The translations under genes were made by a program, and so were the position numbers. This document shows positions 1 to 64,000 of a stretch of 64,000 nucleotides of DNA, piece by piece. Below the pieces are notes generated by a model. The model did not search any database, was not told the origin of the DNA, and saw only the letters and a list, made by a program, of their open reading frames with translations. Within the stretch, counting starts at the first letter, position 1; each line of letters begins with the position of its first letter. Source of the stretch: an uncultured Christensenellaceae bacterium (lineage in GTDB: Bacteria > Bacillota > Clostridia > Christensenellales > Borkfalkiaceae); assembly GCA_910586985.1 (NCBI GenBank), contig CAJUKK010000012.1, positions 5,377-69,376 on the forward strand, in the 5' to 3' direction.

Positions 1-114
1 CGTACTCTTTCCCGAATTACTCTTGCCGCACACGGCTATCATCGGTTTTTCGGGTAAAATGAACTGCGCCGCCGTCGCCGCCGAGGTAACGAACTTCGCC
101 TGTTTAATGACCAT
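1..114 (-). CDS. engB: Ribosome-biogenesis GTPase EngB/YsxC, first 38 codons only (gene runs off the left edge)
   Basis: Hand translation of the minus strand gives [38 protein letters not shown], with a G-x4-GKS P-loop where EngB has it. The ATG at 114 overlaps the lon stop by 11 nt. lon-engB adjacency is typical of Firmicutes. Below the 60-aa cutoff of the ORF track. Confidence 0.6.
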
Positions 115-2434
115 AGCTCAACCCCGTCACCGCATTTTCAAACACCTGATCGATACTCTTAACGCAGATAAAATTCAAGTCTTTGCGCACCGTCTCGGGG
201 ATTTCCTCTACGTCTTTTTTGTTCTCTTCGGGAATAATCACGTCCCTGATTCCGATCCGGTTTGCCGCAAGCGCTTTCTCTTTTAACCCGCCGATAGGCA
301 ACACCTTCCCGCGCAGGGTGATCTCGCCCGTCATGGCAACGTCCTTCCGCACAGGTTGTCCCGTGAAGGCGGAGAGAATGGCGGTTGCCATAGTAATGCC
401 CGCGCTCGGACCGTCCTTAGGCGTCGCCCCCTCGGGTACGTGTATGTGAATGTCTTTCGTCTCGAAATCGTGTCCGTCGATTCCGTACTTTTCCGCATGC
501 GCGCGAATATAACTGATCGCCGCGCGGGCGGACTCCTTCATAACGTCGCCGAGTTTGCCCGTGAGAAGAATGTCCCCCTTCCCCTGCATTGCGGAAACTT
601 CGATCGTGAGCGTCGCCCCGCCGACGGACGTCCAGGCAAGTCCCGTGGCAGTACCCACCTCGTCCGTGTCCAACATATCTTCGTCGCGCAAAAAACGCTT
701 AGCGCCGAGAAATTTTTCAAGATTGGTCTTTGTAACGGATATGCACTCTTGATCCTCGCCCTTGGCAATGCGAACCGCCGCTTTGCGGCACACCGTGCCG
801 ACCGTGCGTTCGAGCGAGCGCACGCCCGCCTCCATGGTGTAACCGTCGATAATCGCACCGATCGCGCCGTCCGTAAATTTGAGCTGATCCTCTTTAAGCC
901 CGTTCTCCTTGCGTTTTTTCGGAACAAGATATCGCTTGGCAATCTCCTGTTTCTCCTGCGGAGTATAGCCGGATAGCTCTATAATCTCCATGCGGTCGCG
1001 GAGCGGAACGGGGATGGTGTCGAGCGCGTTCGCCGTTGCAATAAACATTACTTTAGAGAGATCGTACTCCACCTCGAGATAACGATCGCGGAAAGTAGAA
1101 TTTTGTTCGGGGTCGAGCACCTCCAATAACGCGCTTGCGGGATCCCCCCGCATGTCGGAAGATATCTTATCGATCTCGTCGAGAAGAAACACGGGATTTA
1201 CCGAGCCTGCGTTCTTCATTTCGTATAAGATACGCCCGGGCATCGCGCCGATGTAAGTGCGCCTGTGTCCGCGTATCTCCGCCTCGTCCTTTAATCCGCC
1301 GAGACTCATACGTACGAATTTTCGCCCGAGCGAACGCGCGATCGACTTTGCGATACTCGTTTTACCTACCCCCGGCGGACCAACCAAACACAATATGGGC
1401 GCTTTCAGCTCGCCCGTCAATTTGAGTACGGCAAGATACTCGACAACCCGTTCTTTGATCTTTTCCAAACCGTAATGATCGTCGTTGAGTATCTTCTCCA
1501 CGTCTTTAAGACTCTCCGTATCTTCCGTCTGCTCGTTCCAGGGAAGATCGATCAGCCAATCGGCATAATTGCGGAGCACCGTATATTCTGGTGAAGAGGG
1601 CGGCATCTTGTCCATACGGGCAAGTTCCGCAAGCGCTTTTTCCTCTACTGCAGCGGGAAGCTTTTTATTTAAAATTTTCTCTTTGAGTTTTTCGTTCTCT
1701 TCGAGATCGTCGCCAAGTTCGGTATGAATTACCTTCAGCTGTTCACGCAAAAAGTACTCTTTTTGCGACTTATCGATGTTTTTTCTTACGTCCTGAGCGA
1801 TCTTACGTTCCAGACGCGCCACTTCGATCTCATCGTTAAGACAATGGTCGAAGAGTTTCATGCGGCGCGTAAGCACGTTCTCTTCAAGCAAACTTTGTTT
1901 AATATCGTCGCGAATACGGAGATGATGCGCGCAGACGTTTACATACGCATCGATATCCCCTATCGTAGAGAGTACAGCCTCTACGTCCTTAGAAATACGA
2001 CCGTCCCCAGACACGATATCTTTTACAAGCTCTTTCGCCGTACGGAAATACGCCTCTTCCAGATTGTCGTCCGCATGAACGGTTTTAAGTTCGTCCGTCA
2101 CGCTGTAAATGTAGCCGTTTTCTACGCGGTACGACCGCGCGACGGCGCGATAGAGTCCCTCGGCATATACGCGTATGCGATCGCCCGGGAGCCGCGTGAT
2201 CTGACGGATACGCGCAACCGTACCGACGTTATAAAGATCCCCTTCGTCGGGCGTCTCCTTTTCGGAATTTTTCTGTTTGACAATAAATATATGACGATCG
2301 TCCTTTTCCGACCGTTCGATCGCGGCAAGCGAAACTCCCCGCCCCGCGTCGAACGCGACCGAGGTATCGGGAAACACGACTTGCGTGCGCATGGGAATTA
2401 CGGCAAGCACCGCCGTTCTTTGCGATTGTTCCAT
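104..2434 (-). CDS. lon: ATP-dependent Lon protease
   Basis: 776-aa ORF with an N-terminal LON domain, Walker [10 protein letters not shown] and the C-terminal proteolytic motif [14 protein letters not shown]. Confidence 0.95.
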
Positions 2435-2469
2435 TCGCCCCTCCTTTTCCGTATGATTCGGGTCTTATA

Positions 2470-2498
2470 TTTATATCACACATTTTTGCGCATTTCAA
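2470..2498 (-). promoter_or_regulatory. Candidate sigma-A promoter for lon
   Basis: Minus strand reads TTGAAA, a 17-nt spacer, then TATAAA, about 35 nt upstream of the lon SD (GGAGGGG). Confidence 0.35.
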
Positions 2499-2614
2499 GC
2501 GTATTTTTAAAAATATTCCGAAAATATCCGTGTCGCACCCGCAAGCCGGATATTCGGTCATTCCCCAGCGCGTACAAAACGCGAGAAAAAATGCTCTACA
2601 CTTTGACGAAAATC

Positions 2615-2642
2615 AAAAAACCACGTAAAATCCGTGGTTTTT
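2615..2642 (-). terminator. Intrinsic terminator after ansA
   Basis: Minus-sense CCACG-loop-CGUGG hairpin followed by a U-run, 8 nt after the ansA stop. Confidence 0.55.
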
Positions 2643-2649
2643 ATGTGCA

Positions 2650-3642
2650 TTAAAAAATATCGCGGTTGACGGGGCGGTAAAACAATTCTTCAACTTCCCT
2701 TTCAGACTTTGCACGCGATAGAATACACATAAGTTTGACAACGGTTGCCTCGAGCGTCATACACCGCGCCTCTAAAACATTGCCGCATTCGCGGATACGG
2801 CGGCCGACTTCGTATTTATCGAGCGTGCTCCCCTCGCGTTCCACCTGCGTAGTCAAAACAACCGTTTTTCCCTTATCCAGAAGTCGTTTCATACTCGTAT
2901 AAAACGCATCGTCCTCATAGTTCGGAAGTCCGCCCGCGCCGAACGATTCGATCACGATTCCGTCGTAATATTCGCCGAGATAGTCTAAAATCTCCGCGCG
3001 TATACCGGGAATCATTTTCAGCACGAACACCTTTTCGTTGAGCGCGTGATAAAATTTCGGCTCGCCGACGGGTGCGGCGTCGCGGATATAGTAGAGCGGT
3101 TCGCCGTCGCGCATAATAGCGATCTCGGGAAAATCCACGCTCGAAAAAGCGTTAAAACTCTGCGTGCGCGTCTTTTTCGCGCGTGTGCCGAGAATCACCT
3201 TTCCGTCGAATACCACGTGAACGCCGTGCGCCCCGTCGTCCGCACAATAGGAAAAAGCGTCGTATAAATTCTTGCGCGCGTCGGTATCGCGCAGATATGC
3301 CGATTTCTGCGAACCCGTAAGCACGATTGGTTTATTGCAATTTTCGATCAGATAGGAGAGCGCCGCCGCCGTGTACGCCATCGTGTCCGTTCCGTGCGTG
3401 ATGACAAACCCGTCGTATCCACTGTAATTCTCCTCGATGATACGGACAAGCGCGAGCCAATGCGGCGCATATAAATTCGTACTGTCGAGATTAAAAGGCT
3501 GAAGCGTTTCGATCTCGCACTTTTCTTTGAGTTCGGGCACGCAGGCGAGCAACTCCTTTGAACTGATGGCGGGTGCGAGTCCCGCTCCGCTGTTTTTGGA
3601 GGCGATCGTACCGCCCGTTGCGATCATTAAAATCTTCTTCAT
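2650..3642 (-). CDS. ansA: L-asparaginase, type I (cytoplasmic)
   Basis: 330 aa. N-terminal MIATGGTIAS active-site motif and HGTDTMAYTAAALS motif. Confidence 0.9.
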   Translation of the reverse strand: MKKILMIATGGTIASKNSGAGLAPAISSKELLACVPELKEKCEIETLQPFNLDSTNLYAPHWLALVRIIEENYSGYDGFVITHGTDTMAYTAAALSYLIENCNKPIVLTGSQKSAYLRDTDARKNLYDAFSYCADDGAHGVHVVFDGKVILGTRAKKTRTQSFNAFSSVDFPEIAIMRDGEPLYYIRDAAPVGEPKFYHALNEKVFVLKMIPGIRAEILDYLGEYYDGIVIESFGAGGLPNYEDDAFYTSMKRLLDKGKTVVLTTQVEREGSTLDKYEVGRRIRECGNVLEARCMTLEATVVKLMCILSRAKSEREVEELFYRPVNRDIF

Positions 3643-3649
3643 ATCCGAC

Positions 3650-4465
3650 CTACCGTAATTTTTGTTTTAATCTTATAACCGTATTTGCACCAACTCCGAT
3701 ATCCGCCAAATACCCTTCGATCCCGCCGCGCATTCCGATCGCATCGAAAAAGGAGCTCAGCTTTCGTTCGCGAACCTCCCGCCGCGTTTCCCCGACTGCA
3801 CGGTACGAAAGACAAAAATCATCCTTTACCCGCTCGTCGCTCGCGCCTGCGAGCAAGAGCAAAATCGCGGCGATTACGCCCGTTCTGTCCTTTCCCGCGC
3901 CGCAACCAAAGAGCGCGCAGCCTTGCGCCGCAGCAAGCTCGACCAACGCTCTCTGCGTTCCTTCACTCTCCGCAAGTTCGCGATAATCGCATTGCGGATC
4001 GCCGCTTAAAGGACACTGAATTGGGGATATCTCCGACTCTTCCTCTTTCCGTTCGCTTTCCTCCCGCAAATCGACAAAGACGTTTACTCCGTAATTTCGG
4101 AGCAATTTAACGTCTTCTCTGTCCGTAGGAAAATCCGAACGCAAAAAAACGTTGTAGCGCGTAAAAAATTTTTCGCCGTAACGAATACCCCCGAGTTCTC
4201 TGCAATTTTTCGCAAAAGAAAGCGGAATACGCCTTGCTCCGTATTTTGCCGTAACGCGCTTTAACAGAGATATTTGATAGGGCGCGCCCTTCTCTTCCGC
4301 CCGCAAAACCTTTTCGACGCGGGCAAGCTGTAAACGGTTATGAGAACCGACGGGGGCAAGCACGCGGTCTCCCTCGCTCAGATCCCCGTCGCACAAGTAC
4401 CAATATACCCGTTCCGCAATATTTTCATCCTCCGTAAAACGGAGCAGCGCAAAATCGAACGGCAT
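3650..4465 (-). CDS. Two-domain protein: small N-terminal WYL..GDRVLxPVG domain fused to a protein-tyrosine-phosphatase-like domain
   Basis: ORF 3650..4510 trimmed to Met16 (MPFDF) so that it abuts the upstream stop. The C-terminal half carries RSD...VDLR and the CX5R P-loop CGAGKDRTG. The N-terminal ~90 aa is paralogous to the 82-aa protein at 59827..60075. Confidence 0.7.
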   Translation of the reverse strand: MPFDFALLRFTEDENIAERVYWYLCDGDLSEGDRVLAPVGSHNRLQLARVEKVLRAEEKGAPYQISLLKRVTAKYGARRIPLSFAKNCRELGGIRYGEKFFTRYNVFLRSDFPTDREDVKLLRNYGVNVFVDLREESERKEEESEISPIQCPLSGDPQCDYRELAESEGTQRALVELAAAQGCALFGCGAGKDRTGVIAAILLLLAGASDERVKDDFCLSYRAVGETRREVRERKLSSFFDAIGMRGGIEGYLADIGVGANTVIRLKQKLR

Positions 4466-4467
4466 AC

Positions 4468-5262
4468 TCACCACTCGTTGGGGAAGGGAGGAGACTGTGT
4501 GTCCCACCAATCTTCATAGTACTTTGTATAGAGCGAACAGCACTCGCTTACGTCGCTTTTGAGCGGAAGTCCGCTCTGCGTCAGGAACGCCGATACAAAC
4601 GCCTCGCATCGATCTGTCGTAATATCCTTTAAAAACGCCGCGCCGAGTTCCAATATATTCTCAGGCCGTCGGAGCGCAGAGCGCACCGCCTCTTCAAGCC
4701 GCCTGTTGCACGGAAAAAGCAGCTCGTTTTCTATAAGGATCAACCGGTACACGCTATACACGATCTCCTGTGCGAGATGCGCACGCATGTATGCGTTTTC
4801 TTGCCCCACGCAATGCAGAAAATAGCCGCGGTTCAACTGCAAATTCGCACAGAAACAATCGATTTTCCGCGATCTTTCATGCGCCGGATAGGTTGCAATG
4901 CGCGAGACGATTTCTGCGATTTCGCCATCCCGCGAAAATACGACCTGCGCTTTCACGTAAGCGTTCCTCGTCGGTTCGCTCCCCTTTTCCGCCGCAGCCT
5001 GCAACATTTTCTTTGTCTTATATTTGATATCGAAATAACCGCCCTCGTAAGTGCGATGCCCTGTAATGATTTCGGCAAGACGGTTTTCGGCGGCAAGTTC
5101 GCGATACGCTTCTTCCGTCACGACGACCACCGCGTCCACGTCCGAATCGGGCCTCGCGTTTCCCTTGACGATGGAACCGTCGAGCACGATTGCGATCACC
5201 TCTTCCCGACCTGCAAAATACTCTTTAAGTTTTTGTATGCTTTCCGCATGATGAGGATACAT
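4468..5262 (-). CDS. Nucleotidyltransferase (pol-beta fold, ANT/Lnu-like architecture)
   Basis: ORF trimmed to Met40 (MYPHH). G-S...D-x-D signature DGSIVKGNARPDSDVDAVVV followed by a helical C-terminal domain. Substrate unknown. Confidence 0.7.
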   Translation of the reverse strand: MYPHHAESIQKLKEYFAGREEVIAIVLDGSIVKGNARPDSDVDAVVVVTEEAYRELAAENRLAEIITGHRTYEGGYFDIKYKTKKMLQAAAEKGSEPTRNAYVKAQVVFSRDGEIAEIVSRIATYPAHERSRKIDCFCANLQLNRGYFLHCVGQENAYMRAHLAQEIVYSVYRLILIENELLFPCNRRLEEAVRSALRRPENILELGAAFLKDITTDRCEAFVSAFLTQSGLPLKSDVSECCSLYTKYYEDWWDTQSPPFPNEW

Positions 5263-5510
5263 TACGTTTGCTCCCTTGAAATGAGTCTGAGTTTGTCCGC
5301 GCGCGTCATGCGTTTGATTGCGCACTCGCGGCTTCTCGCCTCCCGCTCCGTTTCGAATTGCTCGAGATGGACGAGACAAACGGGAAGGCGGCTTCTCGTG
5401 TACTTTGCCCCCTTCCCGTCGTTGTGCGTCTGAATGCGCCGTACGGGATCAACCGTAAATCCCGTATACAAACTGCCGTCTTTGCAACGCACGATATATG
5501 TATAAAACAT
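5262..5510 (-). CDS. Stand-alone GIY-YIG nuclease-domain protein (UPF0213-like)
   Basis: 82 aa, FYTYIVRCKDGSLYTGFT...RIQTHN...E. The ATG directly follows the galM stop (TAAATG). Confidence 0.85.
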   Translation of the reverse strand: MFYTYIVRCKDGSLYTGFTVDPVRRIQTHNDGKGAKYTRSRLPVCLVHLEQFETEREARSRECAIKRMTRADKLRLISREQT

Positions 5511-6560
5511 TTACGCTTCGAACTTATAAGCCGCGGTAAAATGATATTCCTGACCCGCATCGAAAATCGAGCTTCCGCGGGCGGCGTATTCCTCTACGTT
5601 TACGTTGTTGGGAATCGCCTGCGTTTCGAGACAGAAACCCGCGCGCTGTCCGTAATGCGCGGTCTTTCCGTCCATATTCATGCCGTTGCCCGCATAGAAC
5701 TGAACGGCGGGCATATCCGTATAACAACTCATTTTGATGCCCGTTTTTTTGCTGAATACAACTGCGTACTTAACGTATTCGCCGCACTTGTTTTTGAGCA
5801 CGTGGCAGTGATCGTATCCGTTTCCCTGTTTAAGATCGATATCGTCCGCGCCGATGTCCCGTCCGATCTCTTTGGGCGCGTTGAAATCAAACGGCGTTCC
5901 CGCCACTTTTCTGAATCCGCCGACGGGAATCATCGTGGCATTGGTGGGCGTAATCTCGTCGCAGTCGATCCAGAGCACGTTGTCGAGAATACTGCCGTCG
6001 CCCTCGCCGTTGACGTTGAAATAGGCGTGGTTGGTGAGATTGATCGCCGTCTTTTTATCGGAGACGGCACGGTATTCGATTTTCAGTTCTCCGCCCTGAA
6101 ACGTATAAGTAACTTCCACTTTCAGCGTACCGGGGTAATTCTCCTCGCCGTCGGGCGAAAGGATGGATAAAATCAGCTTGTCCCCTTCTATCCTGTGCGC
6201 CCAGATCTTCTGATCGAAACCGGACTTCCCGCCGTGAAGATGGTTGCCGCGGTCGTTGCAGTAGAGCGCATACTCCTTGCCGTCGATCGTCAGCCTGCCC
6301 TCGCCGATGCGGTTTCCGAACCTGCCGATAAGCGCGCCTAAAAATCCGCCGTTGTTCTCATACCCCGCCATGTCGTTATAACCGAGAATGACGTCCGTCG
6401 GGTTGCCGTTTTTATCGGGGACGACGATACTCTGGATAATGCCGCCGCGGTTCAAAACCGTTGCGCTGCGGTTGCCGTCCTCAAACGTGAACGCAAGAAC
6501 CTCCTCGCCGTTTTTCGTCTTACCGAATACTCTTTCTGAAATCATATTATGTACCTCCAA
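5511..6560 (-). CDS. galM: Aldose 1-epimerase (galactose mutarotase)
   Basis: 349 aa with family motifs NHLHGG, INLTNHAYFNV and FCLETQ. Confidence 0.9.
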   Translation of the reverse strand: MEVHNMISERVFGKTKNGEEVLAFTFEDGNRSATVLNRGGIIQSIVVPDKNGNPTDVILGYNDMAGYENNGGFLGALIGRFGNRIGEGRLTIDGKEYALYCNDRGNHLHGGKSGFDQKIWAHRIEGDKLILSILSPDGEENYPGTLKVEVTYTFQGGELKIEYRAVSDKKTAINLTNHAYFNVNGEGDGSILDNVLWIDCDEITPTNATMIPVGGFRKVAGTPFDFNAPKEIGRDIGADDIDLKQGNGYDHCHVLKNKCGEYVKYAVVFSKKTGIKMSCYTDMPAVQFYAGNGMNMDGKTAHYGQRAGFCLETQAIPNNVNVEEYAARGSSIFDAGQEYHFTAAYKFEA

Positions 6561-6566
6561 AGGTTT

Positions 6567-7784
6567 TTAATCGAATGAAATTTCGCACGCGCCGAACGGA
6601 CGCAAGCGCGCAACATGCACGTTTTCCCTGCCGAATATCCTGCCCGTTTCGGCGGCGTATTCCGCCGTCTCCCTTTCGGGAAGAATCGCAAGCACCGTAC
6701 CTGTGAAACCGCCGCCCATAATGCGGAACGCGCCCTCTTTAATAAGACGCGCGGCGGTGATAACGCCGATGAGAAGCGGCTGCGATACGTCGCCCGCGAC
6801 GTAGCCGTTTTGCAGGTAAGTGAGACTGCTTGCCCCGCTCGAGCGCACCTGCTTAAAAAACGCGCGCCTGTCCCCGCGCGCAAGCGCGTCCGCCGCACGG
6901 TCTACCCGCTCGTTTTCGGCAAAAAAGTGTGAGGCGCGCAAAATCGCCCGATCGCTCACCTTTTTCCGCAGTGCGGGAATACTCTCTTCAAATGCGGTTT
7001 TTTCGACCTCGCGCAGATACTTCTTATGAAAGTACGCCGTCACTTCCGACATCTCTTTGGAAATCGCCGCATAATGCTTGGTGAGCGACGAATGCGAGCC
7101 GCCCGTATTGACGAGTGCGAGCGCGTAACCTTCGGGCATGGACAAGCTCTTGACCCGCGGCGCACCCGCGCCGTAAAAATCCACCGCGTTGAGTCCGCCG
7201 AATGCAATACCCGTCTGATCGAGCAATCCGCACGGCTTTCCGAAATATACGTTCTCGGCAAATTTCCCCGCCTCGGCTTTTACAAGCGGCGGAATCTTCC
7301 CGCCCGCATAGAGCACGTTGACGATCTCCGCGATCAGCACCTCGAACGCCGCCGAAGAGGACACGCCCGCGCCGCGGAATACCGTAGAATGCGTGACGGC
7401 GGAAAAACCGCCGAGCGGATATTTACGATCGGCAAGATAACGGCAAACGCCGCGCGCAAGGGCGGATGATTTACGCGCCTCGCTCTCCCGCCGTTTCAGA
7501 TCTGAAACGTGAAAACGGATGGTGCGGAAGTCCTCCGCGCCGATCTCCACGATCCCGTCCGTCCGCAAAGAGACGGCGGCGAGAATATCGCACGAAATCG
7601 CGCCGACGATGACTTTCCCGAGATTATGATCGGTATGATTGCCGACGATCTCCGCACGACCGCAGGACGACACGTATACGGTCGGCGCCGTTTTATACCG
7701 CGAAACGAATAACGCTTCGAGCGTGTTTTTTCGCGCCAACATTGCCGACGCCTCGCGCCCGTAAACTTCTTCGTAATTTATCAT
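6567..7784 (-). CDS. galK: Galactokinase
   Basis: GHMP kinase with galactokinase signature GRAEIVGNHTDHN, PCGLLDQ and GGGFTGT. ORF trimmed to Met25 so it does not overlap the divergent gene at 7851. Confidence 0.88.
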   Translation of the reverse strand: MINYEEVYGREASAMLARKNTLEALFVSRYKTAPTVYVSSCGRAEIVGNHTDHNLGKVIVGAISCDILAAVSLRTDGIVEIGAEDFRTIRFHVSDLKRRESEARKSSALARGVCRYLADRKYPLGGFSAVTHSTVFRGAGVSSSAAFEVLIAEIVNVLYAGGKIPPLVKAEAGKFAENVYFGKPCGLLDQTGIAFGGLNAVDFYGAGAPRVKSLSMPEGYALALVNTGGSHSSLTKHYAAISKEMSEVTAYFHKKYLREVEKTAFEESIPALRKKVSDRAILRASHFFAENERVDRAADALARGDRRAFFKQVRSSGASSLTYLQNGYVAGDVSQPLLIGVITAARLIKEGAFRIMGGGFTGTVLAILPERETAEYAAETGRIFGRENVHVARLRPFGACEISFD

Positions 7785-7850
7785 ATCCGTATTATAACAC
7801 AACCCCATGCTTTTGTAAATAAAATTTCCAAAATTCGTCAAACTGAAAAT

Positions 7851-8534
7851 ATGCAAAAAAGATATATTCCGGTCGTATTCTTACTTGCGGTTCTGCTCGT
7901 GCTCTTTGCACACTTCGGAGCGAGAGTGGCGGCTCAACCCGCGTTCACCTATGCCGAAGAAGAGAAGAAAATTTATCTTACCTTCGACGACGGCCCGAGC
8001 ACCGTCGTGACGGGACGCATTCTCGATACGCTCAAAGAAAAAAACGTAAAGGCGACGTTTTTTATCGTGAGCGACCGCGCGCTCAGCCGCAGAGAAACCC
8101 TCCGCCGCATTGCGGCGGAGGGGCATACCCTCGGCGTGCACTCGGCAACGCACAATTACCGTGAAATTTACGCCTCTAAAGACGCCCTTTTAAAGGACAT
8201 TCAAACCTGTTCTTCCGTCATCGAAAAGACGACGGGCGTAACGCCGCGCGTTTACCGTTTCCCAGGCGGCGGCTGCGGTCACGCAAACGAATATTCCCCC
8301 GCCGTCCGCGAACAGGGATACCGCATTATCTCGTGGAACGCCGTATGCGGCGACGAAGAGATTTCCAACGCCAGCGCGGAAACGCTCATAAAAACCGCCA
8401 AAGAGACGGCGCAGGGGCGCTCTTCCGTCGTTATGCTGCTGCACGATTCCGCTTACCGCAAGACGACGGCGGAGGCGCTGCCCGACATTATCGAATACTT
8501 CCGCGGGCAAGGCTATACTTTTTGCGCCTTTTGA
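7851..8534 (+). CDS. Polysaccharide/peptidoglycan deacetylase (NodB domain), membrane-anchored
   Basis: N-terminal hydrophobic anchor, NodB motif YLTFDDGPS and His motif GVHSATHNY. Confidence 0.85.
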   Translation: MQKRYIPVVFLLAVLLVLFAHFGARVAAQPAFTYAEEEKKIYLTFDDGPSTVVTGRILDTLKEKNVKATFFIVSDRALSRRETLRRIAAEGHTLGVHSATHNYREIYASKDALLKDIQTCSSVIEKTTGVTPRVYRFPGGGCGHANEYSPAVREQGYRIISWNAVCGDEEISNASAETLIKTAKETAQGRSSVVMLLHDSAYRKTTAEALPDIIEYFRGQGYTFCAF

Positions 8535-11124
8535 GCTTGCCGCCCGCCGAGCGCATGATCGCTTTATAACCCTCGCCGAAGGGCACGATGGAGATTGCGA
8601 GCAAAAGCACGACCGCCCATTGCGCGCCGCCGAGCGCCGTGAGGGAGAACATCATGCGGAACGCCGGCACGAGCGGGAGCATAACGTTGAGCGCGACGCC
8701 GGCAAGCGCGGTCAATATGAGGGCGCAGTTGGAGACGAGCCCCTTAAACCCGAGCGCGTCGCGTTCCCGCCGCACGTTGAACGCATGAAACAGCTCAACA
8801 AGCGACATCAGAAGGAACGCCGCCGTCGACGCCATGCCGTTGCCCCAGCGCGGAACGGCATATACGAACAAACCGAATACGAGCGCAGTCTGTACGAGCG
8901 CGAATACGATCATATCCGCAACCGACCGCCGCGAGAAGATATCTTCCGCAGAGACGGGCGGTTTTTTCATGACCCCTTCCGAGCGCTCCACGCCCAGCGC
9001 GAGCACGGGCAGAGAGTCCGTGATGAGATTGATCCACAAAAGCTGCGTCGAGGTCAAAAATTCAAACTTCCACAGAACGAGCGTTGCAAAGAGCACCGCG
9101 AGCACTTCCGCAAGGTTGGTGCTGAGGAAGAAGGAAATCGTCTTTTTGATGCTGTAAAAGACGTTGCGCCCCTCCTCCACCGCAGTCACCATCGCCGAAA
9201 AATCGTTATTTGCAAGCACCATGTCCGCGGCGTTCTTGGTTACGTCCGTTCCCGAACCCATCGCCACGCCGATGTCCGCCGCTTTAATGCTCGGCGCGTC
9301 GTTTACGCCGTCGCCCGTCATGGCGACGACTTCGCCCTGCACCTGCAACGCCTTTACGATTTCCGACTTATGCTTGGGGGAGACGCGCGCATATACCGAA
9401 AAATCCCGCGCGCGCGCCGTGTACGCCTCCTCCCCCATTTCGTCAAGTTCCTCGCCCGTGATCACCTCTTCGCGCCGCGTTGCTATTCCCAGCCGCCCGG
9501 CAATGGCAAACGCCGTGTCCGCGCCGTCGCCCGTAATCATAACAGTGCGTATTCCCGCGCCCTTTAACCGCGCGACCGCCTCCGCCGCGCCCTCCTTGGG
9601 CGGATCGAGCATGGCGGCAAGTCCGATAAACGTGAGATTCTCCTCCTTGACCGAACCGTGAAACTCCCCTACGGCAAAGGCAAGAACGCGCATTGCCTGC
9701 GACGAAAACGCCGTTACCTGACGGTTGATACGCTCCCGCTCCTCCTCCGTAAGCGCGCGCTCGCCCGCGCCGCTCATATACCGCGCGCAACGCTTTAAAA
9801 GCACGTCCGCCGCACCCTTGACAAAGAGCCTCGTTTTGCCGTTCGCCTCGGCGGCGACGCTCATCATCTTGCGCTCGGAGGTAAAGTCTATTCCGCCGAG
9901 CACGCGGTGTTCGCTGAAAAACGCGTGCCTGTCGGCGTATTCCACAAGTGAAATCTCCGTCGGATCACCCACGTACGCGCCCGCGCCGCCCTTGACCGTA
10001 TGGCAGACGCGCATACAGGTCAGCAGCTCCTTCTGCAACGCCGTACCCGCATATTTTTCGACGCCGGCTATCGAAAAGTCCGTTTTGATCTCCTCGACCG
10101 TCATTTTATTCTGGGTAAGCGTGCCCGTCTTATCCGAGCAAATACAGGTGCAGCTGCCCAGCGTTTCGACCGAAGAGAGCTTGCGCACGACCGCTTTTGC
10201 CCGCGCCATGCGCTGTACGCCCATGGCAAGAATGATGGTTACGACCGCTCCCATTCCCTCCGGTATGGCGGCGACGGCAACGGCGACCGCCGACATGACG
10301 TTGTGCAAAAAGCTGACGCGGCGGGAGAGCAATCCGCCCAAAAACAAAATCGCCGCAACCGAAAGTACGGTGACCGTAATGATCTTCCCGAGGCGGGAGA
10401 CCGTTTTATCGAGCGGGGTCGGCACCGGTTTGGAGGAGGACAAGAGTCCCGCAATCTTTCCCATCTCCGTGTCCATACCCGTTGCAATAACCACGCACCG
10501 CGCCCGCCCGCGCATGACGAAGGTAGACATATGAAGGGTGTTTTCCCGCTCGGCGAGCGCCGTTTTTTTGACAACGCAGTCCCGCTTTTTGGCGGGAGAG
10601 GATTCCCCCGTAAGCGCGGATTCGTCTACGCGCAGATTTTCGCTCGCGAGTATCCTGCAATCGGCGGGCACGCGGTCTCCCTCTTCGAGTTCGATAACGT
10701 CGCCCACCACAAGCTCTTCCGCATCCGTTACGATCACTTTCCCGTCGCGGACGACCTTGGCAGTCGCCTTGGAGAGCGTTTTTAATTTGTCGATTGCGGA
10801 ATCGGCGCGGAATTGCTGCAAAAATCCGACGATCGCGTTCAGGAGAATGATAAAGAGAAGTATGCCCGTATCGGCAAGTTCGCTCTTGTCCCCCGTCGTA
10901 AACGCGAGCACGCCCGAAAGAAACGCCGCCGCTATGAGTATGATCGACATCAAGTCCTTGAACTGCGCAAAAAACAGCCCCACAAGGCTGTGCCTTTTTT
11001 GCTCCTTTAAAGCGTTTTTTCCGTCGTGGGAAAGGCGGCTTGCCGCTTCCTTTGCGTCAAGTCCCCGCGGAGACGAACGCACGCGGGACAGCGCCTCTTC
11101 CGCCGTTAATTGATACTGTTCCAT
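8488..11124 (-). CDS. P-type cation-transporting ATPase (Ca2+ pump-like, type II)
   Basis: TGES, phosphorylation motif CSDKTGTLTQNKM and hinge TGDGVNDAPS. Trimmed to Met25 (MEQYQLTAEEAL). Ca2+ specificity is inferred from overall architecture only. Confidence 0.88.
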   Translation of the reverse strand: MEQYQLTAEEALSRVRSSPRGLDAKEAASRLSHDGKNALKEQKRHSLVGLFFAQFKDLMSIILIAAAFLSGVLAFTTGDKSELADTGILLFIILLNAIVGFLQQFRADSAIDKLKTLSKATAKVVRDGKVIVTDAEELVVGDVIELEEGDRVPADCRILASENLRVDESALTGESSPAKKRDCVVKKTALAERENTLHMSTFVMRGRARCVVIATGMDTEMGKIAGLLSSSKPVPTPLDKTVSRLGKIITVTVLSVAAILFLGGLLSRRVSFLHNVMSAVAVAVAAIPEGMGAVVTIILAMGVQRMARAKAVVRKLSSVETLGSCTCICSDKTGTLTQNKMTVEEIKTDFSIAGVEKYAGTALQKELLTCMRVCHTVKGGAGAYVGDPTEISLVEYADRHAFFSEHRVLGGIDFTSERKMMSVAAEANGKTRLFVKGAADVLLKRCARYMSGAGERALTEEERERINRQVTAFSSQAMRVLAFAVGEFHGSVKEENLTFIGLAAMLDPPKEGAAEAVARLKGAGIRTVMITGDGADTAFAIAGRLGIATRREEVITGEELDEMGEEAYTARARDFSVYARVSPKHKSEIVKALQVQGEVVAMTGDGVNDAPSIKAADIGVAMGSGTDVTKNAADMVLANNDFSAMVTAVEEGRNVFYSIKKTISFFLSTNLAEVLAVLFATLVLWKFEFLTSTQLLWINLITDSLPVLALGVERSEGVMKKPPVSAEDIFSRRSVADMIVFALVQTALVFGLFVYAVPRWGNGMASTAAFLLMSLVELFHAFNVRRERDALGFKGLVSNCALILTALAGVALNVMLPLVPAFRMMFSLTALGGAQWAVVLLLAISIVPFGEGYKAIMRSAGGKLKRRKKYSLARGSIR

Positions 11125-11176
11125 ACCCGTATGGTATGAGCGCAGACGCGCAAATATGCCAATGCCGCGCCGCCCG

Positions 11177-11206
11177 TAAAAATAAGTCCCGCTCAATCAC
11201 GGGACT
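11177..11206 (-). terminator. Intrinsic terminator after the XRE gene at 11225
   Basis: Minus-sense GUCCCG-loop-CGGGAC hairpin followed by UUAUUUUU. Confidence 0.5.
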
Positions 11207-11224
11207 CGTAAAAAGGCATTGCGA

Positions 11225-11434
11225 TCACTGCAAGAAAAGAATGTAATTTGCATCCAGATCGAGCAGACGGCATAAATTGGCAAACGTGTCGAACGCGGGC
11301 ATCTTGCACCGCCGCACGTAGCTGGAAACAGCCTGCTGACTGACACCGATCTTTTTTGCGATCTTCGTTTGACTCATTCCGCTGTGTATTATTTCTTCCG
11401 CCAACCTCTCCTGAATCTGTTCGAGCGTTACCAT
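11225..11434 (-). CDS. Small XRE-family HTH protein (type a, copy 1)
   Basis: 69 aa, a single HTH domain (MSQTKIAKKIGVSQQAVSSYV) with tail LCRLLDLDANYILFLQ. Paralog of 12476..12688. SD GAGGGGGG upstream. Confidence 0.85.
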   Translation of the reverse strand: MVTLEQIQERLAEEIIHSGMSQTKIAKKIGVSQQAVSSYVRRCKMPAFDTFANLCRLLDLDANYILFLQ

Positions 11435-11469
11435 ATCCCCCCCCTCGATAAGTTTATATTAATATTTTA

Positions 11470-11540
11470 CTATGATTGGCTGATAAAAACTTGACTAAAA
11501 CCATTGGTTGTATTATAATATCGACAACCGATAATTGTGG
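11470..11540 (+). promoter_or_regulatory. Divergent control region: consensus-like promoter with a palindrome in its spacer, plus flanking related sites
   Basis: TTGACT (11491-96), a 17-nt spacer, then TATAAT (11514-19). The perfect palindrome AACCATTGGTT (11499-11509) lies inside the spacer. Related sites are ATGATTGG (~11472) and AATTGTGG (11533-40), each about 30 bp away. Confidence 0.55.
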
Positions 11541-11577
11541 CCGCAAAATACGAAAATATTACAAAAAGAGGAAAGCT

Positions 11578-11853
11578 ATGGAACAACAGATAGGAAACTG
11601 TTCCCGTTGCATGTATTTCGACCGTTATTTTGTAAAAAAAGCGACGACTTTTCAAAGCACTTCGATCGGATGGTGCGAAGTAAAAAAAGAGATCGTAAAA
11701 TCGCGCGACAGTTGCGAGGAATGCAAAAAAAGACAGTTGCGAAGAACATCCTATCACGCGCTGATACTTCATTTGAACGACCTTTTAACGGAAATCAGCG
11801 AAGTAAAAGGTATATTAGAGGACGTCGATTATGAAAGCAGACACCTGCTTTAA
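11578..11853 (+). CDS. 4-Cys mini-protein, type A, copy 1 (zinc-ribbon-like plus C-terminal amphipathic helix)
   Basis: ORF 11476..11853 trimmed to the ATG at 11578, preceded by AAAGAGGAAAG. 91 aa with Cys at 8, 11, 33, 46 and 49, and tail LNDLLTEISEVKGILED. Paralog of 13226..13507. Confidence 0.7.
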   Translation: MEQQIGNCSRCMYFDRYFVKKATTFQSTSIGWCEVKKEIVKSRDSCEECKKRQLRRTSYHALILHLNDLLTEISEVKGILEDVDYESRHLL

Positions 11854-12067
11854 TTGCAGTTATTGCCGACGAATGTACAGACGTTTGTGGTATCGCTACA
11901 TACGCATACAAGGTTTTTACTGTACCCGATCGAAGGAAATGATCGACCGGAAAACCCCTTGCGAAAAATATAAACCGCGGGGAGAAGAATACGACCTTTC
12001 GGACGAGAGATTCGAGAAGGTCGAAAACGATATTCGGGCGATGTTGGAATATTTTAAAAAAGAATAA
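11831..12067 (+). CDS. 4-Cys mini-protein, type B, copy 1
   Basis: 78 aa, overlapping the type-A gene by 23 nt, with a GAGGA SD. Cys at 6, 9, 12, 31 and 44 (C-x12-C-E-K-Y). Helical tail ERFEKVENDIRAMLEYF. Paralog of 13479..13724. Confidence 0.65.
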   Translation: MKADTCFNCSYCRRMYRRLWYRYIRIQGFYCTRSKEMIDRKTPCEKYKPRGEEYDLSDERFEKVENDIRAMLEYFKKE

Positions 12068-12070
12068 GAA

Positions 12071-12108
12071 AGAGCGACCGGCGCGTAAACGCGCCGGTCG
12101 CTCTTTTA
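12071..12108. terminator. Bidirectional hairpin terminator
   Basis: Perfect 15-bp stem AGAGCGACCGGCGCG / CGCGCCGGTCGCTCT with a TAAA loop and a T-run, between convergent genes. Confidence 0.7.
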
Positions 12109-12309
12109 TATATCTTGGTTTAACAATTCATCTAAAGTTACCCCGTAATATTCGGCTAAAATGATACAATCTTCTACGTTCGGAATCACTTTTCCCGTCT
12201 CCCAACGACTGATGCTTGCGTTACTGATTCCCGTATCCTTTTCCACTTGTAATAAGGTTTTATTGCTAAGCAATCTTTGCGCTCTCATGGCATTGCCGAT
12301 ATTTTTCAT
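12106..12309 (-). CDS. Small XRE-family HTH protein (type b, copy 1)
   Basis: 67 aa, LLQVEKDTGISNASISRWETGKVIPNV. Same subtype as 12897..13100. Confidence 0.85.
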   Translation of the reverse strand: MKNIGNAMRAQRLLSNKTLLQVEKDTGISNASISRWETGKVIPNVEDCIILAEYYGVTLDELLNQDI

Positions 12310-12354
12310 AAGTATCCCTTTAAACTATATTGCAACGTGATAGTTTATGCTGGA

Positions 12355-12435
12355 TTTTACAGATAACGTCTGTAAAAATAAAATACCACAGACAATATCT
12401 GTAAGTCAAGCATTTTACAGATATTCCCTGTAAAA
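12355..12435. promoter_or_regulatory. Three operator-like inverted repeats between divergent HTH genes
   Basis: TTTTACAGAtaacgTCTGTAAAA (12355-77), ACAGAcaataTCTGT (12388-402) and TTTTACAGatattcCCTGTAAAA (12413-35). Confidence 0.6.
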
Positions 12436-12475
12436 TTATTTAAAAAACTTTTTCAAATTATAGGAAGAAAACGAC

Positions 12476-12688
12476 ATGATAACACTTGATCAGATACAAA
12501 TCCGCATAGCCGAAAGTATAAAGCAAAGCAACATGACACAAACCGCAATTGCAAATGCGTTGAATATTAAGCAACAAACCATCGCCTGCTATCTTGCGGG
12601 AAAAGCTATGCCCGCGCTCGACACATTGTCAAACCTTTGCAAACTTTTAGACCTCGATGCAAACTACATTCTATGCTTAACAGATTAA
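12476..12688 (+). CDS. Small XRE-family HTH protein (type a, copy 2)
   Basis: 70 aa, MTQTAIANALNIKQQTIACYL...LCKLLDLDANYILCLTD. Clear paralog of 11225..11434. Confidence 0.85.
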   Translation: MITLDQIQIRIAESIKQSNMTQTAIANALNIKQQTIACYLAGKAMPALDTLSNLCKLLDLDANYILCLTD

Positions 12689-12722
12689 AACGGGCGAGCG
12701 CAAATGCGCTCGCCCGTTTTGT
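12689..12722 (+). terminator. Intrinsic terminator
   Basis: ACGGGCGAGCGC-AAAT-GCGCTCGCCCGT followed by TTTT, immediately after the stop codon. Confidence 0.7.
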
Positions 12723-12896
12723 TAAATATTCAGAAAATAATCACAACTTAAATCCACATTTATGGACAATCCGATTTAATTGCAAATAATTTTCTACAAT
12801 TTTGCAGAATGCAAGCAAAATCAATCGGCTTTTATTATAATTCTTTTTGAGTTATCAAACTGATAATTTCCGTAATTTAAAATATCGCATTTAAAA

Positions 12897-13100
12897 TCAA
12901 TTATTTAAATCAAGGATATAGTCGGTTGTAACTCCAAAATACTGCGCCAATTTTATTAAAACCGCCACACTTGGCACTCTTTGTCCACTTTCCCAATACT
13001 GAATTGCACTTTTACTAAACCCCGTTTCTGTTGCAAGTTCGGTTATTGTCACCTTTCTTTCTTCTCGTAATTCTTTTAAGCGAACCAAGTAAACTTTCAT
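12897..13100 (-). CDS. Small XRE-family HTH protein (type b, copy 2)
   Basis: 67 aa, ITELATETGFSKSAIQYWESGQRVPSV. No SD upstream. Two TAAAAT hexamers lie directly in front of the ATG, so the mRNA may be leaderless. Confidence 0.8.
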   Translation of the reverse strand: MKVYLVRLKELREERKVTITELATETGFSKSAIQYWESGQRVPSVAVLIKLAQYFGVTTDYILDLNN

Positions 13101-13112
13101 ATTTTAATTTTA

Positions 13113-13191
13113 CCACAATTATGACAAAATAGCTTGACAAACCACCATTGTGGGTGACATGTTAACAAACACCACAATTGTGGTCTAACAA
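13113..13191. promoter_or_regulatory. Operator triplet and candidate promoter for the second Cys-protein pair
   Basis: Three related 12-mers: CCACAATTATGA (13113-24), CCACCATTGTGG (13142-53) and the perfect palindrome CCACAATTGTGG (13172-83), spaced 29 and 30 bp apart. The last lies between TTAACA (13162-67) and TAACAA (13186-91). Confidence 0.5.
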
Positions 13192-13225
13192 TTACCGCAA
13201 ATCTTAAAAAAAGAGGAAAAAAATA

Positions 13226-13507
13226 ATGGAAAACCATCCCAACAGATGCAGCAGATGTCGATTTTTCGACAGATACTACACCAAAGAAACAAAAAAGTTC
13301 CGCCGTACCGAATGCGGCTGGTGCCGGAAAAAACAAGAGCTTGTAAGCACGCACGGTGAATGCGAAAAATATTCGGCGCGTACGCGCCGATGCATGCCCC
13401 AACGCGCACTCTACCTTCAACTAAACGACCTTTTAACTGAAATTTCCGAAATCCGAAATTTTTTGGAGGACAACAAACTTGAAGGCGAAGACAACAAAAC
13501 TCTGTAA
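13226..13507 (+). CDS. 4-Cys mini-protein, type A, copy 2
   Basis: 93 aa. CSRCRFFDRYY...CGWC...C-x12-CEKY and LNDLLTEISEIRNFLED. AGAGGA SD. Confidence 0.7.
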   Translation: MENHPNRCSRCRFFDRYYTKETKKFRRTECGWCRKKQELVSTHGECEKYSARTRRCMPQRALYLQLNDLLTEISEIRNFLEDNKLEGEDNKTL

Positions 13508-13724
13508 AGACTGCAACTTCTGTAAACGGGCATACAAGAGGATCTGGTGCGAATATTACACGAAAAAACGGTATCTATGCACCCTCGGCGACCGTTTGAC
13601 CCTGCGCGAAAATTCCTGCGACAATTGGCAGAAAAAAGAGCTCGACTACGACCTATCGCAAAAAAGATTCGACGATATCGAAAAGGATATCCGCCGTCTT
13701 TTGGATCGGCTTTCTAAAATATAA
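13479..13724 (+). CDS. 4-Cys mini-protein, type B, copy 2
   Basis: 81 aa with a TTG start 8 nt after GGAGGA, overlapping the type-A gene by 29 nt. CKDCNFC...C-x12-CDNW. Tail KRFDDIEKDIRRLLDRL. Confidence 0.6.
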   Translation: MKAKTTKLCKDCNFCKRAYKRIWCEYYTKKRYLCTLGDRLTLRENSCDNWQKKELDYDLSQKRFDDIEKDIRRLLDRLSKI

Positions 13725-13754
13725 AAATTGAGCCCGCCGCAAAGCGACGGACTC
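13721..13754 (-). terminator. Intrinsic terminator of the pyr operon
   Basis: Minus-sense GAGUCCGUCGC-UUU-GCGGCGGGCUC (two G-U pairs) followed by AAUUUUUAU, 30 nt after the pyrE stop. Confidence 0.6.
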
Positions 13755-13783
13755 AAAAAATTAGGAAGTGTGTGTGAGCAATG

Positions 13784-14443
13784 TTAATATTCTGCGCCGT
13801 ACTCTTTTAAATATGCGCGCATAGCGGGGAGATATTCCTTACCCTCGATTACGCCCGCCTCGATCGCCTCGATAATGTCCTGCACGGTGACGATGGAATA
13901 TACTTTAACGCCGAAGTTATCGAGCGCCTCTTGTACGGCGGACTTTTCGCCCGTGCCTTTTTCCTGACGGTCGACGGAGATGATCATCGCCTCTACGTCT
14001 ACGTTTGCCTCCGCCTCGAGCTTGGGCAGAATTTCGCGCAGAGCTTTGCCCGAAGTCATTACGTCCTCGATAATGGCTACCTTATCCCCTTCTAAAAGCT
14101 GCTGACCGACGAACATACCGCCCTCGCCGTGATCCTTTACCTCTTTGCGGTCGAAACAGAAACCCACGTCTACCCCGTGGTTTTTTGCAAGCGCGATCGC
14201 CGTTGCAACGGCAAGCGGAATGCCCTTGTACGCCGGCCCGACGAGCGTTTTCACGTTTAATTTATGTTCGAGATAGCACTCCGCGTAATATTCGCCGAGC
14301 TGCATGATCTGCGAACCCGTTCTATACTTGCCCGCATTCATAAAATACGGCGCTTTCCTGCCGCTTTTCAGCGTAAACTCGCCAAAGAGCAGCACTTCGT
14401 TTTCCACCATGAATTTGATAAAGCGTTGTTTGTAAGTAAGCAT
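13784..14443 (-). CDS. pyrE: Orotate phosphoribosyltransferase
   Basis: 219 aa. FGEFTLKSGRKAPYFMNAG and PRPP-binding loop VAIIEDVMTSGKA. Confidence 0.92.
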   Translation of the reverse strand: MLTYKQRFIKFMVENEVLLFGEFTLKSGRKAPYFMNAGKYRTGSQIMQLGEYYAECYLEHKLNVKTLVGPAYKGIPLAVATAIALAKNHGVDVGFCFDRKEVKDHGEGGMFVGQQLLEGDKVAIIEDVMTSGKALREILPKLEAEANVDVEAMIISVDRQEKGTGEKSAVQEALDNFGVKVYSIVTVQDIIEAIEAGVIEGKEYLPAMRAYLKEYGAEY

Positions 14444-14459
14444 AACTTTTTCTCCCGTT

Positions 14460-15368
14460 TTAATTTAATCTGAGCGCGCCCGTAAGCTCGCTTATTTTTT
14501 TGACTCCGTGAAGGTCGCACCACGCGTTTAACCCCTCGATAATTCTGGGGCAGGCGAGCGTATCGGTAAAATTCTGCGTGCCCACCTGAACGGCGACCGC
14601 GCCCGCCATTAAAAATTCGATCGCATCCTCCGCGCACGTGATCCCGCCCATGCCGATCACGGGAATTTCGACTGCGTGCGCCGCCTCGTACACCATGCGC
14701 ACGGCGATCGGCTTGATCCCCGCGCCCGAAACGCCGCCCGTGTTGTTGGCGATGATCGGCTTTCTGCGCTCGATATCGATCGCCATACCCGTAAAGGTAT
14801 TTACGAGCGACAGGCAATCCGCGCCGCCCCTTTCCGCCGCGCGGGCGTTATTTGCAATGCTCTCCACGTTGGGCGAAAGCTTTACGATGAGGGGCGTTTT
14901 TTTGAGCGCCGACTTTGCGGCGTTCGTCACCTCCTCCACGCTCTCAGGCTGTATGCCGAACGCCATACCGCCGCACTTTACGTTGGGGCAGGAGATATTC
15001 AGCTCGATAAAATCGACGAGTCCGTCGAGTCGGGCGCAGATGTTTTTGTAATCTTCGAGCGTCTTTCCCGCAACGTTTGCGACGACGCGCGTTTTCGATT
15101 TCAGCCATTCGAGGTCGTTTTTAATAAAGCTCTCCACGCCCGGATTTTGCAAACCGACGGCGTTTAAGATAACCCCGCGGCTCTCCGCAATGCGCGGTAC
15201 GGGATTGCCTAGGCGAAGTTCGGGCGTAAGTCCCTTCGTCGCCACGCCGCCAAGGCAGGAAATATCGTAAATTTCGTCGAACTCGCGCCCGAATCCGAAC
15301 GTTCCCGATGCGGGAATCACGGGATTTTTTAACTCCACTCCGCAGAGCGATACGCGTAAATCAGCCAT
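14460..15368 (-). CDS. pyrD: Dihydroorotate dehydrogenase B, catalytic subunit
   Basis: 302 aa class-1B DHODase (ASGTFGFG, NISCPNV, GGI..AEDA). Adjacent to pyrK. Confidence 0.92.
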   Translation of the reverse strand: MADLRVSLCGVELKNPVIPASGTFGFGREFDEIYDISCLGGVATKGLTPELRLGNPVPRIAESRGVILNAVGLQNPGVESFIKNDLEWLKSKTRVVANVAGKTLEDYKNICARLDGLVDFIELNISCPNVKCGGMAFGIQPESVEEVTNAAKSALKKTPLIVKLSPNVESIANNARAAERGGADCLSLVNTFTGMAIDIERRKPIIANNTGGVSGAGIKPIAVRMVYEAAHAVEIPVIGMGGITCAEDAIEFLMAGAVAVQVGTQNFTDTLACPRIIEGLNAWCDLHGVKKISELTGALRLN

Positions 15369-15497
15369 AACTTCTCCTTGTATATCATGCGTTTGCTTGC
15401 CCGCCGTCTTTATAGGCGCGCGCGCTCCGCGGTCTGCGTTTGCGCGCGGAAGGCGTTTTTGAATGCAACGCTTGCAAACCCTTTCGGCTTTCCATCT

Positions 15498-16253
15498 TTA
15501 TCGGATATCCACTTCGTTGATCTCAAACACCGGCCCGTCTTTGCAGACGCGCGCGTGCGCGCCGTTCGTCCTCTCGCACACGCACACGAGGCACGCGCCG
15601 ATCCCGCAACCCATGCGCTCTTCGAGCGATACGTATACGGGAATGCCCTTGCCCTTTACCGCCTCTTTTAACGCGCGGAGCATGGGAGTGGGCCCGCAGG
15701 CGAGCACGACGTCCGGACGGAACGAATCGAAATCTTTTTCGAACGCCTCCACCGCCGTTCCGTGATAACCGACGCTCCCGTCGTCCGTGGCGATCGTAAG
15801 CGTTGCGTTTTTGCGCATTTCGTATTCCATGCAGACGGCGTTTTTGTTCCTGAATCCTATGTACGCCGCAATCTCCTTGGTTTTACCGTATTCGCGGATC
15901 GCCGAAACGAGCGGGAAAATCCCCACGCCGCCGCCCACGACGGCAACGCGCTTTTCGCCGTCCTTTACGTAAAATCCGTTGCCGAGCGGGAGCAGTACGG
16001 AGACCCTCTCCCCCGCTTTATAGTCTCTTGCAAGCGACCTCGTTCCCTCGCCCTTCAAACGGTAGCACACGGTGATGCGCTCGCCCTCCGCCTTGCAGAT
16101 TGCGATCGGACGGCGCAGAGGGCGCTGTCCCACGCCGATCATGCAAAACTGCCCGCAACGTACGGGAACCTTTTCTTCCGTGGAGAACGTGAGGCTGTAA
16201 ACCTCCTCCGCGATCTGTTTATTTTCAAGTACCAGAGCGTTTACTTCGCGCAT
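15498..16253 (-). CDS. pyrK: Dihydroorotate dehydrogenase B, electron-transfer (FAD/2Fe-2S) subunit
   Basis: Trimmed to Met16 (MREVNALV). C-terminal Cys cluster MGCGIGACLVCVC...CKDGPVF. 13-nt overlap with pyrF. Confidence 0.88.
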   Translation of the reverse strand: MREVNALVLENKQIAEEVYSLTFSTEEKVPVRCGQFCMIGVGQRPLRRPIAICKAEGERITVCYRLKGEGTRSLARDYKAGERVSVLLPLGNGFYVKDGEKRVAVVGGGVGIFPLVSAIREYGKTKEIAAYIGFRNKNAVCMEYEMRKNATLTIATDDGSVGYHGTAVEAFEKDFDSFRPDVVLACGPTPMLRALKEAVKGKGIPVYVSLEERMGCGIGACLVCVCERTNGAHARVCKDGPVFEINEVDIR

Positions 16254-17152
16254 ATTTCCCCCAAAACCGACAGAAGATCGGCTTTCATATCGAGGCACGC
16301 CTGACGCGCCGCATCGTAGTATGTTCCGCCGCGCTTGAGATAGGAGCAGAGGATTCCGCGGGAATTGTTTACGATCCCGCCGAGTCCGTTTTTATCAAAG
16401 CAGTTTTTGAGCATTTCGGCGTTCGCGCCCTGCGCGCCGTATCCGGGGACAAGGAAGAAGGTATGCGCAAGACGCGCGCGGAGCACCTTCGCCTCCTCGG
16501 GATAGGTTGCGCCTACGACCGCGCCGACCGCCGAATATCCGTATTTGCCGACGGTGTCCTCGCCCCACTTTTCCACCATGTCGCCCATGCACTCGTACAC
16601 GGCGCGCCCGTCGGCAAGTTTTAAGTTCTGAAGTTCGCCCGAGGAGGGATTGCTCGTTTTGACGAGTACGAAAATCCCTTTGTCGCGCGCTTTGCAAAGA
16701 TCGGTAAAGGGTACGATCCCGTCCGAACCGAGATATCCGTTTACCGTAAGATAGTCGCAGGGGTATGCCTCCTCCGCGTTGCCATTTACGCAGGTCTCGC
16801 CGAGAAACGCCGCGCCGTAGCGGGAGGCGGTCGCGCCGATGTCGTTGCGCTTAGCGTCGGTAATCACGATAAGTCCCTTTTCCTTCGCATATTCGCAGGT
16901 CTTTTTAAACGCCTTCATGCCCGCTCTGCCGTACTGTTCGTAATAGGCGATCTGCACTTTGACGCAGGGTACGATATCGTGTACGCTGTCGATGATCTTT
17001 TTGTTAAATTCGAGAACGGCCTTCGCCGCGCCCTTAAAGTCCTCTACGCCCTCTCTCATATCTTCGGGCAGATAGTCGAACGACGTATCCAGTCCCACCG
17101 CCGTGGGATTCTGTTTTGCGATAATTTGCTCGATAAGCGCGTCGGTGATCAT
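16241..17152 (-). CDS. pyrF: Orotidine-5-phosphate decarboxylase (long, type 2)
   Basis: 303 aa with VGLD, DAKRNDIG and operon context. Confidence 0.88.
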   Translation of the reverse strand: MITDALIEQIIAKQNPTAVGLDTSFDYLPEDMREGVEDFKGAAKAVLEFNKKIIDSVHDIVPCVKVQIAYYEQYGRAGMKAFKKTCEYAKEKGLIVITDAKRNDIGATASRYGAAFLGETCVNGNAEEAYPCDYLTVNGYLGSDGIVPFTDLCKARDKGIFVLVKTSNPSSGELQNLKLADGRAVYECMGDMVEKWGEDTVGKYGYSAVGAVVGATYPEEAKVLRARLAHTFFLVPGYGAQGANAEMLKNCFDKNGLGGIVNNSRGILCSYLKRGGTYYDAARQACLDMKADLLSVLGEICAK

Positions 17153-18414
17153 TTTCTCTTCTCCTCGTATTTAATTTCGCCGTCGACGACGGTATATTTG
17201 ACTCTTCCGTAAACTTTCACGCCCGTAAACGGCGTGTTTTTGCCCTTGCTCACAAATTCGTCGGGATCGATCGTCCATTCCTCGTTCAGGTCCGCAAACG
17301 TGAGATCGGCAGGCGCGCCGACTTCGATTTTCCCGCCCTTTAAACTCAAAATTTCCGCGGGCGTCGCGCTCATTTTTTCGGCAAGCTGCGGGAGCGTCAG
17401 CTCTCCGCTCTTTACAAGCGCGGTATACGAGAGCGCGAACGAAGTTTCGAGTCCGCTGATCCCGAACGCCGCCAAGTTGTATTCCACGTTCTTATCGTCG
17501 GCATGGTGCGGCGCGTGATCGGTTACGATGCAGTCGAGCGTGCCGTCCTTTAACCCCTCGATCACCGCAAGCCTGTCCTTTTCCGCACGGAGGGGCGGAT
17601 TGACCTTGGTGTTCGTATCAAATTCTTTGATCGCCTCGTCGGTAAGCGTAAAATAATGCGGGCAGGTTTCGGCAGTCACTCTGACCCCGCGCGCCTTCGC
17701 CTCGCGGATGAGCTGGATTCCGCTGTACGTTGAAACGTGGCAGATATGCACGGGAAGATCCAGACTCTCCGCAAGGCATATCTCCCGCGCGATGATAATG
17801 TCCTCCGCCGCGCGGATACTGCCCTTGAGCCCCGTGAGCGTGGAATAATACCCCTCGTTGACGACCCCGCCGTCTACGAGTTCCCTGTCCTCGCAATGGC
17901 ACAGGCATTTGAGTCCGAAGTCGGAGGCGTACTGCATGGCAAGCGACATGATCTTTGTCGAGGGAACGCTCTTTCCGTCCTCGCTGAGCGCGACCGCGCC
18001 CGCATGCTTCATGCCGCCGATCGCCGCAAGCTCCTGCCCTTCCTGCCCTTTGGTGATCGCGCCTACGGGGTGGATTTTACAGAGGTTGACCTCCTTTTCC
18101 CGCGCCTTTATATAGGTTACGACCACTTTATTGTCGATCACGGGCGAGGTATTGGGCATACAGCAAATCTGCGTAAAACCGCCCTTGACCGCGGCGCGCG
18201 CGCCGCTTTCGATATTCTCTTTTTTTTCAAACCCCGGTTCGCGGAGATGCACGTGGATGTCGACGAGTCCCGCAAGCGCGGTGAGTCCCGCGCAGTCGAG
18301 AACTTCGCCCCCGCTCAGATTTTCGCCGATTTCGGCAATGAGTCCGTTTTCCGTTCTGATATCGACCTTTTTCACTTCGCCGCCGATAACGGCTTGCGCG
18401 TTTTTGAAAATCAT
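17149..18414 (-). CDS. pyrC: Dihydroorotase
   Basis: 421 aa with metal motif DIHVHLREPG and DHAPH. 4-nt overlaps on both sides. Confidence 0.92.
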   Translation of the reverse strand: MIFKNAQAVIGGEVKKVDIRTENGLIAEIGENLSGGEVLDCAGLTALAGLVDIHVHLREPGFEKKENIESGARAAVKGGFTQICCMPNTSPVIDNKVVVTYIKAREKEVNLCKIHPVGAITKGQEGQELAAIGGMKHAGAVALSEDGKSVPSTKIMSLAMQYASDFGLKCLCHCEDRELVDGGVVNEGYYSTLTGLKGSIRAAEDIIIAREICLAESLDLPVHICHVSTYSGIQLIREAKARGVRVTAETCPHYFTLTDEAIKEFDTNTKVNPPLRAEKDRLAVIEGLKDGTLDCIVTDHAPHHADDKNVEYNLAAFGISGLETSFALSYTALVKSGELTLPQLAEKMSATPAEILSLKGGKIEVGAPADLTFADLNEEWTIDPDEFVSKGKNTPFTGVKVYGRVKYTVVDGEIKYEEKRK

Positions 18415-19337
18415 GCCCTTGCCTCCTGATCGTTAAGAAGTTTTAACACCGACATTCTTACGGCTACGCCCGAGAGCACCTGATCCTCGATCCGGCTGCT
18501 TGCCCCGTCGATCAGCGAACAGGTAAGCTCCACCCCGCGGTTGACGGGTCCGGGGTGCATGACGATCGCGTTCGGTTTTGCGTACTTAATCACCTCTTCG
18601 TTTACGCCGTAGAATTTCGCGTATTCGCCGAGCGAGGGAAAGAGTCCCCCGTGCTGACGCTCGAGCTGGATTCTGAGACCCATTACGACGTCCGCCCCAT
18701 CCACTGCCTCCTCGCGCGAGGCGCATACCTTTGCGCCCATCTTGTCAAAATCGGCGGGAATGAGCGTTCGGGGAGCGAACACGCTGACTTCCGCGCCCAG
18801 CTTTTTAAGACCGAACAGGTTGCTCTTGGCTACGCGGGAGTGGCGGATATCGCCTAGGATCGCAACTTTTAACCCCTTGACCGCCCCGAACGTTTCGCGC
18901 ATGGTGAGCATGTCCAAGAGCGCCTGCGTGGGGTGTTCGTTCATGCCGTCGCCCCCGTTGATCACGTGCGCCTTTACCGTTTTGCCGAGCAATTTGGGCG
19001 CGCCGCCCATGGGGTGGCGAATGATAATAAAGTCGTTCCGCATCGCATCCAGCGTCTTGCCCGTATCGACGAGCGTTTCGCCCTTTTGCACGGAGGAGGA
19101 CGCCGCCGAAATATTCACTACGTGCGCCCCGAGATATTTTGCCGCAAGTTCGAAACTGCACCGCGTCCGCGTGCTGTTTTCGTAAAAGAGCGTGGTTACC
19201 GCCCTGCCCGTTAAATCGGGCAGATTTTTTACGCCCGAGCGGAGCTTTTGTTTCATCTCCGCCGCAACGCAAAGTATCTCGTCGATCTCCTCTGCGGAGA
19301 GCTCGTAAAGTCCCGTTACGTCTTTTTGTCTCAGCAT
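18411..19337 (-). CDS. pyrB: Aspartate carbamoyltransferase catalytic subunit
   Basis: Trimmed to Met24 (MLRQKDV), preceded by AAGGAG. Motifs ENSTRTRCSFE, HPTQALLD and HPGPVNRG. Confidence 0.92.
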   Translation of the reverse strand: MLRQKDVTGLYELSAEEIDEILCVAAEMKQKLRSGVKNLPDLTGRAVTTLFYENSTRTRCSFELAAKYLGAHVVNISAASSSVQKGETLVDTGKTLDAMRNDFIIIRHPMGGAPKLLGKTVKAHVINGGDGMNEHPTQALLDMLTMRETFGAVKGLKVAILGDIRHSRVAKSNLFGLKKLGAEVSVFAPRTLIPADFDKMGAKVCASREEAVDGADVVMGLRIQLERQHGGLFPSLGEYAKFYGVNEEVIKYAKPNAIVMHPGPVNRGVELTCSLIDGASSRIEDQVLSGVAVRMSVLKLLNDQEARA

Positions 19338-19360
19338 GCTTTCTCCTTTGGTGCGGACGG

Positions 19361-19397
19361 ATAAAAAAATAAGCCTTGCGGGCAATGCCGCATGGCT
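19361..19397 (-). terminator. Leader terminator (attenuator) directly upstream of the pyrB SD
   Basis: Minus-sense AGCCAUGCGGCAUUGCCCGCAAGGCU hairpin followed by UAUUUUUUUAU, ending ~12 nt before the pyrB SD (AAGGAG) and ~24 nt before the ATG. Confidence 0.6.
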
Positions 19398-19472
19398 GAA
19401 AATCACCTTAAAATCAGATGATACCGCGCTGTGAGCGCAGGCGTTTTAAACGCCATCCGTTTTACCTTTATG

Positions 19473-19501
19473 ATTATAGCATATCTGAAAAGCAAAGTAA
19501 A
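19473..19501 (-). promoter_or_regulatory. Candidate pyr promoter
   Basis: Minus strand reads TTTACT, a 17-nt spacer, then TGcTATAAT (extended -10), implying a leader of roughly 130 nt. Confidence 0.4.
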
Positions 19502-19507
19502 GCTTTT

Positions 19508-20203
19508 TTAATAAATTTGCACGAGAGAAAATTTAACTTTATCGCACGAAGTGAGGCGATACTCGATTCTGCCCTTTTCAAAGCGGAAGGGATAGTAATA
19601 AGATCCGTGCAAATGACCGAACACCACCTTGTTTACCCCGTTTTTTTCGAACAGCTCGGTAAACAGCGTGTCCTCCCCCTTGACGGTGCAGGGCGGATAG
19701 TGCATGAGCGCGATCAGAATATCACCCTCCTCGCGTACCTTTTCCGCCGCCTGAAAGGCAAGCTTAAACCGCTCCGCCTCGCGAAGATATATCGCCATGT
19801 CGTGCTCGCCGAAGTCCGAACTGCCGGGGCACGCCCAGCCGCGCGATCCCGCAACAATCACGTTGCCGAATTTGACGCAATCGTTTTGCAGAAAGGTAAA
19901 ACTGCCATCCGCTGCGGCGTTCCGCACCCGCGTGATGCCGTTCCACCAATAGTCGTGATTGCCGCGGACGAATACCTTCCGCCCCGCAAGCGGAGCAAGA
20001 GAGTTTACGTCGAACATGCCTTCTTCGAGCTTTTGCCCCCAGGAGGTGTCGCCGCCGATGAGAACGATATCGTCGTCCGTCACTTTTTCGCGCCAATCGT
20101 TTTTTATTTTTTCGAAGTGCCCTTCCCACCCCGCGCCGAAGATATCCATCGGCTTGGGATTGCATCCCGAAAGGTGCAGATCGCTGATCGCGAATACTTT
20201 CAT
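19508..20203 (-). CDS. Metallophosphoesterase (calcineurin-like)
   Basis: MKVFAISDLHLS, GGDTSW, GNHDYWW and GHLHG motifs. ATG at 20203 preferred over the TTG at 20209. No SD, and a TGcTATACT -10-like element ends 7 nt upstream. Confidence 0.85.
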   Translation of the reverse strand: MKVFAISDLHLSGCNPKPMDIFGAGWEGHFEKIKNDWREKVTDDDIVLIGGDTSWGQKLEEGMFDVNSLAPLAGRKVFVRGNHDYWWNGITRVRNAAADGSFTFLQNDCVKFGNVIVAGSRGWACPGSSDFGEHDMAIYLREAERFKLAFQAAEKVREEGDILIALMHYPPCTVKGEDTLFTELFEKNGVNKVVFGHLHGSYYYPFRFEKGRIEYRLTSCDKVKFSLVQIY

Positions 20204-20253
20204 GGACAAAGTATAGCATATTTTCGCTCGGTTGGCAAGGGATAAACCGAGCG

Positions 20254-20538
20254 TTACGGGGCGATTTTTAGGATTGCTTTGAGTTCAGAAAATTCGTTTT
20301 CCATGCGCTCGACCGCGTATTCGACGACGCGCTTGTATTTTTGCAGGGGCGAGCTCTGCTCTTCCCACTCTTCGCAGCCGTTGGGAAAGGGAAAACGGGC
20401 GTAATCTTTTTTGAGTATATTGCGCTTTAAGCACTTTCCGCAATGGGCGCTGCGCAATCTCATGCTTTCGTCAAAGTAGTAGTGTCGTAAAAAATGTTTG
20501 CACGCGGTACAGCTGTTGATTTGTTTGATTTCTTGCAT
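20254..20538 (-). CDS. 4-Cys mini-protein, type C, copy 1
   Basis: 94 aa. CTACKHFLRHYYFD...CGKC...GCEEWEE. C-terminal half identical to copy 2 apart from one residue near the end. Confidence 0.7.
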   Translation of the reverse strand: MQEIKQINSCTACKHFLRHYYFDESMRLRSAHCGKCLKRNILKKDYARFPFPNGCEEWEEQSSPLQKYKRVVEYAVERMENEFSELKAILKIAP

Positions 20539-20551
20539 ATTTACTCCTCTT

Positions 20552-20618
20552 TACACGTTTTGTGTATATATTTTATTACACATTTCGTGTAATGTCAAGC
20601 AATTATCCACAAAATGTG
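20552..20618. promoter_or_regulatory. Operator-like inverted repeats between Cys-C1 and its divergent HTH gene
   Basis: TACACgttttGTGTA (20552-66), TTACACatttcGTGTAA (20576-92) and CACAaaaTGTG (20608-18). TGtTAGATT lies 6 nt before the HTH ATG and there is no SD. Confidence 0.55.
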
Positions 20619-20631
20619 TTAGATTGTATTT

Positions 20632-20832
20632 ATGAATATTGGAGAAAGATTGCGGTATTTACGTTTGGGAAGAGGTTTTACACAAAAAGACGTAGCGACA
20701 GGGATAGGATTAACGGTTAGTGCATATTCAAATTATGAGAATAATCTCCGCGAACCGTCCATAGAAATTATTAAAAAACTTTGCGCCTATTATCAAGTTA
20801 CCGCAGATTATTTGTTGGGACTTGAAGATTGA
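20632..20832 (+). CDS. Small XRE-family HTH protein (type c, copy 1)
   Basis: 66 aa, FTQKDVATGIGLTVSAYSNYENNLREPS...ADYLLGLED. Confidence 0.85.
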   Translation: MNIGERLRYLRLGRGFTQKDVATGIGLTVSAYSNYENNLREPSIEIIKKLCAYYQVTADYLLGLED

Positions 20833-20865
20833 AAGGTGCAGATCGCTGATTGCGAATACTTTCAT
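20831..20865 (-). pseudogene. Duplicated 5-prime stub of the metallophosphoesterase gene (first ~11 codons, MKVFAISDLHL)
   Basis: ATG at 20865 corresponds to 20203 plus 662. The reading frame leaves the homologous sequence at the duplication junction. Confidence 0.8.
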
Positions 20866-20915
20866 AGACAAAGTATAGCATATTTTCGCTCGGTTGGTAA
20901 GGGATAAACCGAGCG

Positions 20916-21200
20916 TTACGGGTCGATTTTTAAGATCGCTTTGAGTTCCGAAAATTCGTTTTCCATGCGCTCGACCGCGTATTCGACGACGCGCTTGTAT
21001 TTTTGCAGGGGCGAGCTCTGCTCTTCCCACTCTTCGCAGCCGTTAGGAAAGGGAAAACGGGTGTAATCTTTTTTGAGTATATTGTGCTTTAAACATTTAC
21101 CGCAACTCGCGGCCCGCAGTTTCATATTTTCGTCAAAGTAATAGTGTTGTAAAAAATATCTGCACGCGGTACAGCCGTTGTTTGTTTTATTATTCGACAT
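20916..21200 (-). CDS. 4-Cys mini-protein, type C, copy 2
   Basis: ORF trimmed to Met20 (MSNNKTNNGCTAC), preceded by AGGAG. 94 aa. Confidence 0.7.
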   Translation of the reverse strand: MSNNKTNNGCTACRYFLQHYYFDENMKLRAASCGKCLKHNILKKDYTRFPFPNGCEEWEEQSSPLQKYKRVVEYAVERMENEFSELKAILKIDP

Positions 21201-21219
21201 AAAAACTCCTAATATTTTC

Positions 21220-21280
21220 AATACTAGTATTATATACTCTATTATAGAGTACGTCAAGGATTTTACCCTGTTTTAGAGTA
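21220..21280. promoter_or_regulatory. Operator-like repeats between Cys-C2 and its HTH gene (sequence differs from copy 1)
   Basis: Palindrome AATACTAGTATT (21220-31), inverted repeat TACTCTattatAGAGTA (21235-51), and an extra AGAGTA half-site (21275-80). Confidence 0.5.
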
Positions 21281-21290
21281 TCCTTATCTC

Positions 21291-21488
21291 ATGTACGGCA
21301 AAATATTACGAGATTTAAGAGTTGAACGAAATTTATCACAACAACAACTTGCAGATATTTTAGGCACAACACAAAAAACTATCAGCAAATACGAATTGGA
21401 AGATTTAGATTTAAGCACTGACATGGTTGTAAGTATCTGCAAATATTTTGGTGTCACCGCAGGCTATTTATTGGGACTTGAAGATTGA
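21291..21488 (+). CDS. Small XRE-family HTH protein (type d, copy 1)
   Basis: 65 aa, LSQQQLADILGTTQKTISKYELEDLD...AGYLLGLED. Confidence 0.85.
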   Translation: MYGKILRDLRVERNLSQQQLADILGTTQKTISKYELEDLDLSTDMVVSICKYFGVTAGYLLGLED

Positions 21489-21515
21489 AAGGAACGCCCC
21501 CGCGTTCCTTTTTTG
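21489..21515 (+). terminator. Intrinsic terminator
   Basis: AAGGAACGC-CCCC-GCGTTCCTT followed by TTTT. Confidence 0.7.
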
Positions 21516-21537
21516 TGTGTCTTCAATGCAGATAATT

Positions 21538-21570
21538 GCGCACTCCATATTGGAGTGCGCAGTGTTTTTT
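21538..21570 (+). terminator. Second hairpin with T-run
   Basis: Perfect 10-bp stem GCGCACTCCA / TGGAGTGCGC followed by AGTGTTTTTT. Confidence 0.6.
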
Positions 21571-21596
21571 ACCCTGTTTTAGCGTACTCTTATTTT

Positions 21597-21797
21597 ATGT
21601 ACGGAAAAATATTGCGGGAATTAAGGCTTGAACGGGATCTGTCGCAACAACAGCTCGCCGATATTTTAGGCACAACGCAAAAGACAATCAGCAAATACGA
21701 ATTGGAGTATTTGGATTTAAGCACCGAAATGATCATAACCATATGTAAATACTTTGGTGTGACCGCAGACTATTTATTGGGACTTGAAGAAGATTAA
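21597..21797 (+). CDS. Small XRE-family HTH protein (type d, copy 2)
   Basis: ORF trimmed to Met29 (MYGKILRELRLERD). Close paralog of 21291..21488, including ~25 nt of upstream sequence. Confidence 0.75.
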   Translation: MYGKILRELRLERDLSQQQLADILGTTQKTISKYELEYLDLSTEMIITICKYFGVTADYLLGLEED

Positions 21798-21816
21798 AAA
21801 AACTTTTTATTCTTTA

Positions 21817-21854
21817 TAAAAATCGCGCCGTTCGGGAAAACGGCGCGATTTTTA
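21817..21854. terminator. Bidirectional terminator
   Basis: AAAAATCGCGCCG-loop-CGGCGCGATTTTT, flanked by A-run and T-run. Confidence 0.7.
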
Positions 21855-21863
21855 TAAACTTTA

Positions 21864-22649
21864 TTATTCCCCGCTGTGATCGAACACGACCATCCATGCG
21901 CCCTTAAAGATAATCTTTAAGTCCAGCCAGACGCTCTGCCGTTCGATATAGTCGAGATCGAGCTGTACCCAATCGTCGAACAACAGCGCATTACGGTTTT
22001 TTTGAATCTGCCAAAGGCATAAAAGTCCGCCCTTGATTAAAAGACGCTGTTTTTGCTCCTCCGTATACTGCTCCACCTCGTGCGGGATGGGCGGGCGGGG
22101 GCCGACGACGCTCATCGTCCCGTTAAAAATATTCCAGAGCTGGGGAAGCTCGTCGAGCGAGGATTTGCGCAAAAATTTTCCGAACCGTGTAATGCGCGGG
22201 TCGTTCTTCATTTTAAACGCAGGTCCGTCCGCCTCGTTCAGACCCTTGTCGATCAGCTCCTGTTTCATATTTTCTGCATGCTTGCACATGGTGCGGATTT
22301 TATAAAACTTAAAAACCTTTCCGTTTTTTCCAACGCGTTTGGAAACGTAAACGGGATTGTGGAAATCTTCGAGCCACTTGATCAGCAGGCATAACAGGAT
22401 AATCGGCGAAAGCAGAATGAGCATGATTCCCGAAGAAAAGATATCGAACGCGCGCTTGATAAACCGGTAACAAAAATACCGGAACCCGCGCTTTTTATTT
22501 ACGATACGCGGCTGTCTCTCCGCGATTTCTCCCGTAAGTTCTTCCGCCGTCTCCGCGTCTGCGCGCGGCTCTTTTGCAATCGGCGCGGCGGACTCGTGCG
22601 CCGTTTGGAGTTCGGTCTCCTCACTGCATACCGCCAACTCTTCGTTCAT
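21864..22649 (-). CDS. Undecaprenyl-phosphate sugar phosphotransferase (bacterial sugar transferase family)
   Basis: TM segment followed by FKFYKIRTM, DELPQLWNIF and MSVVGPRP motifs. Confidence 0.85.
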   Translation of the reverse strand: MNEELAVCSEETELQTAHESAAPIAKEPRADAETAEELTGEIAERQPRIVNKKRGFRYFCYRFIKRAFDIFSSGIMLILLSPIILLCLLIKWLEDFHNPVYVSKRVGKNGKVFKFYKIRTMCKHAENMKQELIDKGLNEADGPAFKMKNDPRITRFGKFLRKSSLDELPQLWNIFNGTMSVVGPRPPIPHEVEQYTEEQKQRLLIKGGLLCLWQIQKNRNALLFDDWVQLDLDYIERQSVWLDLKIIFKGAWMVVFDHSGE

Positions 22650-22733
22650 GCGATTCCCCTCTCGTTTCGTCTGTAATGTATTCCCCGTACCAGCATGATT
22701 GCCAAAATCAGGCGATTTATATCATGCAAAAAA

Positions 22734-24365
22734 TCATTCCGCAAGCAGTTTTAATACTTCGCTCTCCAACACATCGTACGTGACCGAACCCTGACGGGTA
22801 AAGGATATCACGCCCTCTTCGTCGACAATCAGCGTGATCGGCCAGGTATCTCTGCCGCCGAGCTGTTTAAAGGTATGCGGAACGTCGTTTTCGATCGTGT
22901 CCTGCGCGAACAGCATATTGTAGCCGCTCCACTTGTTTTCGATAAACGGCGCGACGGGCTCGTACGAAACGCCCTGAATCGCAATCACGACCACGTTATC
23001 CGCAAAATTATTCTGCAACGTTTCGAAGTGCGGAATCTCGGCAACGCACGGCGTGCACCAGGTCGCCCAGAAGTTGACGACGACGATCTTTCCCCTATGA
23101 TCGGAGAGCGTAAATTCTTCCTCTTCGTCCGGATAGAGTTTTACGGTAAAATCGTAGCACGTATCGCCGACCTCACTCGTAATCCGATCCGCTTCCTTAT
23201 CGATAAAGTTATAATAGACGAGCGCGGAAACGAGCAATGCGAGCGCGCACACCCACGCGACAACTTGCGCCCAGAACGCGCGCGTCTTTTTGGGTTTTGC
23301 GGGTCTTGCAGCGACGCCGTCCGGATCGGGCGTTTCGCTCTTTGCAATTACGATCTCTTCCGTAACCGCCGCATCGACGGAGACGGGAGCCACTGTAACC
23401 TGCGCCGGCGTAGCCGCGTCCTCTGCGCCCGCGAAGAACGCGCCGAGCGGTTTTTCTTCGGACGGGGGCGAAATTTCCGCATTGGGGTGGACGAAAAACT
23501 TCGAACCCTTCCAGCTGATCGCATGCGCGGGGCACACGGCGATACATTCGCCGCAGTGAATGCACTCGTGATCGCCCACGCGTTTGATATCCATTTTACA
23601 GTGCTGAATGCACAGACCGCAGTCGGTACATTTATTTTTATCGAGTTTTACGCCGAGCAGGGCGATCCTGCTGAATAAGCCGTACAGCGCGCCGAGCGGG
23701 CAGAGGAAACGGCAGAATACGCGGTAGATGAATACGCTTGCAACGCTCAACACGCATAAAACCGCAAATTTCCAAGTAAAGAGCGGGCCGAGCATGGCGT
23801 AAAGGTCGGCATTGTGCGGGTTGACCAAAAGTCCGATCGCGCCCTCGAACGTACCCGCGGGGCAGATGTATTTGCAGAACGCGGGCACTGGGAACTTGAC
23901 GATCGAATACATAATCGGTATCACGGCGACGAGTCCGACCAAAAGCACGTATTTGAAATAGGATAAAATGCGCGTATATTTGCTCTTTTTGAGTTTGGGG
24001 GATTTGATCTTGTAGAGGAGTTCCTGACCGAGCCCTACAGGGCACAGAAATCCGCAGACCGTTCTGCCGAGAATGAGTCCGAACAGCATGATAATGCCGA
24101 GCACGTAAAACGGAGCGCGCGTACCCGATGCCGCAAGCGCGTTCTGAAGAGCGCCCAGGGGGCACGCCCCAACCGCGCCGGGGCAGGAATAGCAGTTGAG
24201 TCCCGGCAGGCACATGTTTTTTGTTCCGCCCTTATAAATACTGCCGTTGATAAATCCCTTAATGTTCGCGTTGTACAGCAAAGCGGCGTAGAGCTGAATC
24301 AGCCTGCGCTTGCTCGGCTTATGCCGTTTCCACCAATTTTTTACTTTGCCGAAAAACTTTTTCAT
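22734..24365 (-). CDS. Membrane polyferredoxin (NapH-like) fused through a TM helix to a TlpA/ResA-like thioredoxin domain
   Basis: CYSCPGAVGACPLG and CGFLCPVG membrane motifs. Two 4Fe-4S motifs CTDCGLCIQHC and CIHCGECIAVCP. A/P/E-rich linker, then a TM helix, then VVNFWATWCTPCVAEIP. Confidence 0.8.
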   Translation of the reverse strand: MKKFFGKVKNWWKRHKPSKRRLIQLYAALLYNANIKGFINGSIYKGGTKNMCLPGLNCYSCPGAVGACPLGALQNALAASGTRAPFYVLGIIMLFGLILGRTVCGFLCPVGLGQELLYKIKSPKLKKSKYTRILSYFKYVLLVGLVAVIPIMYSIVKFPVPAFCKYICPAGTFEGAIGLLVNPHNADLYAMLGPLFTWKFAVLCVLSVASVFIYRVFCRFLCPLGALYGLFSRIALLGVKLDKNKCTDCGLCIQHCKMDIKRVGDHECIHCGECIAVCPAHAISWKGSKFFVHPNAEISPPSEEKPLGAFFAGAEDAATPAQVTVAPVSVDAAVTEEIVIAKSETPDPDGVAARPAKPKKTRAFWAQVVAWVCALALLVSALVYYNFIDKEADRITSEVGDTCYDFTVKLYPDEEEEFTLSDHRGKIVVVNFWATWCTPCVAEIPHFETLQNNFADNVVVIAIQGVSYEPVAPFIENKWSGYNMLFAQDTIENDVPHTFKQLGGRDTWPITLIVDEEGVISFTRQGSVTYDVLESEVLKLLAE

Positions 24366-24368
24366 GCG

Positions 24369-25214
24369 TTAGCCCAACCCGATACATTCGGTGCAGATAT
24401 TCACCGCTTTAATAAACACGTCACCCATGCCGCCGTTCCAGATACCTACGCCGATAAACACGATTGCAACCGCGCCGACGATAATGCGCGTTACGAGCCG
24501 CGCGCGCTCGGTAGAGAGCGCACGAACGGTTTTTTGCACCAGTCCTTTAAACCCGCTCAATTGCTCTGCCGCAGGAACAGATTTTACGCCGCCGCCCGTC
24601 TCTTTGATAATATTCTTTGCCGTTTGCAGTTCGCGCTTTATGCTCACGCCCTCGTAAACCGCCACGCAAACAACGACGACGAACGCCGCCGCGATCCACG
24701 GCATCACATGGCGGAGCATTGCCAGTATCTCCGCATTGAGATTGTGCGAAGGGAAATGCGACGCGTCGAACAGATAGACCGCGCTCATTATCGCAGCGAG
24801 AAGGCAGAAAGCCGCCGCGCCGAGACGCGCATACGCGCGGATCTTTTTCGCCCGATCGAGTTGGGATTTCCGATCGGCGGGAACGCGAACCAAAAGCCGC
24901 GAAAGCGTTTTACAATCGTTTTTATAGGGCGGAAGTTTTTGCTTTTCCACGGGAAAAACCGCGGGAAGAATCGCGCCGACGATCACGAACGCCACCCACA
25001 GCCAAACGGGCACGGCGATCCGAGTGAGCGCTCTGCCCACGATCTCGCGGCTGTAAATATCGCCCGCGTGATCGGGAGAAATTCCGTCGTAATAAATCGT
25101 TGCCGCCTGCACGATGAATAAAATTCCGACGACGACTGTAAACACGCCCAAAAAGACGGAATACCAAAAATTGATCGCCTTGGAACGGCACTGCAAATCT
25201 TTTAAATTCGGCAT
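24369..25214 (-). CDS. Multi-pass membrane protein ending in a CxxC motif
   Basis: ORF trimmed to Met18 (MPNLKDL), which is preceded by AAAGGAGGG, because the TTGACT-17-TATAAT promoter (25269-25297) overlaps the longer ORF. C-terminus NICTECIGLG. Stop is 4 nt before the polyferredoxin ATG. Confidence 0.65.
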   Translation of the reverse strand: MPNLKDLQCRSKAINFWYSVFLGVFTVVVGILFIVQAATIYYDGISPDHAGDIYSREIVGRALTRIAVPVWLWVAFVIVGAILPAVFPVEKQKLPPYKNDCKTLSRLLVRVPADRKSQLDRAKKIRAYARLGAAAFCLLAAIMSAVYLFDASHFPSHNLNAEILAMLRHVMPWIAAAFVVVVCVAVYEGVSIKRELQTAKNIIKETGGGVKSVPAAEQLSGFKGLVQKTVRALSTERARLVTRIIVGAVAIVFIGVGIWNGGMGDVFIKAVNICTECIGLG

Positions 25215-25345
25215 GGTTTCCCTCCTTTCCGCGCGATACGCAATATTCCGCAGAGATAATTTCACCTTATTATATCCGCGCGTCAGAAAAAAGTCAAGTA
25301 CTTTGTGTATGGGAAATTATGTACTTCTTTTCAAAGCGTACCGCG

Positions 25346-25376
25346 TTTAAAAAAACCAGCGGCGCACCGCTGGTTT
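25346..25376 (-). terminator. Intrinsic terminator
   Basis: AACCAGCGG-loop-CCGCTGGTT with a U-run on the minus strand. Confidence 0.6.
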
Positions 25377-25412
25377 AACATCATAATTAAACTGATTACC
25401 GAAACCGACCCT

Positions 25413-25889
25413 TTAAGGTATTTTATCAAACGTAAATTCGCCGTTTACGGAAAACAAATTTTTCTTAAAGTAGCGGTACAGCCACTCGTAATTCACGGGA
25501 ATGCGTTCCCGATAGTAGCAGGTTGCAAAGCAATCTTCCCCCGAATAAAAATTAATATACAAGGGGCTGATGCTGCCGTTTTTCGGATATTTTCCGAACG
25601 CAAGCCGTAATGCGGCGTTTGGGTCGTAGCGCGGCTGAGAAGAGGAAACAAACTCCAGATGAATCAGGCTCGGAGTGTTTCCGGGCAACACTTCTCCGTT
25701 TAAATAGCAATCGCCATACGTCCCGTACTCCATATCGGTTATCGTAATCGCCTCCCGAACAAACAGCTCGTCTTTCGCCGTACGATACAGTGAAAACTCC
25801 CGATTATCCGCTTTGAATCCCCATCCGTCGGCTTTATAGTACGGATTTAAAATACAACACTCCTGTGTTTTCCCCAAGCTCGGAATCAT
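25413..25889 (-). CDS. Hypothetical protein (possibly the C-terminal part of a frameshifted lipoprotein)
   Basis: 158-aa ORF overlapping the upstream ORF by 56 nt in another frame. No recognisable motif. Confidence 0.45.
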   Translation of the reverse strand: MIPSLGKTQECCILNPYYKADGWGFKADNREFSLYRTAKDELFVREAITITDMEYGTYGDCYLNGEVLPGNTPSLIHLEFVSSSQPRYDPNAALRLAFGKYPKNGSISPLYINFYSGEDCFATCYYRERIPVNYEWLYRYFKKNLFSVNGEFTFDKIP

Positions 25890-26181
25890 ATTGATTGGAA
25901 TATCTTATCACGCACTGCTCGTCAACGCTTTCGCCGTAATCAAAAACAGGCTCTTCCGCGGTAAACTCGATTCCTGCATGCGTCCATCTCGGCGGACGCT
26001 CCTCTGCAATCTGCCACCCCGTCCACTCGGTCTTATCGCTCGGTTCCTCTCCGTGAATACTGCCCGACGGATCGTTACCTGCAGACGGAGGTTCGGCGGG
26101 GTTTTGCTCCACGTCGCATCCCGCGCATACGAACAGCAATCCCGTTAAAACGGCTAGCATGATACATGTTATTTTCTTCAT
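25834..26181 (-). CDS. Putative lipoprotein
   Basis: ORF trimmed to Met57 (MKKITCIMLAVLTGLLFVCAGC, a lipobox), preceded by GGAGAT. Confidence 0.6.
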   Translation of the reverse strand: MKKITCIMLAVLTGLLFVCAGCDVEQNPAEPPSAGNDPSGSIHGEEPSDKTEWTGWQIAEERPPRWTHAGIEFTAEEPVFDYGESVDEQCVIRYSNQYDSELGENTGVLYFKSVL

Positions 26182-26234
26182 AATATCTCCTCTGCATCGG
26201 TTATCGCAATACTTTCCTGAATGAACAGCTTCTG

Positions 26235-26831
26235 TCAATAAACCCACATCCAAAGCATGGGAATAAAAGTCGGAACAATAATCAAAAGAGCTATCCCGAT
26301 CAAAACGAAAAATATGATCCGCATAATCAATATAGTCTTTGCGCTCCAATCTCTTTTAATGAACATTAAGACTCCAAAAAGCACACTACTGCTTATCTCT
26401 GAGATCAGGGCAAACGACATACAGATTTCATTATACCATTTTCCTGCCCAGTATCCTCCGCTCCCCTCCGCAATGGAAAGACAAGAAATCATACTTCCCG
26501 CAAGCACTGCGCAAACAATAGCAAACATGCAAATTACCCGCAATTGGGAAACCGCATCTCCGTGCGTTCCCAAATTTATAATGATAAAAACCAGTGCGGG
26601 AATACATAACACCCAAAGCGCCGTGCTAAGTATTAATAAAACGATACCAAGCGTTATATCCGACAATCGCGACTCATCAAACCGATCATGATTTATTGCA
26701 GAACTCCAACTTTTGTAACCGCTGATTTGCGGCGAAACCGATAACCCAAAAAAGATAACGGCAAAACAGATTAGAACGATACATACACTTATCGAAATAC
26801 GCAACCCTGCCTTTCCCTTCATAATCTCCAT
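26235..26831 (-). CDS. Hypothetical multi-pass membrane protein
   Basis: 198 aa with 5-6 hydrophobic segments. Starts 5 nt after the upstream stop. Confidence 0.55.
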   Translation of the reverse strand: MEIMKGKAGLRISISVCIVLICFAVIFFGLSVSPQISGYKSWSSAINHDRFDESRLSDITLGIVLLILSTALWVLCIPALVFIIINLGTHGDAVSQLRVICMFAIVCAVLAGSMISCLSIAEGSGGYWAGKWYNEICMSFALISEISSSVLFGVLMFIKRDWSAKTILIMRIIFFVLIGIALLIIVPTFIPMLWMWVY

Positions 26832-26836
26832 CTCTC

Positions 26837-27421
26837 TTACATAGATACCTTAATTCCATAAACTGCAATCGTCTCGCTGTCCGCAATATTAAAATAACGC
26901 ATCTGTCCCCATCCGTCTAAAATCTTATAAAAATTAATGTTGTATTTGTTTATGGTAGTATTGTTTATAATATTTGTTAAATAGTAATAACCGTACCCAA
27001 TAGTAACGAAACAATGCGTTTGGCTTAATCCTTCATAATAACTGTATTCGATTTTCAAAATTTGTGGATCTCTTCCTGTTTGAGGTAAGCTTACATCTTC
27101 AAGATATTTCGAGTTTCCACTTGTAAAATAATAATTTTTAGCAGTTACAAAAAAAGGAACATTCTTTTTTAACCATCCAATTGAATTTTCATAAGTTGAA
27201 TCACTTAAATTAATAATATCGCAATTATGCCCCCAATCGGTTACAAATTTTTTAAATCCCTCTGCACAATTTTTGGGAGTTGTACCGAACGTACCTGTTT
27301 TCATATAAGTATAAAAAGCTTTTTCATAATTAGTTGCCGCCTCATCCGTAAAATACCCTTGATAGTCTAAATTCCTTTCATTCACAATACCGTTGTTGTT
27401 TACTTTGTTCCAAAAATTCAA
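26837..27421 (-). CDS. Hypothetical protein with a papain-fold-like His...DGWG motif (possible cysteine peptidase)
   Basis: 194 aa with a TTG start as listed. THCFVTIGYGYY...ILDGWGQ resembles the His and Asn/Asp region of C10/C39-like peptidases. Candidate nucleophile at PKNCAEG. No signal peptide. A better SD plus ATG lies at 27453 in another frame. Confidence 0.4.
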   Translation of the reverse strand: MNFWNKVNNNGIVNERNLDYQGYFTDEAATNYEKAFYTYMKTGTFGTTPKNCAEGFKKFVTDWGHNCDIINLSDSTYENSIGWLKKNVPFFVTAKNYYFTSGNSKYLEDVSLPQTGRDPQILKIEYSYYEGLSQTHCFVTIGYGYYYLTNIINNTTINKYNINFYKILDGWGQMRYFNIADSETIAVYGIKVSM

Positions 27422-27565
27422 AAATGTAACTTACCATTCATAACTTCCCTCATAACTCCCCTCTTTTTTGAAAATATTTGTAAGAATATTGTAACGAATT
27501 ATTACGATATTGTCAATATGTTTCCCGAAACTCTTATCATCCTTTTCATAAACGACTCATGAAGC

Positions 27566-27594
27566 TTGACATTCCATAACAACCGTCGTATAAT
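27566..27594 (+). promoter_or_regulatory. Consensus sigma-A promoter
   Basis: TTGACA, a 17-nt spacer, then TATAAT, 30 nt upstream of the ATG at 27624. Confidence 0.6.
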
Positions 27595-27623
27595 AATTTT
27601 ATCAAAATCACAGGAAAAACGTT

Positions 27624-28898
27624 ATGGATAAAAAATTATACGATCTTTGCGTAAGGGTTTTAAACGAAGAGCTTTTACCTGCCATGGGCTGTACCGAACC
27701 GATCGCCGTAGCTTACTGCGCCGCGCTCGCGCGCGATACGCTCGGCGCGAAACCCGACCGCGCGGAGATCTTCGTCAGCGGAAACATTTTAAAAAACGTA
27801 AAGAGCGTCATCGTGCCCAATACGGGCGGACTCAAAGGCGTTATTTCCGCCGCCGCGGCGGGCATCGTCGCGGGAGTGAGCGAAAAAAAGCTCGAATGCC
27901 TCTCCTCCGTCACGGGCGCGCAACGGGAAGAGATTTCCGTATACAAAACGCAAGCCGCGTTCAGCGTGGAAAAATCGCGTTCGGACAGCGTATTCGATAT
28001 TGCGATCCGCGTATACCATAACGAAAATTCGGCGTACGTCCGCATCGCCGAACGTCACACCAACGTCGTTAAAGTGACGAAAAACGGCAATACCCTCCTC
28101 GACAAGGAGTGCGAATGTCAAAGCAACACGGACGAATGCACGAGGGACGACCTTACCGTCAAAAAAATATACGACTTTGTTTCGCATGCCGATCTGAGCG
28201 AAATAACCCCGCTTCTGGAACGGCAGATTGCATATAACAGCGCGATTGCCGAAGAGGGACTGAAAAACGATTACGGCGCGCGCGTCGGAAAAGTACTCTT
28301 AAAATCGTTCGGAAACGACGTGCACAACCGCGCAAGGGCGACCGCGTCGGCGGGTTCGGACGCGCGTATGAACGGATGCGAACTGCCCGTCGTTATCGTA
28401 TCCGGAAGCGGCAACCAAGGCATCACCGCCTCCGTTCCCCTCGTCGTCTACGCAAAAGAATTAAACGCTCCGCACGAAAAACTTTTGCGCGCGCTCGCTC
28501 TTTCCGATCTCATTACAATTCATTTAAAAACGGGAATCGGCAGGCTTTCTGCCTATTGCGGCGCCGTGAGCGCGGGTTGCGGCGCAGGCGCGGGAATTTG
28601 TTACTTAAACGGCGGCGGGCTCGACGATATCTGTCATACGCTCGTCAATGCGCTTGCCATCGATTCGGGCATCGTATGCGACGGCGCGAAGTCGAGCTGC
28701 GCCGCTAAAATTGCCTCCGCAGTCGAGGCGGGACTTATCGGCATGGAGATGTACGCAAGCGGAAGCGAATTTTACGGAGGAGACGGAATTCTTGCGGCGG
28801 ACGTCGAAGACACGATCAAAAACGTAGGCGATCTTGCGCGGCTTGGCATGAAATCTACCGATGAAGAGATCATAAGACTGATGATCAAAACCGTATAA
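27624..28898 (+). CDS. UPF0597 / L-cysteine desulfidase family protein (serine dehydratase alpha-like)
   Basis: 424 aa. N-terminal LLPAMGCTEPIAVAYCAA and internal SGSGNQGI motifs typical of the YhaM/CdsB-like family. Confidence 0.8.
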   Translation: MDKKLYDLCVRVLNEELLPAMGCTEPIAVAYCAALARDTLGAKPDRAEIFVSGNILKNVKSVIVPNTGGLKGVISAAAAGIVAGVSEKKLECLSSVTGAQREEISVYKTQAAFSVEKSRSDSVFDIAIRVYHNENSAYVRIAERHTNVVKVTKNGNTLLDKECECQSNTDECTRDDLTVKKIYDFVSHADLSEITPLLERQIAYNSAIAEEGLKNDYGARVGKVLLKSFGNDVHNRARATASAGSDARMNGCELPVVIVSGSGNQGITASVPLVVYAKELNAPHEKLLRALALSDLITIHLKTGIGRLSAYCGAVSAGCGAGAGICYLNGGGLDDICHTLVNALAIDSGIVCDGAKSSCAAKIASAVEAGLIGMEMYASGSEFYGGDGILAADVEDTIKNVGDLARLGMKSTDEEIIRLMIKTV

Positions 28899-28904
28899 AA
28901 AGAC

Positions 28905-28950
28905 GCAAAAAAACACGGAGGCGATTTCCGCTTCCGTGTTTTCATTTTTT
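28905..28950. terminator. Bidirectional terminator between convergent genes
   Basis: AACACGGA-loop-TCCGTGTT with an A-run upstream and a T-run downstream. Confidence 0.6.
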
Positions 28951-28953
28951 AAT

Positions 28954-30318
28954 TTAAGAATATACCGTAAATTTGCTATCCTCGTCAAACGTAAGTTCCA
29001 CCGAAACGGGAACATCCTCTCTTAAAACGACGATAGTCACCGTATCGCCCTTGCGCACGTTAAATAGTTCAGTACTCGGAATATGCATGCGCGTAATGAT
29101 CTTTTCCTTTCCGTCTCCGACTTTGATGGAATATAAAACGTCGCCCGTCTTTAATTTTTCCTCGGAAACGCTCCCCTTCGTGACAGAATCGACGATAAGC
29201 GTTTCCATGATATATGTTCTGCAGGTATCCTCATTATAAACGCATTTACTGCTCTGAATCTTCATGGTAATACCCAACGTTGCGCGCGCCGCGCCCAAAG
29301 ACTGATTGACCGCAGAATTGTCGATAACGTTCTGCACGATTGCAACCGCAAGATTGGAAGGAATCGCATATCCCATACCTTCCACGCCGTCTTCCTCGCG
29401 CTTGGCGTTCACGATACCGATGAGTTTACCGTCCGCATTGAACAGCCCGCCGCCCGAATTGCCGTGATTGACAGTCGCATCCGTACGGATTTCAAGAAGA
29501 GACAACGTGCGCGTTTCGTCGGCGGATTTAATATCGATATACTCCTTATCCACCGAGACGACTCCGGAGGAAACGGATATACCGTCGCCCTTCGCATTGC
29601 CGATCGCGTAAACCCGTTCGCCCACCGCGATTGCATCCGAATCCATGGCGGATGCCGCCGTTGCCGCGCTGTTTTTTAACACCTCGCTGCTTTCGACCTT
29701 TAATACGGCGAGATCGTAATCCATCGCACCGCCGACGTATGTTGCCTCAATCATGCCGCTCGCCGTTTCGCCGCCGTACAGATAGATCATCGGCGATTGG
29801 CAAAGTTTCTCTTCAACGCCCGAATCGGAGCTGTACACTACGTGATAGTTGGTTATAATATAGGCGTTTCCCGCCGCTCTATCGAGAGAGTAGATAACGC
29901 CGGAACCGGCGCTCGTGACCGTTTTTTCCTGTTTTTGAACGGTTCCGAAAAAATCGGTTCGGATATACTCGATTTTCTTGAACGGGCACAAGACGCTCAC
30001 AACGGAGGTGAGCGCCGAATTTACCTGCGCGCTGTCGTCCCCCGAAAGTCCGATGTTCAATTCCTTTAAAAAATCGACAAAACTCCCCTGATAACCGTCC
30101 GCCTTTGCCTCGTCGAAAAGCTTTCTTATTTCCGTGCTCGACCCCGTACCGCCCGCAAGAAACTCTTCTTGCGTCCCGTCGTATCCGAGACTACCCGCTA
30201 TCTCGTAAGGATTTTTTGCATTGCCCGAAGTTCCGCCGTCGAAACAACCGCCGAGCGACAGCGCAAACAGACCGGCAAGCGCGGCGCAGGCAATGGAAAT
30301 ATACGCGCGTTTTTTCAT
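28954..30318 (-). CDS. Trypsin-like serine protease (HtrA/S1C-like) lipoprotein
   Basis: Lipobox LSLGGC. Catalytic triad contexts TNYHVV, DLAVLKV and GNSGGGLF. C-terminal PDZ-like region. Confidence 0.8.
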   Translation of the reverse strand: MKKRAYISIACAALAGLFALSLGGCFDGGTSGNAKNPYEIAGSLGYDGTQEEFLAGGTGSSTEIRKLFDEAKADGYQGSFVDFLKELNIGLSGDDSAQVNSALTSVVSVLCPFKKIEYIRTDFFGTVQKQEKTVTSAGSGVIYSLDRAAGNAYIITNYHVVYSSDSGVEEKLCQSPMIYLYGGETASGMIEATYVGGAMDYDLAVLKVESSEVLKNSAATAASAMDSDAIAVGERVYAIGNAKGDGISVSSGVVSVDKEYIDIKSADETRTLSLLEIRTDATVNHGNSGGGLFNADGKLIGIVNAKREEDGVEGMGYAIPSNLAVAIVQNVIDNSAVNQSLGAARATLGITMKIQSSKCVYNEDTCRTYIMETLIVDSVTKGSVSEEKLKTGDVLYSIKVGDGKEKIITRMHIPSTELFNVRKGDTVTIVVLREDVPVSVELTFDEDSKFTVYS

Positions 30319-30464
30319 TTAGACACCTCATACTACCAGATTAACTACTATTATAATCCGCAGTCTGTTTAACAGTTTACGGCAGCGTGAAAATCCGGTG
30401 AATTTTATTGCGGTATCATTATACCACTTTTCCAAAGCGTTTACAACGCGTTTGCGCTTTTTTA

Positions 30465-30500
30465 TCAAAAAAAGCTCCTGAATAGGAATGTTCAGGAGCT
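30465..30500 (-). terminator. Intrinsic terminator
   Basis: GCTCCTGAA-loop-TTCAGGAGC with a U-run on the minus strand. Confidence 0.6.
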
Positions 30501-30552
30501 TTTCGCAATCGCGCAAAAAATTTTAGCTCGAAACACATTTGAGTTTCAACCG

Positions 30553-31221
30553 TTAAAGCTGATACTTTGCCGTCAGCTTTAATACCGACGCCAGACAATC
30601 GTTGAGAGAACGCATATCGTTTTCGCTCAACGGACGGTCGCGGAATGCGTCGATTGTCCGTGCGAGCGTATCCGCCTCCAAACGATCTCCGGCAGCAAGT
30701 TTCATCGAAAGCAATTTATCCACGAGATCGGTCGCATGCTTTAAGCGAAGATTTCCATCATCCACGGGACGCGTCTCGGCATCCTCGAAACAGCATACCT
30801 TGGGCGGATAACCTTTGGGCGTCGCGCATTCCTGCGGCGCGTCGAGTTCGAGATGAAACTTTTCGTACATTTTATCCGTTTTCGTCTTTTTCGCGCGGCG
30901 TTTGGGTAATTTGATACTCAACAAAAAACGCAAAAGCGCAGCCTCGACAACGTACAGCGAAATACAGATAACCGCGCTGCGTACGTCCCCTTCGCACGCC
31001 GTAAAAAACAGTACGCCCGCGCCGAGCAGCAACGCAACGGTGGGATAGAGCTTTTTTCCTTTGACGAGCAACAGTAAAAACGTACAAAATATCAGCAGTA
31101 CGGGGCACAGCAGATAGGACACTGCATCCGGCATGCGCGCAACGCCGTCCGCTATTTTTAAAATAAATTCCATAGATAACACAACCTTTTGCCACAGCGT
31201 AGCACGTTTATATACAATCAT
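30553..31221 (-). CDS. Hypothetical membrane protein
   Basis: Three or four N-terminal TM segments, then a charged helical C-terminal region. Start is uncertain (Met1 at 31221 or Met17 at 31173). Confidence 0.5.
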   Translation of the reverse strand: MIVYKRATLWQKVVLSMEFILKIADGVARMPDAVSYLLCPVLLIFCTFLLLLVKGKKLYPTVALLLGAGVLFFTACEGDVRSAVICISLYVVEAALLRFLLSIKLPKRRAKKTKTDKMYEKFHLELDAPQECATPKGYPPKVCCFEDAETRPVDDGNLRLKHATDLVDKLLSMKLAAGDRLEADTLARTIDAFRDRPLSENDMRSLNDCLASVLKLTAKYQL

Positions 31222-31280
31222 AACCCGCGATAACGGCGGGAAACAATCAACTTTTGCCGAAATTTTTCTTTTTTCGTCGG

Positions 31281-34200
31281 TTACATCTCAATTTCGCGAC
31301 ACTGGAGAATATTTACGATGATCGCTTTGACAGTCCGCTCCTCGATCTTCCGGATACGCGCGACCGCTTTTTTGTAAAGATTGATTTGCGCTGCATAATC
31401 GCGCCGGATACGCGCATCGTCGTGAGAAGAAAATTTATAGTCGATGATCGTCGTTCCGTCCGCTCCCTCGGCAAGAAGATCGATCGCGCCCTGAAACACG
31501 ACTTCGTCCCCGCCGCCCGCGTTAAAAATTTCCTCGGCGGGCAACGAAACAAGAAATTGCTGTTCCCGCAAGAGCGTTTTCCCCGCAAGCGATCTGAAAC
31601 AGGGCATATCCAAAATCTCGGCAAGTTTTTCTTTGTCGAGAAGCCGTGCGCTTTCGGGCGTCAATATCCCCGCCTCGCACATGCGGCCGTACTCCGTTGC
31701 CGCATCCTTCGAAAAATCAACGTACTGTAAAAACAGATGGTACGCCGTACCCGTGTCGGCAGTGGGCGTTAACCCGCCCGTCTTTTCGCCGTAATGCATA
31801 GCCGGACGCATGCGCTGCATGAGCTCGGTCGCCGAGCTTTTAACGGGTAACGCACAGCTCTCCTTTGCAGGATAATCCCGGCACAGAACGGCGGTAATTG
31901 CCGCCTCCAGCTTTTCGTCCGCGCGTGATTCCATCGCAGGTCGCTCGGCGGCATCAGGCAGAATTTCCCCGTCTTCGCAGAACAGACGACTAAGCGCGGA
32001 AAAATCGAAGAAGTCGGAAAACCGTTTCGCAAAACGGGGCGCGGGCGCGCGCGGGCAATCTCCGAAAAACAGATGCAGACGGTACATGGCGCGCGTCATT
32101 GCAACGTATAAGAGATTGAGTTCCTGTTTGAGTTCCTCGCGCTCCTCGTAAATTGCCGACGCGCGGCGCAAAACGGTGTCGTAAATCAGTTTTTTTTCAA
32201 CCGAAAAACTACGGGGAGCGACTCCGAATTTTTCGGTAAACACAACTTCGCCGTGTTCCGCGCCGTGGAACGGTACGTCGAGACTTGCAAGCATAACAAC
32301 GGGATATTCGAGTCCTTTGGATGCATGCATCGTGAGCACTTTGACGGCGTTCTCTCCTCCGCCCTCCGAAAAGTCGATTTTATATCCCGAACGGGCGAGA
32401 CGCATTAAAAATTCATGCACGCTCCCCTCTGCCTCGGCGACGAGACGGCGCACGCGCATCAGCCGCTTGGCGCCGTGTTGCTTTGCTGCGATCTCCGTCT
32501 CCAACCCTGCGGAAAGCAACTTTAAAAGCACGCTGCGGGCGGTGGAAACGAGTGCAAAGAGACGCAACTCTTCCGTCTTTTGAAAGAATATCCGAAGTCT
32601 CTTCGAAAGTTCGTCGTCCATCTTGTTTTGATCCGCATAGAACTTACACGCCGCGCGGAACGTCGGTGCGGACGGGAAACGCAAACGGATTTTCGTCAGA
32701 TCGTCCTCGACAAACCCGCCGACCGCGGAGAGCATCGCCCCTGCAAGCGGAATATCCTGCTCCGCATTGTCGAGATAGGAGAGCCAATCCACGATGAGCC
32801 GCGCCTCCCAGAAATCGAAGATATTCACCTTCGCCGCCGTGGTAACGGGGATCCCTTGGCGCGCGAGCGCGGCTACGACCCGCTCCATGTCGCCCGTATT
32901 CTTACGTACCAGAACGGCGATATCGCGCCAATCCACCGTTTTGACAAGACCTGCGTCCGCGTCGAAATATTCGCTGCCGCGCTCTGCGCGGATTGCTCTT
33001 ACAATGCATTCCGCCTGTGCGTCCGTCTCCGTCGCGCCCGTATGCGCAAGCACGGAATAGACGGTCTCGGGAGGAGTCTTTTCCTTTACTTCTTTCGGAA
33101 TGCGATGAAACACCGTTCCGCCGTCGTGCCCCGCGTACCGTTCGCTGCCGAGCATCGGCTCCCGCACATAAATCACGTCGGAAGTCTCCTCCGTCATCGC
33201 GCGGGAAAATACAAGATTGACCGTATCCAATACGCCCATGCCGCTACGGAAATTTTTGGTAAGCAAGAGCGCATGCTCGAACGACTTAAACTTATCCGCA
33301 AAAAACTTGGAGCGACTGCCGCGGAACCCGTAAATCGACTGTTTCATGTCTCCGACGAGAAATACGTTTTCCGAGCAGATTTTTGATAAAATACCGTCCT
33401 GCGCGGGATTCACGTCCTGATATTCGTCTACAAACACATACCTGTATTTTTCCCTTACCGCCGCGCAGGCGTCCTCCTGTTCCAGAACTTTCAAGGCGTA
33501 ATGCTCGAGATCGTCGTAGTCCAAAACGCCCGCCTCGCGCTTGGATTGCGTATAAACGTCGTCATACGAAAGAACCAGACCGGCAAGCGCTGCGGCGCGG
33601 CTCTGTCCGTCGAGATAACGTGCGTATTCGATCTCGTAATTCTCGTATTTTTGCAGTTTTTTATATAATTCCTTCACCCCCGCCGAAAGCGAAGAAAGCT
33701 GTTTTAAATTTTTCAGCCGCTCCCCCGTCGCCTTGGTCGAGGGCGGGCAGGGAGGGATCGGCGGGGTGATTTCCGCAGCCGCGACAATCGCGAACAGATC
33801 GCCGTGTAAAAGCGCGGACGCAGCCGCCATGACCGCTTTGCTCACGTTCTGCGCACGTTCGCTTTCCTCGGAAAATTCGTTAAAAAGCTCTTCGGCGCAA
33901 TCGAAATAATACTGCGCCTCGTTATGATATGCGGCGGCAAGGTATTCACATACACACCCAAATTCGTCGCTCCCCGCAGACGCAAGCCGGACGCGGTAAT
34001 CGCTCATACCGCGTACCGCGCCATATATTTCCTTTACGATATCGCGCAATTTTGCGTCCTTTTTGCGGCGGAAGTAAACGGAGAGAAGACTCCTGAGTTT
34101 CTCGCTCTCTTCCTCGTAAAGCGTTTCAAACACCTCGTCCATTGCGCGCGCCGAAAGCATTTTTCCGTCGGCATCGTCGGGCGAAATCACGCGGAAAGCG

Positions 34201-34562
34201 GGATCGACGTCCGCTAAGTAAAAATTCGAACGAACGAGCCTCGCACAAAACGCATGAATGGTACTGATATCAGCGAGCGGCAAAGCGTTAAGCTGTCCGA
34301 CGAGACGTTCTCTCTCGCTCCCTTGCGCAGTCTTTAACCGCTCGGTAAGAGCGCCGCGCAATTTTTCACGCATCTGCGCCGCCGCTTTATTGGTGAACGT
34401 AACGGCAAGAATACTGCGGATATCTCCGCCCTCTTCTACTATGAGTTTTACAAGACGTTCGATCATTACCTTCGTCTTGCCGCTGCCCGCCGAAGCGGAA
34501 ACGATAACGCGCCCTTCCTCGTTGATAGCGCGGATTTGTTGCTCGGTAAACGTAACGCCCAT
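31281..34562 (-). CDS. addA: ATP-dependent helicase/nuclease AddA
   Basis: 1093 aa. UvrD-type motif I SASAGSGKT and C-terminal RecB-type nuclease GAIDLL...IIDYKFS. Adjacent to addB. Confidence 0.92.
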   Translation of the reverse strand: MGVTFTEQQIRAINEEGRVIVSASAGSGKTKVMIERLVKLIVEEGGDIRSILAVTFTNKAAAQMREKLRGALTERLKTAQGSERERLVGQLNALPLADISTIHAFCARLVRSNFYLADVDPAFRVISPDDADGKMLSARAMDEVFETLYEEESEKLRSLLSVYFRRKKDAKLRDIVKEIYGAVRGMSDYRVRLASAGSDEFGCVCEYLAAAYHNEAQYYFDCAEELFNEFSEESERAQNVSKAVMAAASALLHGDLFAIVAAAEITPPIPPCPPSTKATGERLKNLKQLSSLSAGVKELYKKLQKYENYEIEYARYLDGQSRAAALAGLVLSYDDVYTQSKREAGVLDYDDLEHYALKVLEQEDACAAVREKYRYVFVDEYQDVNPAQDGILSKICSENVFLVGDMKQSIYGFRGSRSKFFADKFKSFEHALLLTKNFRSGMGVLDTVNLVFSRAMTEETSDVIYVREPMLGSERYAGHDGGTVFHRIPKEVKEKTPPETVYSVLAHTGATETDAQAECIVRAIRAERGSEYFDADAGLVKTVDWRDIAVLVRKNTGDMERVVAALARQGIPVTTAAKVNIFDFWEARLIVDWLSYLDNAEQDIPLAGAMLSAVGGFVEDDLTKIRLRFPSAPTFRAACKFYADQNKMDDELSKRLRIFFQKTEELRLFALVSTARSVLLKLLSAGLETEIAAKQHGAKRLMRVRRLVAEAEGSVHEFLMRLARSGYKIDFSEGGGENAVKVLTMHASKGLEYPVVMLASLDVPFHGAEHGEVVFTEKFGVAPRSFSVEKKLIYDTVLRRASAIYEEREELKQELNLLYVAMTRAMYRLHLFFGDCPRAPAPRFAKRFSDFFDFSALSRLFCEDGEILPDAAERPAMESRADEKLEAAITAVLCRDYPAKESCALPVKSSATELMQRMRPAMHYGEKTGGLTPTADTGTAYHLFLQYVDFSKDAATEYGRMCEAGILTPESARLLDKEKLAEILDMPCFRSLAGKTLLREQQFLVSLPAEEIFNAGGGDEVVFQGAIDLLAEGADGTTIIDYKFSSHDDARIRRDYAAQINLYKKAVARIRKIEERTVKAIIVNILQCREIEM

Positions 34563-34563
34563 C

Positions 34564-37500
34564 TTATTCCCCCTTTTCGCGCTTTACGATTTTCGCAATA
34601 TCCGCACATTTGACGGCGCTCTCTTTGCGCTGCGCCCCGTCGTAACCGCACAAGCTCTTTAATTTGCAATAGGCGCACGCGCCCTCATAGGGCGACGGCG
34701 CGATATTTCCCGCACGCATTTCTCCTTCCGCTTTTGCCGAAACAAGCAGCGCATAGTCGAGAAACGCCTCGAAATCGCTTTCGCTCATACCCTTGTCGGA
34801 ATATTTTCCGTCGCGTTTTCCTTCGAACAGCGCGCTCTTTTCCCCCTCTGCGATCGTCGTATCGTGCAGGGATATGACCGCATCCTCGCCGTTGTAAAAG
34901 CCAAGCATTTTATATTTGTTTTCGTCGGGTTTCGTGAAATTATCCGCTGCGGGAAAATAAAAAGCCCCCGCAGCTTTCTTTCCCGACGACACGCCGCGCA
35001 GATACAACTCAAGCTGCAATTTCCGTCCCGTATAATAAGCCGACGGCTTATCGTCGATACTGCCCGTCTTATAGTCGATCACACGCACATAGCCGTCCGT
35101 CTCGTCCACACGGTCCGTCTTGCCGCGGAGTCGAAGTTCGGGCAGTTCGACCGTCTCTTCCGTTCCGCGTATCCTGAATGCCGAACAGATAAGCTGACGG
35201 TACGCAGCAGCCGTAACCTCGGCGCCTTCCTCCACCAGACGATCGCCCGTATATTTGCCCTGTTTCGTATCCGTCAAAGCCGAAAACCGAGGACTTGCAA
35301 GCAGTTTTTCTCCCGTTGCGCGCGCAAAAGCGCGGCACTCCTCCTCCGATCCGAATCGGTCGAATTCTCTTGCTGACGTCTCCAATACGGAGTGAACGAA
35401 CGTGCCCGCATCGCTGTCGAGCACGGTGCGCTCCTCCCGCTCGACAAGTTTCAGTCCGCGCTTGCAAAAGCTTGCGTACGGGCACTCGAAATACTGTTCG
35501 AGGAGCGTGGGCGATATGCGGTCGCCCGAAAAATACAGCGATTCGCCCCATGCGGTGCTCTTTGAAGTTGCGGACAGCAATTTGTCTAAATTGCCTCTGT
35601 CGGCATTTTGCTCCCGCCCGCGCAAAATCTTGGAAAGCGTGGAATAGAGCGCGATATCGTCTGACGCGCCCGTAGAATATGCCTGTCGGCTCTCCAGAAG
35701 TTTGACGCGGGCAGGCGTCTCTTCACAGCAATTATAGGGGAATACCGCGGGCATGGGAGGCATGCAAAATATTTTTTCGCAATCGGAAAGAATCTCCGAG
35801 CGGTTAGTCTCCTCCCCGCGGTTTTTTAACGGATAACTCAGATACAGCCGCTCTTCAAACGCGCAGAGATTGAGCGCGAGACTCTCCCGCGAACGAGCGT
35901 TGACCTTGGCGATAGCGGGTTCGATCTCCACCTTTAAATCGCTCAACCGATCGATCTCGCGGTCGCTGATGACCGCAGTATCCGTTGCGGCGCGCGGCAG
36001 AGCGTCGGTAAGTCCCGTCGCAAACAGAATGCGGGCGCGGGAAAATTTGCTCTCGGTCGCGTCGCCGATAAATACCGCGTCAAGATACTTGGGGATCATG
36101 GAAATTTCCAGCGACTTGGCTCCGCTCAAAAAAAGATCGGAAAATTCTTTTGCCGTAAACACGCGTTCGCCGGCAACCGCATCGATTTCATCCAAAATAC
36201 CCGAAAGCGGCGCAATGCGCAAAAATTCGGAAAGCGCGCCCTCGGTGCGGCTCACCAATTCTTCCGTTACCCGCTCGCCGTCAACTGCAACAAAGAGCGC
36301 GCGGACGGCGGCAGTATATGCATTCGCCTTCGCACGTTTTTGAAAGAGTCCCAATAAACCGAGCATCCGATCACGGCACAACAAAAGGTTATCACGACGC
36401 ATGCTCTTTAACTGCGTCTCGTCTTTGATTTCACGTTTTACCGCCCCCCGAAAACCGCCGAATTTCAACAGATAGTTGCGGTAATCGTCCGATTCTCCAA
36501 AGTAAACGTTTGCCGCAACGTCGTCTATCGAGGAAGGCAATCCGCCGTCCGCCGTCGCCGCCAGAAGACTGAGCACAAACGCGCAAAACGGATGTTCGGA
36601 AAAAGGACGCTTTTCATCCGCAAAATATGGAATTTTAAAATTATCAAACGCATGCGCCATAACGGGAAACGCCGAGCAATCGGGCACTAGCACAACGCAG
36701 TCGCGGTATCTGCCGTTCTCCTCTATGACGTATTTTTTTATGAGCGCGGCAACCGTCTCCGCTTCCCGCCCCTCGTCTTCGGCGGAAAAAGCGCATACCT
36801 GCGAAGCCGGCTCTTGCCCGAGGCGGTAACTCTCCGCCGAAAACAGCCGTTCGCTTAATATAAGCGCGTCTCCCGCAAGCGAGGATTTCATCTGGCGCGC
36901 GCTCACTTCGCCGTACTCTTCGGCGATCCGCTTAAAAACGCCCGCCGATTCGTTCGTATAAAACCGTTCGCGCTTGCCCGCGACAAATATCCCCGTAACG
37001 GACGCATTTTCTATCGCCGCGCGAACGCCCTCCTGCGCCTGTTTGGTAAAAGACGGAAAACCGAAAAAGAATATCTCCGTGCGATACAAATTCGCACCCT
37101 CGCCCGCGATCTTCTCGGGCAACAACCCAAGATATCCGTTCTCGTCCACCAGCTCGTTTTCCTTTAAGAACAAGACGTACTTTTCAAGAAGAAAAGCAAG
37201 ATCTGAAAGTTTCTTCTTTAAAATGCCGTCCGTAGACAACGCGCTCTCACGCAACATCTCCGCATTCACGCACGATGCGGAAAGCTGCGCAATGGTCTCG
37301 TATACCGCCTGCGCCGCCCCGCGCCTGAAACAACTCAGTTCATCGGCGTATACGTCGATCAGTTCGCTGAGTTTGATTACGGAACCCTGCTTGCTCAGAA
37401 CGCGCGCGCTACCCGAAAGATAACGGGCGAACGTCGTCACTTCGCTCAAAAAGCTCCCGCCGACCGCGTCGAGCACGGCTCGCTCGCAAAGAAGCGTGAG

Positions 37501-37614
37501 TCTGTCCTCGCAAAAAATCAGATTGCGTATTTGTTTTTCCTCGTTCCGGCGAACGCGCTCGGATAAAATGGAGAGCGCGTCGAAGAGCGTCGGCGCGCCG
37601 ATCACTTGCGTCAT
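34564..37614 (-). CDS. addB: Helicase/nuclease subunit AddB (Walker A degenerate)
   Basis: Trimmed to Met15. C-terminal nuclease GKTDRVD...VIDYKTG plus Fe-S cysteines (FECPYASFC ... CAYCKLKSLC). I found no GxxxxGK[ST] motif anywhere in the protein. Confidence 0.88.
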   Translation of the reverse strand: MTQVIGAPTLFDALSILSERVRRNEEKQIRNLIFCEDRLTLLCERAVLDAVGGSFLSEVTTFARYLSGSARVLSKQGSVIKLSELIDVYADELSCFRRGAAQAVYETIAQLSASCVNAEMLRESALSTDGILKKKLSDLAFLLEKYVLFLKENELVDENGYLGLLPEKIAGEGANLYRTEIFFFGFPSFTKQAQEGVRAAIENASVTGIFVAGKRERFYTNESAGVFKRIAEEYGEVSARQMKSSLAGDALILSERLFSAESYRLGQEPASQVCAFSAEDEGREAETVAALIKKYVIEENGRYRDCVVLVPDCSAFPVMAHAFDNFKIPYFADEKRPFSEHPFCAFVLSLLAATADGGLPSSIDDVAANVYFGESDDYRNYLLKFGGFRGAVKREIKDETQLKSMRRDNLLLCRDRMLGLLGLFQKRAKANAYTAAVRALFVAVDGERVTEELVSRTEGALSEFLRIAPLSGILDEIDAVAGERVFTAKEFSDLFLSGAKSLEISMIPKYLDAVFIGDATESKFSRARILFATGLTDALPRAATDTAVISDREIDRLSDLKVEIEPAIAKVNARSRESLALNLCAFEERLYLSYPLKNRGEETNRSEILSDCEKIFCMPPMPAVFPYNCCEETPARVKLLESRQAYSTGASDDIALYSTLSKILRGREQNADRGNLDKLLSATSKSTAWGESLYFSGDRISPTLLEQYFECPYASFCKRGLKLVEREERTVLDSDAGTFVHSVLETSAREFDRFGSEEECRAFARATGEKLLASPRFSALTDTKQGKYTGDRLVEEGAEVTAAAYRQLICSAFRIRGTEETVELPELRLRGKTDRVDETDGYVRVIDYKTGSIDDKPSAYYTGRKLQLELYLRGVSSGKKAAGAFYFPAADNFTKPDENKYKMLGFYNGEDAVISLHDTTIAEGEKSALFEGKRDGKYSDKGMSESDFEAFLDYALLVSAKAEGEMRAGNIAPSPYEGACAYCKLKSLCGYDGAQRKESAVKCADIAKIVKREKGE

Positions 37615-37765
37615 TGGTACCGTCTCCGTTTTCGTATTTCTTTCATTATAACACACATTTCACAAAAATTTCTCGTTTTTAAGAGCTTTTGTTTTTACAA
37701 TTGCAAAAAAATATGCTATAATATACGTTGTTGAGCTTAAAGCGAAACATAATACGGAGTCAACC

Positions 37766-38755
37766 ATGAAAAAATCATATCTTGGCGGTGTTCTACTCCT
37801 CGTCCCCGCGTTATTGTTAACGGGATGCGGCGGCGGTACGAATACCCTGTCGATCAGCGCCAATTGGTACCGTGATACGGGATTGAGCGATCAGATTAGT
37901 CAAACGTACGAAAAACTTGAATATACCGTCGCATTCCAGCCTGCGGAAACAAACAACGAATTTAAAGCGGAATACGAAGCGGGCACATATACGACGGAGC
38001 TGAAAAGCGAACGCCGCGCCCTTTCGGACGGGACACAGGAACTTTTGTACGTGCTTTCGACCTCGTTTGAAATCAGCGGTAAATTTATTTTAAACGGTTC
38101 GGCCAGCGAACAATTTACCGACACCATCGAATGCACTACCGTGTTCCATAACGCACGCGCGCAATTAAAACCGGTGCGCAGCGAAAAAACAATCAAAAGT
38201 CACGCACCAAACTCGCAGACGCCGAGCACGCTCGAAAGCGCGTTTTCGAGTTATCATTACTCTTTGATTACCGAATATACGGACACGCTCGACAGCTTAA
38301 AGACGACTTATACCGATCTTTCGAAAGAAGACGCCGAACCAATCGAAAACGAGTACAAAATCGACGTGAACGGCACTTATCTCGACAATGAAGAAATTTT
38401 GTTTGCGCTCCGCGGACTTAACCTTGCATCAAGCAATTTCTTTTATTCGTTCAACTCCTCCAAACGCGCAATCGAGCCGCTGACGACGGGCACGGCAGAA
38501 TCGGAAGACCTGCTTGTAAAAAGCCTCTCCATCGACGGCGGTGAGGCGGCGGAAACGACGATTCCCTGCTATAAGGTGGCACTCGGATATCAGAGTTCGA
38601 ATCCGGGCAACACGCAGACGCTCTGGTACGCAAAAACGGTCAATCCCACCGCAAACACCTACCGCAACGTGCTTGCATATATGGAAGTCCCCGTGATGTA
38701 CAATTTAGGTACGCTCTGCTACACGTTAAAGGCGGCGCAGTTTACTACAAAATAA
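37766..38755 (+). CDS. Putative lipoprotein
   Basis: Signal peptide with lipobox LLLTGCGGG. 329 aa with no recognised domain. Confidence 0.65.
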   Translation: MKKSYLGGVLLLVPALLLTGCGGGTNTLSISANWYRDTGLSDQISQTYEKLEYTVAFQPAETNNEFKAEYEAGTYTTELKSERRALSDGTQELLYVLSTSFEISGKFILNGSASEQFTDTIECTTVFHNARAQLKPVRSEKTIKSHAPNSQTPSTLESAFSSYHYSLITEYTDTLDSLKTTYTDLSKEDAEPIENEYKIDVNGTYLDNEEILFALRGLNLASSNFFYSFNSSKRAIEPLTTGTAESEDLLVKSLSIDGGEAAETTIPCYKVALGYQSSNPGNTQTLWYAKTVNPTANTYRNVLAYMEVPVMYNLGTLCYTLKAAQFTTK

Positions 38756-38766
38756 ATCAAAACATC

Positions 38767-38808
38767 AAATCTGCACCCGACTGCTATGGCAGTCGGGCGC
38801 AGATTTTA
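38767..38808 (+). terminator. Intrinsic terminator
   Basis: 18-bp stem (one mismatch) AAATCTGCACCCGACTGC / GCAGTCGGGCGCAGATTT followed by a T-run. Confidence 0.7.
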
Positions 38809-38859
38809 CTTTAAACAACGAACGGCTGTTCTCGCAAAAGTATTATTCGTCGATACCGT

Positions 38860-39411
38860 TTAATTCTTTTCTCTGTCGCAAAAAAATCTGTCGATTATTT
38901 CGGCAATTTTACTTTTATAAATAACATTCTGATTCCCTGACGCAAAACACAGCGGCGGATATACAACACACCACCAATTATCGCCCACACCCGTGCCGAG
39001 CTCGAGGATCAAAGCATCGTACACTCCCGCGGTCAGCGTTACGCCGTCGTATATGCGGGTAGGAAATTCTTCTTTTCGGATACTCGCCCGAGCACCGTAC
39101 GAATAGCCGTTTTCACGCAGAACCTCTTCCGCCACTCTTTCCGCGTCTTTGAGTTTTGCGCCGATTTTTTGTATTGCTTCGTCTTTCGTTGCGCAATCGG
39201 CGACGGTAGGCGTTAAAAAGGCAACAACTCGGTCGCGCACCATATATTTTACGCTTTGATCCTCTTTGGAATTGGAGTTTGCGCGGATATGCACACGAAG
39301 ATAAGCCGCCTGTTCCCCCGTCGCCTGCACACTATTTTCCGCATTGCCGAAAATAAGTGCAAGTCCCGCGATAAACGATATCAGCAAAACGCAAACTATA
39401 AATTTTTTCAT
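38860..39411 (-). CDS. spoIIR: Stage II sporulation protein R
   Basis: LRVHIRANSNSKEDQSVKYMVRDRV and WWCVVYPPLCF motifs, with a signal anchor. ATG at 39411. Confidence 0.88.
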   Translation of the reverse strand: MKKFIVCVLLISFIAGLALIFGNAENSVQATGEQAAYLRVHIRANSNSKEDQSVKYMVRDRVVAFLTPTVADCATKDEAIQKIGAKLKDAERVAEEVLRENGYSYGARASIRKEEFPTRIYDGVTLTAGVYDALILELGTGVGDNWWCVVYPPLCFASGNQNVIYKSKIAEIIDRFFCDREKN

Positions 39412-39417
39412 AAACAC

Positions 39418-39446
39418 ATAACCTCCGCTTTTTACACGGAGGTTAT
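39418..39446 (-). promoter_or_regulatory. Perfect 10-bp hairpin enclosing the spoIIR Shine-Dalgarno
   Basis: Minus-sense AUAACCUCCG-GUGUAAAAAG-CGGAGGUUAU. The 3-prime arm contains GGAGG, 10 nt upstream of the ATG. Confidence 0.5.
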
Positions 39447-39586
39447 TGACTTATGAAATTATTTTTATACCTGTCAATTTTTTAAATCGCAATCGCCCAT
39501 ATCCTCGATTACTGAACTTTATTCCCGATTCGAAAGAATACAGCTTTTATTTCAGGTACCGATTCTTATCTTTGTGCTCATCGGTT

Positions 39587-40687
39587 TTAATTTTTTCGCG
39601 CGCAAAACGTCCCTTCGATCACACCGCCGCCGAGACACTGCGTTTCGTCATAAAATACCGCGTACTGTCCTTCCGTCACTGCGCGTTGCGGCTCGTCGAA
39701 ATGGACGGTAAGCGTATTTTCGCCTGTTCTGAGTACGCGAACCCGTTGCTCGCTCTGGCGATAACGGAATTTCGCATAGCAGCGGTAATCATTCTCCTTT
39801 CGCGGAAACGGAATAAAATTGACGCCTGAAACGTAACATCCGTCCGAATACAGCGGACGCTCGTCGCCGTGGGAAACGTATAAAACGTTTTTTTTTAAGT
39901 CCTTTCTGACGACAAACCATCTGCCGTCCTCGCCTTTTCTGCCGCCGAGATCGAGTCCGCGGCGCTGACCGATCGTATAATACATCAGCCCGAAATGCTC
40001 GCCGACAAGCTCTCCTTCCAACGAGCGAATTTCACCGCGCCGAGCAGGCAGATATTCCTGTAAAAATTTGCGAAAATTTCGTTCGCCAATAAAACAAATG
40101 CCCGTTGAGTCCTTCTTTTTTGCCGTTGCAAGACCGTTTTCTTCAGCAATTTTTCTTACTTCCGCTTTTTCAAGATCGGCAAGCGGAAAGATCACGCCTT
40201 CCAACTGCTCTTGTGAAAGTTGATTCAAAAAGTAAGTCTGATCCTTGTTCTGATCTTTGGCTTTTATCAAACGGTGCACGTCGCCTTCGTGCGAAATACC
40301 GCAATAATGCCCCGTAGCGATAAAGTCCGCGCCGAGACTGTTTGCATACTGTTTAAACGGACCGAATTTAATCTCACGGTTGCAGAGCACGTCGGGATTC
40401 GGCGTTCTGCCCGATTTATACTCGGAAAGAAAGTACGAAAAGACGCGATCCATATACTCTTTAGTAAAATTAACGGTATAATAGGGAATATCAAGCAATC
40501 CGCACACACGCTTAACATCCTCGAAATCTTCAGCCGCCGTACAAACACCGTTTTCATCCGACTCTTCCCAATTACGCATAAACAGACCGATCACACGGAA
40601 ACCTTGATTTTTGAGCAATAACGCCGCCACAGAACTATCTACCCCGCCGCTCATTCCGACAACGACCGTCTTTCCGTCTTTCGACAC
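39587..40687 (-). CDS. mnmA: tRNA 2-thiouridine(34) synthase
   Basis: 366 aa with PP-loop VVVGMSGGVDSSVAA and conserved Cys residues. Confidence 0.92.
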   Translation of the reverse strand: MSKDGKTVVVGMSGGVDSSVAALLLKNQGFRVIGLFMRNWEESDENGVCTAAEDFEDVKRVCGLLDIPYYTVNFTKEYMDRVFSYFLSEYKSGRTPNPDVLCNREIKFGPFKQYANSLGADFIATGHYCGISHEGDVHRLIKAKDQNKDQTYFLNQLSQEQLEGVIFPLADLEKAEVRKIAEENGLATAKKKDSTGICFIGERNFRKFLQEYLPARRGEIRSLEGELVGEHFGLMYYTIGQRRGLDLGGRKGEDGRWFVVRKDLKKNVLYVSHGDERPLYSDGCYVSGVNFIPFPRKENDYRCYAKFRYRQSEQRVRVLRTGENTLTVHFDEPQRAVTEGQYAVFYDETQCLGGGVIEGTFCARKN

Positions 40688-40805
40688 AGTTTCTCTCCCT
40701 TGTCAAAAAATTTTCTTACATTTTAACACATTTACGCGAAAATATAAAGCATTTTTAAAAAATATATGCTATAATATCTATAAAGGCAATATACTTACAT
40801 TTTTT

Positions 40806-40882
40806 GCACTCGTAGCGCAATTGGATAGCGTGTCAGCCTCCGACGCTGAAGGTTGTGAGTTCGATCCTCGCCGGGTGCACCA
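40806..40882 (+). tRNA. tRNA-Arg (anticodon CCG), CCA encoded
   Basis: Hand-folded cloverleaf: acceptor GCACTCG/CGGGTGC, D arm GCGC-AATTGGATA-GCGT, anticodon stem TCAGC/GCTGA with loop CTCCGAC, T arm GTGAG-TTCGATC-CTCGC, discriminator A, then CCA. Confidence 0.9.
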
Positions 40883-40887
40883 AAAAT

Positions 40888-40919
40888 AAAATCCGACGGT
40901 AAGTCGGATTTTATTTTTT
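40888..40919 (+). terminator. Intrinsic terminator after the tRNA
   Basis: AAATCCGAC-GGTAA-GTCGGATTT followed by a T-run. Confidence 0.7.
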
Positions 40920-41015
40920 ATGGTATATTCAGGAAACAGTTTTCAACAATGCTGAACTTAAACAAAATCTTTTAATATTTGGCTACGGTAAAAAATCTTT
41001 GTTCCCTGATTAATA

Positions 41016-41050
41016 AAAGAATGGGATTTTAAATAAAATCCCATTCTTTT
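41016..41050. terminator. Palindromic (bidirectional) terminator
   Basis: AAAGAATGGGATTTT-AAAT-AAAATCCCATTCTTT, directly after the stop of the small ORF at 41051. Confidence 0.65.
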
Positions 41051-41182
41051 TTAAAGATCGTCTGCGTCCTGCACAGGTATCTCATATTCGTTATCGACGC
41101 ATATACCCGTATAACTGCCAAACGCATCGTCCTCAGAGCCCATATCCGCGCCCTGTTTCAGATCTTTTTTGTTGCGTTTCAT
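41051..41182 (-). CDS. Small acidic ORF (43 aa), translationally coupled
   Basis: Hand translation gives MKRNKKDLKQGADMGSEDDAFGSYTGICVDNEYEIPVQDADDL. Its ATG shares a base with the upstream TAA (TAATG). Below the ORF-track cutoff. Confidence 0.4.
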   Translation of the reverse strand: MKRNKKDLKQGADMGSEDDAFGSYTGICVDNEYEIPVQDADDL

Positions 41183-41304
41183 TACTCGCAATCCTTAGAT
41201 CTCTTCGACTGCTTGTCCGCATTGGACGAGCAATTTTTAATGTTTTTCGTGTTGTTTGCGCTATTTTTTGCGCTGTTGTTAGCCTTGTTATTCGTCTTTT
41301 TCAT
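41182..41304 (-). CDS. Small basic N/K/S-rich ORF (40 aa), translationally coupled
   Basis: Hand translation gives MKKTNNKANNSAKNSANNTKNIKNCSSNADKQSKRSKDCE. Its ATG overlaps the rubrerythrin stop (ATGA). Confidence 0.4.
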   Translation of the reverse strand: MKKTNNKANNSAKNSANNTKNIKNCSSNADKQSKRSKDCE

Positions 41305-41897
41305 ATATTCTCCTTTTTGAAAGGGAGATGCAATTGGACTTCACCTTGCGACGCGCCGCAAAGCGGACAAATTTTCCAAGCTTCTTTTGTAGTGTGCATA
41401 TAGCCGCATTCATTGCATATCCAAAGCATCGGACGATCAGCCGCATAGAGAGAGCCGTCCTTGAACGCCTCGAACAGATATTCGAATATAATCTTATGAT
41501 TACTTTCGACCTTTGCCGTCTGCTCGAATTTAAGAGCAAGTTGCCCAAACCCCTCTTCCTTTGCAATCCTTGCAAATCCGGGATAGAGACTTTCCGCCTC
41601 CGATTCCTCGTCCTCCGCTGCAAAACGCAGATTTTCTTCCAGTGTTCCCGCATGGAACGGATAGTTTGCATCGATATGCACGTTCTCCTGACTTCCCGCA
41701 TTGTTTTGGATCGCCTCAAAGAAAATTCTCGCGTGATTTGTTTCGTTTTTTGCAATCGTGCGGATGGTATCCGCTAGCGTTTCATAACCCTGCGCCATCG
41801 CCTGTTTGACGATGAGCTGATACCGCATACCCGCCTGACATTCGCCCGCAAACGATCTTGCGAGATTGTAAAACGTCTGCGTCTTGATAAATTCCAT
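41301..41897 (-). CDS. Rubrerythrin
   Basis: Trimmed to Met8 (MEFIKTQTFYN). Ferritin-like E-x-x-H motifs (ETNHARIF, ESNHKIIF) and C-terminal rubredoxin-like CNECG...CPLCG. Confidence 0.9.
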   Translation of the reverse strand: MEFIKTQTFYNLARSFAGECQAGMRYQLIVKQAMAQGYETLADTIRTIAKNETNHARIFFEAIQNNAGSQENVHIDANYPFHAGTLEENLRFAAEDEESEAESLYPGFARIAKEEGFGQLALKFEQTAKVESNHKIIFEYLFEAFKDGSLYAADRPMLWICNECGYMHTTKEAWKICPLCGASQGEVQLHLPFKKENI

Positions 41898-41965
41898 TTG
41901 CTGTCCTCCCTTACGCAATTATCTTGTACGCAAAAAGAGTTTTTTATACAAATCTCAATAAAATT

Positions 41966-43258
41966 TTAAAGATTATTTTTACGAATGGTATCGACGGGAG
42001 AACGGCTTGCCGCTCTCAATACAGGAAATAGCGACGCTATCGTCGCCACGCCCAAGGCAAGCGCGGCGACAATCGGATAGACGGCAAAATGCGTATTGAA
42101 CGCAATCCCGAGCGTATCGAAGAGATAGTCGCTCACCGCCATCATAACGAGGGGCGTTGCGCCCAAAGCAAGCGCAGCGGAAATTACGGCGAGCAACACG
42201 CTTTCGAGCATAAAAATAAGCAGAACGCTCCCCTTTCGCGCCCCGAGCGCACGCATGATGCCGATTTCCTGACGCTTTTTTTCAAGGGAAAGACCGACGA
42301 ACTGATAGATAAGCAACGCGGAAAAGACCGAAAATGCAATCCCAAGCCCCATAAAGACGTTTTCCGTCGTTTGGATTGTATCCGCATTCGATCTTATAAC
42401 ATTCAGTCCGCCCGATGCTATCTGCAACGCCTCCCGTTTCTCTAAGCAAAGCAATATTTTCGCCGAAGAGACGGATGCAGGAAGCGCAACGGCACAATTT
42501 ACTCTGCCGTGCGCAACGCTCTCGGCAAAAATAAGTTTATCGTGCGGAGCGGATGTCTCGTCGTAATCGCTGTAATATATGTGAGAATGCGGACAATGCG
42601 TATCCACGACCCCTACGATTTTCACGCGTTTTGCCTCTTCGTCGCGCGATCCTACGCTTAAATAAAAATCGCCGCTTACAAGTTCGTTTAAAGTATTTAC
42701 GGTGCGATAACCCCGTTCATCGCGAATATAACGCGTTTCCGTCTCCACAACGGGATACGTTAACTGATCGTAATATATTCCGCCGTATTGGAACAAAAAG
42801 CTCTTCGCAACGCAGAGGGTAAGCGCGATTTCGTCCCCGCTTTGCGGCAACCGTCCCGTGAGGGCATAATCTTTCGCCTGAATAATTTCCTCGGTGCAGC
42901 AAACGCCGTCTCGCGGATAAACCGTGCCTTCGCTCCACTGTTCGGGAAAAAAGTAATAAGCGTGATAACCCGTCTCCGCAAGCAACGGCTGAAATTTCAT
43001 TCCCGTAGATTCGTTGAGATCGGCAAGCTCGTTCTTATCCCAACCCCTTTCGGAAAAGACGATTGTAAACTCCTCCGCGCCGATTGCGCTTTGCTCGAGC
43101 GTTTCTTGATCTGTGAACCCGAGCGCCAAACAAACGCCGAGCATCGTAAGCGACACGGCAAATAAAAACAGCGCGACAATAAATCTCACGGGACTGCGTT
43201 TAATACACCCCGCGCCGATTTTTAGCGCTGCTTTGAATGGCAATCCTTTGCGTTTCAT
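41966..43258 (-). CDS. ABC transporter permease, FtsX/MacB type (paralog 0)
   Basis: 430 aa: TM1, a large extracytoplasmic domain, then a C-terminal 3-TM FtsX domain. 4-nt overlap with the ATPase gene. Confidence 0.8.
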   Translation of the reverse strand: MKRKGLPFKAALKIGAGCIKRSPVRFIVALFLFAVSLTMLGVCLALGFTDQETLEQSAIGAEEFTIVFSERGWDKNELADLNESTGMKFQPLLAETGYHAYYFFPEQWSEGTVYPRDGVCCTEEIIQAKDYALTGRLPQSGDEIALTLCVAKSFLFQYGGIYYDQLTYPVVETETRYIRDERGYRTVNTLNELVSGDFYLSVGSRDEEAKRVKIVGVVDTHCPHSHIYYSDYDETSAPHDKLIFAESVAHGRVNCAVALPASVSSAKILLCLEKREALQIASGGLNVIRSNADTIQTTENVFMGLGIAFSVFSALLIYQFVGLSLEKKRQEIGIMRALGARKGSVLLIFMLESVLLAVISAALALGATPLVMMAVSDYLFDTLGIAFNTHFAVYPIVAALALGVATIASLFPVLRAASRSPVDTIRKNNL

Positions 43259-43932
43259 CTCGACGCTCCCGTATCGGAAACAATCAGTCCGTCCGCGATC
43301 TCGACAATTCGGTCGCCGTAATTTTCGGCAAACTCACGATCGTGCGAAACGACGATGACGAGGCGATCGGAAGAGAGAGATTTCAAAAGTTGTAAAACGG
43401 ATTTCCCCGTTTCGGAATCGAGCGCGCCCGTCGGCTCGTCGGCAAATATGATGCGCGGATTTTTAACAAGAGCGCGTGCAATGGCAACCCGTTGACGCTG
43501 CCCGCCCGAGAGCTCGTCTATTTTTCTGTCGCCCAATCCGTCAAGTTCGACAAGGTGCAAAATTTCGTCTATTTTTTGACCGTCGACCTTTTCGCCCTGT
43601 AATTCGAGCGCAAGCCCGATATTTCCGCGCACGGAAAAATCGGAAAGCAAGTTATAATCTTGAAAGACAAATCCGATATATTCGTTGCGGTAATCGTCCC
43701 AATCGCGCTCTTTAAAAGAGACGCTCGACTTATCATCGATCACGACTTCCCCCTCGGTCGGTACGTCCAACCCGCCCATTAAATGAAGAAGGGTGGACTT
43801 TCCCGACCCGCTCTTGCCGAGAATGAACGCCATACCGCGATCCTCAAACGTGAGATTTATTCCCTTCAACGCCTCTACGGACTGTCCCTTTTTCACGCGG
43901 TAAGTCTTTTTTAAGTTCTTAACTGCAAACAT
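43255..43932 (-). CDS. ABC transporter ATP-binding protein (MacB/LolD-like)
   Basis: Walker A GKSGSGKST, signature LSGGQRQR, Walker B IIFADEPTGALD. Confidence 0.92.
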   Translation of the reverse strand: MFAVKNLKKTYRVKKGQSVEALKGINLTFEDRGMAFILGKSGSGKSTLLHLMGGLDVPTEGEVVIDDKSSVSFKERDWDDYRNEYIGFVFQDYNLLSDFSVRGNIGLALELQGEKVDGQKIDEILHLVELDGLGDRKIDELSGGQRQRVAIARALVKNPRIIFADEPTGALDSETGKSVLQLLKSLSSDRLVIVVSHDREFAENYGDRIVEIADGLIVSDTGASR

Positions 43933-43959
43933 ATTGCACTCCTTTTTATAGTCGTTGAG

Positions 43960-43992
43960 ATTCTCACACTTCGCCTACGCTCCGCTGAGAAT
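43960..43992. repeat. Copy 1 of a ~31-35 bp intergenic element (ATTCTCA-N19-TGAGAAT)
   Basis: ATTCTCACACTTCGCCTACGCTCCGCTGAGAAT. Related copies are at 49491 and 49555. Confidence 0.5.
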
Positions 43993-44001
43993 AACGTTTG
44001 C

Positions 44002-45387
44002 TCAATATTTCTTCTTCCGCTTATAATTCCCCGAGAGATTATCGACGATCGTCTGTTTGAAAAAGTTATGAATAGGTATGAGTGCCGCGAGTACGGGTAC
44101 GATAAAACTCATGCCCGCTAAAAGCAATACATTCCAGCCGTTAAATATATAAGTTGAAACTCCGAAGGTATGATTATAAGTAAGCGACTTTATGATCCCG
44201 TAGTAAAGTCCCAGGTCAGTTATAAGCGCGAGGAAAAACGAACACACCCCTATCAATAACGCCTCAACAATAAACAATCGGGCAATATCTCTCTTTCCCG
44301 CGCCCATCGAGCGCAAAATTCCGACTTTTCGTTGTTTTAACTGAGCGGACATCGATATTAAGTGAATATTTAATACCACTGCGAATATCCCAAATACAAT
44401 CCCCGCGCAGCTTAGCAATATTGTAAACAATCGTTCTCCCGAATCGAATATAAGACCTCTTAGCTTCCATAATCCAATCTCCGGAACGGCTTCGACATAT
44501 CTTTCGCAATCGCCAAAAAAATGCAACCCGACTTCAACGATTTTTCTCACGGAACTATAATCGGTGTCTCCGATTGCAAATAAGAACCGACAATATTCGT
44601 TCTCTATTCTATCATCGCTATCACGCCACATCTGCGAGCAGAATATTCTTCCGTATGGCTTATCGAAGGTCGTTTCATCGCTTGCGGCGGTATTGTGCGT
44701 ATCCACAACACCGACAATCGTCACTTCCTCGTATTCTTTTGCAGCGTCAGAAAGCGCATTTTCACGCATCAGCTTCTTTCCGATCAAATCTTGCGGCGCG
44801 TTGATTATTTCGGTTTCAGCACGCGGCAGATTATTGTTATAGTACCATGAATTATCATTCGCGCGATACTCAAAATTGATACGGTTGTCGCTGTACCCGT
44901 ATTCAAGAAATATCTTAAACTGTGCTTCGCTTACAGCAATTTCATCGACTGCTACGGGATATCTCCCCGCAAGCAATTCGTATCCGAATTTTTCATATAT
45001 ATTTTCCGTCGCACAGATCACATCGGAATCCCGCCCGAAAGAAAAAGCTATATCCGATGACGGAAGAAAAGCCGCTATACTCACAGGGAAATTTTTGTAT
45101 TCGTGGATAAACCGATGCGGTAATTGATTTTCTATATACGATATATTCTCTTCCCCGATTGCTCCGTCGTACTCATTTTTGTAATTGTAAAATACAACAT
45201 ACGGATTTGTATTTTTCAGATAATATTGATATCCTCGCACAATATAATCAAATTGATTATAGGTATACGCCATGGAAGCAAGGGTAAAAAGAGCAAACGA
45301 AAATGCCGAGAGAATTATCGTGATAACCCTAGTTATCCACTTCCCTTGTAAGGCAAGCCTTAATGAAGTTTTAAACGGAATTTTCAA
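44002..45387 (-). CDS. FtsX-type permease (paralog 1)
   Basis: 461 aa. N-terminus MKIPFKTSLRLALQGKW and C-terminus FFKQTIVDNLSGNYKRKKKY, both shared with paralogs 2 and 3. Confidence 0.8.
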   Translation of the reverse strand: MKIPFKTSLRLALQGKWITRVITIILSAFSFALFTLASMAYTYNQFDYIVRGYQYYLKNTNPYVVFYNYKNEYDGAIGEENISYIENQLPHRFIHEYKNFPVSIAAFLPSSDIAFSFGRDSDVICATENIYEKFGYELLAGRYPVAVDEIAVSEAQFKIFLEYGYSDNRINFEYRANDNSWYYNNNLPRAETEIINAPQDLIGKKLMRENALSDAAKEYEEVTIVGVVDTHNTAASDETTFDKPYGRIFCSQMWRDSDDRIENEYCRFLFAIGDTDYSSVRKIVEVGLHFFGDCERYVEAVPEIGLWKLRGLIFDSGERLFTILLSCAGIVFGIFAVVLNIHLISMSAQLKQRKVGILRSMGAGKRDIARLFIVEALLIGVCSFFLALITDLGLYYGIIKSLTYNHTFGVSTYIFNGWNVLLLAGMSFIVPVLAALIPIHNFFKQTIVDNLSGNYKRKKKY

Positions 45388-45472
45388 AATAATCTCTCCT
45401 CACAAGCTGTGATGCTTTCAAATGCGCCGGGTTGCACTACTTTATCTCTTGTAATTTTTCTACAGACACCCT

Positions 45473-46926
45473 TTACTTTGATTTTTTCTTATAATTTCCT
45501 GAGAGGTTGTCGACGATCGTCTGCTTAAAAAATTTCTTCAGCGGAAACAAAGTACTTAAAAGCGGAACTGCATAGCATACCGCCGCCAGAATGAGAGCCG
45601 TCCAACCGTTATAGACGAGCACGGAAACGCCGAATTGGTTGATAAGCGCCCACGGCTGCAACCAACCGTAGAATGCGGCAAGAGAGGCGCAGAGCGCAAG
45701 CAAAAAGATTGCCGTAGCCATGATCAGACTCTCTAATATAAATATTTTGCTCACTGCTTTTCTGTCCGCGCCCATCGAGCGCAATATCCCGATTTTTTTC
45801 TGCTTACTCTGTATCGATTGTGAAATCAAATATCCGTTGAGTATCGCCGCAAACGTTCCAAACAGTCCGCCTCCGATAAGTCCAATCGTTAAAAATAGTT
45901 TTTCGTTATTAAACGCGTCGGTATGAAACATTCTGTCCATATCATTCAAAATCGGATAACCGCTTATCTCACCCGCATCGTAAGCCGCCTTCCACGACAA
46001 AACCTTGTTCACGAATTTTTTCATGACGGATTTTTCGGTGATGACGGGGCAATATACCTTCGCGCCCGCTTGGATTCCCGCCGTTTTCCTATCAAACCCG
46101 GCAAGCAAAAACCGCCCTGCGGGATAATTATTTATCTCTTCGCCCTCATAGTCAGTATTGAAATTGGTATTTACGACACCGACAATTTTATATTCGTACG
46201 CATGTTCATCCGTCCCGATATTACCTGCGCCGAGCGTCTTTCCGAGAATATCCGTATAATCCTTAATCTCAGTCTTGTTGGCTTGCGCCGTATCCTCGTT
46301 TATTTCGTATCGAGACCCGTTCCAACGAAAACATTCGGATACATCTCGATATCCCAAGCGGTAGAACGCCTCGAAGTGCGCTTCGCTGATTGCAACTTCA
46401 AACTCTTCCGTGGGAAATTTCCCTGCAAGCAATTCATATCCCATTGAATGATACATTTGCTCTGTGCCGTAGTTATACATCGCACCGCCAAGTGTTTTTA
46501 AATAAATTGAGTCATAGGGAGAGCCGTGAGAAAAATCATTGGAGACCTCCTCTTCTAAGCCATAAATTTGCACGATTGTACGCATCCGATCATTACGATC
46601 CGCCGTCCCCAAAAATTATTCCAATATAAAAACGTCTCGCTATTTTGCAATGTTTCCTGAGGAAAATAAAGACACTGCGCACCGATAATCTCTTCGATTT
46701 TCTTTATTTCACCGACCGTCTGCACACCATTGATAATATTAAACGTCCTGTATTTATTGTAATTCAAATATCCCTTTGCTATATTATTTTCGTAACGATA
46801 AGTGTACGACGTCAATCCAAGTGCAAACCACATAAACGCAAAAGCAGAGAGAATAATTGTAATAATCCGTCTCTCCCATTTGCCGTGAAATGCAAGCCGC
46901 AATGAAGTTTTAAACGGAATTTTCAT
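45473..46926 (-). pseudogene. FtsX-type permease (paralog 2), split by a frameshift
   Basis: ORFs 46555..46926 (N-terminus MKIPFKTSLRLAFHGKW) and 45473..46612 (remainder ending FFKQTIVDNLSGNYKKKSK) overlap in different frames. The shift maps to the CCCCAAAAA run at 46607-46615. Confidence 0.75.
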
Positions 46927-47043
46927 GTATTGATTCTCCGTAAACTATTCTTGCCTCAATTATAACATATCAAAATGATCATTTCAATACTATGTTTCTT
47001 ACAATTTACTTAAATAAAAGGGAAGGTTCAAAGTGCAACAAGT

Positions 47044-48462
47044 TCACTTCGTTTTTTTCTTATAATTCCCTGAGAGATTGTCGACAATTGATTGCTTGAA
47101 AAAGTTTCGAATGGGCAATAGAGCCGCAAGTATAGGTACGATAAAACTCATGCCCGCCAATATCAAAACATTCCAGCCATTGAGTACGAAAGGATACACG
47201 CCGAAACTTGCATACGTTTTACTCATCAGCGGAACAAGTACTCCGTAATACACTCCAAAACAGACGGGAAACGAGAAGATAAAGACGCTTAATCCGATAA
47301 GTAGCGATTCAAGCAGGAATATCCACACAATATCCGTTTTCCTTGCGCCCATCGAGCGCAAAATACCGACTTGTTGCTGCTTTAACTGCGCGGATAATGA
47401 TATCAGGTGAATGTTTAAAACAACAGCAAATATGCCGAAAACCGCGCCTGCCGCGCCTGCCATGGCGGAATATAAGTCCTCCGTCTGCGTATCGAACAGA
47501 TAATCAATATGATTCGCACCAATATTATACGTATCGGGGAATTGCTCCGTAAGCCTCATCGATGTTTCCACATGCAATTTCGCCTCGTCGTAATCCTTTG
47601 CGGGACTTGTAATTAGCTCCGTGCAAAAATAATCTTCTTTCTCAAAATAAGCATCACGCCATGAGGGAGAATAAAACGCTCTGCTAAGATCGCGACTGTA
47701 TTCTCCGTCCCGATAGCAATGCGTGTCGACGATTCCGACGATCGTCACCTCGTGTATGCCGCAATGCGCGTTTCCAATCTGTTCGTTACCCGTACGCGCG
47801 AGCGTTTTGCCGATCAAGTCGCTGTATTCCTTAATCTCTTCCTTTTCCGCAGTCGGCAGATATGTATCGAAAAAATAATTATCACTATCCGAATTATTCT
47901 TTACAAAATTTGCAAAATTATTGCTGTATCCCTCTTGCCGAAAAATTGTGAACTGATTTACATTGATTGCAATCTCATTGACACCGACGGGATACCGTCC
48001 CGCTACAACCTGAAAACCAAAATCCTCATAGAGCCGTTCTACGCCCTCTTTCCCGCTGAAGAAAAGGAGATTACTACCGCCAAAGATGTTCGACGGAATA
48101 TTCCTATATTCGGGAAAATAGGTAGCGATATCAATCCCCGTATCGTATGCATAGATATACTCTTTCCCCGTTTCCGCTTCTACGGTAGAGATCACTTCTT
48201 TCCCAAGCACGCTCGAATTTTGAAAAAGATCATTCGGCTTATCGATCCACGAAAGTTCATATTTTACGTAACCGTCGTTTCCTCCCGCTTTATTTAAAAA
48301 CCCCCTCGTTATAAAATCCGCGCGACTGTATGTGTATGCCATTGTAGCAAGCGTAAACAGCGAAAAAGCAAAAACAGATAATATGATCGTTATCACACGC
48401 GTCGCCCACCTCCTCTGCAAAGCAAGCTTGCATGAAGTTTTAAACGGAATCCCACGTTTCAT
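47044..48462 (-). CDS. FtsX-type permease (paralog 3)
   Basis: ATG at 48462 (MKRGIPFKTSCKLALQRRW), preceded by GAGGT, preferred over the ATG at 48477. C-terminus FFKQSIVDNLSGNYKKKTK. Confidence 0.8.
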   Translation of the reverse strand: MKRGIPFKTSCKLALQRRWATRVITIILSVFAFSLFTLATMAYTYSRADFITRGFLNKAGGNDGYVKYELSWIDKPNDLFQNSSVLGKEVISTVEAETGKEYIYAYDTGIDIATYFPEYRNIPSNIFGGSNLLFFSGKEGVERLYEDFGFQVVAGRYPVGVNEIAINVNQFTIFRQEGYSNNFANFVKNNSDSDNYFFDTYLPTAEKEEIKEYSDLIGKTLARTGNEQIGNAHCGIHEVTIVGIVDTHCYRDGEYSRDLSRAFYSPSWRDAYFEKEDYFCTELITSPAKDYDEAKLHVETSMRLTEQFPDTYNIGANHIDYLFDTQTEDLYSAMAGAAGAVFGIFAVVLNIHLISLSAQLKQQQVGILRSMGARKTDIVWIFLLESLLIGLSVFIFSFPVCFGVYYGVLVPLMSKTYASFGVYPFVLNGWNVLILAGMSFIVPILAALLPIRNFFKQSIVDNLSGNYKKKTK

Positions 48463-48522
48463 AAATAACCTCGCCATACTAAATGCAAGCGATACATATA
48501 ATGTACCGCTTGTAAAAATAAA

Positions 48523-49305
48523 TTAACCATTTGAAAATGCAAACATCGTATCGTACTCGTTGAATATCACGTCTTGACTTGCCTTTAGCGTTACCTTATT
48601 CGGACCACATATAACAGTAAACGTAACACCGTTTATTGTTCTTTCTTCCGGATAATACGGCCACCACCGTTCTCTCACGGTAAAATCTACAACTTCTCCC
48701 TGATATGCAAGGGAACAATATACGATACCGTCTTTTGCGTTATGGTCCCAAACAAACCCTGGTTCATCGTAAGAATTGGTAAGACAACCCGTTGTTGTAA
48801 ATCCGTTAGCATAAAATTTAGCAGAAGCAACGTGCCCAGGTGTCGCTAAATAATTGTTATATGTAGAATAAACACCATCTGCCTCACACTTGGCACGTAT
48901 AAACTTGACGTTGTTTTGATAACATGTGTAATCCGAACTCGAAGAATGTGCAACAATATTGCGAGTTTGTTTATAATTCAAGTGCTCTGTATAACATGGA
49001 TATCTATCAGAAACTCCAATCCTACCCTCCAAAAGCGTCGCATGCGTATCCTCCTGTGTAACCGTATATGTGGTAAAGCAGTAATGAGCGTTCATCCCGC
49101 CTACTTGAATCGTCGGCATTTCTACGTAAGTACAGGCAAGCGGCATAATTCCCTCATCAGAATGTGCCGAAATCGGTACTTCTGCTTGTTGCGACTCCTC
49201 CGCTTGCACGCTCATCCCCGCAGGCGCAAGCAATGCGCCGCCCGCCGCAAACACCGTGACGCCGCTAATCGCAAGCGCCAAAATCCGTTTTACTGATTTC
49301 GTCAT
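48523..49305 (-). CDS. Secreted Cys-rich protein of unknown function
   Basis: ORF trimmed to Met36 (MTKSVKRILALAISGVTVFAAGGALLAPAGMSVQAEE, a signal peptide), preceded by GGGGGAG. About ten Cys in the mature part. No recognised domain. Confidence 0.6.
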   Translation of the reverse strand: MTKSVKRILALAISGVTVFAAGGALLAPAGMSVQAEESQQAEVPISAHSDEGIMPLACTYVEMPTIQVGGMNAHYCFTTYTVTQEDTHATLLEGRIGVSDRYPCYTEHLNYKQTRNIVAHSSSSDYTCYQNNVKFIRAKCEADGVYSTYNNYLATPGHVASAKFYANGFTTTGCLTNSYDEPGFVWDHNAKDGIVYCSLAYQGEVVDFTVRERWWPYYPEERTINGVTFTVICGPNKVTLKASQDVIFNEYDTMFAFSNG

Positions 49306-49329
49306 AGCAATTCTCCCCCTTAAAAGATT

Positions 49330-49374
49330 ATTATCGGTCGATAATATTTTATCACATCTTTTTCCCTTTGTCAA
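49330..49374 (-). promoter_or_regulatory. Promoter with an adjacent palindromic operator
   Basis: Minus strand reads TTGACA, a 17-nt spacer, then TGaTAAAAT, immediately followed by ATTATCG-AC-CGATAAT (49330-49345). Confidence 0.55.
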
Positions 49375-49490
49375 TGGAATTCTAAAACATTTTTTGTTCT
49401 TATTTTGCATTTTTTATATTTTTAACATAATATTCTCTCTTGCGCTCTCGGCGGCGCTCAGGGGATAAAATGGGGATAAAATGCAGTGGA

Positions 49491-49521
49491 ATTTCTCACA
49501 GTCGCTCCGCTCCTTGAGAAT
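49491..49521. repeat. Copy 2 of the intergenic element
   Basis: ATTTCTCACAGTCGCTCCGCTCCTTGAGAAT. Confidence 0.5.
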
Positions 49522-49554
49522 GAGATTTAAGATATTCCCCGCTATGTAACCCGT

Positions 49555-49589
49555 CATTCTCGGCGAGCCCGTAGGGCAAATGTGAAAAT
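49555..49589. repeat. Copy 3 (diverged) of the intergenic element
   Basis: CATTCTCGGCGAGCCCGTAGGGCAAATGTGAAAAT. It matches the reverse complement of copies 1 and 2 (ATTCTC...GAGC...TGTGA.AAT). Confidence 0.35.
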
Positions 49590-49601
49590 CTGTTTCTTAA
49601 T

Positions 49602-49629
49602 AAAAAACGGCGCAAACGCGCCGTTTTTT
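49602..49629. terminator. Bidirectional terminator after the ClC gene
   Basis: AAAAAACGGCGC-AAAC-GCGCCGTTTTTT. Confidence 0.7.
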
Positions 49630-49634
49630 CATTA

Positions 49635-51299
49635 TCATTCTTCCTGCGGATTGGGTGGATCGGGCAGAGTTTCGGAAGAAATTTCCGGTTCTGATTGCAC
49701 CGTATCCGACTCTACAAGCTCGCCGACCGTGCTTTCCAAATTCTTTAAATACTCTTCCGAGTTTGCCGTTTCTCCTTTGACAAAAATTATATCGCCCTCT
49801 TTCAACACCGTCTCGCCGTCGGGAACGATCGTAAGTGATCCGCGCTCCAACGTGGTGACAAGGATATCCGACGGCCACAGTATATTGCGCACCGATCTTC
49901 CGTCCGCAGGCGCGCCCGCTTTAACGCGCAAGGTCGCCGTGAGACTGACGCGTTTTTCGCCCCTTCTCTGTTCTTCCAAAATACCGTCGAGTAACTTATC
50001 GTATATCGGTTCCGTACGGAAGATATCGCCCACTAAGTAGCCGATTGCCGCTCCGATGACGACGGGAAGCAAGAAAGTAAAGCTCCAGGTGAGTTCCACC
50101 ACCATGACGATTCCGGTAATGGGTGCTTTTACGACAGTCGTAAAAAACGTTGCCATACAAATCATAATGAGTGCATCCGAATAGGCAGGATCCATCCCCA
50201 TCTGAATGCACATGAGACTTAACAGCGCGCCCATCCCCGCTCCGATCGCAAGCATGGGAATAAACACGCCGCAGGGTACGCCCGCGCCCATATTGGCAAT
50301 CGACACGATAAATTTTAGTACGATTACGATCAGCAAAGTTGCCCACAACGGCGAAGAAAATACGCTCTCTACGCCGTGCGACAGACTGCCGAGGCTTTCG
50401 ATAAATTCATGTCCGCCGCCCATGACGTTGACGGTAATCAAGCCGAACGCACCGGCAAGCATAAAGGGAATGAGCATTTTACCCGTCCCTCTCCAGAACG
50501 TAATTTTAGAAAAAAGTTTTTTTGCGCGGAATACGAGAAAATAAAACCCTACTCCTGCAAGCGCACAGATAAACGCCGCGAGTATCACATACAGATAGGA
50601 AAACATATCGGGCGAAGTAAATGCGTAAGTCGTAAACGTGGAACCCGTTGCAAGTCCCATGGCGGGACGGAGCAGATTCCGCGTGATAATCGCCACGATA
50701 ACCGAGGAAAAGGAGCAAACGAACACCTCGGGCGTAAACCGTTTATGCGCCTCTTCAAACGCAAACGCCATACCTGTGAGCGGCGCATTAAAGGCGACTG
50801 CAAGTCCCGCGCACGCGCCGCCCGTGATCTGATATCTGCGAACAAGATCGCCCCGACGAAGCATATTGCTCATTCCGTATCCGCACGCGCCGCCGATCTG
50901 AATACTCGGGCCCTCGCTGCCTGCCGACATACCCATAAAAATCGTAAACAAACTGCATGCAAACATTCCCGTAAGCACCTGATACCATTTAAAACGAATG
51001 AGTCCGCGCGTTGCGCCCTCCGTTTGCGGAATACCGCTTCCGCGGATCATAGGTATAAATTTGAGTACTCCTCCGATCACGATCGCGCCGACAAAAAGAG
51101 CGGCGAACAAAAGCGGAATAAACGCGGGATGCTCGCGGAAAAAATCATAATATCCGCGCGAAAACTCTTCCGCCATACTCGCAAGGACGTTATACAGCGT
51201 TACGACAAGTCCCGCAAACAGTCCCGTCAGCGCTCCTACGGAAACGATTTGCGCGCCGTAATGCGCTTTATTTCCCAAATTTTGTATTTTTTGTTTCAT
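49635..51299 (-). CDS. ClC-family chloride channel/antiporter with a C-terminal RCK_C (TrkA-C)-like domain
   Basis: GSGIPQ, GSEGP and GVFIPML selectivity motifs, plus a soluble C-terminal ~90-aa domain. Confidence 0.88.
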   Translation of the reverse strand: MKQKIQNLGNKAHYGAQIVSVGALTGLFAGLVVTLYNVLASMAEEFSRGYYDFFREHPAFIPLLFAALFVGAIVIGGVLKFIPMIRGSGIPQTEGATRGLIRFKWYQVLTGMFACSLFTIFMGMSAGSEGPSIQIGGACGYGMSNMLRRGDLVRRYQITGGACAGLAVAFNAPLTGMAFAFEEAHKRFTPEVFVCSFSSVIVAIITRNLLRPAMGLATGSTFTTYAFTSPDMFSYLYVILAAFICALAGVGFYFLVFRAKKLFSKITFWRGTGKMLIPFMLAGAFGLITVNVMGGGHEFIESLGSLSHGVESVFSSPLWATLLIVIVLKFIVSIANMGAGVPCGVFIPMLAIGAGMGALLSLMCIQMGMDPAYSDALIMICMATFFTTVVKAPITGIVMVVELTWSFTFLLPVVIGAAIGYLVGDIFRTEPIYDKLLDGILEEQRRGEKRVSLTATLRVKAGAPADGRSVRNILWPSDILVTTLERGSLTIVPDGETVLKEGDIIFVKGETANSEEYLKNLESTVGELVESDTVQSEPEISSETLPDPPNPQEE

Positions 51300-51383
51300 A
51301 TGTACCTCTTATGCGCCCGACTGTTTTATCATATCGGACAATCATTCACAACAAAATTTTGTCGACTATCAATAAAAACGAAA

Positions 51384-53138
51384 TCAATTCGGAACGGAAA
51401 ATTGAGCGCGGTACAGTTGCGAATAAAAACCGTTTTTTTGCATGAGCTCGGAATGCGTTCCCTGCTCGATCACATTCCCCTCGTTCATGACAAGAATTCT
51501 ATCGGCGTTTTCAATGGTCGAAAGTCTGTGCGCAACGATAAAACACGTTCTGCCCGACATAAGTTTTTCAAATGCATCCTGCACCTTTTTTTCCGTACGC
51601 GTGTCGATGTTGCTCGTCGCCTCGTCCAAAATCAGCATGGGCGGACGGCAGAGCATAATGCGCGCAATGCATAACAACTGTTTTTGTCCTTCGGAAAGCG
51701 AACCCGCGCCCGAAAGCAACGTATCGTAACCGTTCGGAAGCCGTTTGATAAACGAATGCGCGTGCGCCGCCTTTGCCGCCGCAATCATTTCCTCTTCGCT
51801 TGCGGAAGGTTTTCCCATGCACAGATTTTCGCGCACGGTCGCCTCCTTCAGCCAAGTATCCTGCAACACCATACCCAGATTCTCTCTAAGAGACTTACGC
51901 GTAAGCAAACGGATATCCTTGCCGTCAACCTTAACCGCTCCGTCGTTCACGTCGTAAAAACGCATAAGAAGATTGATCAGCGTCGTTTTTCCGCATCCCG
52001 TCGGTCCGACAATTGCTATTCGTTGTCCTGCGCCGACGCTTACGCTGATATTTTGCAAAAGCGGTCTGTTTTGGTCGTAAGAAAAACTGATACGGTCGAG
52101 TTCAACCTCTCCCGTTGCCTCTTGCAAGCAACTGCAATCCGCATCCGAAGGCTGTTCCTCGGCGGAAATGAGCGCAAACAAGCGGGCGGCGCAGGCAAGC
52201 GCATTCTGAAATTCGGTGATCACTTCGGTAATCTCGTTAAACGGCTTGGTATATTGATTGGAATAGGACAAAAGCGCGGAAAGATATCCCACCGTAAAAA
52301 TGCCTCCCGTCGATATGACGGTAAATGCGCCGATAAACGCGACGGACGCGTACACAACCGAGTTGATAAAACGTGTTACGGGGTTGGTCGTTGACGAAAA
52401 GAAGATAGCGCGCAGAGAGCAACTCCTCAGTCGCTCGTTTTTTTCCGCGAACGTTTCCGCATTTTCATCTTCATGCGTATATGCCTTGACTACTTTCAGA
52501 TTTCCGATCATCTCGTCGATAAACGCCGTCTGATCTGCGCGCGTTTCCGACTGCAGGCGAAACATTTTATAAGTACGCGACGCAATGAATTTCGAGCAGA
52601 AGAGCGAAAGCGGAGTTATACAAAACACCACAAGCGCAATTTTCCACGAAAGTATAAACATGATTGCAAGCACGCCGAAAATGGTCGCAAATCCCGTAAA
52701 CAGCTGTGTAAATCCGAGCAGCAACCCTTCCGAAAACTGTTCCGCATCGCTGATAACAACGCTTGCCGTTTCCCCGTAGGCGCGGCTGTCGAGATAGGAG
52801 AGCGGAAGCACATGAATTTTGTTAAACGCATCCCGCCGCACGTCGCTCAGCACATGGTAGGCGATATGATTGTTGCTGATACTCATCAGCCATTGACAGA
52901 CGGGCGTAGCCGCCACGCACATTCCGATGATAAAGAAGATACGATAGAGCTCAGTATAATCGACGTTACCTGTGCCGACGATGCAGTCGATCGCAAGTCC
53001 CGCAAAGTACGGCACCGCCAACGTAAGCGCGACCGTTGCAAGCGACAATAATACCGTGCAGATCAGATATCCCGCATACGGTTTCAGGTAACGGAAAATA
53101 CCGCGAATCGTACCGCCCGAACTATTTTTCCTGCTCAT
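51384..53138 (-). CDS. ABC exporter, fused permease/ATPase (heterodimer partner B)
   Basis: 6-TM domain plus NBD: GPTGCGKTT, LSEGQKQL, LILDEATS. Confidence 0.9.
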   Translation of the reverse strand: MSRKNSSGGTIRGIFRYLKPYAGYLICTVLLSLATVALTLAVPYFAGLAIDCIVGTGNVDYTELYRIFFIIGMCVAATPVCQWLMSISNNHIAYHVLSDVRRDAFNKIHVLPLSYLDSRAYGETASVVISDAEQFSEGLLLGFTQLFTGFATIFGVLAIMFILSWKIALVVFCITPLSLFCSKFIASRTYKMFRLQSETRADQTAFIDEMIGNLKVVKAYTHEDENAETFAEKNERLRSCSLRAIFFSSTTNPVTRFINSVVYASVAFIGAFTVISTGGIFTVGYLSALLSYSNQYTKPFNEITEVITEFQNALACAARLFALISAEEQPSDADCSCLQEATGEVELDRISFSYDQNRPLLQNISVSVGAGQRIAIVGPTGCGKTTLINLLMRFYDVNDGAVKVDGKDIRLLTRKSLRENLGMVLQDTWLKEATVRENLCMGKPSASEEEMIAAAKAAHAHSFIKRLPNGYDTLLSGAGSLSEGQKQLLCIARIMLCRPPMLILDEATSNIDTRTEKKVQDAFEKLMSGRTCFIVAHRLSTIENADRILVMNEGNVIEQGTHSELMQKNGFYSQLYRAQFSVPN

Positions 53139-54851
53139 TTACGCGCCCTCCTTGAATTGCGAGGAGTGAATCTCACGGTAAATTTCACACGAGCGCAACA
53201 ATTCCTCATGGGTACCGGTCGCAGATATCTTACCGTCGTCAAGCACGACGATAAAATCGGCGTTCCGCACCGCAGCCGTCCGCTGCGATACGATAAACAC
53301 CGTCTTTTCGATTTCTTTGAGCGCGGCGCGCAGTCTCGCGTCCGTCGCATAATCGAGCGCGGAAGCGGAATCGTCCAGAATTAATATTTCGGGATCGCGC
53401 ACGAGGGCGCGCGCGATACAAAGTCTCTGCCGTTGCCCGCCCGAAAGATTTTTCCCTTCCTGCGCAACCTCGGCGTCCAATCCGCCTTTGGCGCGTACAA
53501 CGTCCTCAGCCTGTGCGATTTTCAATGCGCGTTCCAATTCCTGTTCATTCGCATCCTCTCTTCCCCAGAGCAAGTTGGAACGGATCGTTCCTTTGAACAA
53601 AACGGATTTCTGCGGAACAACTGCTATTTTTTCACGCAACCGGATACAGGAGACTGCATTTACGTCCTGCCCGTCTACGCGCACTTTCCCTTCGCTCGCC
53701 GCATAAAAACGGGGAATGAGACTGATCAACGTACTCTTTCCCGATCCCGTGCCTCCGATGATTCCCACCGTTTGCCCCCGTTTCACTTTAAAATCAATCG
53801 CCTGAAGCGCAGGCGCGCCGCCGTTTTCATAGCAGAACGTAACGTTTTCAAACGAAACCGCAGTTTGTTCATCCTCTTCCGCCGCACCGCTTGATAGAAT
53901 TTCTTGCTCGCCTGCCCTGTCGAGCACCGCCCCGACGCGTTTTTGGCAGGAAACGGCTTTCGTGATCGTAACGATCAGATTGGCAAGTTTGATAAGCTCG
54001 ACCAGAATTTGCGCAATATAACCGTATAGCGCAATCACGTCGCCCTGTTCGAGCGCCCCCGCATGCACGCGCAGAGCGCCCACGTAAATGAGCGCGATCA
54101 CCGCAAGATTGACTGCAACGTAAGTGAGCGGATTGGTAAGCGCGGCGATTACCCCCACCCTTTTTTGCGCTTTTTTCAGTTCGTTGCTACGCGTTTCAAA
54201 CAGCGCGCGTTCGCTTTCCTCTTTACAAAAAGCGCGCAAAACGCGAACACCGGACAAATTTTCGCGCGTGGAGAGATACACCTTGTCAAGTTTGTCCTGT
54301 ACGCGTTTATAACGCGGAATACACGCCGCCATCACCGCAAATACGACGACAGACAAAACAGGAATGACTGCAACGAACACAAGCGCCGCTTTCACGTCTA
54401 CAACGAACGCCATAATCATCGCGCCGAACACGATAAACGGCGAACGCAAAAAGAGCCTCAGCGTCATATTTACGCCCGTCTGTACCTGATTCACGTCGCT
54501 CGTCATACGCGTGATCATCGTCGACGTTCCCGTTTCGTCAATTTGCCCGTACGAAAAAGACTGCAATTTATCAAAGAGCCTGCGCCGCAGTTCGGCGCTC
54601 GCCCCGACTGCCGCGCGCGCCGCAAAAAACTGGGCGGTAAGCGAAAAAGCCAGCCCTACAACACCGAACAAAACAAGCACGAGACACATTTTCAGCACGT
54701 ACGCCCTGTCTCCCGACACAATTCCGACGTCGATAATCTGCGCAACGACGAGCGGTACGATGAGTTCGAGACTTGCTTCAAGCAATTTAAAAAGCGGCGC
54801 GAGCACAGTCTCTTTTTTATATGTTTTCAAACAGGAAAACAGATGTTTCAA
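53139..54851 (-). CDS. ABC exporter, fused permease/ATPase (heterodimer partner A)
   Basis: 6-TM domain plus NBD: GGTGSGKST, LSGGQRQR, LILDDSAS. Abuts the partner gene with no gap. Confidence 0.9.
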   Translation of the reverse strand: MKHLFSCLKTYKKETVLAPLFKLLEASLELIVPLVVAQIIDVGIVSGDRAYVLKMCLVLVLFGVVGLAFSLTAQFFAARAAVGASAELRRRLFDKLQSFSYGQIDETGTSTMITRMTSDVNQVQTGVNMTLRLFLRSPFIVFGAMIMAFVVDVKAALVFVAVIPVLSVVVFAVMAACIPRYKRVQDKLDKVYLSTRENLSGVRVLRAFCKEESERALFETRSNELKKAQKRVGVIAALTNPLTYVAVNLAVIALIYVGALRVHAGALEQGDVIALYGYIAQILVELIKLANLIVTITKAVSCQKRVGAVLDRAGEQEILSSGAAEEDEQTAVSFENVTFCYENGGAPALQAIDFKVKRGQTVGIIGGTGSGKSTLISLIPRFYAASEGKVRVDGQDVNAVSCIRLREKIAVVPQKSVLFKGTIRSNLLWGREDANEQELERALKIAQAEDVVRAKGGLDAEVAQEGKNLSGGQRQRLCIARALVRDPEILILDDSASALDYATDARLRAALKEIEKTVFIVSQRTAAVRNADFIVVLDDGKISATGTHEELLRSCEIYREIHSSQFKEGA

Positions 54852-54868
54852 AAAAACTCCTTTTGCCC

Positions 54869-55882
54869 CTATACAGGCATGACGAACAAATAAATATAGT
54901 ATGCAAGAAAACAGACGACCATTGTGATTCCCGCCGCTTTTGAAAGTTTATGACCCTTAAACAGCGCAAATACAGTTAAAAGCGCAGCCGCCCCGAATGC
55001 TACGATCGCATCCACCAAATTTCCTTCAATTGAAAACGAAAGCGGATGAAAAAGAGACGCAGCTCCCGCAACAAGTAAAATATTAAAAATATTACTGCCG
55101 ATAATGTTGCCTACGGCGATATCCGTTTCGCCCTTGACTGCCGCCACAACCGAAGTGACAAGCTCCGGAAGCGAAGTTCCGATCGCAACGACGGTAAGTC
55201 CGATGATGCGTTCGGAAACGCCGAAATACTCCGCAATATAGCGCGCAGCGTCAACGAGAAGCATTCCGCCGCCGACTACCATACCAAGTCCGACTATGGT
55301 CAAAACAATCAAAAACCACGTCTTTTTCTGCATATGAGAAAACCACGCGGATAATTTGTTTTTAGGTTTTTCAGGTTCTTTGCGTACGTCTTCCTCTATC
55401 TCCGGCAGAGGCGCGCTTTTTTTTGATTCGCGCCGCGCATTTACTACAAGCACCGTCATATAAGCTGCGATAAGAATCAGAAAGAGAATCCCGTCCCACC
55501 ATTCGAGCGCGTTCCCGAAACAGCCGAGCATAATAATAAGTCCGCTTGCAAGCAAAAGTACGGGCAGGTCAAGTATTAGGGAATTTCTTTGAACGGGAAG
55601 ATCGTGCAAAATTGCGGATATTCCCAAAATAAGCAAAATATTGACGATATTGCTACCGACGACGTTGCCGATCGCAATATCCGTAGATTGCTTGATCGCG
55701 CCCGTAACGGACACGGCAAGCTCGGGCGCGCTCGTCCCGAACGCAACGATCGTAAGTCCGATGATGAGCGTGGGAATTTTACACTTTTGCGCAATGCCCG
55801 CGCTCCCGTCAACAAACCAATCCGCGCCCTTTACAAGGAGCGCGAATCCCAATACAAGCAGAAATATCTGAAGAAACAACAT
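54869..55882 (-). CDS. CaCA-family cation/Ca2+ antiporter (YrbG-like)
   Basis: Two alpha-repeats, GTSAPELAVS and GTSLPELVTS. Start set at Met31 (MLFLQIFLLVLG) because the upstream Met codons lie inside the riboswitch-like leader. Confidence 0.8.
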   Translation of the reverse strand: MLFLQIFLLVLGFALLVKGADWFVDGSAGIAQKCKIPTLIIGLTIVAFGTSAPELAVSVTGAIKQSTDIAIGNVVGSNIVNILLILGISAILHDLPVQRNSLILDLPVLLLASGLIIMLGCFGNALEWWDGILFLILIAAYMTVLVVNARRESKKSAPLPEIEEDVRKEPEKPKNKLSAWFSHMQKKTWFLIVLTIVGLGMVVGGGMLLVDAARYIAEYFGVSERIIGLTVVAIGTSLPELVTSVVAAVKGETDIAVGNIIGSNIFNILLVAGAASLFHPLSFSIEGNLVDAIVAFGAAALLTVFALFKGHKLSKAAGITMVVCFLAYYIYLFVMPV

Positions 55883-55894
55883 ACCCTTTGACCC

Positions 55895-56018
55895 CGTTTT
55901 TGTATTGCCGAAAGTCTTGTCATTCATACGAACCGCGCGACACGGCGTTTCCGCCGGGGTATGTTGCCGCAACGTTACTTCCCCGTTTAAACGGATAAGT
56001 AAAGACTACTCCCTCTCA
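55895..56018 (-). ncRNA. yybP-ykoY (Mn2+) riboswitch-like leader, copy 2
   Basis: Minus-sense AGGGAGUAGUCU...ACAUACCCCGG...GUAUGAAUGACAAGACUU matches the blocks GGGGAGUAGUCG...ACAUAUUGCGG...GUAUGAAACGACGAGACUU of the mntP leader and the family hallmarks GGGGAGUAG and GAGAC. No clear terminator. Confidence 0.55.
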
Positions 56019-56026
56019 ACAAAAAA

Positions 56027-56055
56027 ATCTTAGCATTGCATTTGAAAAAAGTCAA
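56027..56055 (-). promoter_or_regulatory. Candidate promoter for the riboswitch-CaCA transcript
   Basis: TTGACT, a 17-nt spacer, then TAAGAT on the minus strand, about 8 nt upstream of the aptamer-like sequence. Confidence 0.45.
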
Positions 56056-56083
56056 GCGCAATCGAACCAATTCTGAATTTTGA

Positions 56084-56109
56084 TAAAAAAACGGGCGCGT
56101 CCGCGCCCG
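56084..56109 (-). terminator. Intrinsic terminator
   Basis: CGGGCGCG-GAC-GCGCCCG followed by U7 on the minus strand, just after the acyltransferase stop. Confidence 0.7.
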
Positions 56110-56113
56110 ATCG

Positions 56114-57421
56114 TTATTCGCTCTTTTTATCGTCCCGCTCCGCATGTGCGGCGCGGACTTTCTCCTGCGCGAGAAAATATATTTCTTCGGTAGCGAACGA
56201 CAGTTTGGTAAGTTGGTCGCGCTGATTCAACGGATGCAACCAATAGCTTTCGTCCCGCGTGGAAATATCCACGCAATCCCCGAAAACATTCTTTTTATAT
56301 TTATCTTTGCGGAACGGATAATCATACTCGACGTGCACGCTCTCAAGTTCAGTACCCGCCCAGAATAAATCCACCGGATCGCCGTAAGCGGTGCAAACAA
56401 GCCTCGTTCCCTCCGCCGTTTGTACGAGCTTCCCCTTTCCCTGATCGTAAAACCGTTTGGCGTTCGGCAGCGTATGTACGGCGACTTCTCCTTCGAAACG
56501 GTAACGCCCCGAACGAACTTCTTCGCGCACGTTCGATCTCTCCCATTTAAACCAATCGGGAATATGCGCAAACTCCGTCTCGCCGGCCTCGGCGGTCAGG
56601 CGCCCCAATTCGTCCATCTCCCATCCCTTGCCGCAAGCGGCGCACCAAAGGCGCGTTTTTTCGGAATACATTTTAAATTCCGCATTACAATGCGGACATT
56701 GATAGAGAATGTTATGCAATCCGTCAGCGCGGCGTTCGTATTTATTTTCGATACCGTTTTCGTACTGATACGCATAATCATCGCGCTCGAACGCCTTGCG
56801 AATACGCTCGTTTAATTCGTCTACGGAGACGAAGGCAAGCTCGTCTTTTCCCGCAATCAGCTCAAGTTCCGCTTTCAAAGGCAATTTCTGCTCTACTTTA
56901 TTCCACTGCGGCGACATGACAAAATTGCCCTGCATTCTTAAAACAACCACCGGAACATTTAAAAGCTTACACATTTTTCCGAGCGAATCGGGTAAAAACG
57001 AAGCCGTTCCGTCCAGAGAATACCGCGCTTCCGGATAGACGCAGACAATACTGCCGAGCTTATCCACACAGTATTTCATGTTGCGGATGAGATTAAAATC
57101 CTGCACGAACTTGCGCTTACAGATACTGCCGACCTTGCGCATAAGCCATTCGCCGATATCGCGCACCGCATCGATTGCGACGACGTTATTTGCATTGTAG
57201 GGAGCAACCGCGCGGTACATGACCGGAAAATCCGTCATACTCGCATGCGTTGCAAGCAACAGATAGGGCGGCTTGATCCCCTCCATCCCCTTCCTAACGA
57301 TCGTCAACTTGCGTCCCTTTAACATAGGACGAATGGCGAACAAACGCGCAACCGTCATCCAAAAAACGCTTGCTTTTTTCGGTTTCCGCGCAAAATCGTA
57401 TCTTTTAATCTTTTTTCCCAT
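56114..57421 (-). CDS. PlsC-family (lysophospholipid) acyltransferase with a C-terminal zinc-ribbon-containing extension
   Basis: Trimmed to Met14 (MGKKIKRYDF). HX4D motif THASMTD. Downstream CPHC...CAAC. Confidence 0.7.
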   Translation of the reverse strand: MGKKIKRYDFARKPKKASVFWMTVARLFAIRPMLKGRKLTIVRKGMEGIKPPYLLLATHASMTDFPVMYRAVAPYNANNVVAIDAVRDIGEWLMRKVGSICKRKFVQDFNLIRNMKYCVDKLGSIVCVYPEARYSLDGTASFLPDSLGKMCKLLNVPVVVLRMQGNFVMSPQWNKVEQKLPLKAELELIAGKDELAFVSVDELNERIRKAFERDDYAYQYENGIENKYERRADGLHNILYQCPHCNAEFKMYSEKTRLWCAACGKGWEMDELGRLTAEAGETEFAHIPDWFKWERSNVREEVRSGRYRFEGEVAVHTLPNAKRFYDQGKGKLVQTAEGTRLVCTAYGDPVDLFWAGTELESVHVEYDYPFRKDKYKKNVFGDCVDISTRDESYWLHPLNQRDQLTKLSFATEEIYFLAQEKVRAAHAERDDKKSE

Positions 57422-57498
57422 GTGCGACGCTTCCTCCCGTAATAGAAAGCAGTTTAACACCTTTGAGAATGATTGTCAAGTAAAATTACAATTTTACG

Positions 57499-58104
57499 TT
57501 ATATGAGTCCTTCGACCAAAATTTTAATTCCGATCGCGAGCAAAACGCACCCGCCGAAAATTCCCGCTTTGTCTGAAAATTTATCGCCTGCCTTTTTACC
57601 GATCCCGACTGCGGCGAACGAGAACGCAAAGGTAATCGCGCCGATTGCAAGCGCGCAGAATACGGCGTGAACGGGCAATCCTTCCGTCGTATCTACGGCA
57701 AGAAAGGTAATTCCCACGGCAAGCGCGTCGATACTCGTTGCGACAGCCTGCGCCGTGAGCGTCAGAAAACCGAGCTTTTTTTGCGGTTTAATCTCTTCCG
57801 GTTGCCCCTGCGCCCGTTTCCGCGAAATCCATTCGCGAACTCCGTCGAAAATCATCTTTCCGCCGAGTATCCCGAGCAGCACAAACGAGAGCCACGGGGC
57901 TATCTTTTCAACGAATTCCGAAAAGAAAGAACTGCCGTAATATCCGATCACGGGCATTACAAACTGAAACAGTGCGTACATGCCCGCTATTGCAAGCATT
58001 TTACAGAGTCTCATCTTCGGATCGGCAATGCCGTTCGCCATGCCGACGGCAACTGCGTCCATCGACAGAGCGGCGCCGATAAGCAGTATTTCCCAAATAC
58101 TCAT
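57499..58104 (-). CDS. mntP: Manganese efflux pump MntP
   Basis: 201 aa, 6 TM, duplicated motifs LSMDAVAVGM and SIDALAVGI. Confidence 0.88.
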   Translation of the reverse strand: MSIWEILLIGAALSMDAVAVGMANGIADPKMRLCKMLAIAGMYALFQFVMPVIGYYGSSFFSEFVEKIAPWLSFVLLGILGGKMIFDGVREWISRKRAQGQPEEIKPQKKLGFLTLTAQAVATSIDALAVGITFLAVDTTEGLPVHAVFCALAIGAITFAFSFAAVGIGKKAGDKFSDKAGIFGGCVLLAIGIKILVEGLI

Positions 58105-58120
58105 GTCGTCTCCTTTTCAA

Positions 58121-58256
58121 TAAAAAAGACTTACGCGCAAAACGTGCAAAATATGCCCTGTTTTGCGCATAAGTCTCGTCGTTTCATACAACGCCCGCGG
58201 AAAACTTCCGCAATATGTGGACGGTGTCGCTCGGATAAGCCGACTACTCCCCTATG
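58121..58256 (-). ncRNA. yybP-ykoY (Mn2+) riboswitch with terminator expression platform
   Basis: Minus-sense AUAGGGGAGUAGUCGGC...ACAUAUUGCGG...GUAUGAAACGACGAGACUUAUGC. The 3-prime strand overlaps the 5-prime arm of a 16-bp terminator (AGACUUAUGCGCAAAA / UUUUGCGCGUAAGUCU) followed by U6. A TATAAT box lies at 58265-58270. Confidence 0.75.
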
Positions 58257-58324
58257 ACTTTATCATTATATTCCAATTTCATTTGTTTGTCAATCGTTTA
58301 TCCGACACAACCGCGCCCAACGTG

Positions 58325-59668
58325 TCAATATCCGTATTTTTTTTGCATTGCCGCGAGCGAAACGAACGTTACGACCGTCGATAATACCTCCGCAAAAACG
58401 ACTGCTAGCCATACGCCTGTGATTTTCCAAAATATAGGAAGGATGAGCACCGCGCCGAGCTGAAAGACAAGCGCGCGCAAAAACGAGATTCCCGCAGAGA
58501 CCAATCCGTTGTTGAGCGCGGTAAAGAACGCCGATCCGAATACGCTGAATCCCATGAGAAGATATGCAATCGAATAAAGCAACATTCCGTCCAGCGTGAG
58601 GTCGAACACCTCGCGGTTATCGCGAACGAAAATCGCAGTAAGCGGACGACTTAATGCCTCGGCAAGACCCGTTAAGACGATTCCGAACACGAGCATGATG
58701 ATAAGACATTTTTTTCTGAGACTCTTTAATTCCTCGCGATTCTCCGCGCCGTAATGATAACCGAGCACAGGTGCAACGCCCATAGAAAATCCGAAAAAAA
58801 TGCCCATAAAGATCATATTCACATACATGATCACGCCGTATGCAATCACCCCGCCGTCGCCCGCAAAGCGCAGCAGTTGCATATTGTAGAGCATTCCGAT
58901 AATGGATGACGATATGTTCGTGAGTAACTCGGAAGAGCCGTTCGCACACGTCCTGAGCAGCGCCCTGAGTTCGAATCGCGGTCTTTTAAATTTTAACAGA
59001 CTTGAATTTTTGCGTGCGAAATAAACAATCGGCAATATTCCGCCCACAACCTGACCGATACACGTTGCCGTCGCCGCACCTGCAAGTCCCCACTTGAACG
59101 CCGCGATAAAGACTGCATCTAATATCCCGTTAACGACTCCCGCCGTAACGGTAATGAGGAATCCGAGCGTCGGCTTTTCCGCCGTAATCATAAAACTCTG
59201 GAAAGAGTATTGCAACATCAGAAACGGCAACGAACACATGCAAATCCTGCCGTAAAGAATACTGTTTTCCACCGTCTCGCGCGAGGCGTTTTTGCCGAGC
59301 AGCTCCGCAACGGGACGCATTACGGCTAATCCGACGAGGGCAAACACCACTCCGAACACAATGATTGCAATCACGAAAAACGACAAATACCGTTTCGCAC
59401 GATCCTCATCGCCCTCGCCGAGCGTCTTGGAAATGAGCGCGCTGCCACCCGAGCCGAACATCAACCCCACCGCACCCAGAATGATAATAAAAGGCATGAT
59501 GAGATTAAGCCCTGCAAACGCGTTATCCCCCACGACGTTAGACACGAATACGCCGTCTACGATTGTATAGACGGAAGTAAACACTGTCATAACGATCGAC
59601 GGCAAAGTAAAGCGCAATAATTTTTTAAAGTTGAAATGTTCCGAAAGCTGAATATGTTGCATAACCAT
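58325..59668 (-). CDS. MATE-family efflux transporter
   Basis: 447 aa, 12 predicted TM segments, typical MATE N-terminal region (LLRFTLPSIVMTVFTSVYTIVDGVFV). Confidence 0.88.
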   Translation of the reverse strand: MVMQHIQLSEHFNFKKLLRFTLPSIVMTVFTSVYTIVDGVFVSNVVGDNAFAGLNLIMPFIIILGAVGLMFGSGGSALISKTLGEGDEDRAKRYLSFFVIAIIVFGVVFALVGLAVMRPVAELLGKNASRETVENSILYGRICMCSLPFLMLQYSFQSFMITAEKPTLGFLITVTAGVVNGILDAVFIAAFKWGLAGAATATCIGQVVGGILPIVYFARKNSSLLKFKRPRFELRALLRTCANGSSELLTNISSSIIGMLYNMQLLRFAGDGGVIAYGVIMYVNMIFMGIFFGFSMGVAPVLGYHYGAENREELKSLRKKCLIIMLVFGIVLTGLAEALSRPLTAIFVRDNREVFDLTLDGMLLYSIAYLLMGFSVFGSAFFTALNNGLVSAGISFLRALVFQLGAVLILPIFWKITGVWLAVVFAEVLSTVVTFVSLAAMQKKYGY

Positions 59669-59813
59669 CCCAAAATAAAAAAACGTTCGGTTTCAAAAAA
59701 AACCGAGCGCCCTCGACATCTTCTCCGACGATCCCGACCGCGGTCGAGCGTCCTCCGATGAACCTATTAAATTGACCATGAGCAAGTATAGCAAAAACGC
59801 ATCGACTTGTCAA
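59669..59813 (-). promoter_or_regulatory. Promoter plus ~110-nt structured leader of the MATE gene (candidate riboswitch or attenuator)
   Basis: TTGACA, a 17-nt spacer, then TATACT (59785-59813). The leader has a duplicated UCGGAG(G/A)A flanking a GACG..CGACC-GC-GGUCG..CGUC hairpin, then CGAG-GGCG-CUCG followed by GU8. Confidence 0.4.
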
Positions 59814-59826
59814 TGATTAAAAATGA

Positions 59827-60075
59827 TTATCTTAAAATTTTTTCGATACGCTTTATGCGGTTCATCGGCACGGGTGCGCACTGATTGGAAACGTTTTCTT
59901 CCACCTTTAAAACAACGCCCTCGCGCAATTTTCCGCCAACGGGAACGAGCACGCGATCGCCGATCGAAACTTTTTCCTCTGCAAGATACCACCATGGCGC
60001 GCCGTCCGTCTCAACCTTGGCAAATGTATAATAACCGTTGTCCGATATCACGCCTCCGCTTAATGAATGAATCAT
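59827..60075 (-). CDS. Small conserved hypothetical protein (WYL..GDRVLVPVG domain)
   Basis: ORF 59827..60303 trimmed to Met77 (MIHSLSGG), preceded by AAGGAG. 82 aa. Paralogous to the N-terminal domain of 3650..4465. Confidence 0.6.
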   Translation of the reverse strand: MIHSLSGGVISDNGYYTFAKVETDGAPWWYLAEEKVSIGDRVLVPVGGKLREGVVLKVEENVSNQCAPVPMNRIKRIEKILR

Positions 60076-60484
60076 AAAAACTCCTTGATGTTTACGTATT
60101 TTGTTGCTTTCGGCACTTGTCGCGCCCTCAGACGCGAGAGAGTTTGCGCATTCACGAGCCGCGCGTGAACTTGAATCGCCGATCGAAGTGCAAAGAAATG
60201 CCGTGATTTCTAATATCGTAAATTTTCTTAACAGCGAAATGAACTCACCTTGATATTTTCGGCTTAAGCGGCTTTCCCGTTCGAAAAAAGCGGAAATTTT
60301 CAAATGTCATTTTCAGCGTTAACGTGAGAATGTATTTCTTATGACATTCTAAAATCCATGCGCAAGGGGAACCACGCTTTTTCGCTGCGCGCCCCGATTT
60401 GTTACCCCCCCTTTGACTTGTCGTCTTTCAGGGCGATCAAGAACGTGCGGCTAAGAACTGTTTAGAACAAATAAGCAACTACGC

Positions 60485-60525
60485 TCGATAAATTTGTTTT
60501 TGTCCTTTAAAAACAAATTTATCGA
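60485..60525. terminator. Perfect 17-bp AT-rich hairpin after cls
   Basis: TCGATAAATTTGTTTTT-loop-AAAAACAAATTTATCGA, 14 nt downstream of the cls stop. Confidence 0.55.
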
Positions 60526-60538
60526 AACCCTTAAACTT

Positions 60539-62119
60539 TTAAAATAGCGGAGCGAACACCTTGGCGACTTCGCAAATCGCACGCCAGAAAATATTTTTCC
60601 TCGCACTTTCCGCCGTCTGCAATTTGGATACGGCAAACGTTTCGTCAAAGTCCGATTTCAACTCTCCGACCGCCTTCGTCCCGTACATGAATACCGCATT
60701 TTCAAAGTGGTGCAAAAGCGAGCGGTAATCGAGATTGATCGTCCCGACGATTGCAACTTCATCGTCCGCTAAAAAATTTTTCGCATGGATAAAACCAGGG
60801 GTATATTCGTAAATTTTTACGCCCGCTTTGATCAGCGCGGGATAATTGGATCGGGTAAGGGCAAAGGGAATTTTCTTATCCGGAATATGAGGAACTATTA
60901 TTCTGACGTCCACTCCCCTGAGCGCCGCAGAAACGATCGCCGAACGCATTCTGTAATCGATGATCAAATAGGGCGTCATAATATAAACGTATTTACTGGC
61001 GTGCGTCAGCACGTTGATATACGTCTCCTCGCCGATCTGACTCTTATAGAGCGGACGCGGGCCGTCGCCGTACGGACGAACGTATCCTTCGTCTTCAAAC
61101 GCCTCATACGTGTCGCTAAGATAGGGCGCGAAGTCTTCCGTCTCCTTGGTGCGAAGATTGTACAAATGCAGAAACATGAGTATAAGTCCGCGGACGCCCT
61201 CTCCTTCAAGACGAACCGCCGTATCCTTCCACTGCCCGAACGGGTGCGTTTCGTTGATATATTCGTCCGAAAGATTGATTCCGCCCGTATACCCGATTTT
61301 GCCGTCGATCACGGCAATTTTACGGTGGTCGCGGAAATTATGGACGTTGGTCACAACGGGCACGAAGGGATTGAACTTTACGCACTTAATCCCCGCTTTC
61401 CTCAGCGATTTGTAATACCCTGCCCGAATTTTACCCATACAACCGATATCGTCGTACATAACGCGCACTTCCACGCCGTCCTTTACCTTGGCTTTAAGAA
61501 CGTCGAGCGTCTCATACCACATTTTACCGCGCGCCAGAATAAAGTATTCGAGAAAAATATACCGCTCGGCATGCTTTAAATCATCTAAAAAGGACTGGAA
61601 AAACTTTTCGCCCGTAGGAAAATAACGCGTTTTCGTGCCCCGATAAAACATGGAAGTTCCGTCCTGTTTCTGGATCGAACCCACTACATCCGCCCAGTTT
61701 TCGAGCGCGGCATCCGTCTCTTCTTGCGTAACGGAGCTATCGATATAAGCGCGGGAATGCTCGACAAGTTGCAAATATTTTCTCCTTTGACGGCGAGAAG
61801 GACGGTTATGAGAAAATACGATGTAAATCGCCACGCCGAATACGTTGAGTCCGATCACGCACAAAAGCCACGGTATTTTTGTTTCGGGCAACATATCGCG
61901 GTTGACGATATTGAGTACGGTAATGATCAGGATCAACCACTCGATTACCTTTAAAATCCAACGCGCCCACGCGCCGGGCGTGGGAAAATAAAAATAAAAC
62001 AATTCGGTAAGCAACCGAACCCCGCCGACGACAACCACGACGTCGATAAGAAAAAGTAAGATAATAGTCAGCGCAATGAAAAAAAAGCGGCTGAAAAATA
62101 TTTTAAAATATTTCTTCAT
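60539..62119 (-). CDS. cls: Cardiolipin synthase
   Basis: 526 aa. N-terminal TM segments and two HKD motifs (HRKIAVIDG, HAKNFLADD). Confidence 0.9.
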   Translation of the reverse strand: MKKYFKIFFSRFFFIALTIILLFLIDVVVVVGGVRLLTELFYFYFPTPGAWARWILKVIEWLILIITVLNIVNRDMLPETKIPWLLCVIGLNVFGVAIYIVFSHNRPSRRQRRKYLQLVEHSRAYIDSSVTQEETDAALENWADVVGSIQKQDGTSMFYRGTKTRYFPTGEKFFQSFLDDLKHAERYIFLEYFILARGKMWYETLDVLKAKVKDGVEVRVMYDDIGCMGKIRAGYYKSLRKAGIKCVKFNPFVPVVTNVHNFRDHRKIAVIDGKIGYTGGINLSDEYINETHPFGQWKDTAVRLEGEGVRGLILMFLHLYNLRTKETEDFAPYLSDTYEAFEDEGYVRPYGDGPRPLYKSQIGEETYINVLTHASKYVYIMTPYLIIDYRMRSAIVSAALRGVDVRIIVPHIPDKKIPFALTRSNYPALIKAGVKIYEYTPGFIHAKNFLADDEVAIVGTINLDYRSLLHHFENAVFMYGTKAVGELKSDFDETFAVSKLQTAESARKNIFWRAICEVAKVFAPLF

Positions 62120-62165
62120 AATTAAAATAATAATATTATATAAAAGCAGATATCCGTATTCTTCG

Positions 62166-63242
62166 CTATAACGTCTTACGGCGGTAGTTCAAACAGCCGC
62201 AAGGCAAACTTTCAACAAAAAATTCCGTTTCCGGCAACGCATCCGGAAGCGCGCAGTGCAGCACGCGAAGCGACGGTAGACGATCAAACGCGTTTTTCGC
62301 AATATCCTGCCGCGCGATGCCGCAAAGGTCGATGATCTCCAAAGAATAAGCGCGATAAAACGCTGTCGTACCGACCTTCCCGCCCGTTATCTTAAGCGTT
62401 TTAAGCGATTGCGGAATCGCATATAAGCCGTTTTCGTCTGTACCAAACAGAAATCCGAGTTCTTCCGCCCCGTCATCCGTCCCGCACAAAAAAGGTAAAG
62501 TCAGTTCCTCAATGTTTTTACAAACGGCAAACGCGTTTTCGTCGTAAAAATCCGTATCGGAAACGGTCAACGTCCTCGCGTAAGGACAACCCGCGATCAG
62601 CCTGACGCCGCCCGCCGTCTGTAAGTAAATCGCTCCGTCCCGAACAACATATGGCGCATCAGCCGAAATATTTGCAAGCGAATCCGATTCGAGCGCAACC
62701 GAGGAAAATTTTGCTCCGCTGCGGATATGCAACGAAGTTGCTTTCGTCTCTTTAAGCAGCGTCTCAGGCAATGTACCGAGAAGTTCGACACGGTCTGCCG
62801 AGAATATACCGCACCGCTCCACTACAGTTCCCGTGAACCGAAAACAGTCGCCGTCGCAAAAGAGCGTGTTCCCGAACACGCGGTATATTGCAGCGCATTC
62901 GATGCGGTTTAACCTGTCCGTCCGCACCGATAACAATTCCGCAAGCGCCCCGCCGCTGAGCGTAACGTAAACCTCTTTAGCAAACGCATCCATCGCAATT
63001 TTGCCGCGCAATCCGTCCTTTTGAACAACAACGTTTTCTCCGTCCGTGCCGTCGAGCCACTTGTAAGCATTCAGATAATTTACCGCAGTCTCGCTGCCGT
63101 CCTCCCATATACAGCGGTAAATTTCCCCGAATCGCTCAGAAAATGTCTGAGGGAACGGAACGACAAGACTGAGTATACAACCAAGAAAAAAAGCCGCTGT
63201 AAATGCAAAAAAGAAAGCGCGGCGAAACCTCCCCGTCACCAT
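62166..63242 (-). CDS. Membrane-anchored leucine-rich-repeat (BspA-like) protein
   Basis: N-terminal TM anchor followed by degenerate repeats ending ...AFxxxxSLxxI/L (AFYRAYSLEIIDL, AFDRLPSLRVLHC). Confidence 0.5.
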   Translation of the reverse strand: MVTGRFRRAFFFAFTAAFFLGCILSLVVPFPQTFSERFGEIYRCIWEDGSETAVNYLNAYKWLDGTDGENVVVQKDGLRGKIAMDAFAKEVYVTLSGGALAELLSVRTDRLNRIECAAIYRVFGNTLFCDGDCFRFTGTVVERCGIFSADRVELLGTLPETLLKETKATSLHIRSGAKFSSVALESDSLANISADAPYVVRDGAIYLQTAGGVRLIAGCPYARTLTVSDTDFYDENAFAVCKNIEELTLPFLCGTDDGAEELGFLFGTDENGLYAIPQSLKTLKITGGKVGTTAFYRAYSLEIIDLCGIARQDIAKNAFDRLPSLRVLHCALPDALPETEFFVESLPCGCLNYRRKTL

Positions 63243-63727
63243 TTGTGATCGTGCAATTCGCCCAACGAGCTAAGTCCCCGAAAGTCGTTTTGCCTGAGTC
63301 CTTCATATACGGCAACCGCCACTGAATTGGAAAGGTTGAGCGAACGGCTCTCCTCGATCATGGGAATGCGTACGCAATCGTTGGGATGGGCGAGGAGCAA
63401 TTCTTCGGGCAATCCCTTCGTCTCTTTGCCAAAGACAAGAAAATCCCCCGCACGAAACGCCGCCTGCGCGTAACAAACGCGCGCCTTCGTCGTAAAATAA
63501 TAAAATTTTGCCGTGGGATTTTCGCGAATGAGTTCTTCAAACGAATCGTGATAGACAACGTTTACAAGATGCCAATAGTCAAGTCCCGCGCGCTTTAAAT
63601 ACTTGTCGCTCACTTCGAATCCGAGCGGACGGACGAGATGCAAAGTGCAACCCGTCGCCGCGCAGGTACGCGCAATATTGCCTGCATTCTGCGGGATTTC
63701 CGGCTCGACAAGAACAATATGAAACAT
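63236..63727 (-). CDS. trmL: tRNA (cytidine/uridine-2-prime-O)-methyltransferase TrmL (SpoU family)
   Basis: Trimmed to Met21 (MFHIVLVEPEIPQNAGNIARTCAATG). C-terminal LNLSNSVAVAVYE knot motif. Confidence 0.85.
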   Translation of the reverse strand: MFHIVLVEPEIPQNAGNIARTCAATGCTLHLVRPLGFEVSDKYLKRAGLDYWHLVNVVYHDSFEELIRENPTAKFYYFTTKARVCYAQAAFRAGDFLVFGKETKGLPEELLLAHPNDCVRIPMIEESRSLNLSNSVAVAVYEGLRQNDFRGLSSLGELHDHKW

Positions 63728-63832
63728 ATGATTTCCCTGCCTGTATGAATTGACTATTATTTTACGCTTTTTTTTAGTAATTGGCAAGCCTTTTGCCGCA
63801 AAGAAAAATTTTAATCAAATAGCCTAAAACAG

Positions 63833-63861
63833 TTGACATTGATCAAGAAAATATCTATAAT
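63833..63861 (+). promoter_or_regulatory. Perfect consensus sigma-A promoter
   Basis: TTGACA (63833-38), a 17-nt spacer, then TATAAT (63856-61). Confidence 0.6.
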
Positions 63862-63867
63862 AGCGTT

Positions 63868-63960
63868 GTTGTTTTGTGCTGTTTGCACACACTGATCTTG
63901 CTTATACAAACCCATATTTTTTCTCATTTTAAAAAGTCGTGCCACCGAGCACGGCTTTTT
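63868..63960 (+). ncRNA. Candidate ~90-nt small RNA or attenuated leader
   Basis: Between the consensus promoter and a terminator (GUCGUGC-CACCGA-GCACGGC followed by U5) there is no ATG. Contains an internal hairpin UGUGC-UGUUU-GCACA. Confidence 0.4.
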
Positions 63961-64000
63961 AAGTGCAAAAAAATTTCCCGAAAAAATTCGGATGCTTTCT

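What the first reader, a model, noticed from the sequence alone, without database searches (positions are those of the whole stretch)
11225..13724. Two tandem cassettes: a small XRE repressor-like gene divergent from an overlapping pair of 4-Cys mini-protein genes
An AT-rich 2.5-kb islet lies between the P-type ATPase and pyrE. It contains five genes for 67-70 aa proteins that are nothing but an XRE-type HTH, plus two copies of a two-gene operon (11578-12067 and 13226-13724). Each operon encodes a 91-93 aa protein (type A) and a 78-81 aa protein (type B) whose genes overlap by 23 and 29 nt, which suggests coupled translation and perhaps a heteromer. A and B share a Cys scaffold (C-x2-C ... C-x12-C-[ED]-x-[YWC]) followed by an amphipathic helix. 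They have no catalytic motif, signal peptide or TM segment. Each operon is transcribed divergently from an HTH gene across roughly 125-145 bp full of palindromes. I do not recognise these Cys proteins as any named family. The divergent layout with separate promoters is not the usual type II toxin-antitoxin arrangement and resembles a CI/Cro-like genetic switch. However, no phage, integrase or transposase genes are nearby. Possible roles are zinc-ribbon DNA or RNA binders, anti-repressors, or effectors held off by the HTH proteins.
Basis: partly seen in the sequence, partly recalled or inferred. Interest (0 to 1): 0.78.

Follow-up and report, generated by a model that had tools for sequence, protein, structure and literature searches.

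The report
Repressor-gated pair of small zinc-ribbon proteins
Two copies of a small self-contained gene module sit here, in which a tiny DNA-binding repressor appears to clamp shut a very strong promoter driving two overlapping genes for unannotated 4-cysteine mini-proteins; the module recurs in gut Clostridia (Christensenellales), and what the mini-proteins do is unknown.

Summary
The AT-rich islet holds two overlapping gene pairs, A1/B1 (11578-12067) and A2/B2 (13226-13724). Each is divergent from a 67-69 aa XRE HTH gene. There are four HTH genes, not five, and they fall into two subtypes.

A and B are full-length paralogues. Each has a basic beta-rich 4-Cys domain (C-x2-C-x21-C-x12-C) followed by an amphipathic helix. 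Neither matches Pfam, NCBIfam, PHROGs, PADLOC or PDB.

The A family is real: 494 clusters at E<=1e-3. About 35 loci from Christensenellales-like genomes keep the order HTH | A-B, in different housekeeping neighbourhoods and with no mobile-element genes called.

The A promoter is near-consensus. A locus-specific palindrome fills its -35/-10 spacer, and a second copy lies about 29 bp upstream. Palindrome half-sites covary with the HTH recognition helix. Loci without the HTH lack the strong promoter.

A natural A-B fusion, the 14-29 nt overlap and the paralogy all point to an A/B heterodimer.

Best reading: a repressor-gated, spring-loaded operon for a zinc-ribbon heterodimer whose unrestrained expression is costly. 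It behaves like TA, acr-aca or cryptic-prophage modules. The effector's target is unknown.

A second islet (20254-21797) carries two singleton variants.

The parts
11225..11434 (-). X1: 69-aa XRE-type HTH repressor, divergent from A1B1
   Evidence: PF01381 E=4e-9. It is 55% identical to X3. Orthologous X-type HTH genes sit in the same position in most related loci.
11491..11533 (+). P_A1 promoter: TTGACT (11491-11496), 17-nt spacer, TATAAT (11514-11519). Palindrome AACCATTGGTT (11499-11509) lies in the spacer. A second palindrome TATCGACAACCGATA (11519-11533) lies just downstream.
   Evidence: The promoter scan gives an 11/12 match. The same design is seen in 25 of 38 related loci.
11578..11853 (+). 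A1: 91-aa protein with a basic 4-Cys beta-rich domain (C8, C11, C33, C46), the helix LNDLLTEISE and an acidic tail
   Evidence: The ORF and its Shine-Dalgarno site are. The AF2 model has pLDDT 89.8.
11831..12067 (+). B1: 78-aa paralogue of A with the same Cys spacing. It is very basic and aromatic. It overlaps A1 by 23 nt, and its Shine-Dalgarno site lies inside A1.
12068..12107 (.). Bidirectional intrinsic terminator between B1 and Y2
   Evidence: An 18-bp GC-rich stem with T-runs on both strands; inverted repeat I1.
12106..12309 (-). Y2: 67-aa XRE HTH of the Y subtype
   Evidence: PF01381 E=3e-14.
12355..12436 (.). Three operators of the form TTACAGA-N5-TCTGTAA (12355-12377, 12388-12404, 12412-12436), spaced about 29 bp apart, between Y2 and X3
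12476..12688 (+). X3: 70-aa XRE HTH of the X subtype. It is strain-variable: this segment is replaced by a shorter one in conspecific strains.
12687..12720 (+). Stem-loop (16-nt arms, 100% complementary) directly after X3, followed by a short T-run; read as the X3 terminator
   Evidence: Inverted repeat I5 with 16-nt arms, 100% complementary. It is followed by TTTTGTT in the sequence. The consensus terminator scan did not list it.
12897..13100 (-). Y4: 67-aa XRE HTH of the Y subtype, divergent from A2B2
   Evidence: PF01381 E=4e-18.
13112..13184 (.). Three operators of the form ACCACAATTGTGGT (13112-13125, 13141-13154, 13171-13184), spaced 29-30 bp apart. The middle one lies directly after TTGACA (13134-13139).
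13226..13507 (+). A2: 93-aa A-type protein, 45% identical to A1
13479..13724 (+). B2: 81-aa B-type protein, 36% identical to B1. It has a TTG start and overlaps A2 by 29 nt.
   Evidence: A frameshifted allele occurs in other strains.
13728..13756 (.). Terminator-like hairpin between B2 and pyrE. The scan called it on the - strand only, so it would terminate pyrE; there are A-runs on the + strand.
20254..20538 (-). C1: 94-aa singleton A-like protein in the second islet, with no B partner
   Evidence: A-family HMM E=1.6e-9. Its promoter is TTGACA-TTACACGAAATGTGTAA-TAAAAT at 20598-20570.
20632..20832 (+). 66-aa XRE HTH divergent from C1
   Evidence: HTH HMM E=6e-16.
20916..21200 (-). C2: 94-aa singleton A-like protein, a recent duplicate of C1
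   Evidence: A-family HMM E=6.5e-10. A 300-nt direct repeat at 92% identity links it to C1. Its promoter is TTGACG-TACTCTATAATAGAGTA-TATAAT at 21257-21229.
21291..21488 (+). 65-aa XRE HTH divergent from C2
21597..21797 (+). 66-aa XRE HTH, a duplicated copy (81% DNA identity) with no A-like partner

Best explanation
Each cassette is a free-standing, horizontally scattered three-gene module.

The switch. A minimal XRE repressor of 67-70 aa, with no sensor or cleavage domain, binds two or three copies of a locus-specific 13-17 bp palindrome. One copy fills the 17-18 bp spacer between the -35 and -10 boxes of a near-consensus sigma-A-type promoter. Another lies about 29 bp upstream, over the repressor's own weaker promoter. 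The repressor therefore occludes RNA polymerase at the A/B promoter and autoregulates itself.

The cargo. The silenced operon encodes two translationally coupled paralogues, A and B. Each has a basic, aromatic-rich, beta-hairpin 4-Cys metal-binding domain (C-x2-C-x21-C-x12-C) followed by an amphipathic helix. A and B most likely pair through these helices into a heterodimer. Singleton relatives such as C1 and C2 would form homodimers.

The output. When repression lapses, the strong promoter would give a burst of A/B. From its charge and architecture, A/B most plausibly binds nucleic acid or a conserved cellular machine. Unrestrained expression appears to be costly to the cell.

Status of each step. 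Shown in silico: gene order, paralogy, operator placement, and covariation of operator with recognition helix. Inferred: repression, metal binding, heterodimer formation, cost of expression. Unknown: the molecular target.
For: Family and conservation:
- A profile search finds 494 clusters (E<=1e-3), 185 of them at <=1e-10. Nearly all are about 90 aa.
- The four Cys are invariant in 16 A and 17 B homologues.
- The commonest Cys spacing is (21,12) in both families.

Paralogy of A and B:
- hhalign of A against B gives E=6e-5 across the Cys scaffold.
- The A and B HMMs hit each other's proteins reciprocally.
- MAFFT aligns B along the full length of A.

Module conservation:
- The order divergent HTH | A -> B is seen in roughly 35 distinct loci from Christensenellaceae, Christensenella, Coproplasma and 'Clostridia' MAGs and metagenomes.
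- These loci sit in different housekeeping contexts, and no integrase, transposase or phage genes are among the called neighbours where genes were called.

Translational coupling:
- In 15 of 16 pairs measured, the overlap is 14-29 nt and always 2 mod 3. The SD for B lies inside A's ...IEAE codons. The sixteenth pair (L011) has a 209-bp gap instead.

Heterodimer:
- A natural A-B fusion, P0038 (173 aa), occurs in 5 contigs from 4 samples.

Structure and composition:
- The AF2 model of A1 with a 150-sequence MSA has pLDDT 89.8. It shows a CxxC knuckle, three beta strands and one helix spanning residues 59-90.
- The N-domains carry net charge +6 (A) and +8 (B) with 15% aromatic residues. The C-terminal part averages net negative (-2.3 in A, -0.9 in B).

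Repression:
- 25 of 38 distinct upstream regions match TTGACA-N16-18-TATAAT at >=10/12 positions.
- 16 of these 25 have a perfect palindrome with >=5-bp arms in the spacer, against 12% of shuffled spacers. Most of the remainder have imperfect palindromes.
- A second operator lies 29-30 bp upstream.
- Recognition helix and half-site covary. HQQISCY pairs with GCACC, KQPT[IV]GQY with ATAGG[CT]A, and SQQ[TS]VSHY with TACGCC.

Cost of expression:
- 0 of 5 HTH-less loci keep a strong promoter, against 25 of 33 loci with an HTH (Fisher p=0.0026).
- L051 and L052 carry the same A/B genes as L019 but have lost the HTH together with the -35 box and the operator.
- Within the window's own species there are independent frameshifts in B1 and B2 and a 25-bp deletion in A1.
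Against: - There is no experimental or expression data of any kind.
- The effector has no detectable homologue of known function: Pfam, NCBIfam, PHROGs, PADLOC, the PDB sequence search and the Foldseek PDB search are all negative.
- Only weak matches (E about 1e-2) exist, to uncharacterised phage Zn-finger models in BFVD.
- Metal binding and the identity of the metal (Zn or Fe-S) are inferred from the Cys pattern only.
- The heterodimer could not be modelled.
- The repressors have no obvious inducing signal.
- The A helix (LNDLLTEISEIR) is far more conserved than is typical for toxins or anti-defence proteins. This argues for a conserved cellular function rather than an arms-race effector.
- Five loci exist without an adjacent repressor, so A/B cannot be acutely lethal at low expression.
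- The P_A2 promoter has a poor -10 box.
Confidence: 0.5

Rival explanations
1. Minimal bistable switch or anti-repressor module of the TF-smORF or CI/Cro/MOR type. A/B is the counter-arm of the switch. Once made, it binds and inactivates the XRE repressor, either its own or that of a resident prophage or paralogous module. This gives positive feedback and a heritable ON state, and the module's output is regulatory rather than toxic.
For: - The layout, a small C-protein/XRE-like TF divergent from a small ORF without homologues, is the one described for phage TF-smORF modules, whose smORF inactivates cI (PMC10432266).
- The window has a genuine HTH|HTH divergent pair with three operators (Y2|X3) between the two cassettes.
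- Many loci carry arrays of extra XRE paralogues that could be targets.
- The repressors lack any sensor domain, so a protein antagonist is a natural inducer.
Against: - In the TF-smORF modules the TF activates the smORF. Here the operator lies in the promoter spacer of an already near-consensus promoter, which points to repression.
- The modules are not on phages: no hits in INPHARED, PLSDB or IMG/VR.
- The most conserved A surface (LNDLLTEISEIR) stays constant while the partner HTH changes subtype (X or Y) and specificity. That is hard to reconcile with A binding its own repressor.
Confidence: 0.2
2. Three-component toxin-antitoxin system. B, which is very basic and aromatic, is the toxin. 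A, the upstream overlapping gene with an acidic tail, is its antitoxin. The XRE protein is a separate transcriptional regulator, as in paaR-paaA-parE or omega-epsilon-zeta (both recalled from memory).
For: - The pair consists of two small overlapping genes with the putative antitoxin first.
- Location is patchy and variable, copy number is multiple, and composition is AT-rich.
- B1 and B2 are each frameshifted in conspecific strains while A1 and A2 remain intact in those same strains.
- Promoter strength is lost wherever the repressor is lost.
Against: - A and B are paralogues over their whole length, which is not a usual feature of TA pairs.
- Singleton A-like genes (C1, C2, P0167) have the same repressor and promoter design without any partner.
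- A stable A-B fusion exists.
- Neither protein matches a known toxin or antitoxin family.
- The regulator is divergent, not co-transcribed.
Confidence: 0.15
3. Ordinary cellular transcription factor or redox sensor. A/B would be a heterodimeric DNA-binding, or Fe-S-containing Wbl-like, regulator of distant chromosomal genes. The XRE protein would simply be its dedicated upstream regulator, with no selfish or defence role.
For: - The basic 4-Cys domain plus dimerisation helix is typical of small DNA-binding proteins.
- The A helix is very strongly conserved across about 500 clusters.
- The hosts are strict anaerobes, so an Fe-S cluster is chemically plausible (inference).
Against: - The genomic position differs in nearly every genome, and no conserved target genes are linked.
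- The islets are AT-rich, are tandemly duplicated within one genome, and vary between conspecific strains with null alleles.
- Pfam gives no hit to Whib or any DNA-binding Zn family.
Confidence: 0.1
4. Decaying remnant of a prophage or ICE immunity region with no present function.
For: - The HTH proteins resemble phage and ICE repressors: PHROG 'transcriptional regulator' families, NCBIfam phage_RstR, and the ICEBs1 Xre structure 7t8i.
- The A1 model has weak structural matches to small gut-phage Zn proteins.
- Null alleles occur.
Against: - The same three-gene unit, with intact ORFs, invariant Cys, preserved overlap register and matched operator/recognition-helix pairs, is kept in dozens of divergent genomes without any other phage gene. 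This indicates selection on the unit itself.
Confidence: 0.05

Closest known systems
acr-aca operons (anti-CRISPR genes with an Aca HTH autorepressor; PMC9410906, PMC6765145)
   Same: - Small proteins without homologues are driven by a consensus, constitutively strong promoter.
- One inverted repeat (IR1) lies inside the core promoter. A similar second repeat (IR2) lies nearby.
- A small HTH protein bound to these repeats shuts the promoter off.
- Here a palindrome fills the -35/-10 spacer and a second lies about 29 bp upstream.
   Different: - aca lies downstream in the same operon and the loci sit on phages or other MGEs. Here the HTH is divergent and the module lies between housekeeping genes, with no hits in phage, plasmid or IMG/VR collections.
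- A/B are basic 4-Cys proteins conserved across about 500 clusters, not fast-evolving inhibitors.
- Anti-CRISPR activity was not tested.
Phage TF-smORF induction modules (Silpe et al. 2023, PMC10432266)
   Same: A small XRE/C-protein-like transcription factor is divergently transcribed from a small ORF that lacks homologues and predictable domains. Specificity is module-private.
   Different: - There the TF activates the smORF, and the smORF inactivates the phage cI repressor. Those modules are on linear plasmid-like phages of Vibrio and Aeromonas.
- Here the cis-architecture indicates repression, two paralogous Cys proteins are encoded, and no phage is present.
Repressor-controlled small toxic genes of cryptic prophages (DicA/DicB in Qin, RacR/YdaS-YdaT in Rac of E. 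coli; recalled from memory, not tested) and the Listeria cI/cro-mtz-tim locus (PMC8235301)
   Same: An XRE-type repressor divergent from a short operon whose products are harmful or conditionally expressed. The module survives as a stand-alone chromosomal locus (for Listeria).
   Different: - Those loci retain a Cro-like second HTH gene at the head of the rightward operon and have recognisable prophage ancestry.
- Their effectors (DicB, YdaT, metzincin/TIMP) are unrelated to A/B.
Type II and tripartite toxin-antitoxin systems
   Same: Two small overlapping genes, autoregulated transcription, patchy multi-copy distribution and null alleles in strains.
   Different: - A and B are paralogues.
- The regulator is a separate divergent gene.
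- Singleton versions exist.
- Neither protein matches a toxin or antitoxin family.
Small zinc-ribbon / zinc-finger regulators such as P2 Ogr and P4 Delta (C-x2-C-x22-C-x4-C; Delta is a covalently duplicated Ogr; recalled from memory)
   Same: They are about 70-90 aa four-Cys proteins with a similar first spacing. They exist both as single units and as covalently joined double units, comparable to the A-B fusion P0038.
   Different: - hmmscan of the four window proteins (E<=1) and of 150 family members (E<=0.1) listed no Ogr_Delta match. At most 25 families were shown for the 150-member scan, and no family matched more than 2 members.
- The last Cys spacing differs (x12 against x4).
- A/B carry a long C-terminal helix.
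- They are not in a phage late-gene context.

Membership tests
XRE-family HTH (Pfam HTH_3, PF01381) for the four small regulators | Score above the Pfam gathering cutoff for HTH_3 | tested here: met
   Bit scores are 36.7, 53.3, 37.8 and 65.5 against a cutoff of 23.
Temperate-phage CI/Cro switch | Two divergent HTH genes sharing a multipartite operator | tested here: inconclusive
   This is met only for Y2|X3, which has three TTACAGA-N5-TCTGTAA sites. In the two A/B cassettes the rightward genes are Cys proteins, not HTH proteins.
Temperate-phage CI/Cro switch | Embedded in a prophage, with the repressor carrying a C-terminal oligomerisation or S24 cleavage domain | tested here: not met
   The repressors are 67-70 aa and consist of the HTH only. 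The flanks are the ATPase gene and the pyr operon. No phage genes are among the called neighbours of L001-L007 and L023-L036. There are no hits in phage collections.
Canonical type II toxin-antitoxin | Toxin or antitoxin belongs to a recognised TA superfamily | tested here: not met
   A and B have no significant hit in Pfam, NCBIfam or PADLOC.
Canonical type II toxin-antitoxin | Two adjacent co-transcribed small genes | tested here: met
   The genes overlap by 14-29 nt in 15 of 16 loci examined, with an SD for B inside A.
Canonical type II toxin-antitoxin | Toxicity of one partner, neutralised by the other through direct binding | not testable with these tools
   This needs expression experiments.
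acr-aca operon | An HTH-bound inverted repeat inside the core of a strong promoter | tested here: met
   In silico only. 25 of 38 promoters match at >=10/12, with a palindrome in the spacer. Half-sites covary with the recognition helix.
acr-aca operon | aca downstream of acr in the same operon, on a phage or other MGE | tested here: not met
   The HTH is divergent and the contexts are housekeeping genes. Phage and plasmid collections give no hits.
TF-smORF module (Silpe 2023) | The TF activates the divergent smORF, and the smORF inactivates a phage cI repressor | not testable with these tools
   Operator position argues for repression rather than activation. No phage cI is present in the window.
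Zinc-ribbon fold | Metal ligands on beta-hairpin knuckles, with structural similarity to solved zinc ribbons | tested here: inconclusive
   AF2 places C8/C11 in a knuckle and C33/C46 at strand ends. Foldseek against PDB has a best E of 1.3. BFVD hits to phage 'zinc finger / zinc-ribbon' models have E about 1e-2 and TM 0.4-0.5.
Ogr/Delta zinc finger (PF04606) and WhiB-like Fe-S proteins (PF02467) | Match to the family profile | tested here: not met
   Neither family was listed for A1, A2, B1 or B2 at E<=1. Neither was among the families shown for the 150 A-family members at E<=0.1 (25 of 51 families were shown, and no family matched more than 2 members).

The most novel reading that the evidence does not exclude
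The XRE | zinc-ribbon-helix units are a previously undescribed class of free-standing chromosomal 'transcriptional addiction' or abortive-infection modules in gut Clostridia.

In this reading a short-lived minimal repressor with a private operator code holds a consensus promoter shut. Any shut-off of host gene expression, for example by phage infection, would then release a burst of a novel heterodimeric metal-binding protein that arrests a conserved cellular machine.

The modules diversify by tandem duplication into mutually orthogonal copies. There are four within 10 kb in this window.
Probability: 0.25. Interest if true: 0.75.

Novelty: new variant of a known kind. Interest (0 to 1): 0.58.

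Why it matters
The A/B proteins define a sizeable protein family that matches nothing in the annotation libraries searched. The A profile alone finds about 500 clusters at 50% identity. The family occurs in Christensenellales-like gut bacteria, a group with few genetic tools and much interest for host health.

The regulatory part can be read almost completely from sequence. It consists of a minimal repressor, private palindromic operators placed inside a consensus promoter, and a visible recognition-helix/half-site code. This gives three practical openings:
- A set of naturally orthogonal repressor/operator pairs that could be used as parts in anaerobic Firmicutes.
- A simple experimental handle on an unknown effector: remove the repressor, or express A/B.
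- A test case for whether repressor-gated small-protein modules outside phages act as addiction, defence or switch elements.

If A/B proves to be an ordinary small regulator, the finding reduces to a new DUF-type family with a neat promoter architecture.

Tried and rejected
Homology searches, all negative:
- Pfam, NCBIfam, PHROGs and PADLOC on A1, A2, B1 and B2 gave nothing significant. The best hits were MRNIP at E=0.012 and PHROGs at E>0.02.
- Pfam on 150 family members gave only scattered single hits.
- PDB sequence searches with the A and B profiles gave nothing. A Kunitz-domain match at E=0.72 was judged to be chance, because these are intracellular proteins with a different Cys count.
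- Foldseek of the confident A1 model against PDB gave nothing.

Structure prediction:
- The first AF2 run, with 16 sequences, gave an unusable N-domain (pLDDT<50). It was rescued with a 150-sequence MSA.
- Aligning A and B rows to the natural fusion failed, because MAFFT stacks B on the A half.

Mobile-element origin:
- tblastn of a family member against 50,697 phage records and 72,556 plasmid records gave no match.
- A pattern scan of IMG/VR gave none.
- No integrase or transposase is among the genes called around L001-L007 and L023-L036. Neighbours in the remaining loci were checked only with the A, B and HTH profiles.

Other ideas considered:
- RNA elements: Rfam gave only sub-threshold hits on terminators.
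- RiPP or bacteriocin precursor: rejected, because there are no modifying enzymes or transporters nearby, the proteins are about 90 aa and hydrophilic, and there is no leader-like region.
- Literature string search for the family motifs: no paper found.

Full report
**What is in the window**

The segment 11225-13724 is an AT-rich islet. Its GC is 0.32-0.46, against 0.55-0.62 in the flanks. It lies between a P-type ATPase gene (8488-11196, -) and pyrE (13784-14443, -), the last gene of a pyr operon.

It contains eight short genes:
- X1: 11225-11434 (-)
- A1: 11578-11853 (+)
- B1: 11831-12067 (+)
- Y2: 12106-12309 (-)
- X3: 12476-12688 (+)
- Y4: 12897-13100 (-)
- A2: 13226-13507 (+)
- B2: 13479-13724 (+)

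Two points need correcting:
- There are four XRE HTH genes, not five. All four pass the HTH_3 cutoff, and an HMM scan of every ORF >=30 aa finds no fifth in the islet.
- The HTH genes fall into two subtypes. X1 and X3 are 55% identical. Y2 and Y4 form another group, only 15-23% identical to X1.

The layout is therefore X1|A1B1, then a separate HTH|HTH pair Y2|X3, then Y4|A2B2. It is not two equivalent repeats. A GC-rich bidirectional terminator (12068-12107) closes the A1B1 unit. A hairpin with a short T-run follows X3 (12687-12720). A terminator-like hairpin lies between B2 and pyrE (13728-13756).

**The A and B proteins**

None of A1, A2, B1 and B2 has a significant match in Pfam, NCBIfam, PHROGs or PADLOC.

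- A word-indexed search found 17 A clusters and about 12 B clusters.
- An exhaustive profile search with 16 A sequences found 494 clusters at 50% identity with E<=1e-3. Of these, 185 were at <=1e-10. Nearly all are about 90 aa.
- None of 150 members tested hits a Pfam family consistently.

A proteins keep C8, C11, C33 and C46 invariant. They also keep an R-Y-Y-T-K strand, G-W-C, and a strikingly constant helix LNDLLTEISEIR, followed by an acidic tail. B proteins keep C6, C9, C31 and C44.

The commonest Cys spacing is the same in both families: C-x2-C-x21-C-x12-C. Three results show that A and B are paralogues along their whole length:
- Profile-profile comparison gives E=6e-5 over the scaffold.
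- The A and B HMMs hit each other's proteins reciprocally.
- MAFFT aligns B over the full length of A.

With a 150-sequence alignment AlphaFold2 gives a confident A1 model (pLDDT 89.8). It has a CxxC knuckle, three beta strands (residues 14-20, 25-33, 38-41) and one long helix (59-90).

- Foldseek finds nothing in the PDB; the best E is 1.3.
- In BFVD it finds only weak matches, with E about 1e-2 and TM 0.4-0.5 over about 52 columns. These are to uncharacterised small 'zinc finger / zinc-ribbon' proteins of gut phages.
- The N-domains are strongly basic (mean net +6 for A, +8 for B) and 15% aromatic. The C-terminal parts average net negative.
- There is no hydrophobic segment.

**Evidence that A and B work together**

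- In 15 of 16 loci the B start lies 14-29 nt inside A. The overlap is always 2 mod 3, and B's Shine-Dalgarno site is formed by A's ...IEAE codons.
- A natural in-frame A-B fusion, P0038 (173 aa), occurs in five contigs from four independent samples, again next to a divergent HTH.
- Singleton A-like genes also exist (see the second islet below). The ancestral state was therefore probably a homodimer.
- I could not model the complex.

**The module is conserved and moves around**

Loci were collected from GTDB genomes, ENA/Logan contigs and JGI metagenomes. After annotation with my own A, B and HTH profiles, they show the same unit in about 35 distinct places: a divergent HTH followed by A -> B.

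The named hosts are Christensenellaceae, Christensenella, Candidatus Coproplasma and unclassified Clostridia/Eubacteriales MAGs.

The neighbours differ from genome to genome: tilS/cmk, thiamine pyrophosphokinase, nrdR, gap/glyS, and the pyr operon here. Where neighbouring genes were called, no integrase, transposase or phage gene is among them. For the other loci I checked only the A, B and HTH profiles. No family member was found in 50,697 phage records, 72,556 plasmids or IMG/VR (the IMG/VR scan is pattern-limited).

**The regulatory design**

This is the strongest result. In 25 of 38 distinct upstream regions the A promoter matches TTGACA-N16-18-TATAAT at 10-12 of 12 positions.

- In 16 of those 25, the spacer holds a perfect palindrome with arms of >=5 bp. 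Only 12% of shuffled spacers do.
- Most of the rest carry an imperfect palindrome around a CATTGG, CAATGG or CATTAG core.
- A second copy of the same palindrome lies 29-30 bp upstream. There it overlaps a weaker promoter (good -10 box, poor -35 box) facing the HTH gene.

The palindrome differs between loci and tracks the HTH recognition helix:
- K/RHQQISCY goes with GCACCC...GGTGC (L001, L015).
- KQPT[IV]GQY goes with ATAGG[CT]ATTGCCTAT (L002, L020).
- SQQ[TS]VSHY goes with TACGCC...GGCGTA (L005, L011).
- [RK]QSQISCY goes with TATA[CT]C[CT]A[AT]TAGATATA (L014, L019).

In the window:
- P_A1 is TTGACT-AAAACCATTGGTTGTAT-TATAAT at 11491-11519, an 11/12 match.
- The Y4|A2 spacer carries three ACCACAATTGTGGT sites at 29-30 bp intervals.
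- The Y2|X3 spacer carries three TTACAGA-N5-TCTGTAA sites.

A repressor dimer sitting between the -35 and -10 boxes of a consensus promoter is the classic way to occlude RNA polymerase. The same IR1-in-core-promoter plus IR2 design is documented for Aca repressors of anti-CRISPR operons (PMC9410906).

**Signs that unrestrained A/B expression is costly**

- Five loci lack the adjacent HTH, and none of them keeps a strong promoter. The comparison is 0/5 against 25/33, Fisher p=0.0026.
- L051 and L052 carry the same A/B genes as L019. They have lost the HTH gene together with the -35 box and the operator, and keep only the -10 box.
- Among strains of the window's own species:
  - B1 is frameshifted in two contigs.
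  - B2 is frameshifted at an A-run in three contigs, and this allele is on record in 20 contigs.
  - A1 has a 25-bp deletion between direct repeats in another allele.
  - The X3 segment is an indel.
  - In all these strains the HTH genes X1, Y2 and Y4 stay intact.

These observations are suggestive, not proof. The existence of repressor-less loci also shows that low-level A/B is tolerated.

**A second islet in the same window**

At 20254-21797 (GC about 0.39-0.44) lie two singleton A-like genes, each divergent from an XRE HTH gene. A third, partnerless HTH gene also lies there:
- C1 is 20254-20538 (-), divergent from the HTH at 20632-20832.
- C2 is 20916-21200 (-), divergent from the HTH at 21291-21488.
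- The third HTH is 21597-21797.

Their promoters follow the same rule: TTGACA-TTACACGAAATGTGTAA-TAAAAT for C1 and TTGACG-TACTCTATAATAGAGTA-TATAAT for C2. The units arose by tandem duplication:
- One 300-nt repeat at 92% identity includes the 5' end of the neighbouring phosphoesterase gene.
- One 249-nt repeat at 81% identity is also present.

The window therefore holds four modules of this kind within 10 kb, on both sides of the pyr operon.

**Interpretation**

I commit to the following reading. Each unit is a repressor-gated, 'spring-loaded' operon. Its product is a metal-binding zinc-ribbon/helix dimer: A/B heterodimers here, homodimers for singletons. The dimer acts on nucleic acid or a conserved cellular machine, and its free expression is disadvantageous.

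My confidence by part:
- The regulatory half: about 0.85.
- The heterodimer: about 0.7.
- Metal binding: about 0.75.
- A 'costly effector' role: about 0.5.
- The target is unknown.

The main rivals are:
- An anti-repressor or bistable-switch role, analogous to phage TF-smORF modules (PMC10432266).
- A tripartite TA system with B as the toxin.
- An ordinary cellular regulator or Fe-S sensor.
- A functionless prophage remnant.

The constancy of the A helix, set against the changing HTH subtype and specificity, argues against A binding its own repressor. Paralogy, the singletons and the fusion argue against a classical TA pair. Scattered locations, duplications and null alleles argue against a core housekeeping regulator. 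Preservation of ORFs, overlap register and matched operator/helix pairs across dozens of genomes argues against mere decay.

**Novelty and score**

The regulatory logic has known analogues: acr-aca operons, TF-smORF modules, DicA/DicB-like loci and C-protein controllers. The effector family matched nothing in the libraries and literature I could search. The three-gene unit, as a free-standing chromosomal element in Christensenellales-like genomes, also matched nothing there.

I rate it a new variant of a known kind, with interest 0.58. It is well defined and testable, and the sequence-readable repressor/operator code is attractive. However, the key question, what A/B does, remains open.

Noticed in passing
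window 20254-21797: A second AT-rich islet holds two singleton A-like 4-Cys genes (C1, C2), each divergent from an XRE HTH gene. A third, partnerless HTH gene is also present. The promoters follow the same operator-in-spacer design.
   Followed up: yes
window 20169-20468 / 20831-21130 and 21236-21484 / 21542-21790: Tandem duplications generated the second islet: one 300-nt repeat at 92% identity and one 249-nt repeat at 81% identity. The first repeat carries a copy of the 5' end of the metallophosphoesterase gene (19508-20209), leaving a truncated pseudo-start at about 20830-20870.
   Followed up: partly
window 13784-19406: The pyr operon (pyrE, pyrD, pyrK ... pyrB, all on the - strand) is bracketed by the two islets of XRE/Cys-protein modules. 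This may be coincidence. No link to pyrimidine metabolism was seen in other genomes.
   Followed up: partly
window 12349-12760 versus L029, L031, L032, L033: Strain polymorphism. The triple operator plus X3 plus its terminator (about 400 bp) is replaced in other strains of the same species by a different segment of about 160 bp. That segment has one operator copy and another terminator.
   Followed up: yes
window 11707-11746; 13655-13662; L032/L033 4254-4489: Null alleles in conspecific strains. A1 has a 25-bp deletion between the direct repeats GACAGTTGCGA(G/A)GAA (allele P0006). B2 has a frameshift at the A6 run (P0018, on record in 20 contigs). B1 has a 1-nt frameshift (L032, L033).
   Followed up: partly
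window 11831-11853 and 13479-13507, and 13 other loci: The A/B overlap is always 2 mod 3. A's acidic tail codons (GAA/GAC...) are read as B's Lys-rich N-terminus (AAG/ACA...). Part of each protein's end composition may therefore be a by-product of the overlap.
   Followed up: partly
L001 4539-5407; L002 504-1829; L021 3722-4159; L045 291-719: Arrays of 142-147 aa proteins made of two tandem XRE HTH domains, plus extra tandem X-type HTH genes, sit next to the A/B module in several genomes. Their role is unknown.
   Followed up: no
window 11519-11541: Downstream of the P_A1 -10 box lies a sequence (ACAACCGATAATTGTGG) that resembles a half-site of the Y4-type operator ACCACAATTGTGGT. This could mean cross-regulation between the two cassettes, or a recombination scar.
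   Followed up: no
window 41966-48477: Four consecutive genes encode FtsX-like permease-domain proteins (380-477 aa, - strand). One gene between them was not examined. The stretch is lower in GC (0.41-0.43).
   Followed up: partly
window 25413-27421: At least three adjacent ORFs on the - strand (158, 198 and 194 aa) have no Pfam match. They lie in a low-GC segment (0.40-0.47).
   Followed up: no
A-family profile versus PDB (4dtg_K): The best PDB sequence match is a Kunitz domain, at E=0.72, through the shared pattern RY.Y....K.F....G.C. It was judged to be chance.
   Followed up: partly

Follow-up and report, generated by a model that had tools for sequence, protein, structure and literature searches.

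The locus raises the question of how two adjacent units carrying the same pair of genes came to be almost alike at one end and unrelated at the other, and what such a unit may do. It was analysed in the window, the whole stretch of 64,000 nucleotides of DNA, and the features found are collected in Table 1. The site is probably a strain-variable regulatory cassette, flanked by a sugar-transferase gene on one side and the phosphoesterase-pyr genes on the other, in which a small XRE repressor gene divergent from a 94-aa Cys gene makes up the basic unit; the predicted product of this Cys gene is a zinc-binding, coiled-coil protein. The coordinates of two such units, each with a minus-strand Cys gene and a divergent XRE gene of 65-66 aa, were confirmed; the preliminary description had stopped at these two and was incomplete in that a third HTH gene (HTH3) is also part of the structure. 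At least five such cassettes were found in the window, with 36-44% G+C against about 50-57% in the surroundings. No prophage or mobile-element gene was found near the cassette, its flanks being the sugar-transferase gene, the phosphoesterase gene and pyrB/pyrC, and no restriction endonuclease or methyltransferase gene was found within several kb on either side. In every strain the variable region ends on the right at the bidirectional terminator.

Table 1. Features of the cassette and its flanks, with positions in the window.
Feature	Position	Strand	Remarks
Calcineurin-like metallophosphoesterase gene	19508..20203	-	Metallophos, 58.6 bits; then pyrB, pyrC downstream
Repeat unit 1	20169..20830		Phosphoesterase promoter and first 35 nt, spacer hairpin, Cys1, intergenic region 1 (IG1), HTH1
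Homogenised left arm, unit 1	20169..20548		Partner 20831-21210; 339/380 identical
Phosphoesterase promoter	20210..20238	-	-35 TTGCCA 20238-20233; -10 TATACT 20215-20210
Spacer hairpin	20225..20253		9-bp stem (CGCTCGGTT...AACCGAGCG) between Cys1 stop and phosphoesterase promoter; no U-tract; duplicated at 20887-20915
Cys1	20254..20538	-	94 aa, allele type A; GAGGAG Shine-Dalgarno sequence
Operator O1	20552..20566		TACACGTTTTGTGTA; perfect palindrome immediately downstream of Cys1 -10
Cys1 promoter	20570..20598	-	-35 TTGACA 20598-20593; 17-nt spacer; -10 TAAAAT 20575-20570
Operator O2	20577..20591		TACACATTTCGTGTA; perfect palindrome filling Cys1 -35/-10 spacer
Candidate weak operator O3	20606..20620		TcCACAAAATGTGtT; 2 symmetric mismatches; alone not significant
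HTH1	20632..20832	+	66 aa; XRE/Cro-C1 HTH; HTH_3 (PF01381) 62.7 bits
Repeat unit 2	20831..21492		Non-functional copy of phosphoesterase promoter and first 35 nt, spacer hairpin, Cys2, intergenic region 2 (IG2), HTH2
Duplication junction	20831..20836		GAAAGG microhomology, 6 nt; repeated at 20169-20174 (phosphoesterase codons 10-12) and 21487-21492 (stem of HTH2 terminator)
Duplicated phosphoesterase promoter	20872..20900	-	TTACCA-17-TATACT; directed into chimeric ORF
Cys2	20916..21200	-	94 aa, allele type B; AGGAG Shine-Dalgarno sequence
Cys2 promoter	21229..21257	-	-35 TTGACG 21257-21252; 17-nt spacer; -10 TATAAT 21234-21229
Operator in Cys2 promoter	21235..21251		TACTCTATTATAGAGTA; perfect palindrome, exact 17-nt spacer of Cys2 promoter
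Operator before HTH2	21264..21280		TACCCTGTTTTAGAGTA; 1 mismatch; overlaps -10-like TAGAGT, 11 nt before HTH2 ATG
HTH2	21291..21488	+	65 aa; XRE HTH; HTH_19 (PF12844) 54.9 bits, HTH_3 52.0 bits
Two terminator-like hairpins, HTH2-HTH3 interval	21487..21563	+	21487-21512, 21535-21563
Operator before HTH3	21570..21586		TACCCTGTTTTAGCGTA; 2 mismatches to HTH2-type palindrome
HTH3	21597..21797	+	66 aa; XRE HTH; HTH_3 56.5 bits
Hairpin, bidirectional terminator	21813..21858		20 bp perfect, T-runs either side; shared with convergent sugar-transferase gene
Sugar-transferase gene	21864-22649	-	Convergent on cassette

The identity between the two units was profiled along their length. The repeat finder paired 20169-20468 with 20831-21130 (300 nt, 92% identical, spacing 662), and the tandem duplication is far beyond chance. 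The ungapped profile gave 250 of 260 identical positions without an indel for 20169-20428, in agreement with the ten or so substitutions counted earlier by eye, then 89/120 (about 74%) for 20429-20548 and chance level beyond. Similarity is absent across the promoter region and the HTH gene and comes back in the last 40 nt of the latter (36/40), and the claim of distantly similar HTH proteins with like 3' ends also held; HTH1 and HTH2 are 41% identical. Taken by feature, 82/85 positions agree in the phosphoesterase 5' end and spacer, 139/144 in the 3' half of Cys and 111/141 (79% of nucleotides) in its 5' half, and the boundaries are abrupt. The profile is thus mosaic rather than uniformly diverged, the outcome against which it had been set beforehand. 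The unit offset of 662 bp given in the preliminary description applies to the first ~380 nt and not beyond, where the cores carry indels and the HTH 3' ends lie at an offset of 656. The longest stretch identical in both units is 95 nt (20288-20382); with stretches of such length, mis-phasing or collapse could mimic gene conversion and the one-unit form.

The ATG at 20203 is the most likely start of the phosphoesterase gene, giving 231 aa as in the calls for related assemblies, and the repeat therefore begins with the promoter and first 35 nt of this gene. A single illegitimate event at GAAAGG, linking the terminator stem behind an HTH gene with phosphoesterase codons 10-12, brought the units together head to tail. 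The duplicated promoter now faces a chimeric ORF of 46 aa that starts at 20865 and runs antisense through HTH1. The two cores (promoter/operator region and HTH gene), unique and about 280 nt each, are unalignable as DNA and anciently diverged.

The promoter regions revealed a common design. Each Cys promoter matches the consensus at 11 of 12 positions, and the perfect palindromes of 15-17 bp stand in two or three copies beside each gene. The operators of the two units do differ, as had been noted: unit 1 has two copies of TACAC-N5-GTGTA, and unit 2 has TACTCT-N5-AGAGTA and a one-mismatch copy. The end of O3 adjoins or overlaps an extended -10-like TGTTAGATT that precedes the HTH1 ATG by 6 nt. 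On the plus strand, the promoter scan called none of the HTH promoters, which are weak or non-canonical; HTH1 has no Shine-Dalgarno sequence and is probably leaderless. The same layout was found in at least ten related cassettes, with TTGAC(A/T), a locus-specific palindrome as spacer, a -10 and a second palindrome copy.

All three HTH proteins score above the HTH_3 gathering cut-off of 23, and the 65-66 aa chains are bare HTH domains. HTH3 and HTH2 share 85% of their amino acids and 81-83% of their DNA, upstream operator included, and have the predicted recognition-helix stretch TTQKTISKYE in common; judged by its divergence (dS 1.07, dN/dS 0.06), HTH3 is an old paralogue of HTH2.

We infer that HTH dimers bind the predicted palindromic operators. 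From the geometry of promoters and operators, such a dimer would shut off the neighbouring Cys promoter and, at a weaker site covering the probably leaderless promoter of the HTH gene, would also limit itself. Since each HTH protein would repress its own Cys promoter, the two units would place nearly the same effector under two independent controls, and the Cys protein would be the output of the cassette.

The Cys proteins were then considered as this putative output. Cys1 and Cys2 are 83% identical, and 15 of their 16 differences fall in residues 1-47 against one in residues 48-94. Cys1 has cysteines at positions 10, 13, 36 and 55, a basic N-terminal half and a C-terminal helix with heptad spacing; its AlphaFold model (pLDDT 88.6) is a beta-hairpin followed by a 26-residue helix, the first seven codons forming a low-confidence tail. 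The model of CysL has the same topology at low confidence (pLDDT 67). All four cysteines are invariant in the seven-sequence alignment from the window, and among 72 family sequences C10, C13 and C55 are invariant and C36 nearly so (at least 90%); this conservation suggests that the protein binds zinc. Both proteins belong to the Cys family as defined by alignment A2, that is, 76-97 aa with C-x2-C, further cysteines about 22 and 18 residues on and a C-terminal amphipathic helix. The family comprises 636 clusters (50% identity) at E<=1e-3 and is common in gut Clostridia. Cys matched no family in Pfam, NCBIfam, PHROG or PADLOC, and the 72 members scanned shared no described family, giving five single-member chance hits only. 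The best hit of the PDB profile search was a designed helix (E 0.25), and the best Foldseek values were E 1.1 (PDB) and 0.13 (BFVD). Judged by composition and by a predicted fold that has no known relative, Cys would probably be a dimeric regulator that binds nucleic acid or protein, with a basic zinc beta-hairpin followed by the heptad helix. As this helix is all but identical in both proteins, Cys1 and Cys2 could heterodimerise.

The comparison of strains was made with sequences that are all short-read metagenome assemblies or MAGs. The copy number suggested earlier for checking was found to vary, since HTH genes number 0, 2 or 3, and Cys genes 1 or 2, in same-species assemblies (98-99.8% identical). 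Among nine assemblies 99.6-99.8% identical to the window, seven have two units and two lack exactly 662 bp, leaving one unit. A second lineage (L028-L033), 98.2% identical over 8.3 kb and represented by independent ENA and JGI assemblies, has two units and HTH3. A third has one Cys gene (type C) and no HTH gene. The HTH-less strains keep both palindrome types upstream of Cys, which hints at trans-acting repressors.

The seven two-unit assemblies differ from the window over 3301 bp by 5-8 positions per strain, all where the units differ, and every difference is a switch to the base of the other unit. The two arms hold all the variation of the locus among these close two-unit strains. In the 40 nt at the HTH 3' end one such switch was seen in one strain; HTH2 of L031 has an HTH1-type ending. 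Because the close two-unit strains differ only by such switches, the data suggest ongoing gene conversion between the shared arms, or else short-read mis-phasing. Within Cys, dS drops about fourfold from 0.60 in the N-terminal half to 0.156 in the C-terminal half and dN falls too; given this drop, the C-terminal half, which is near-invariant and strongly constrained even in HTH-less loci, appears to be homogenised and not only under purifying selection. The earlier suggestion of recent gene conversion confined to one end fits both the switches and this fall in dS.

For the origin of the two cores, it is favoured that they would already have been different alleles of a hypervariable site before they were joined, over the alternatives that one core was replaced later or that a very old duplication had its arms homogenised. 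The last of these, in which the cores of one old tandem duplication diverged in place and the arms were kept alike by conversion without any import, is doubtful, though it has real points to draw on. Conversion between the arms is indicated by the strain comparison, HTH2 and HTH3 are local duplicates that have persisted to a dS of about 1, and the intermediate dS of the Cys N-terminal half fits conversion decaying with distance from the arm. However, HTH1 is no closer to HTH2 than to the HTH proteins of cassettes from other species, and HTH2 and HTH3 resemble an HTH from a cassette of another species (52-56%) more than HTH1 (41-46%). The abruptness of the identity boundaries also argues against divergence in place. 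The HTH-less form, 168 bp without similarity to IG1 or IG2, adds an unrelated alternative core within one species, and since the locus holds such cores, replacement or merging of alleles is the simpler route.

The preliminary description had read the units as interchangeable specificity or immunity modules, with HTH, operators and Cys zinc half as a co-adapted set and the Cys helix as scaffold; a CI/Cro-like toggle with Cys acting on the same operators, or a specific anti-repressor, would be examples. This is unlikely. HTH and operators do change together, and that part of the proposed co-variation stood; the Cys halves differ at 15/47 against 1/47 residues, the N-terminal half is basic (+6/+7) and therefore plausibly nucleic-acid binding, and at least four N-terminal types occur in the population. 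The zinc half, however, does not follow: in L028-L033 the core is HTH1-type and its operators TACAC-type, yet the adjoining Cys has a zinc half that is almost that of Cys2 from about codon 8 (residues 8-47), and many strains, among them those with type C, carry a Cys gene without any HTH gene. Conversion tracts that end at different points in each lineage explain the identity gradient. The N-terminal dN/dS is 0.2-0.5 in most allele pairs, by which diversifying selection on the zinc half was ruled out; values of about 0.8-1.2 appear only in three pairs with type D and come from few changes, largely in the first seven codons. An immunity function found no phage or mobile-element context, and no relative was detected on IMG/VR viral contigs in a pattern scan that used the alignment A4 of the related CysL.

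It is less likely still that the duplication, the one-unit variants or the conversion tracts are products of short-read expansion, collapse or mis-phasing of the ~380-nt repeat. The sources are metagenome assemblies or MAGs, the identical stretches exceed many assembler k-mers, the two one-unit contigs (L003 and L006) are exactly what collapse would give, and bubble popping could yield non-reciprocal switches. Expansion, on the other hand, is unable to create the unique cores, and more than 13 independent assemblies, made by different pipelines and drawn from two lineages, show the two units in the same order. Switched haplotypes are also shared between samples (one by L001, L004, L005 and L008, another by L002 and L007), and L009 shows an 8-site switched tract of at least 188 nt, several k-mer lengths.

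A toxin-antitoxin-like addiction module, in which the XRE protein restrains a toxic small Cys protein, would account for the multiple divergent low-G+C copies per genome (at least five in the window alone), their presence/absence polymorphism, the strong promoter covered by repressor and the position of cassettes, like the other Cys-family loci examined, between housekeeping genes without integrases, yet it is improbable, as the Cys and HTH genes are divergent and form no operon, the HTH proteins have no extra toxin-binding domain, their matches to antitoxin models all lie far under the curated cut-offs (score/cut-off: HipB 20.6/79, Y4mF 34.6/71.65, MqsA 28.7/61.8, the latter for HTH2, HigA 25.8/47.7, PezA 34.3/290), Cys matches no PADLOC or toxin family, and intact, constrained Cys genes often stand without an adjacent HTH gene, as in the type C strains and at some quarter to a third of the Cys-family loci examined.

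The reading as a strain-variable regulatory cassette can be extended, tentatively, to a wider one. Cys may possibly be the output of widespread, previously undescribed miniature chromosomal gene switches of gut Clostridia, each built of a bare XRE repressor, a consensus promoter with an operator as spacer and one or two overlapping zinc/coiled-coil proteins (CysL, CysS). Several orthogonal copies would be present per genome, natural recombination at the present locus would swap and stack repressor/operator inputs on a constant effector, and Cys would be a new small dimeric regulator, for example of RNA polymerase or of the phosphoesterase-pyr unit. If the analysis is right, the locus is a natural, small-scale case of concerted evolution in which 3.3 kb are otherwise identical and the only polymorphisms are exchanges between 380-nt arms; the repressor/operator core meanwhile remains different, and a single species has alleles with 0, 2 or 3 repressors at this site. 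The unannotated family of about 90-aa four-Cys proteins with its stereotyped regulatory architecture would then be a reasonable functional target, and cassettes with distinct 15-17-bp spacer palindromes would be candidate orthogonal repressor/promoter pairs for Clostridia. Existing concepts are not overturned by these findings.

Among known systems, the immunity regions of lambdoid and other temperate phages, with CI/Cro at the OR operators and the CI/MOR switch of TP901-1, show the same divergent promoters and a short intergenic region with two or three palindromic operator copies. In both, the gene that does not encode the repressor has its promoter under the strongest copy, the repressor promoter lies under a weaker one, the repressor mRNA is probably leaderless, and repressor and operator are exchanged between strains as a unit. 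Unlike those regions, the cassette has no integrase, replication or structural phage genes nearby, its repressor is a bare 65-aa HTH without oligomerisation or peptidase domain, and the partner is a four-Cys zinc protein of an unnamed family rather than an HTH protein. A temperate-phage immunity region was thus rejected: divergent promoters and multiple operators are present, but no prophage or mobile element surrounds them.

Restriction-modification controller (C) proteins and bare XRE regulators resemble the HTH proteins in size, fold and spaced palindromic operators over promoters, and the PADLOC 'control protein' models gave weak HTH matches (E 5e-5 to 5e-4). Unlike C proteins, the cassette has no adjacent restriction or methylase genes, its HTH gene is divergent and not upstream in an operon, and its architecture implies repression instead of activation. 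MqsA-type antitoxins likewise associate a zinc-binding CxxC module with an XRE HTH; there the zinc N-domain and the HTH form one chain, whereas here the modules are separate, divergent genes and no MqsR-like toxin accompanies them. A type II toxin-antitoxin system with an XRE antitoxin was set aside on the sub-cut-off antitoxin models, the divergent genes and the place of Cys outside any toxin family.

Concerted evolution by gene conversion is known from tufA/tufB in Salmonella and from the opa and pilS cassettes in Neisseria. The present locus is similar in the non-reciprocal transfer between paralogues, in tracts of tens to hundreds of nt, in homogenised segments beside diverged ones and in copy number changed by unequal crossing-over. 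It differs in that homogenisation extends over non-coding DNA and a fragment of a dead gene, that a repressor/operator pair makes up the protected, diverged part, and that the units, only 662 nt long, directly adjoin each other.

The two units of the tandem repeat (unit 1, 20169-20830; unit 2, 20831-21492) were compared with a repeat finder and an ungapped per-window identity profile. The repeat finder aligned 20169-20468 with 20831-21130 over 300 nt at 92% identity and a spacing of 662, and the profile gave 250/260 identical positions with 0 indels over 20169-20428. These values agree with the tandem duplication and the "about ten substitutions, no indels" of the preliminary description, and the mosaic identity proposed there was also borne out by the profile. 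Identity was 89 of 120 positions over 20429-20548, in the remainder of the shared 380-nt left part (the arm), and stood at chance level, with several indels, in the intergenic region and the HTH gene. The HTH 3' ends were again similar: the final 40 nt (20797-20836 and 21453-21492, at an offset of 656) have 36/40 positions in common. When counted by element, 82/85 positions were identical in the phosphoesterase 5' end and spacer, 139/144 in the 3' half of the Cys gene and 111/141 in its 5' half. A third HTH gene, HTH3, shares 85% protein identity with HTH2, and a DNA comparison that takes in the upstream region gives 81-83%. On the left the repeat is flanked by a calcineurin-like phosphoesterase and, after it, pyrB and pyrC; on the right is a bacterial sugar transferase.

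Table. Coordinates of the genes and sites at the two cassette loci and of the neighbouring pyrimidine genes
Feature	Position	Strand
Cys1	20254-20538	-
HTH1	20632-20832	+
Cys2	20916-21200	-
HTH2	21291-21488	+
HTH3	21597-21797	+
TACACATTTCGTGTA in Cys1 promoter spacer	20577-91	
TACACATTTCGTGTA, second copy	20552-66	
O3, candidate site	20606-20	
TACTCTATTATAGAGTA, Cys2 promoter spacer	21235-51	
Promoter-like site, dead phosphoesterase fragment	20900-20872	
Chimeric 46-aa ORF	20728-20865	-
Spacer hairpins	20225-20253, 20887-20915	
First locus, cassette 1, HTH	11225-11434	-
First locus, cassette 1, CysL	~11578-11853	+
First locus, cassette 1, CysS	11831-12067	+
First locus, cassette 2, HTH	12897-13100	-
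First locus, cassette 2, CysL	13226-13507	+
First locus, cassette 2, CysS	13479-13724	+
First locus, extra HTH genes	12106-12309	-
	12476-12688	+
pyrE-like	13784-14443	-
pyrC	17149-18414	-
pyrB	18411-19406	-

The analysis of the promoters revealed how the two units may be controlled. HTH1-3 each consist of an XRE domain alone (HTH_3, 52-63 bits; cut-off 23). The Cys1 promoter (TTGACA-17-TAAAAT) and the Cys2 promoter (TTGACG-17-TATAAT) each match the consensus at 11/12 positions. The Cys1 spacer contains the perfect palindrome TACACATTTCGTGTA, a second perfect copy of which lies just downstream of the -10, and the Cys2 spacer is exactly the perfect palindrome TACTCTATTATAGAGTA. Copies of TACTCTATTATAGAGTA with one and two mismatches overlap -10-like elements that are located 11 nt upstream of the HTH2 and HTH3 start codons. 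A two-mismatch TACAC-type site, O3, lies beside or overlaps the extended -10-like TGTTAGATT positioned 6 nt before the HTH1 ATG; 12 matches were found genome-wide against 10.7 expected at 2 mismatches, which is not significant, and O3 is retained as a positional candidate only. A Shine-Dalgarno sequence is absent from the HTH genes, and GGAG is present at the Cys genes. At least 10 other cassettes, the two of the first locus among them, share this design: the spacer between TTGAC(A/T) and the -10 element is taken up by a 15-17-bp palindrome specific to the locus, and a further copy of that palindrome is present. The palindrome differs from cassette to cassette. We infer from the sequence that the HTH protein would repress the Cys promoter; the strongest argument for this here is that palindrome and HTH repeatedly vary together. 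The site would likely hold two independently gated copies of an almost identical small zinc/coiled-coil effector, each with an XRE repressor of its own that sits in the promoter spacer and shuts it off.

The variation of the site was studied in same-species metagenome assemblies reached through the Cys protein. Seven MAG contigs (L001, L002, L004, L005, L007-L009; 99.7-99.8% over 19400-22700) have the full two-unit structure. Copy-number variation was found in L003 and L006 (99.6-99.8% to the window), which lack exactly 662 nt and have one Cys gene, HTH2 and HTH3. The contigs L028-L033, obtained by different assemblers (ENA and JGI), are 98.2% identical over 8.3 kb and carry two units with a period of 666 and HTH3. 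The contigs L010-L015, with flanks 97.5-99.0% identical to the window, carry one Cys gene and no HTH gene; 168 nt of unrelated sequence separates the sugar-transferase terminator from the Cys start, and their Cys protein is listed in 91 blocks of the collection. Given these structures, the site is a polymorphic hotspot, bounded on the left at the 5' end of the Cys gene and on the right by the terminator at 21813-21858. The 168 nt upstream of the solo type C Cys gene (L010, 3829-3996) is unrelated to either intergenic region, IG1 or IG2, and contains a perfect TTACAC-N5-GTGTAA of the HTH1 palindrome type and a near-perfect TACTCT-N5-cGAGTA of the HTH2 type. This suggests that repressors encoded elsewhere may control the Cys gene or that the palindromes are relics of lost genes.

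Over 3301 nt, only 5-8 positions separate the two-unit strains from the window, and each difference sits among the ten arm-distinguishing sites and switches to the state of the other unit, supporting conversion confined to one end, as the preliminary description had suggested. Five consecutive unit-2 sites (20898-20949) carry the unit-1 base in L001, L004, L005 and L008, and the same five together with 20851 and 20866 do so in L002 and L007. In L009 eight unit-1 sites (20236-20423) carry the unit-2 base, and in L031 the 3' end of HTH2 has the HTH1-type ending, ...GIVED. The changes are non-reciprocal, as expected for gene conversion, and unequal crossing-over within the arm would give the 662-nt deletion form. 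Between Cys1 and Cys2, dS drops from 0.60 (codons 1-47) to 0.156 (codons 48-94) and dN from 0.195 to 0.009, which shows that the C-terminal half has been homogenised and is also under strong constraint. The comparison data are all short-read assemblies and the arms contain identical stretches of up to 95 nt, therefore mis-phasing or collapse could imitate both conversion and copy-number change; the recurrence of the same haplotypes across different samples and the 188-nt tract in L009 make such artefacts less likely. It is quite probable that conversion keeps the arms alike and unequal crossing-over changes the copy number, and less so if mis-phasing is common.

The preliminary description had also proposed that the zinc half of the Cys protein varies together with the HTH protein and operators, which found no support. 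The contigs L028-L033 pair an HTH1-type core (promoter/operator region and HTH gene) with a Cys gene that is Cys2-like from about codon 8, the N-terminal dN/dS is mostly 0.2-0.5, and solo Cys genes are common. Therefore the N-terminal divergence in the window is best read as reflecting the points at which, in this lineage, conversion tracts chanced to stop.

The hexanucleotide GAAAGG is present at 20169 (codons 10-12 of the phosphoesterase gene), at 20831, where it links the HTH1 stop to the copied phosphoesterase promoter and its first 35 nt, and at 21487 (first half of the terminator stem after HTH2); a single illegitimate joining event at this 6-nt microhomology therefore created the tandem arrangement. 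Identity between the arms is 96%, whereas the cores are saturated. HTH1 and HTH2 are 41% identical, and HTH2 and HTH3 are closer (52-56%) to the HTH protein of L016, a related cassette from another species, than to HTH1. HTH2 and HTH3 (dS 1.07, dN/dS 0.06) are so both old and both maintained. Two pre-existing alleles of a variable site may have merged, or one core may have been replaced later; such merging or replacement would be the simpler reading because a third, unrelated core exists in the same species. A very old duplication with continually homogenised arms would be the less simple account of the same contrast. The dead phosphoesterase fragment in unit 2 retains a promoter-like site, and convergent transcription across HTH1 is predicted from this anatomy. 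The duplication also produced a chimeric 46-aa ORF (MKVFAISDLHLS plus 34 residues), which opens in the dead fragment, is fully antisense to HTH1 and is preceded by a duplicate of the promoter and ribosome-binding region of the phosphoesterase gene.

In both units the stretch from the Cys stop codon to the phosphoesterase start contains a conserved hairpin with a 9-bp stem, an 11-nt loop overlapping the phosphoesterase -35 and no U-tract. The Rfam scan of the whole 64-kb window at the gathering threshold gave a tRNA (40806-40879) as sole match, so this hairpin is no known RNA element. The two cassette loci flank the minus-strand pyrimidine biosynthesis genes on both sides. Cys1 is only ~50 nt upstream of the phosphoesterase-pyrB unit in the same orientation, with no terminator-like site between them. 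The arrangement of the cassettes around these genes may be functional or may mark a hotspot for insertions.

The canonical cassette in gut metagenomes consists of a minus-strand HTH gene, then plus-strand CysL, a longer Cys relative, and its overlapping shorter paralogue CysS. Among the family loci examined (L016-L027 and L034-L051, several duplicating one another), about three quarters have a divergent HTH gene, and the neighbours are housekeeping genes. A pattern scan of IMG/VR viral contigs based on the CysL alignment gave no relative, and a genome-collection scan with a narrow alignment gave 4 loci, the window's own species not among them. The Cys1/Cys2 locus is a one-Cys subtype with an FPFPNGCE insert. 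The first locus (11225-13724; G+C 36-44% against about 55% around) holds two canonical cassettes, each with its own palindrome within a TTGAC(A/T)...TATAAT promoter. The HTH subfamily of CysL/CysS cassettes (consensus MITLEQI..RLAEAI.QSGMTQTEIA.KLGI.Q..IS.YL.GK.MPALDTLANLCK.LD.DANYILC) was seen in L020, L038, L039, L042, L046, the first-locus cassette 1 and the plus-strand extra HTH gene. It is distinct from HTH1-3, so repressor subfamily and Cys subtype are co-inherited across species. A 1048-nt gut metagenome contig (L034, ERZ778504) carries a CysL 100% identical to that of first-locus cassette 2 with the same HTH and CysS neighbours, and one of the palindrome copies in its intergenic region reads AACCACAATTGTGGGT, one base away from the window's AACCACCATTGTGGGT.

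A word-index search for Cys homologues gave only 6 near-identical proteins, and the family was revealed by a full HMMER profile search against 1.84 billion representatives, which yielded 636 clusters at E<=1e-3, almost all of them 76-97 aa long. C10, C13 and C55 are invariant and C36 nearly so; the protein is basic in its N-terminal part (+6 to +9) and acidic or neutral in its C-terminal part, and the last 26 residues show 3-4 hydrophobic spacing. In the AlphaFold model of Cys1 (pLDDT 88.6), residues 16-36 form a beta-hairpin and residues 64-89 a long helix, and there is also a short helix; the model of CysL is of low confidence (pLDDT 67). By general criteria, a cysteine-rich peptide precursor was rejected, there being no maturase gene nearby and the model being well folded, as was a rubredoxin-like redox protein, the Cys spacing being unfit. 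Solo Cys genes persist in intact form, which makes it unlikely that Cys acts as a toxin. A dimeric regulator binding nucleic acid or another protein is a tentative suggestion for the effector.

Neither Cys1 and Cys2 nor the other Cys proteins of the window matched anything in Pfam, NCBIfam, PHROG or PADLOC scans. When 72 family members were run against Pfam, there were just five chance matches, each in a single member, and none of the 10 clusters checked bears a name. Foldseek found no structure in PDB or BFVD that matched the Cys1 model at E<=0.001, the Cys profile search of PDB sequences found nothing, and the literature search found nothing on the family or the cassette arrangement. The effector family and its stereotyped cassette thus appear undescribed, and repressor/operator cassettes and the concerted evolution of duplicates are of already known kinds.
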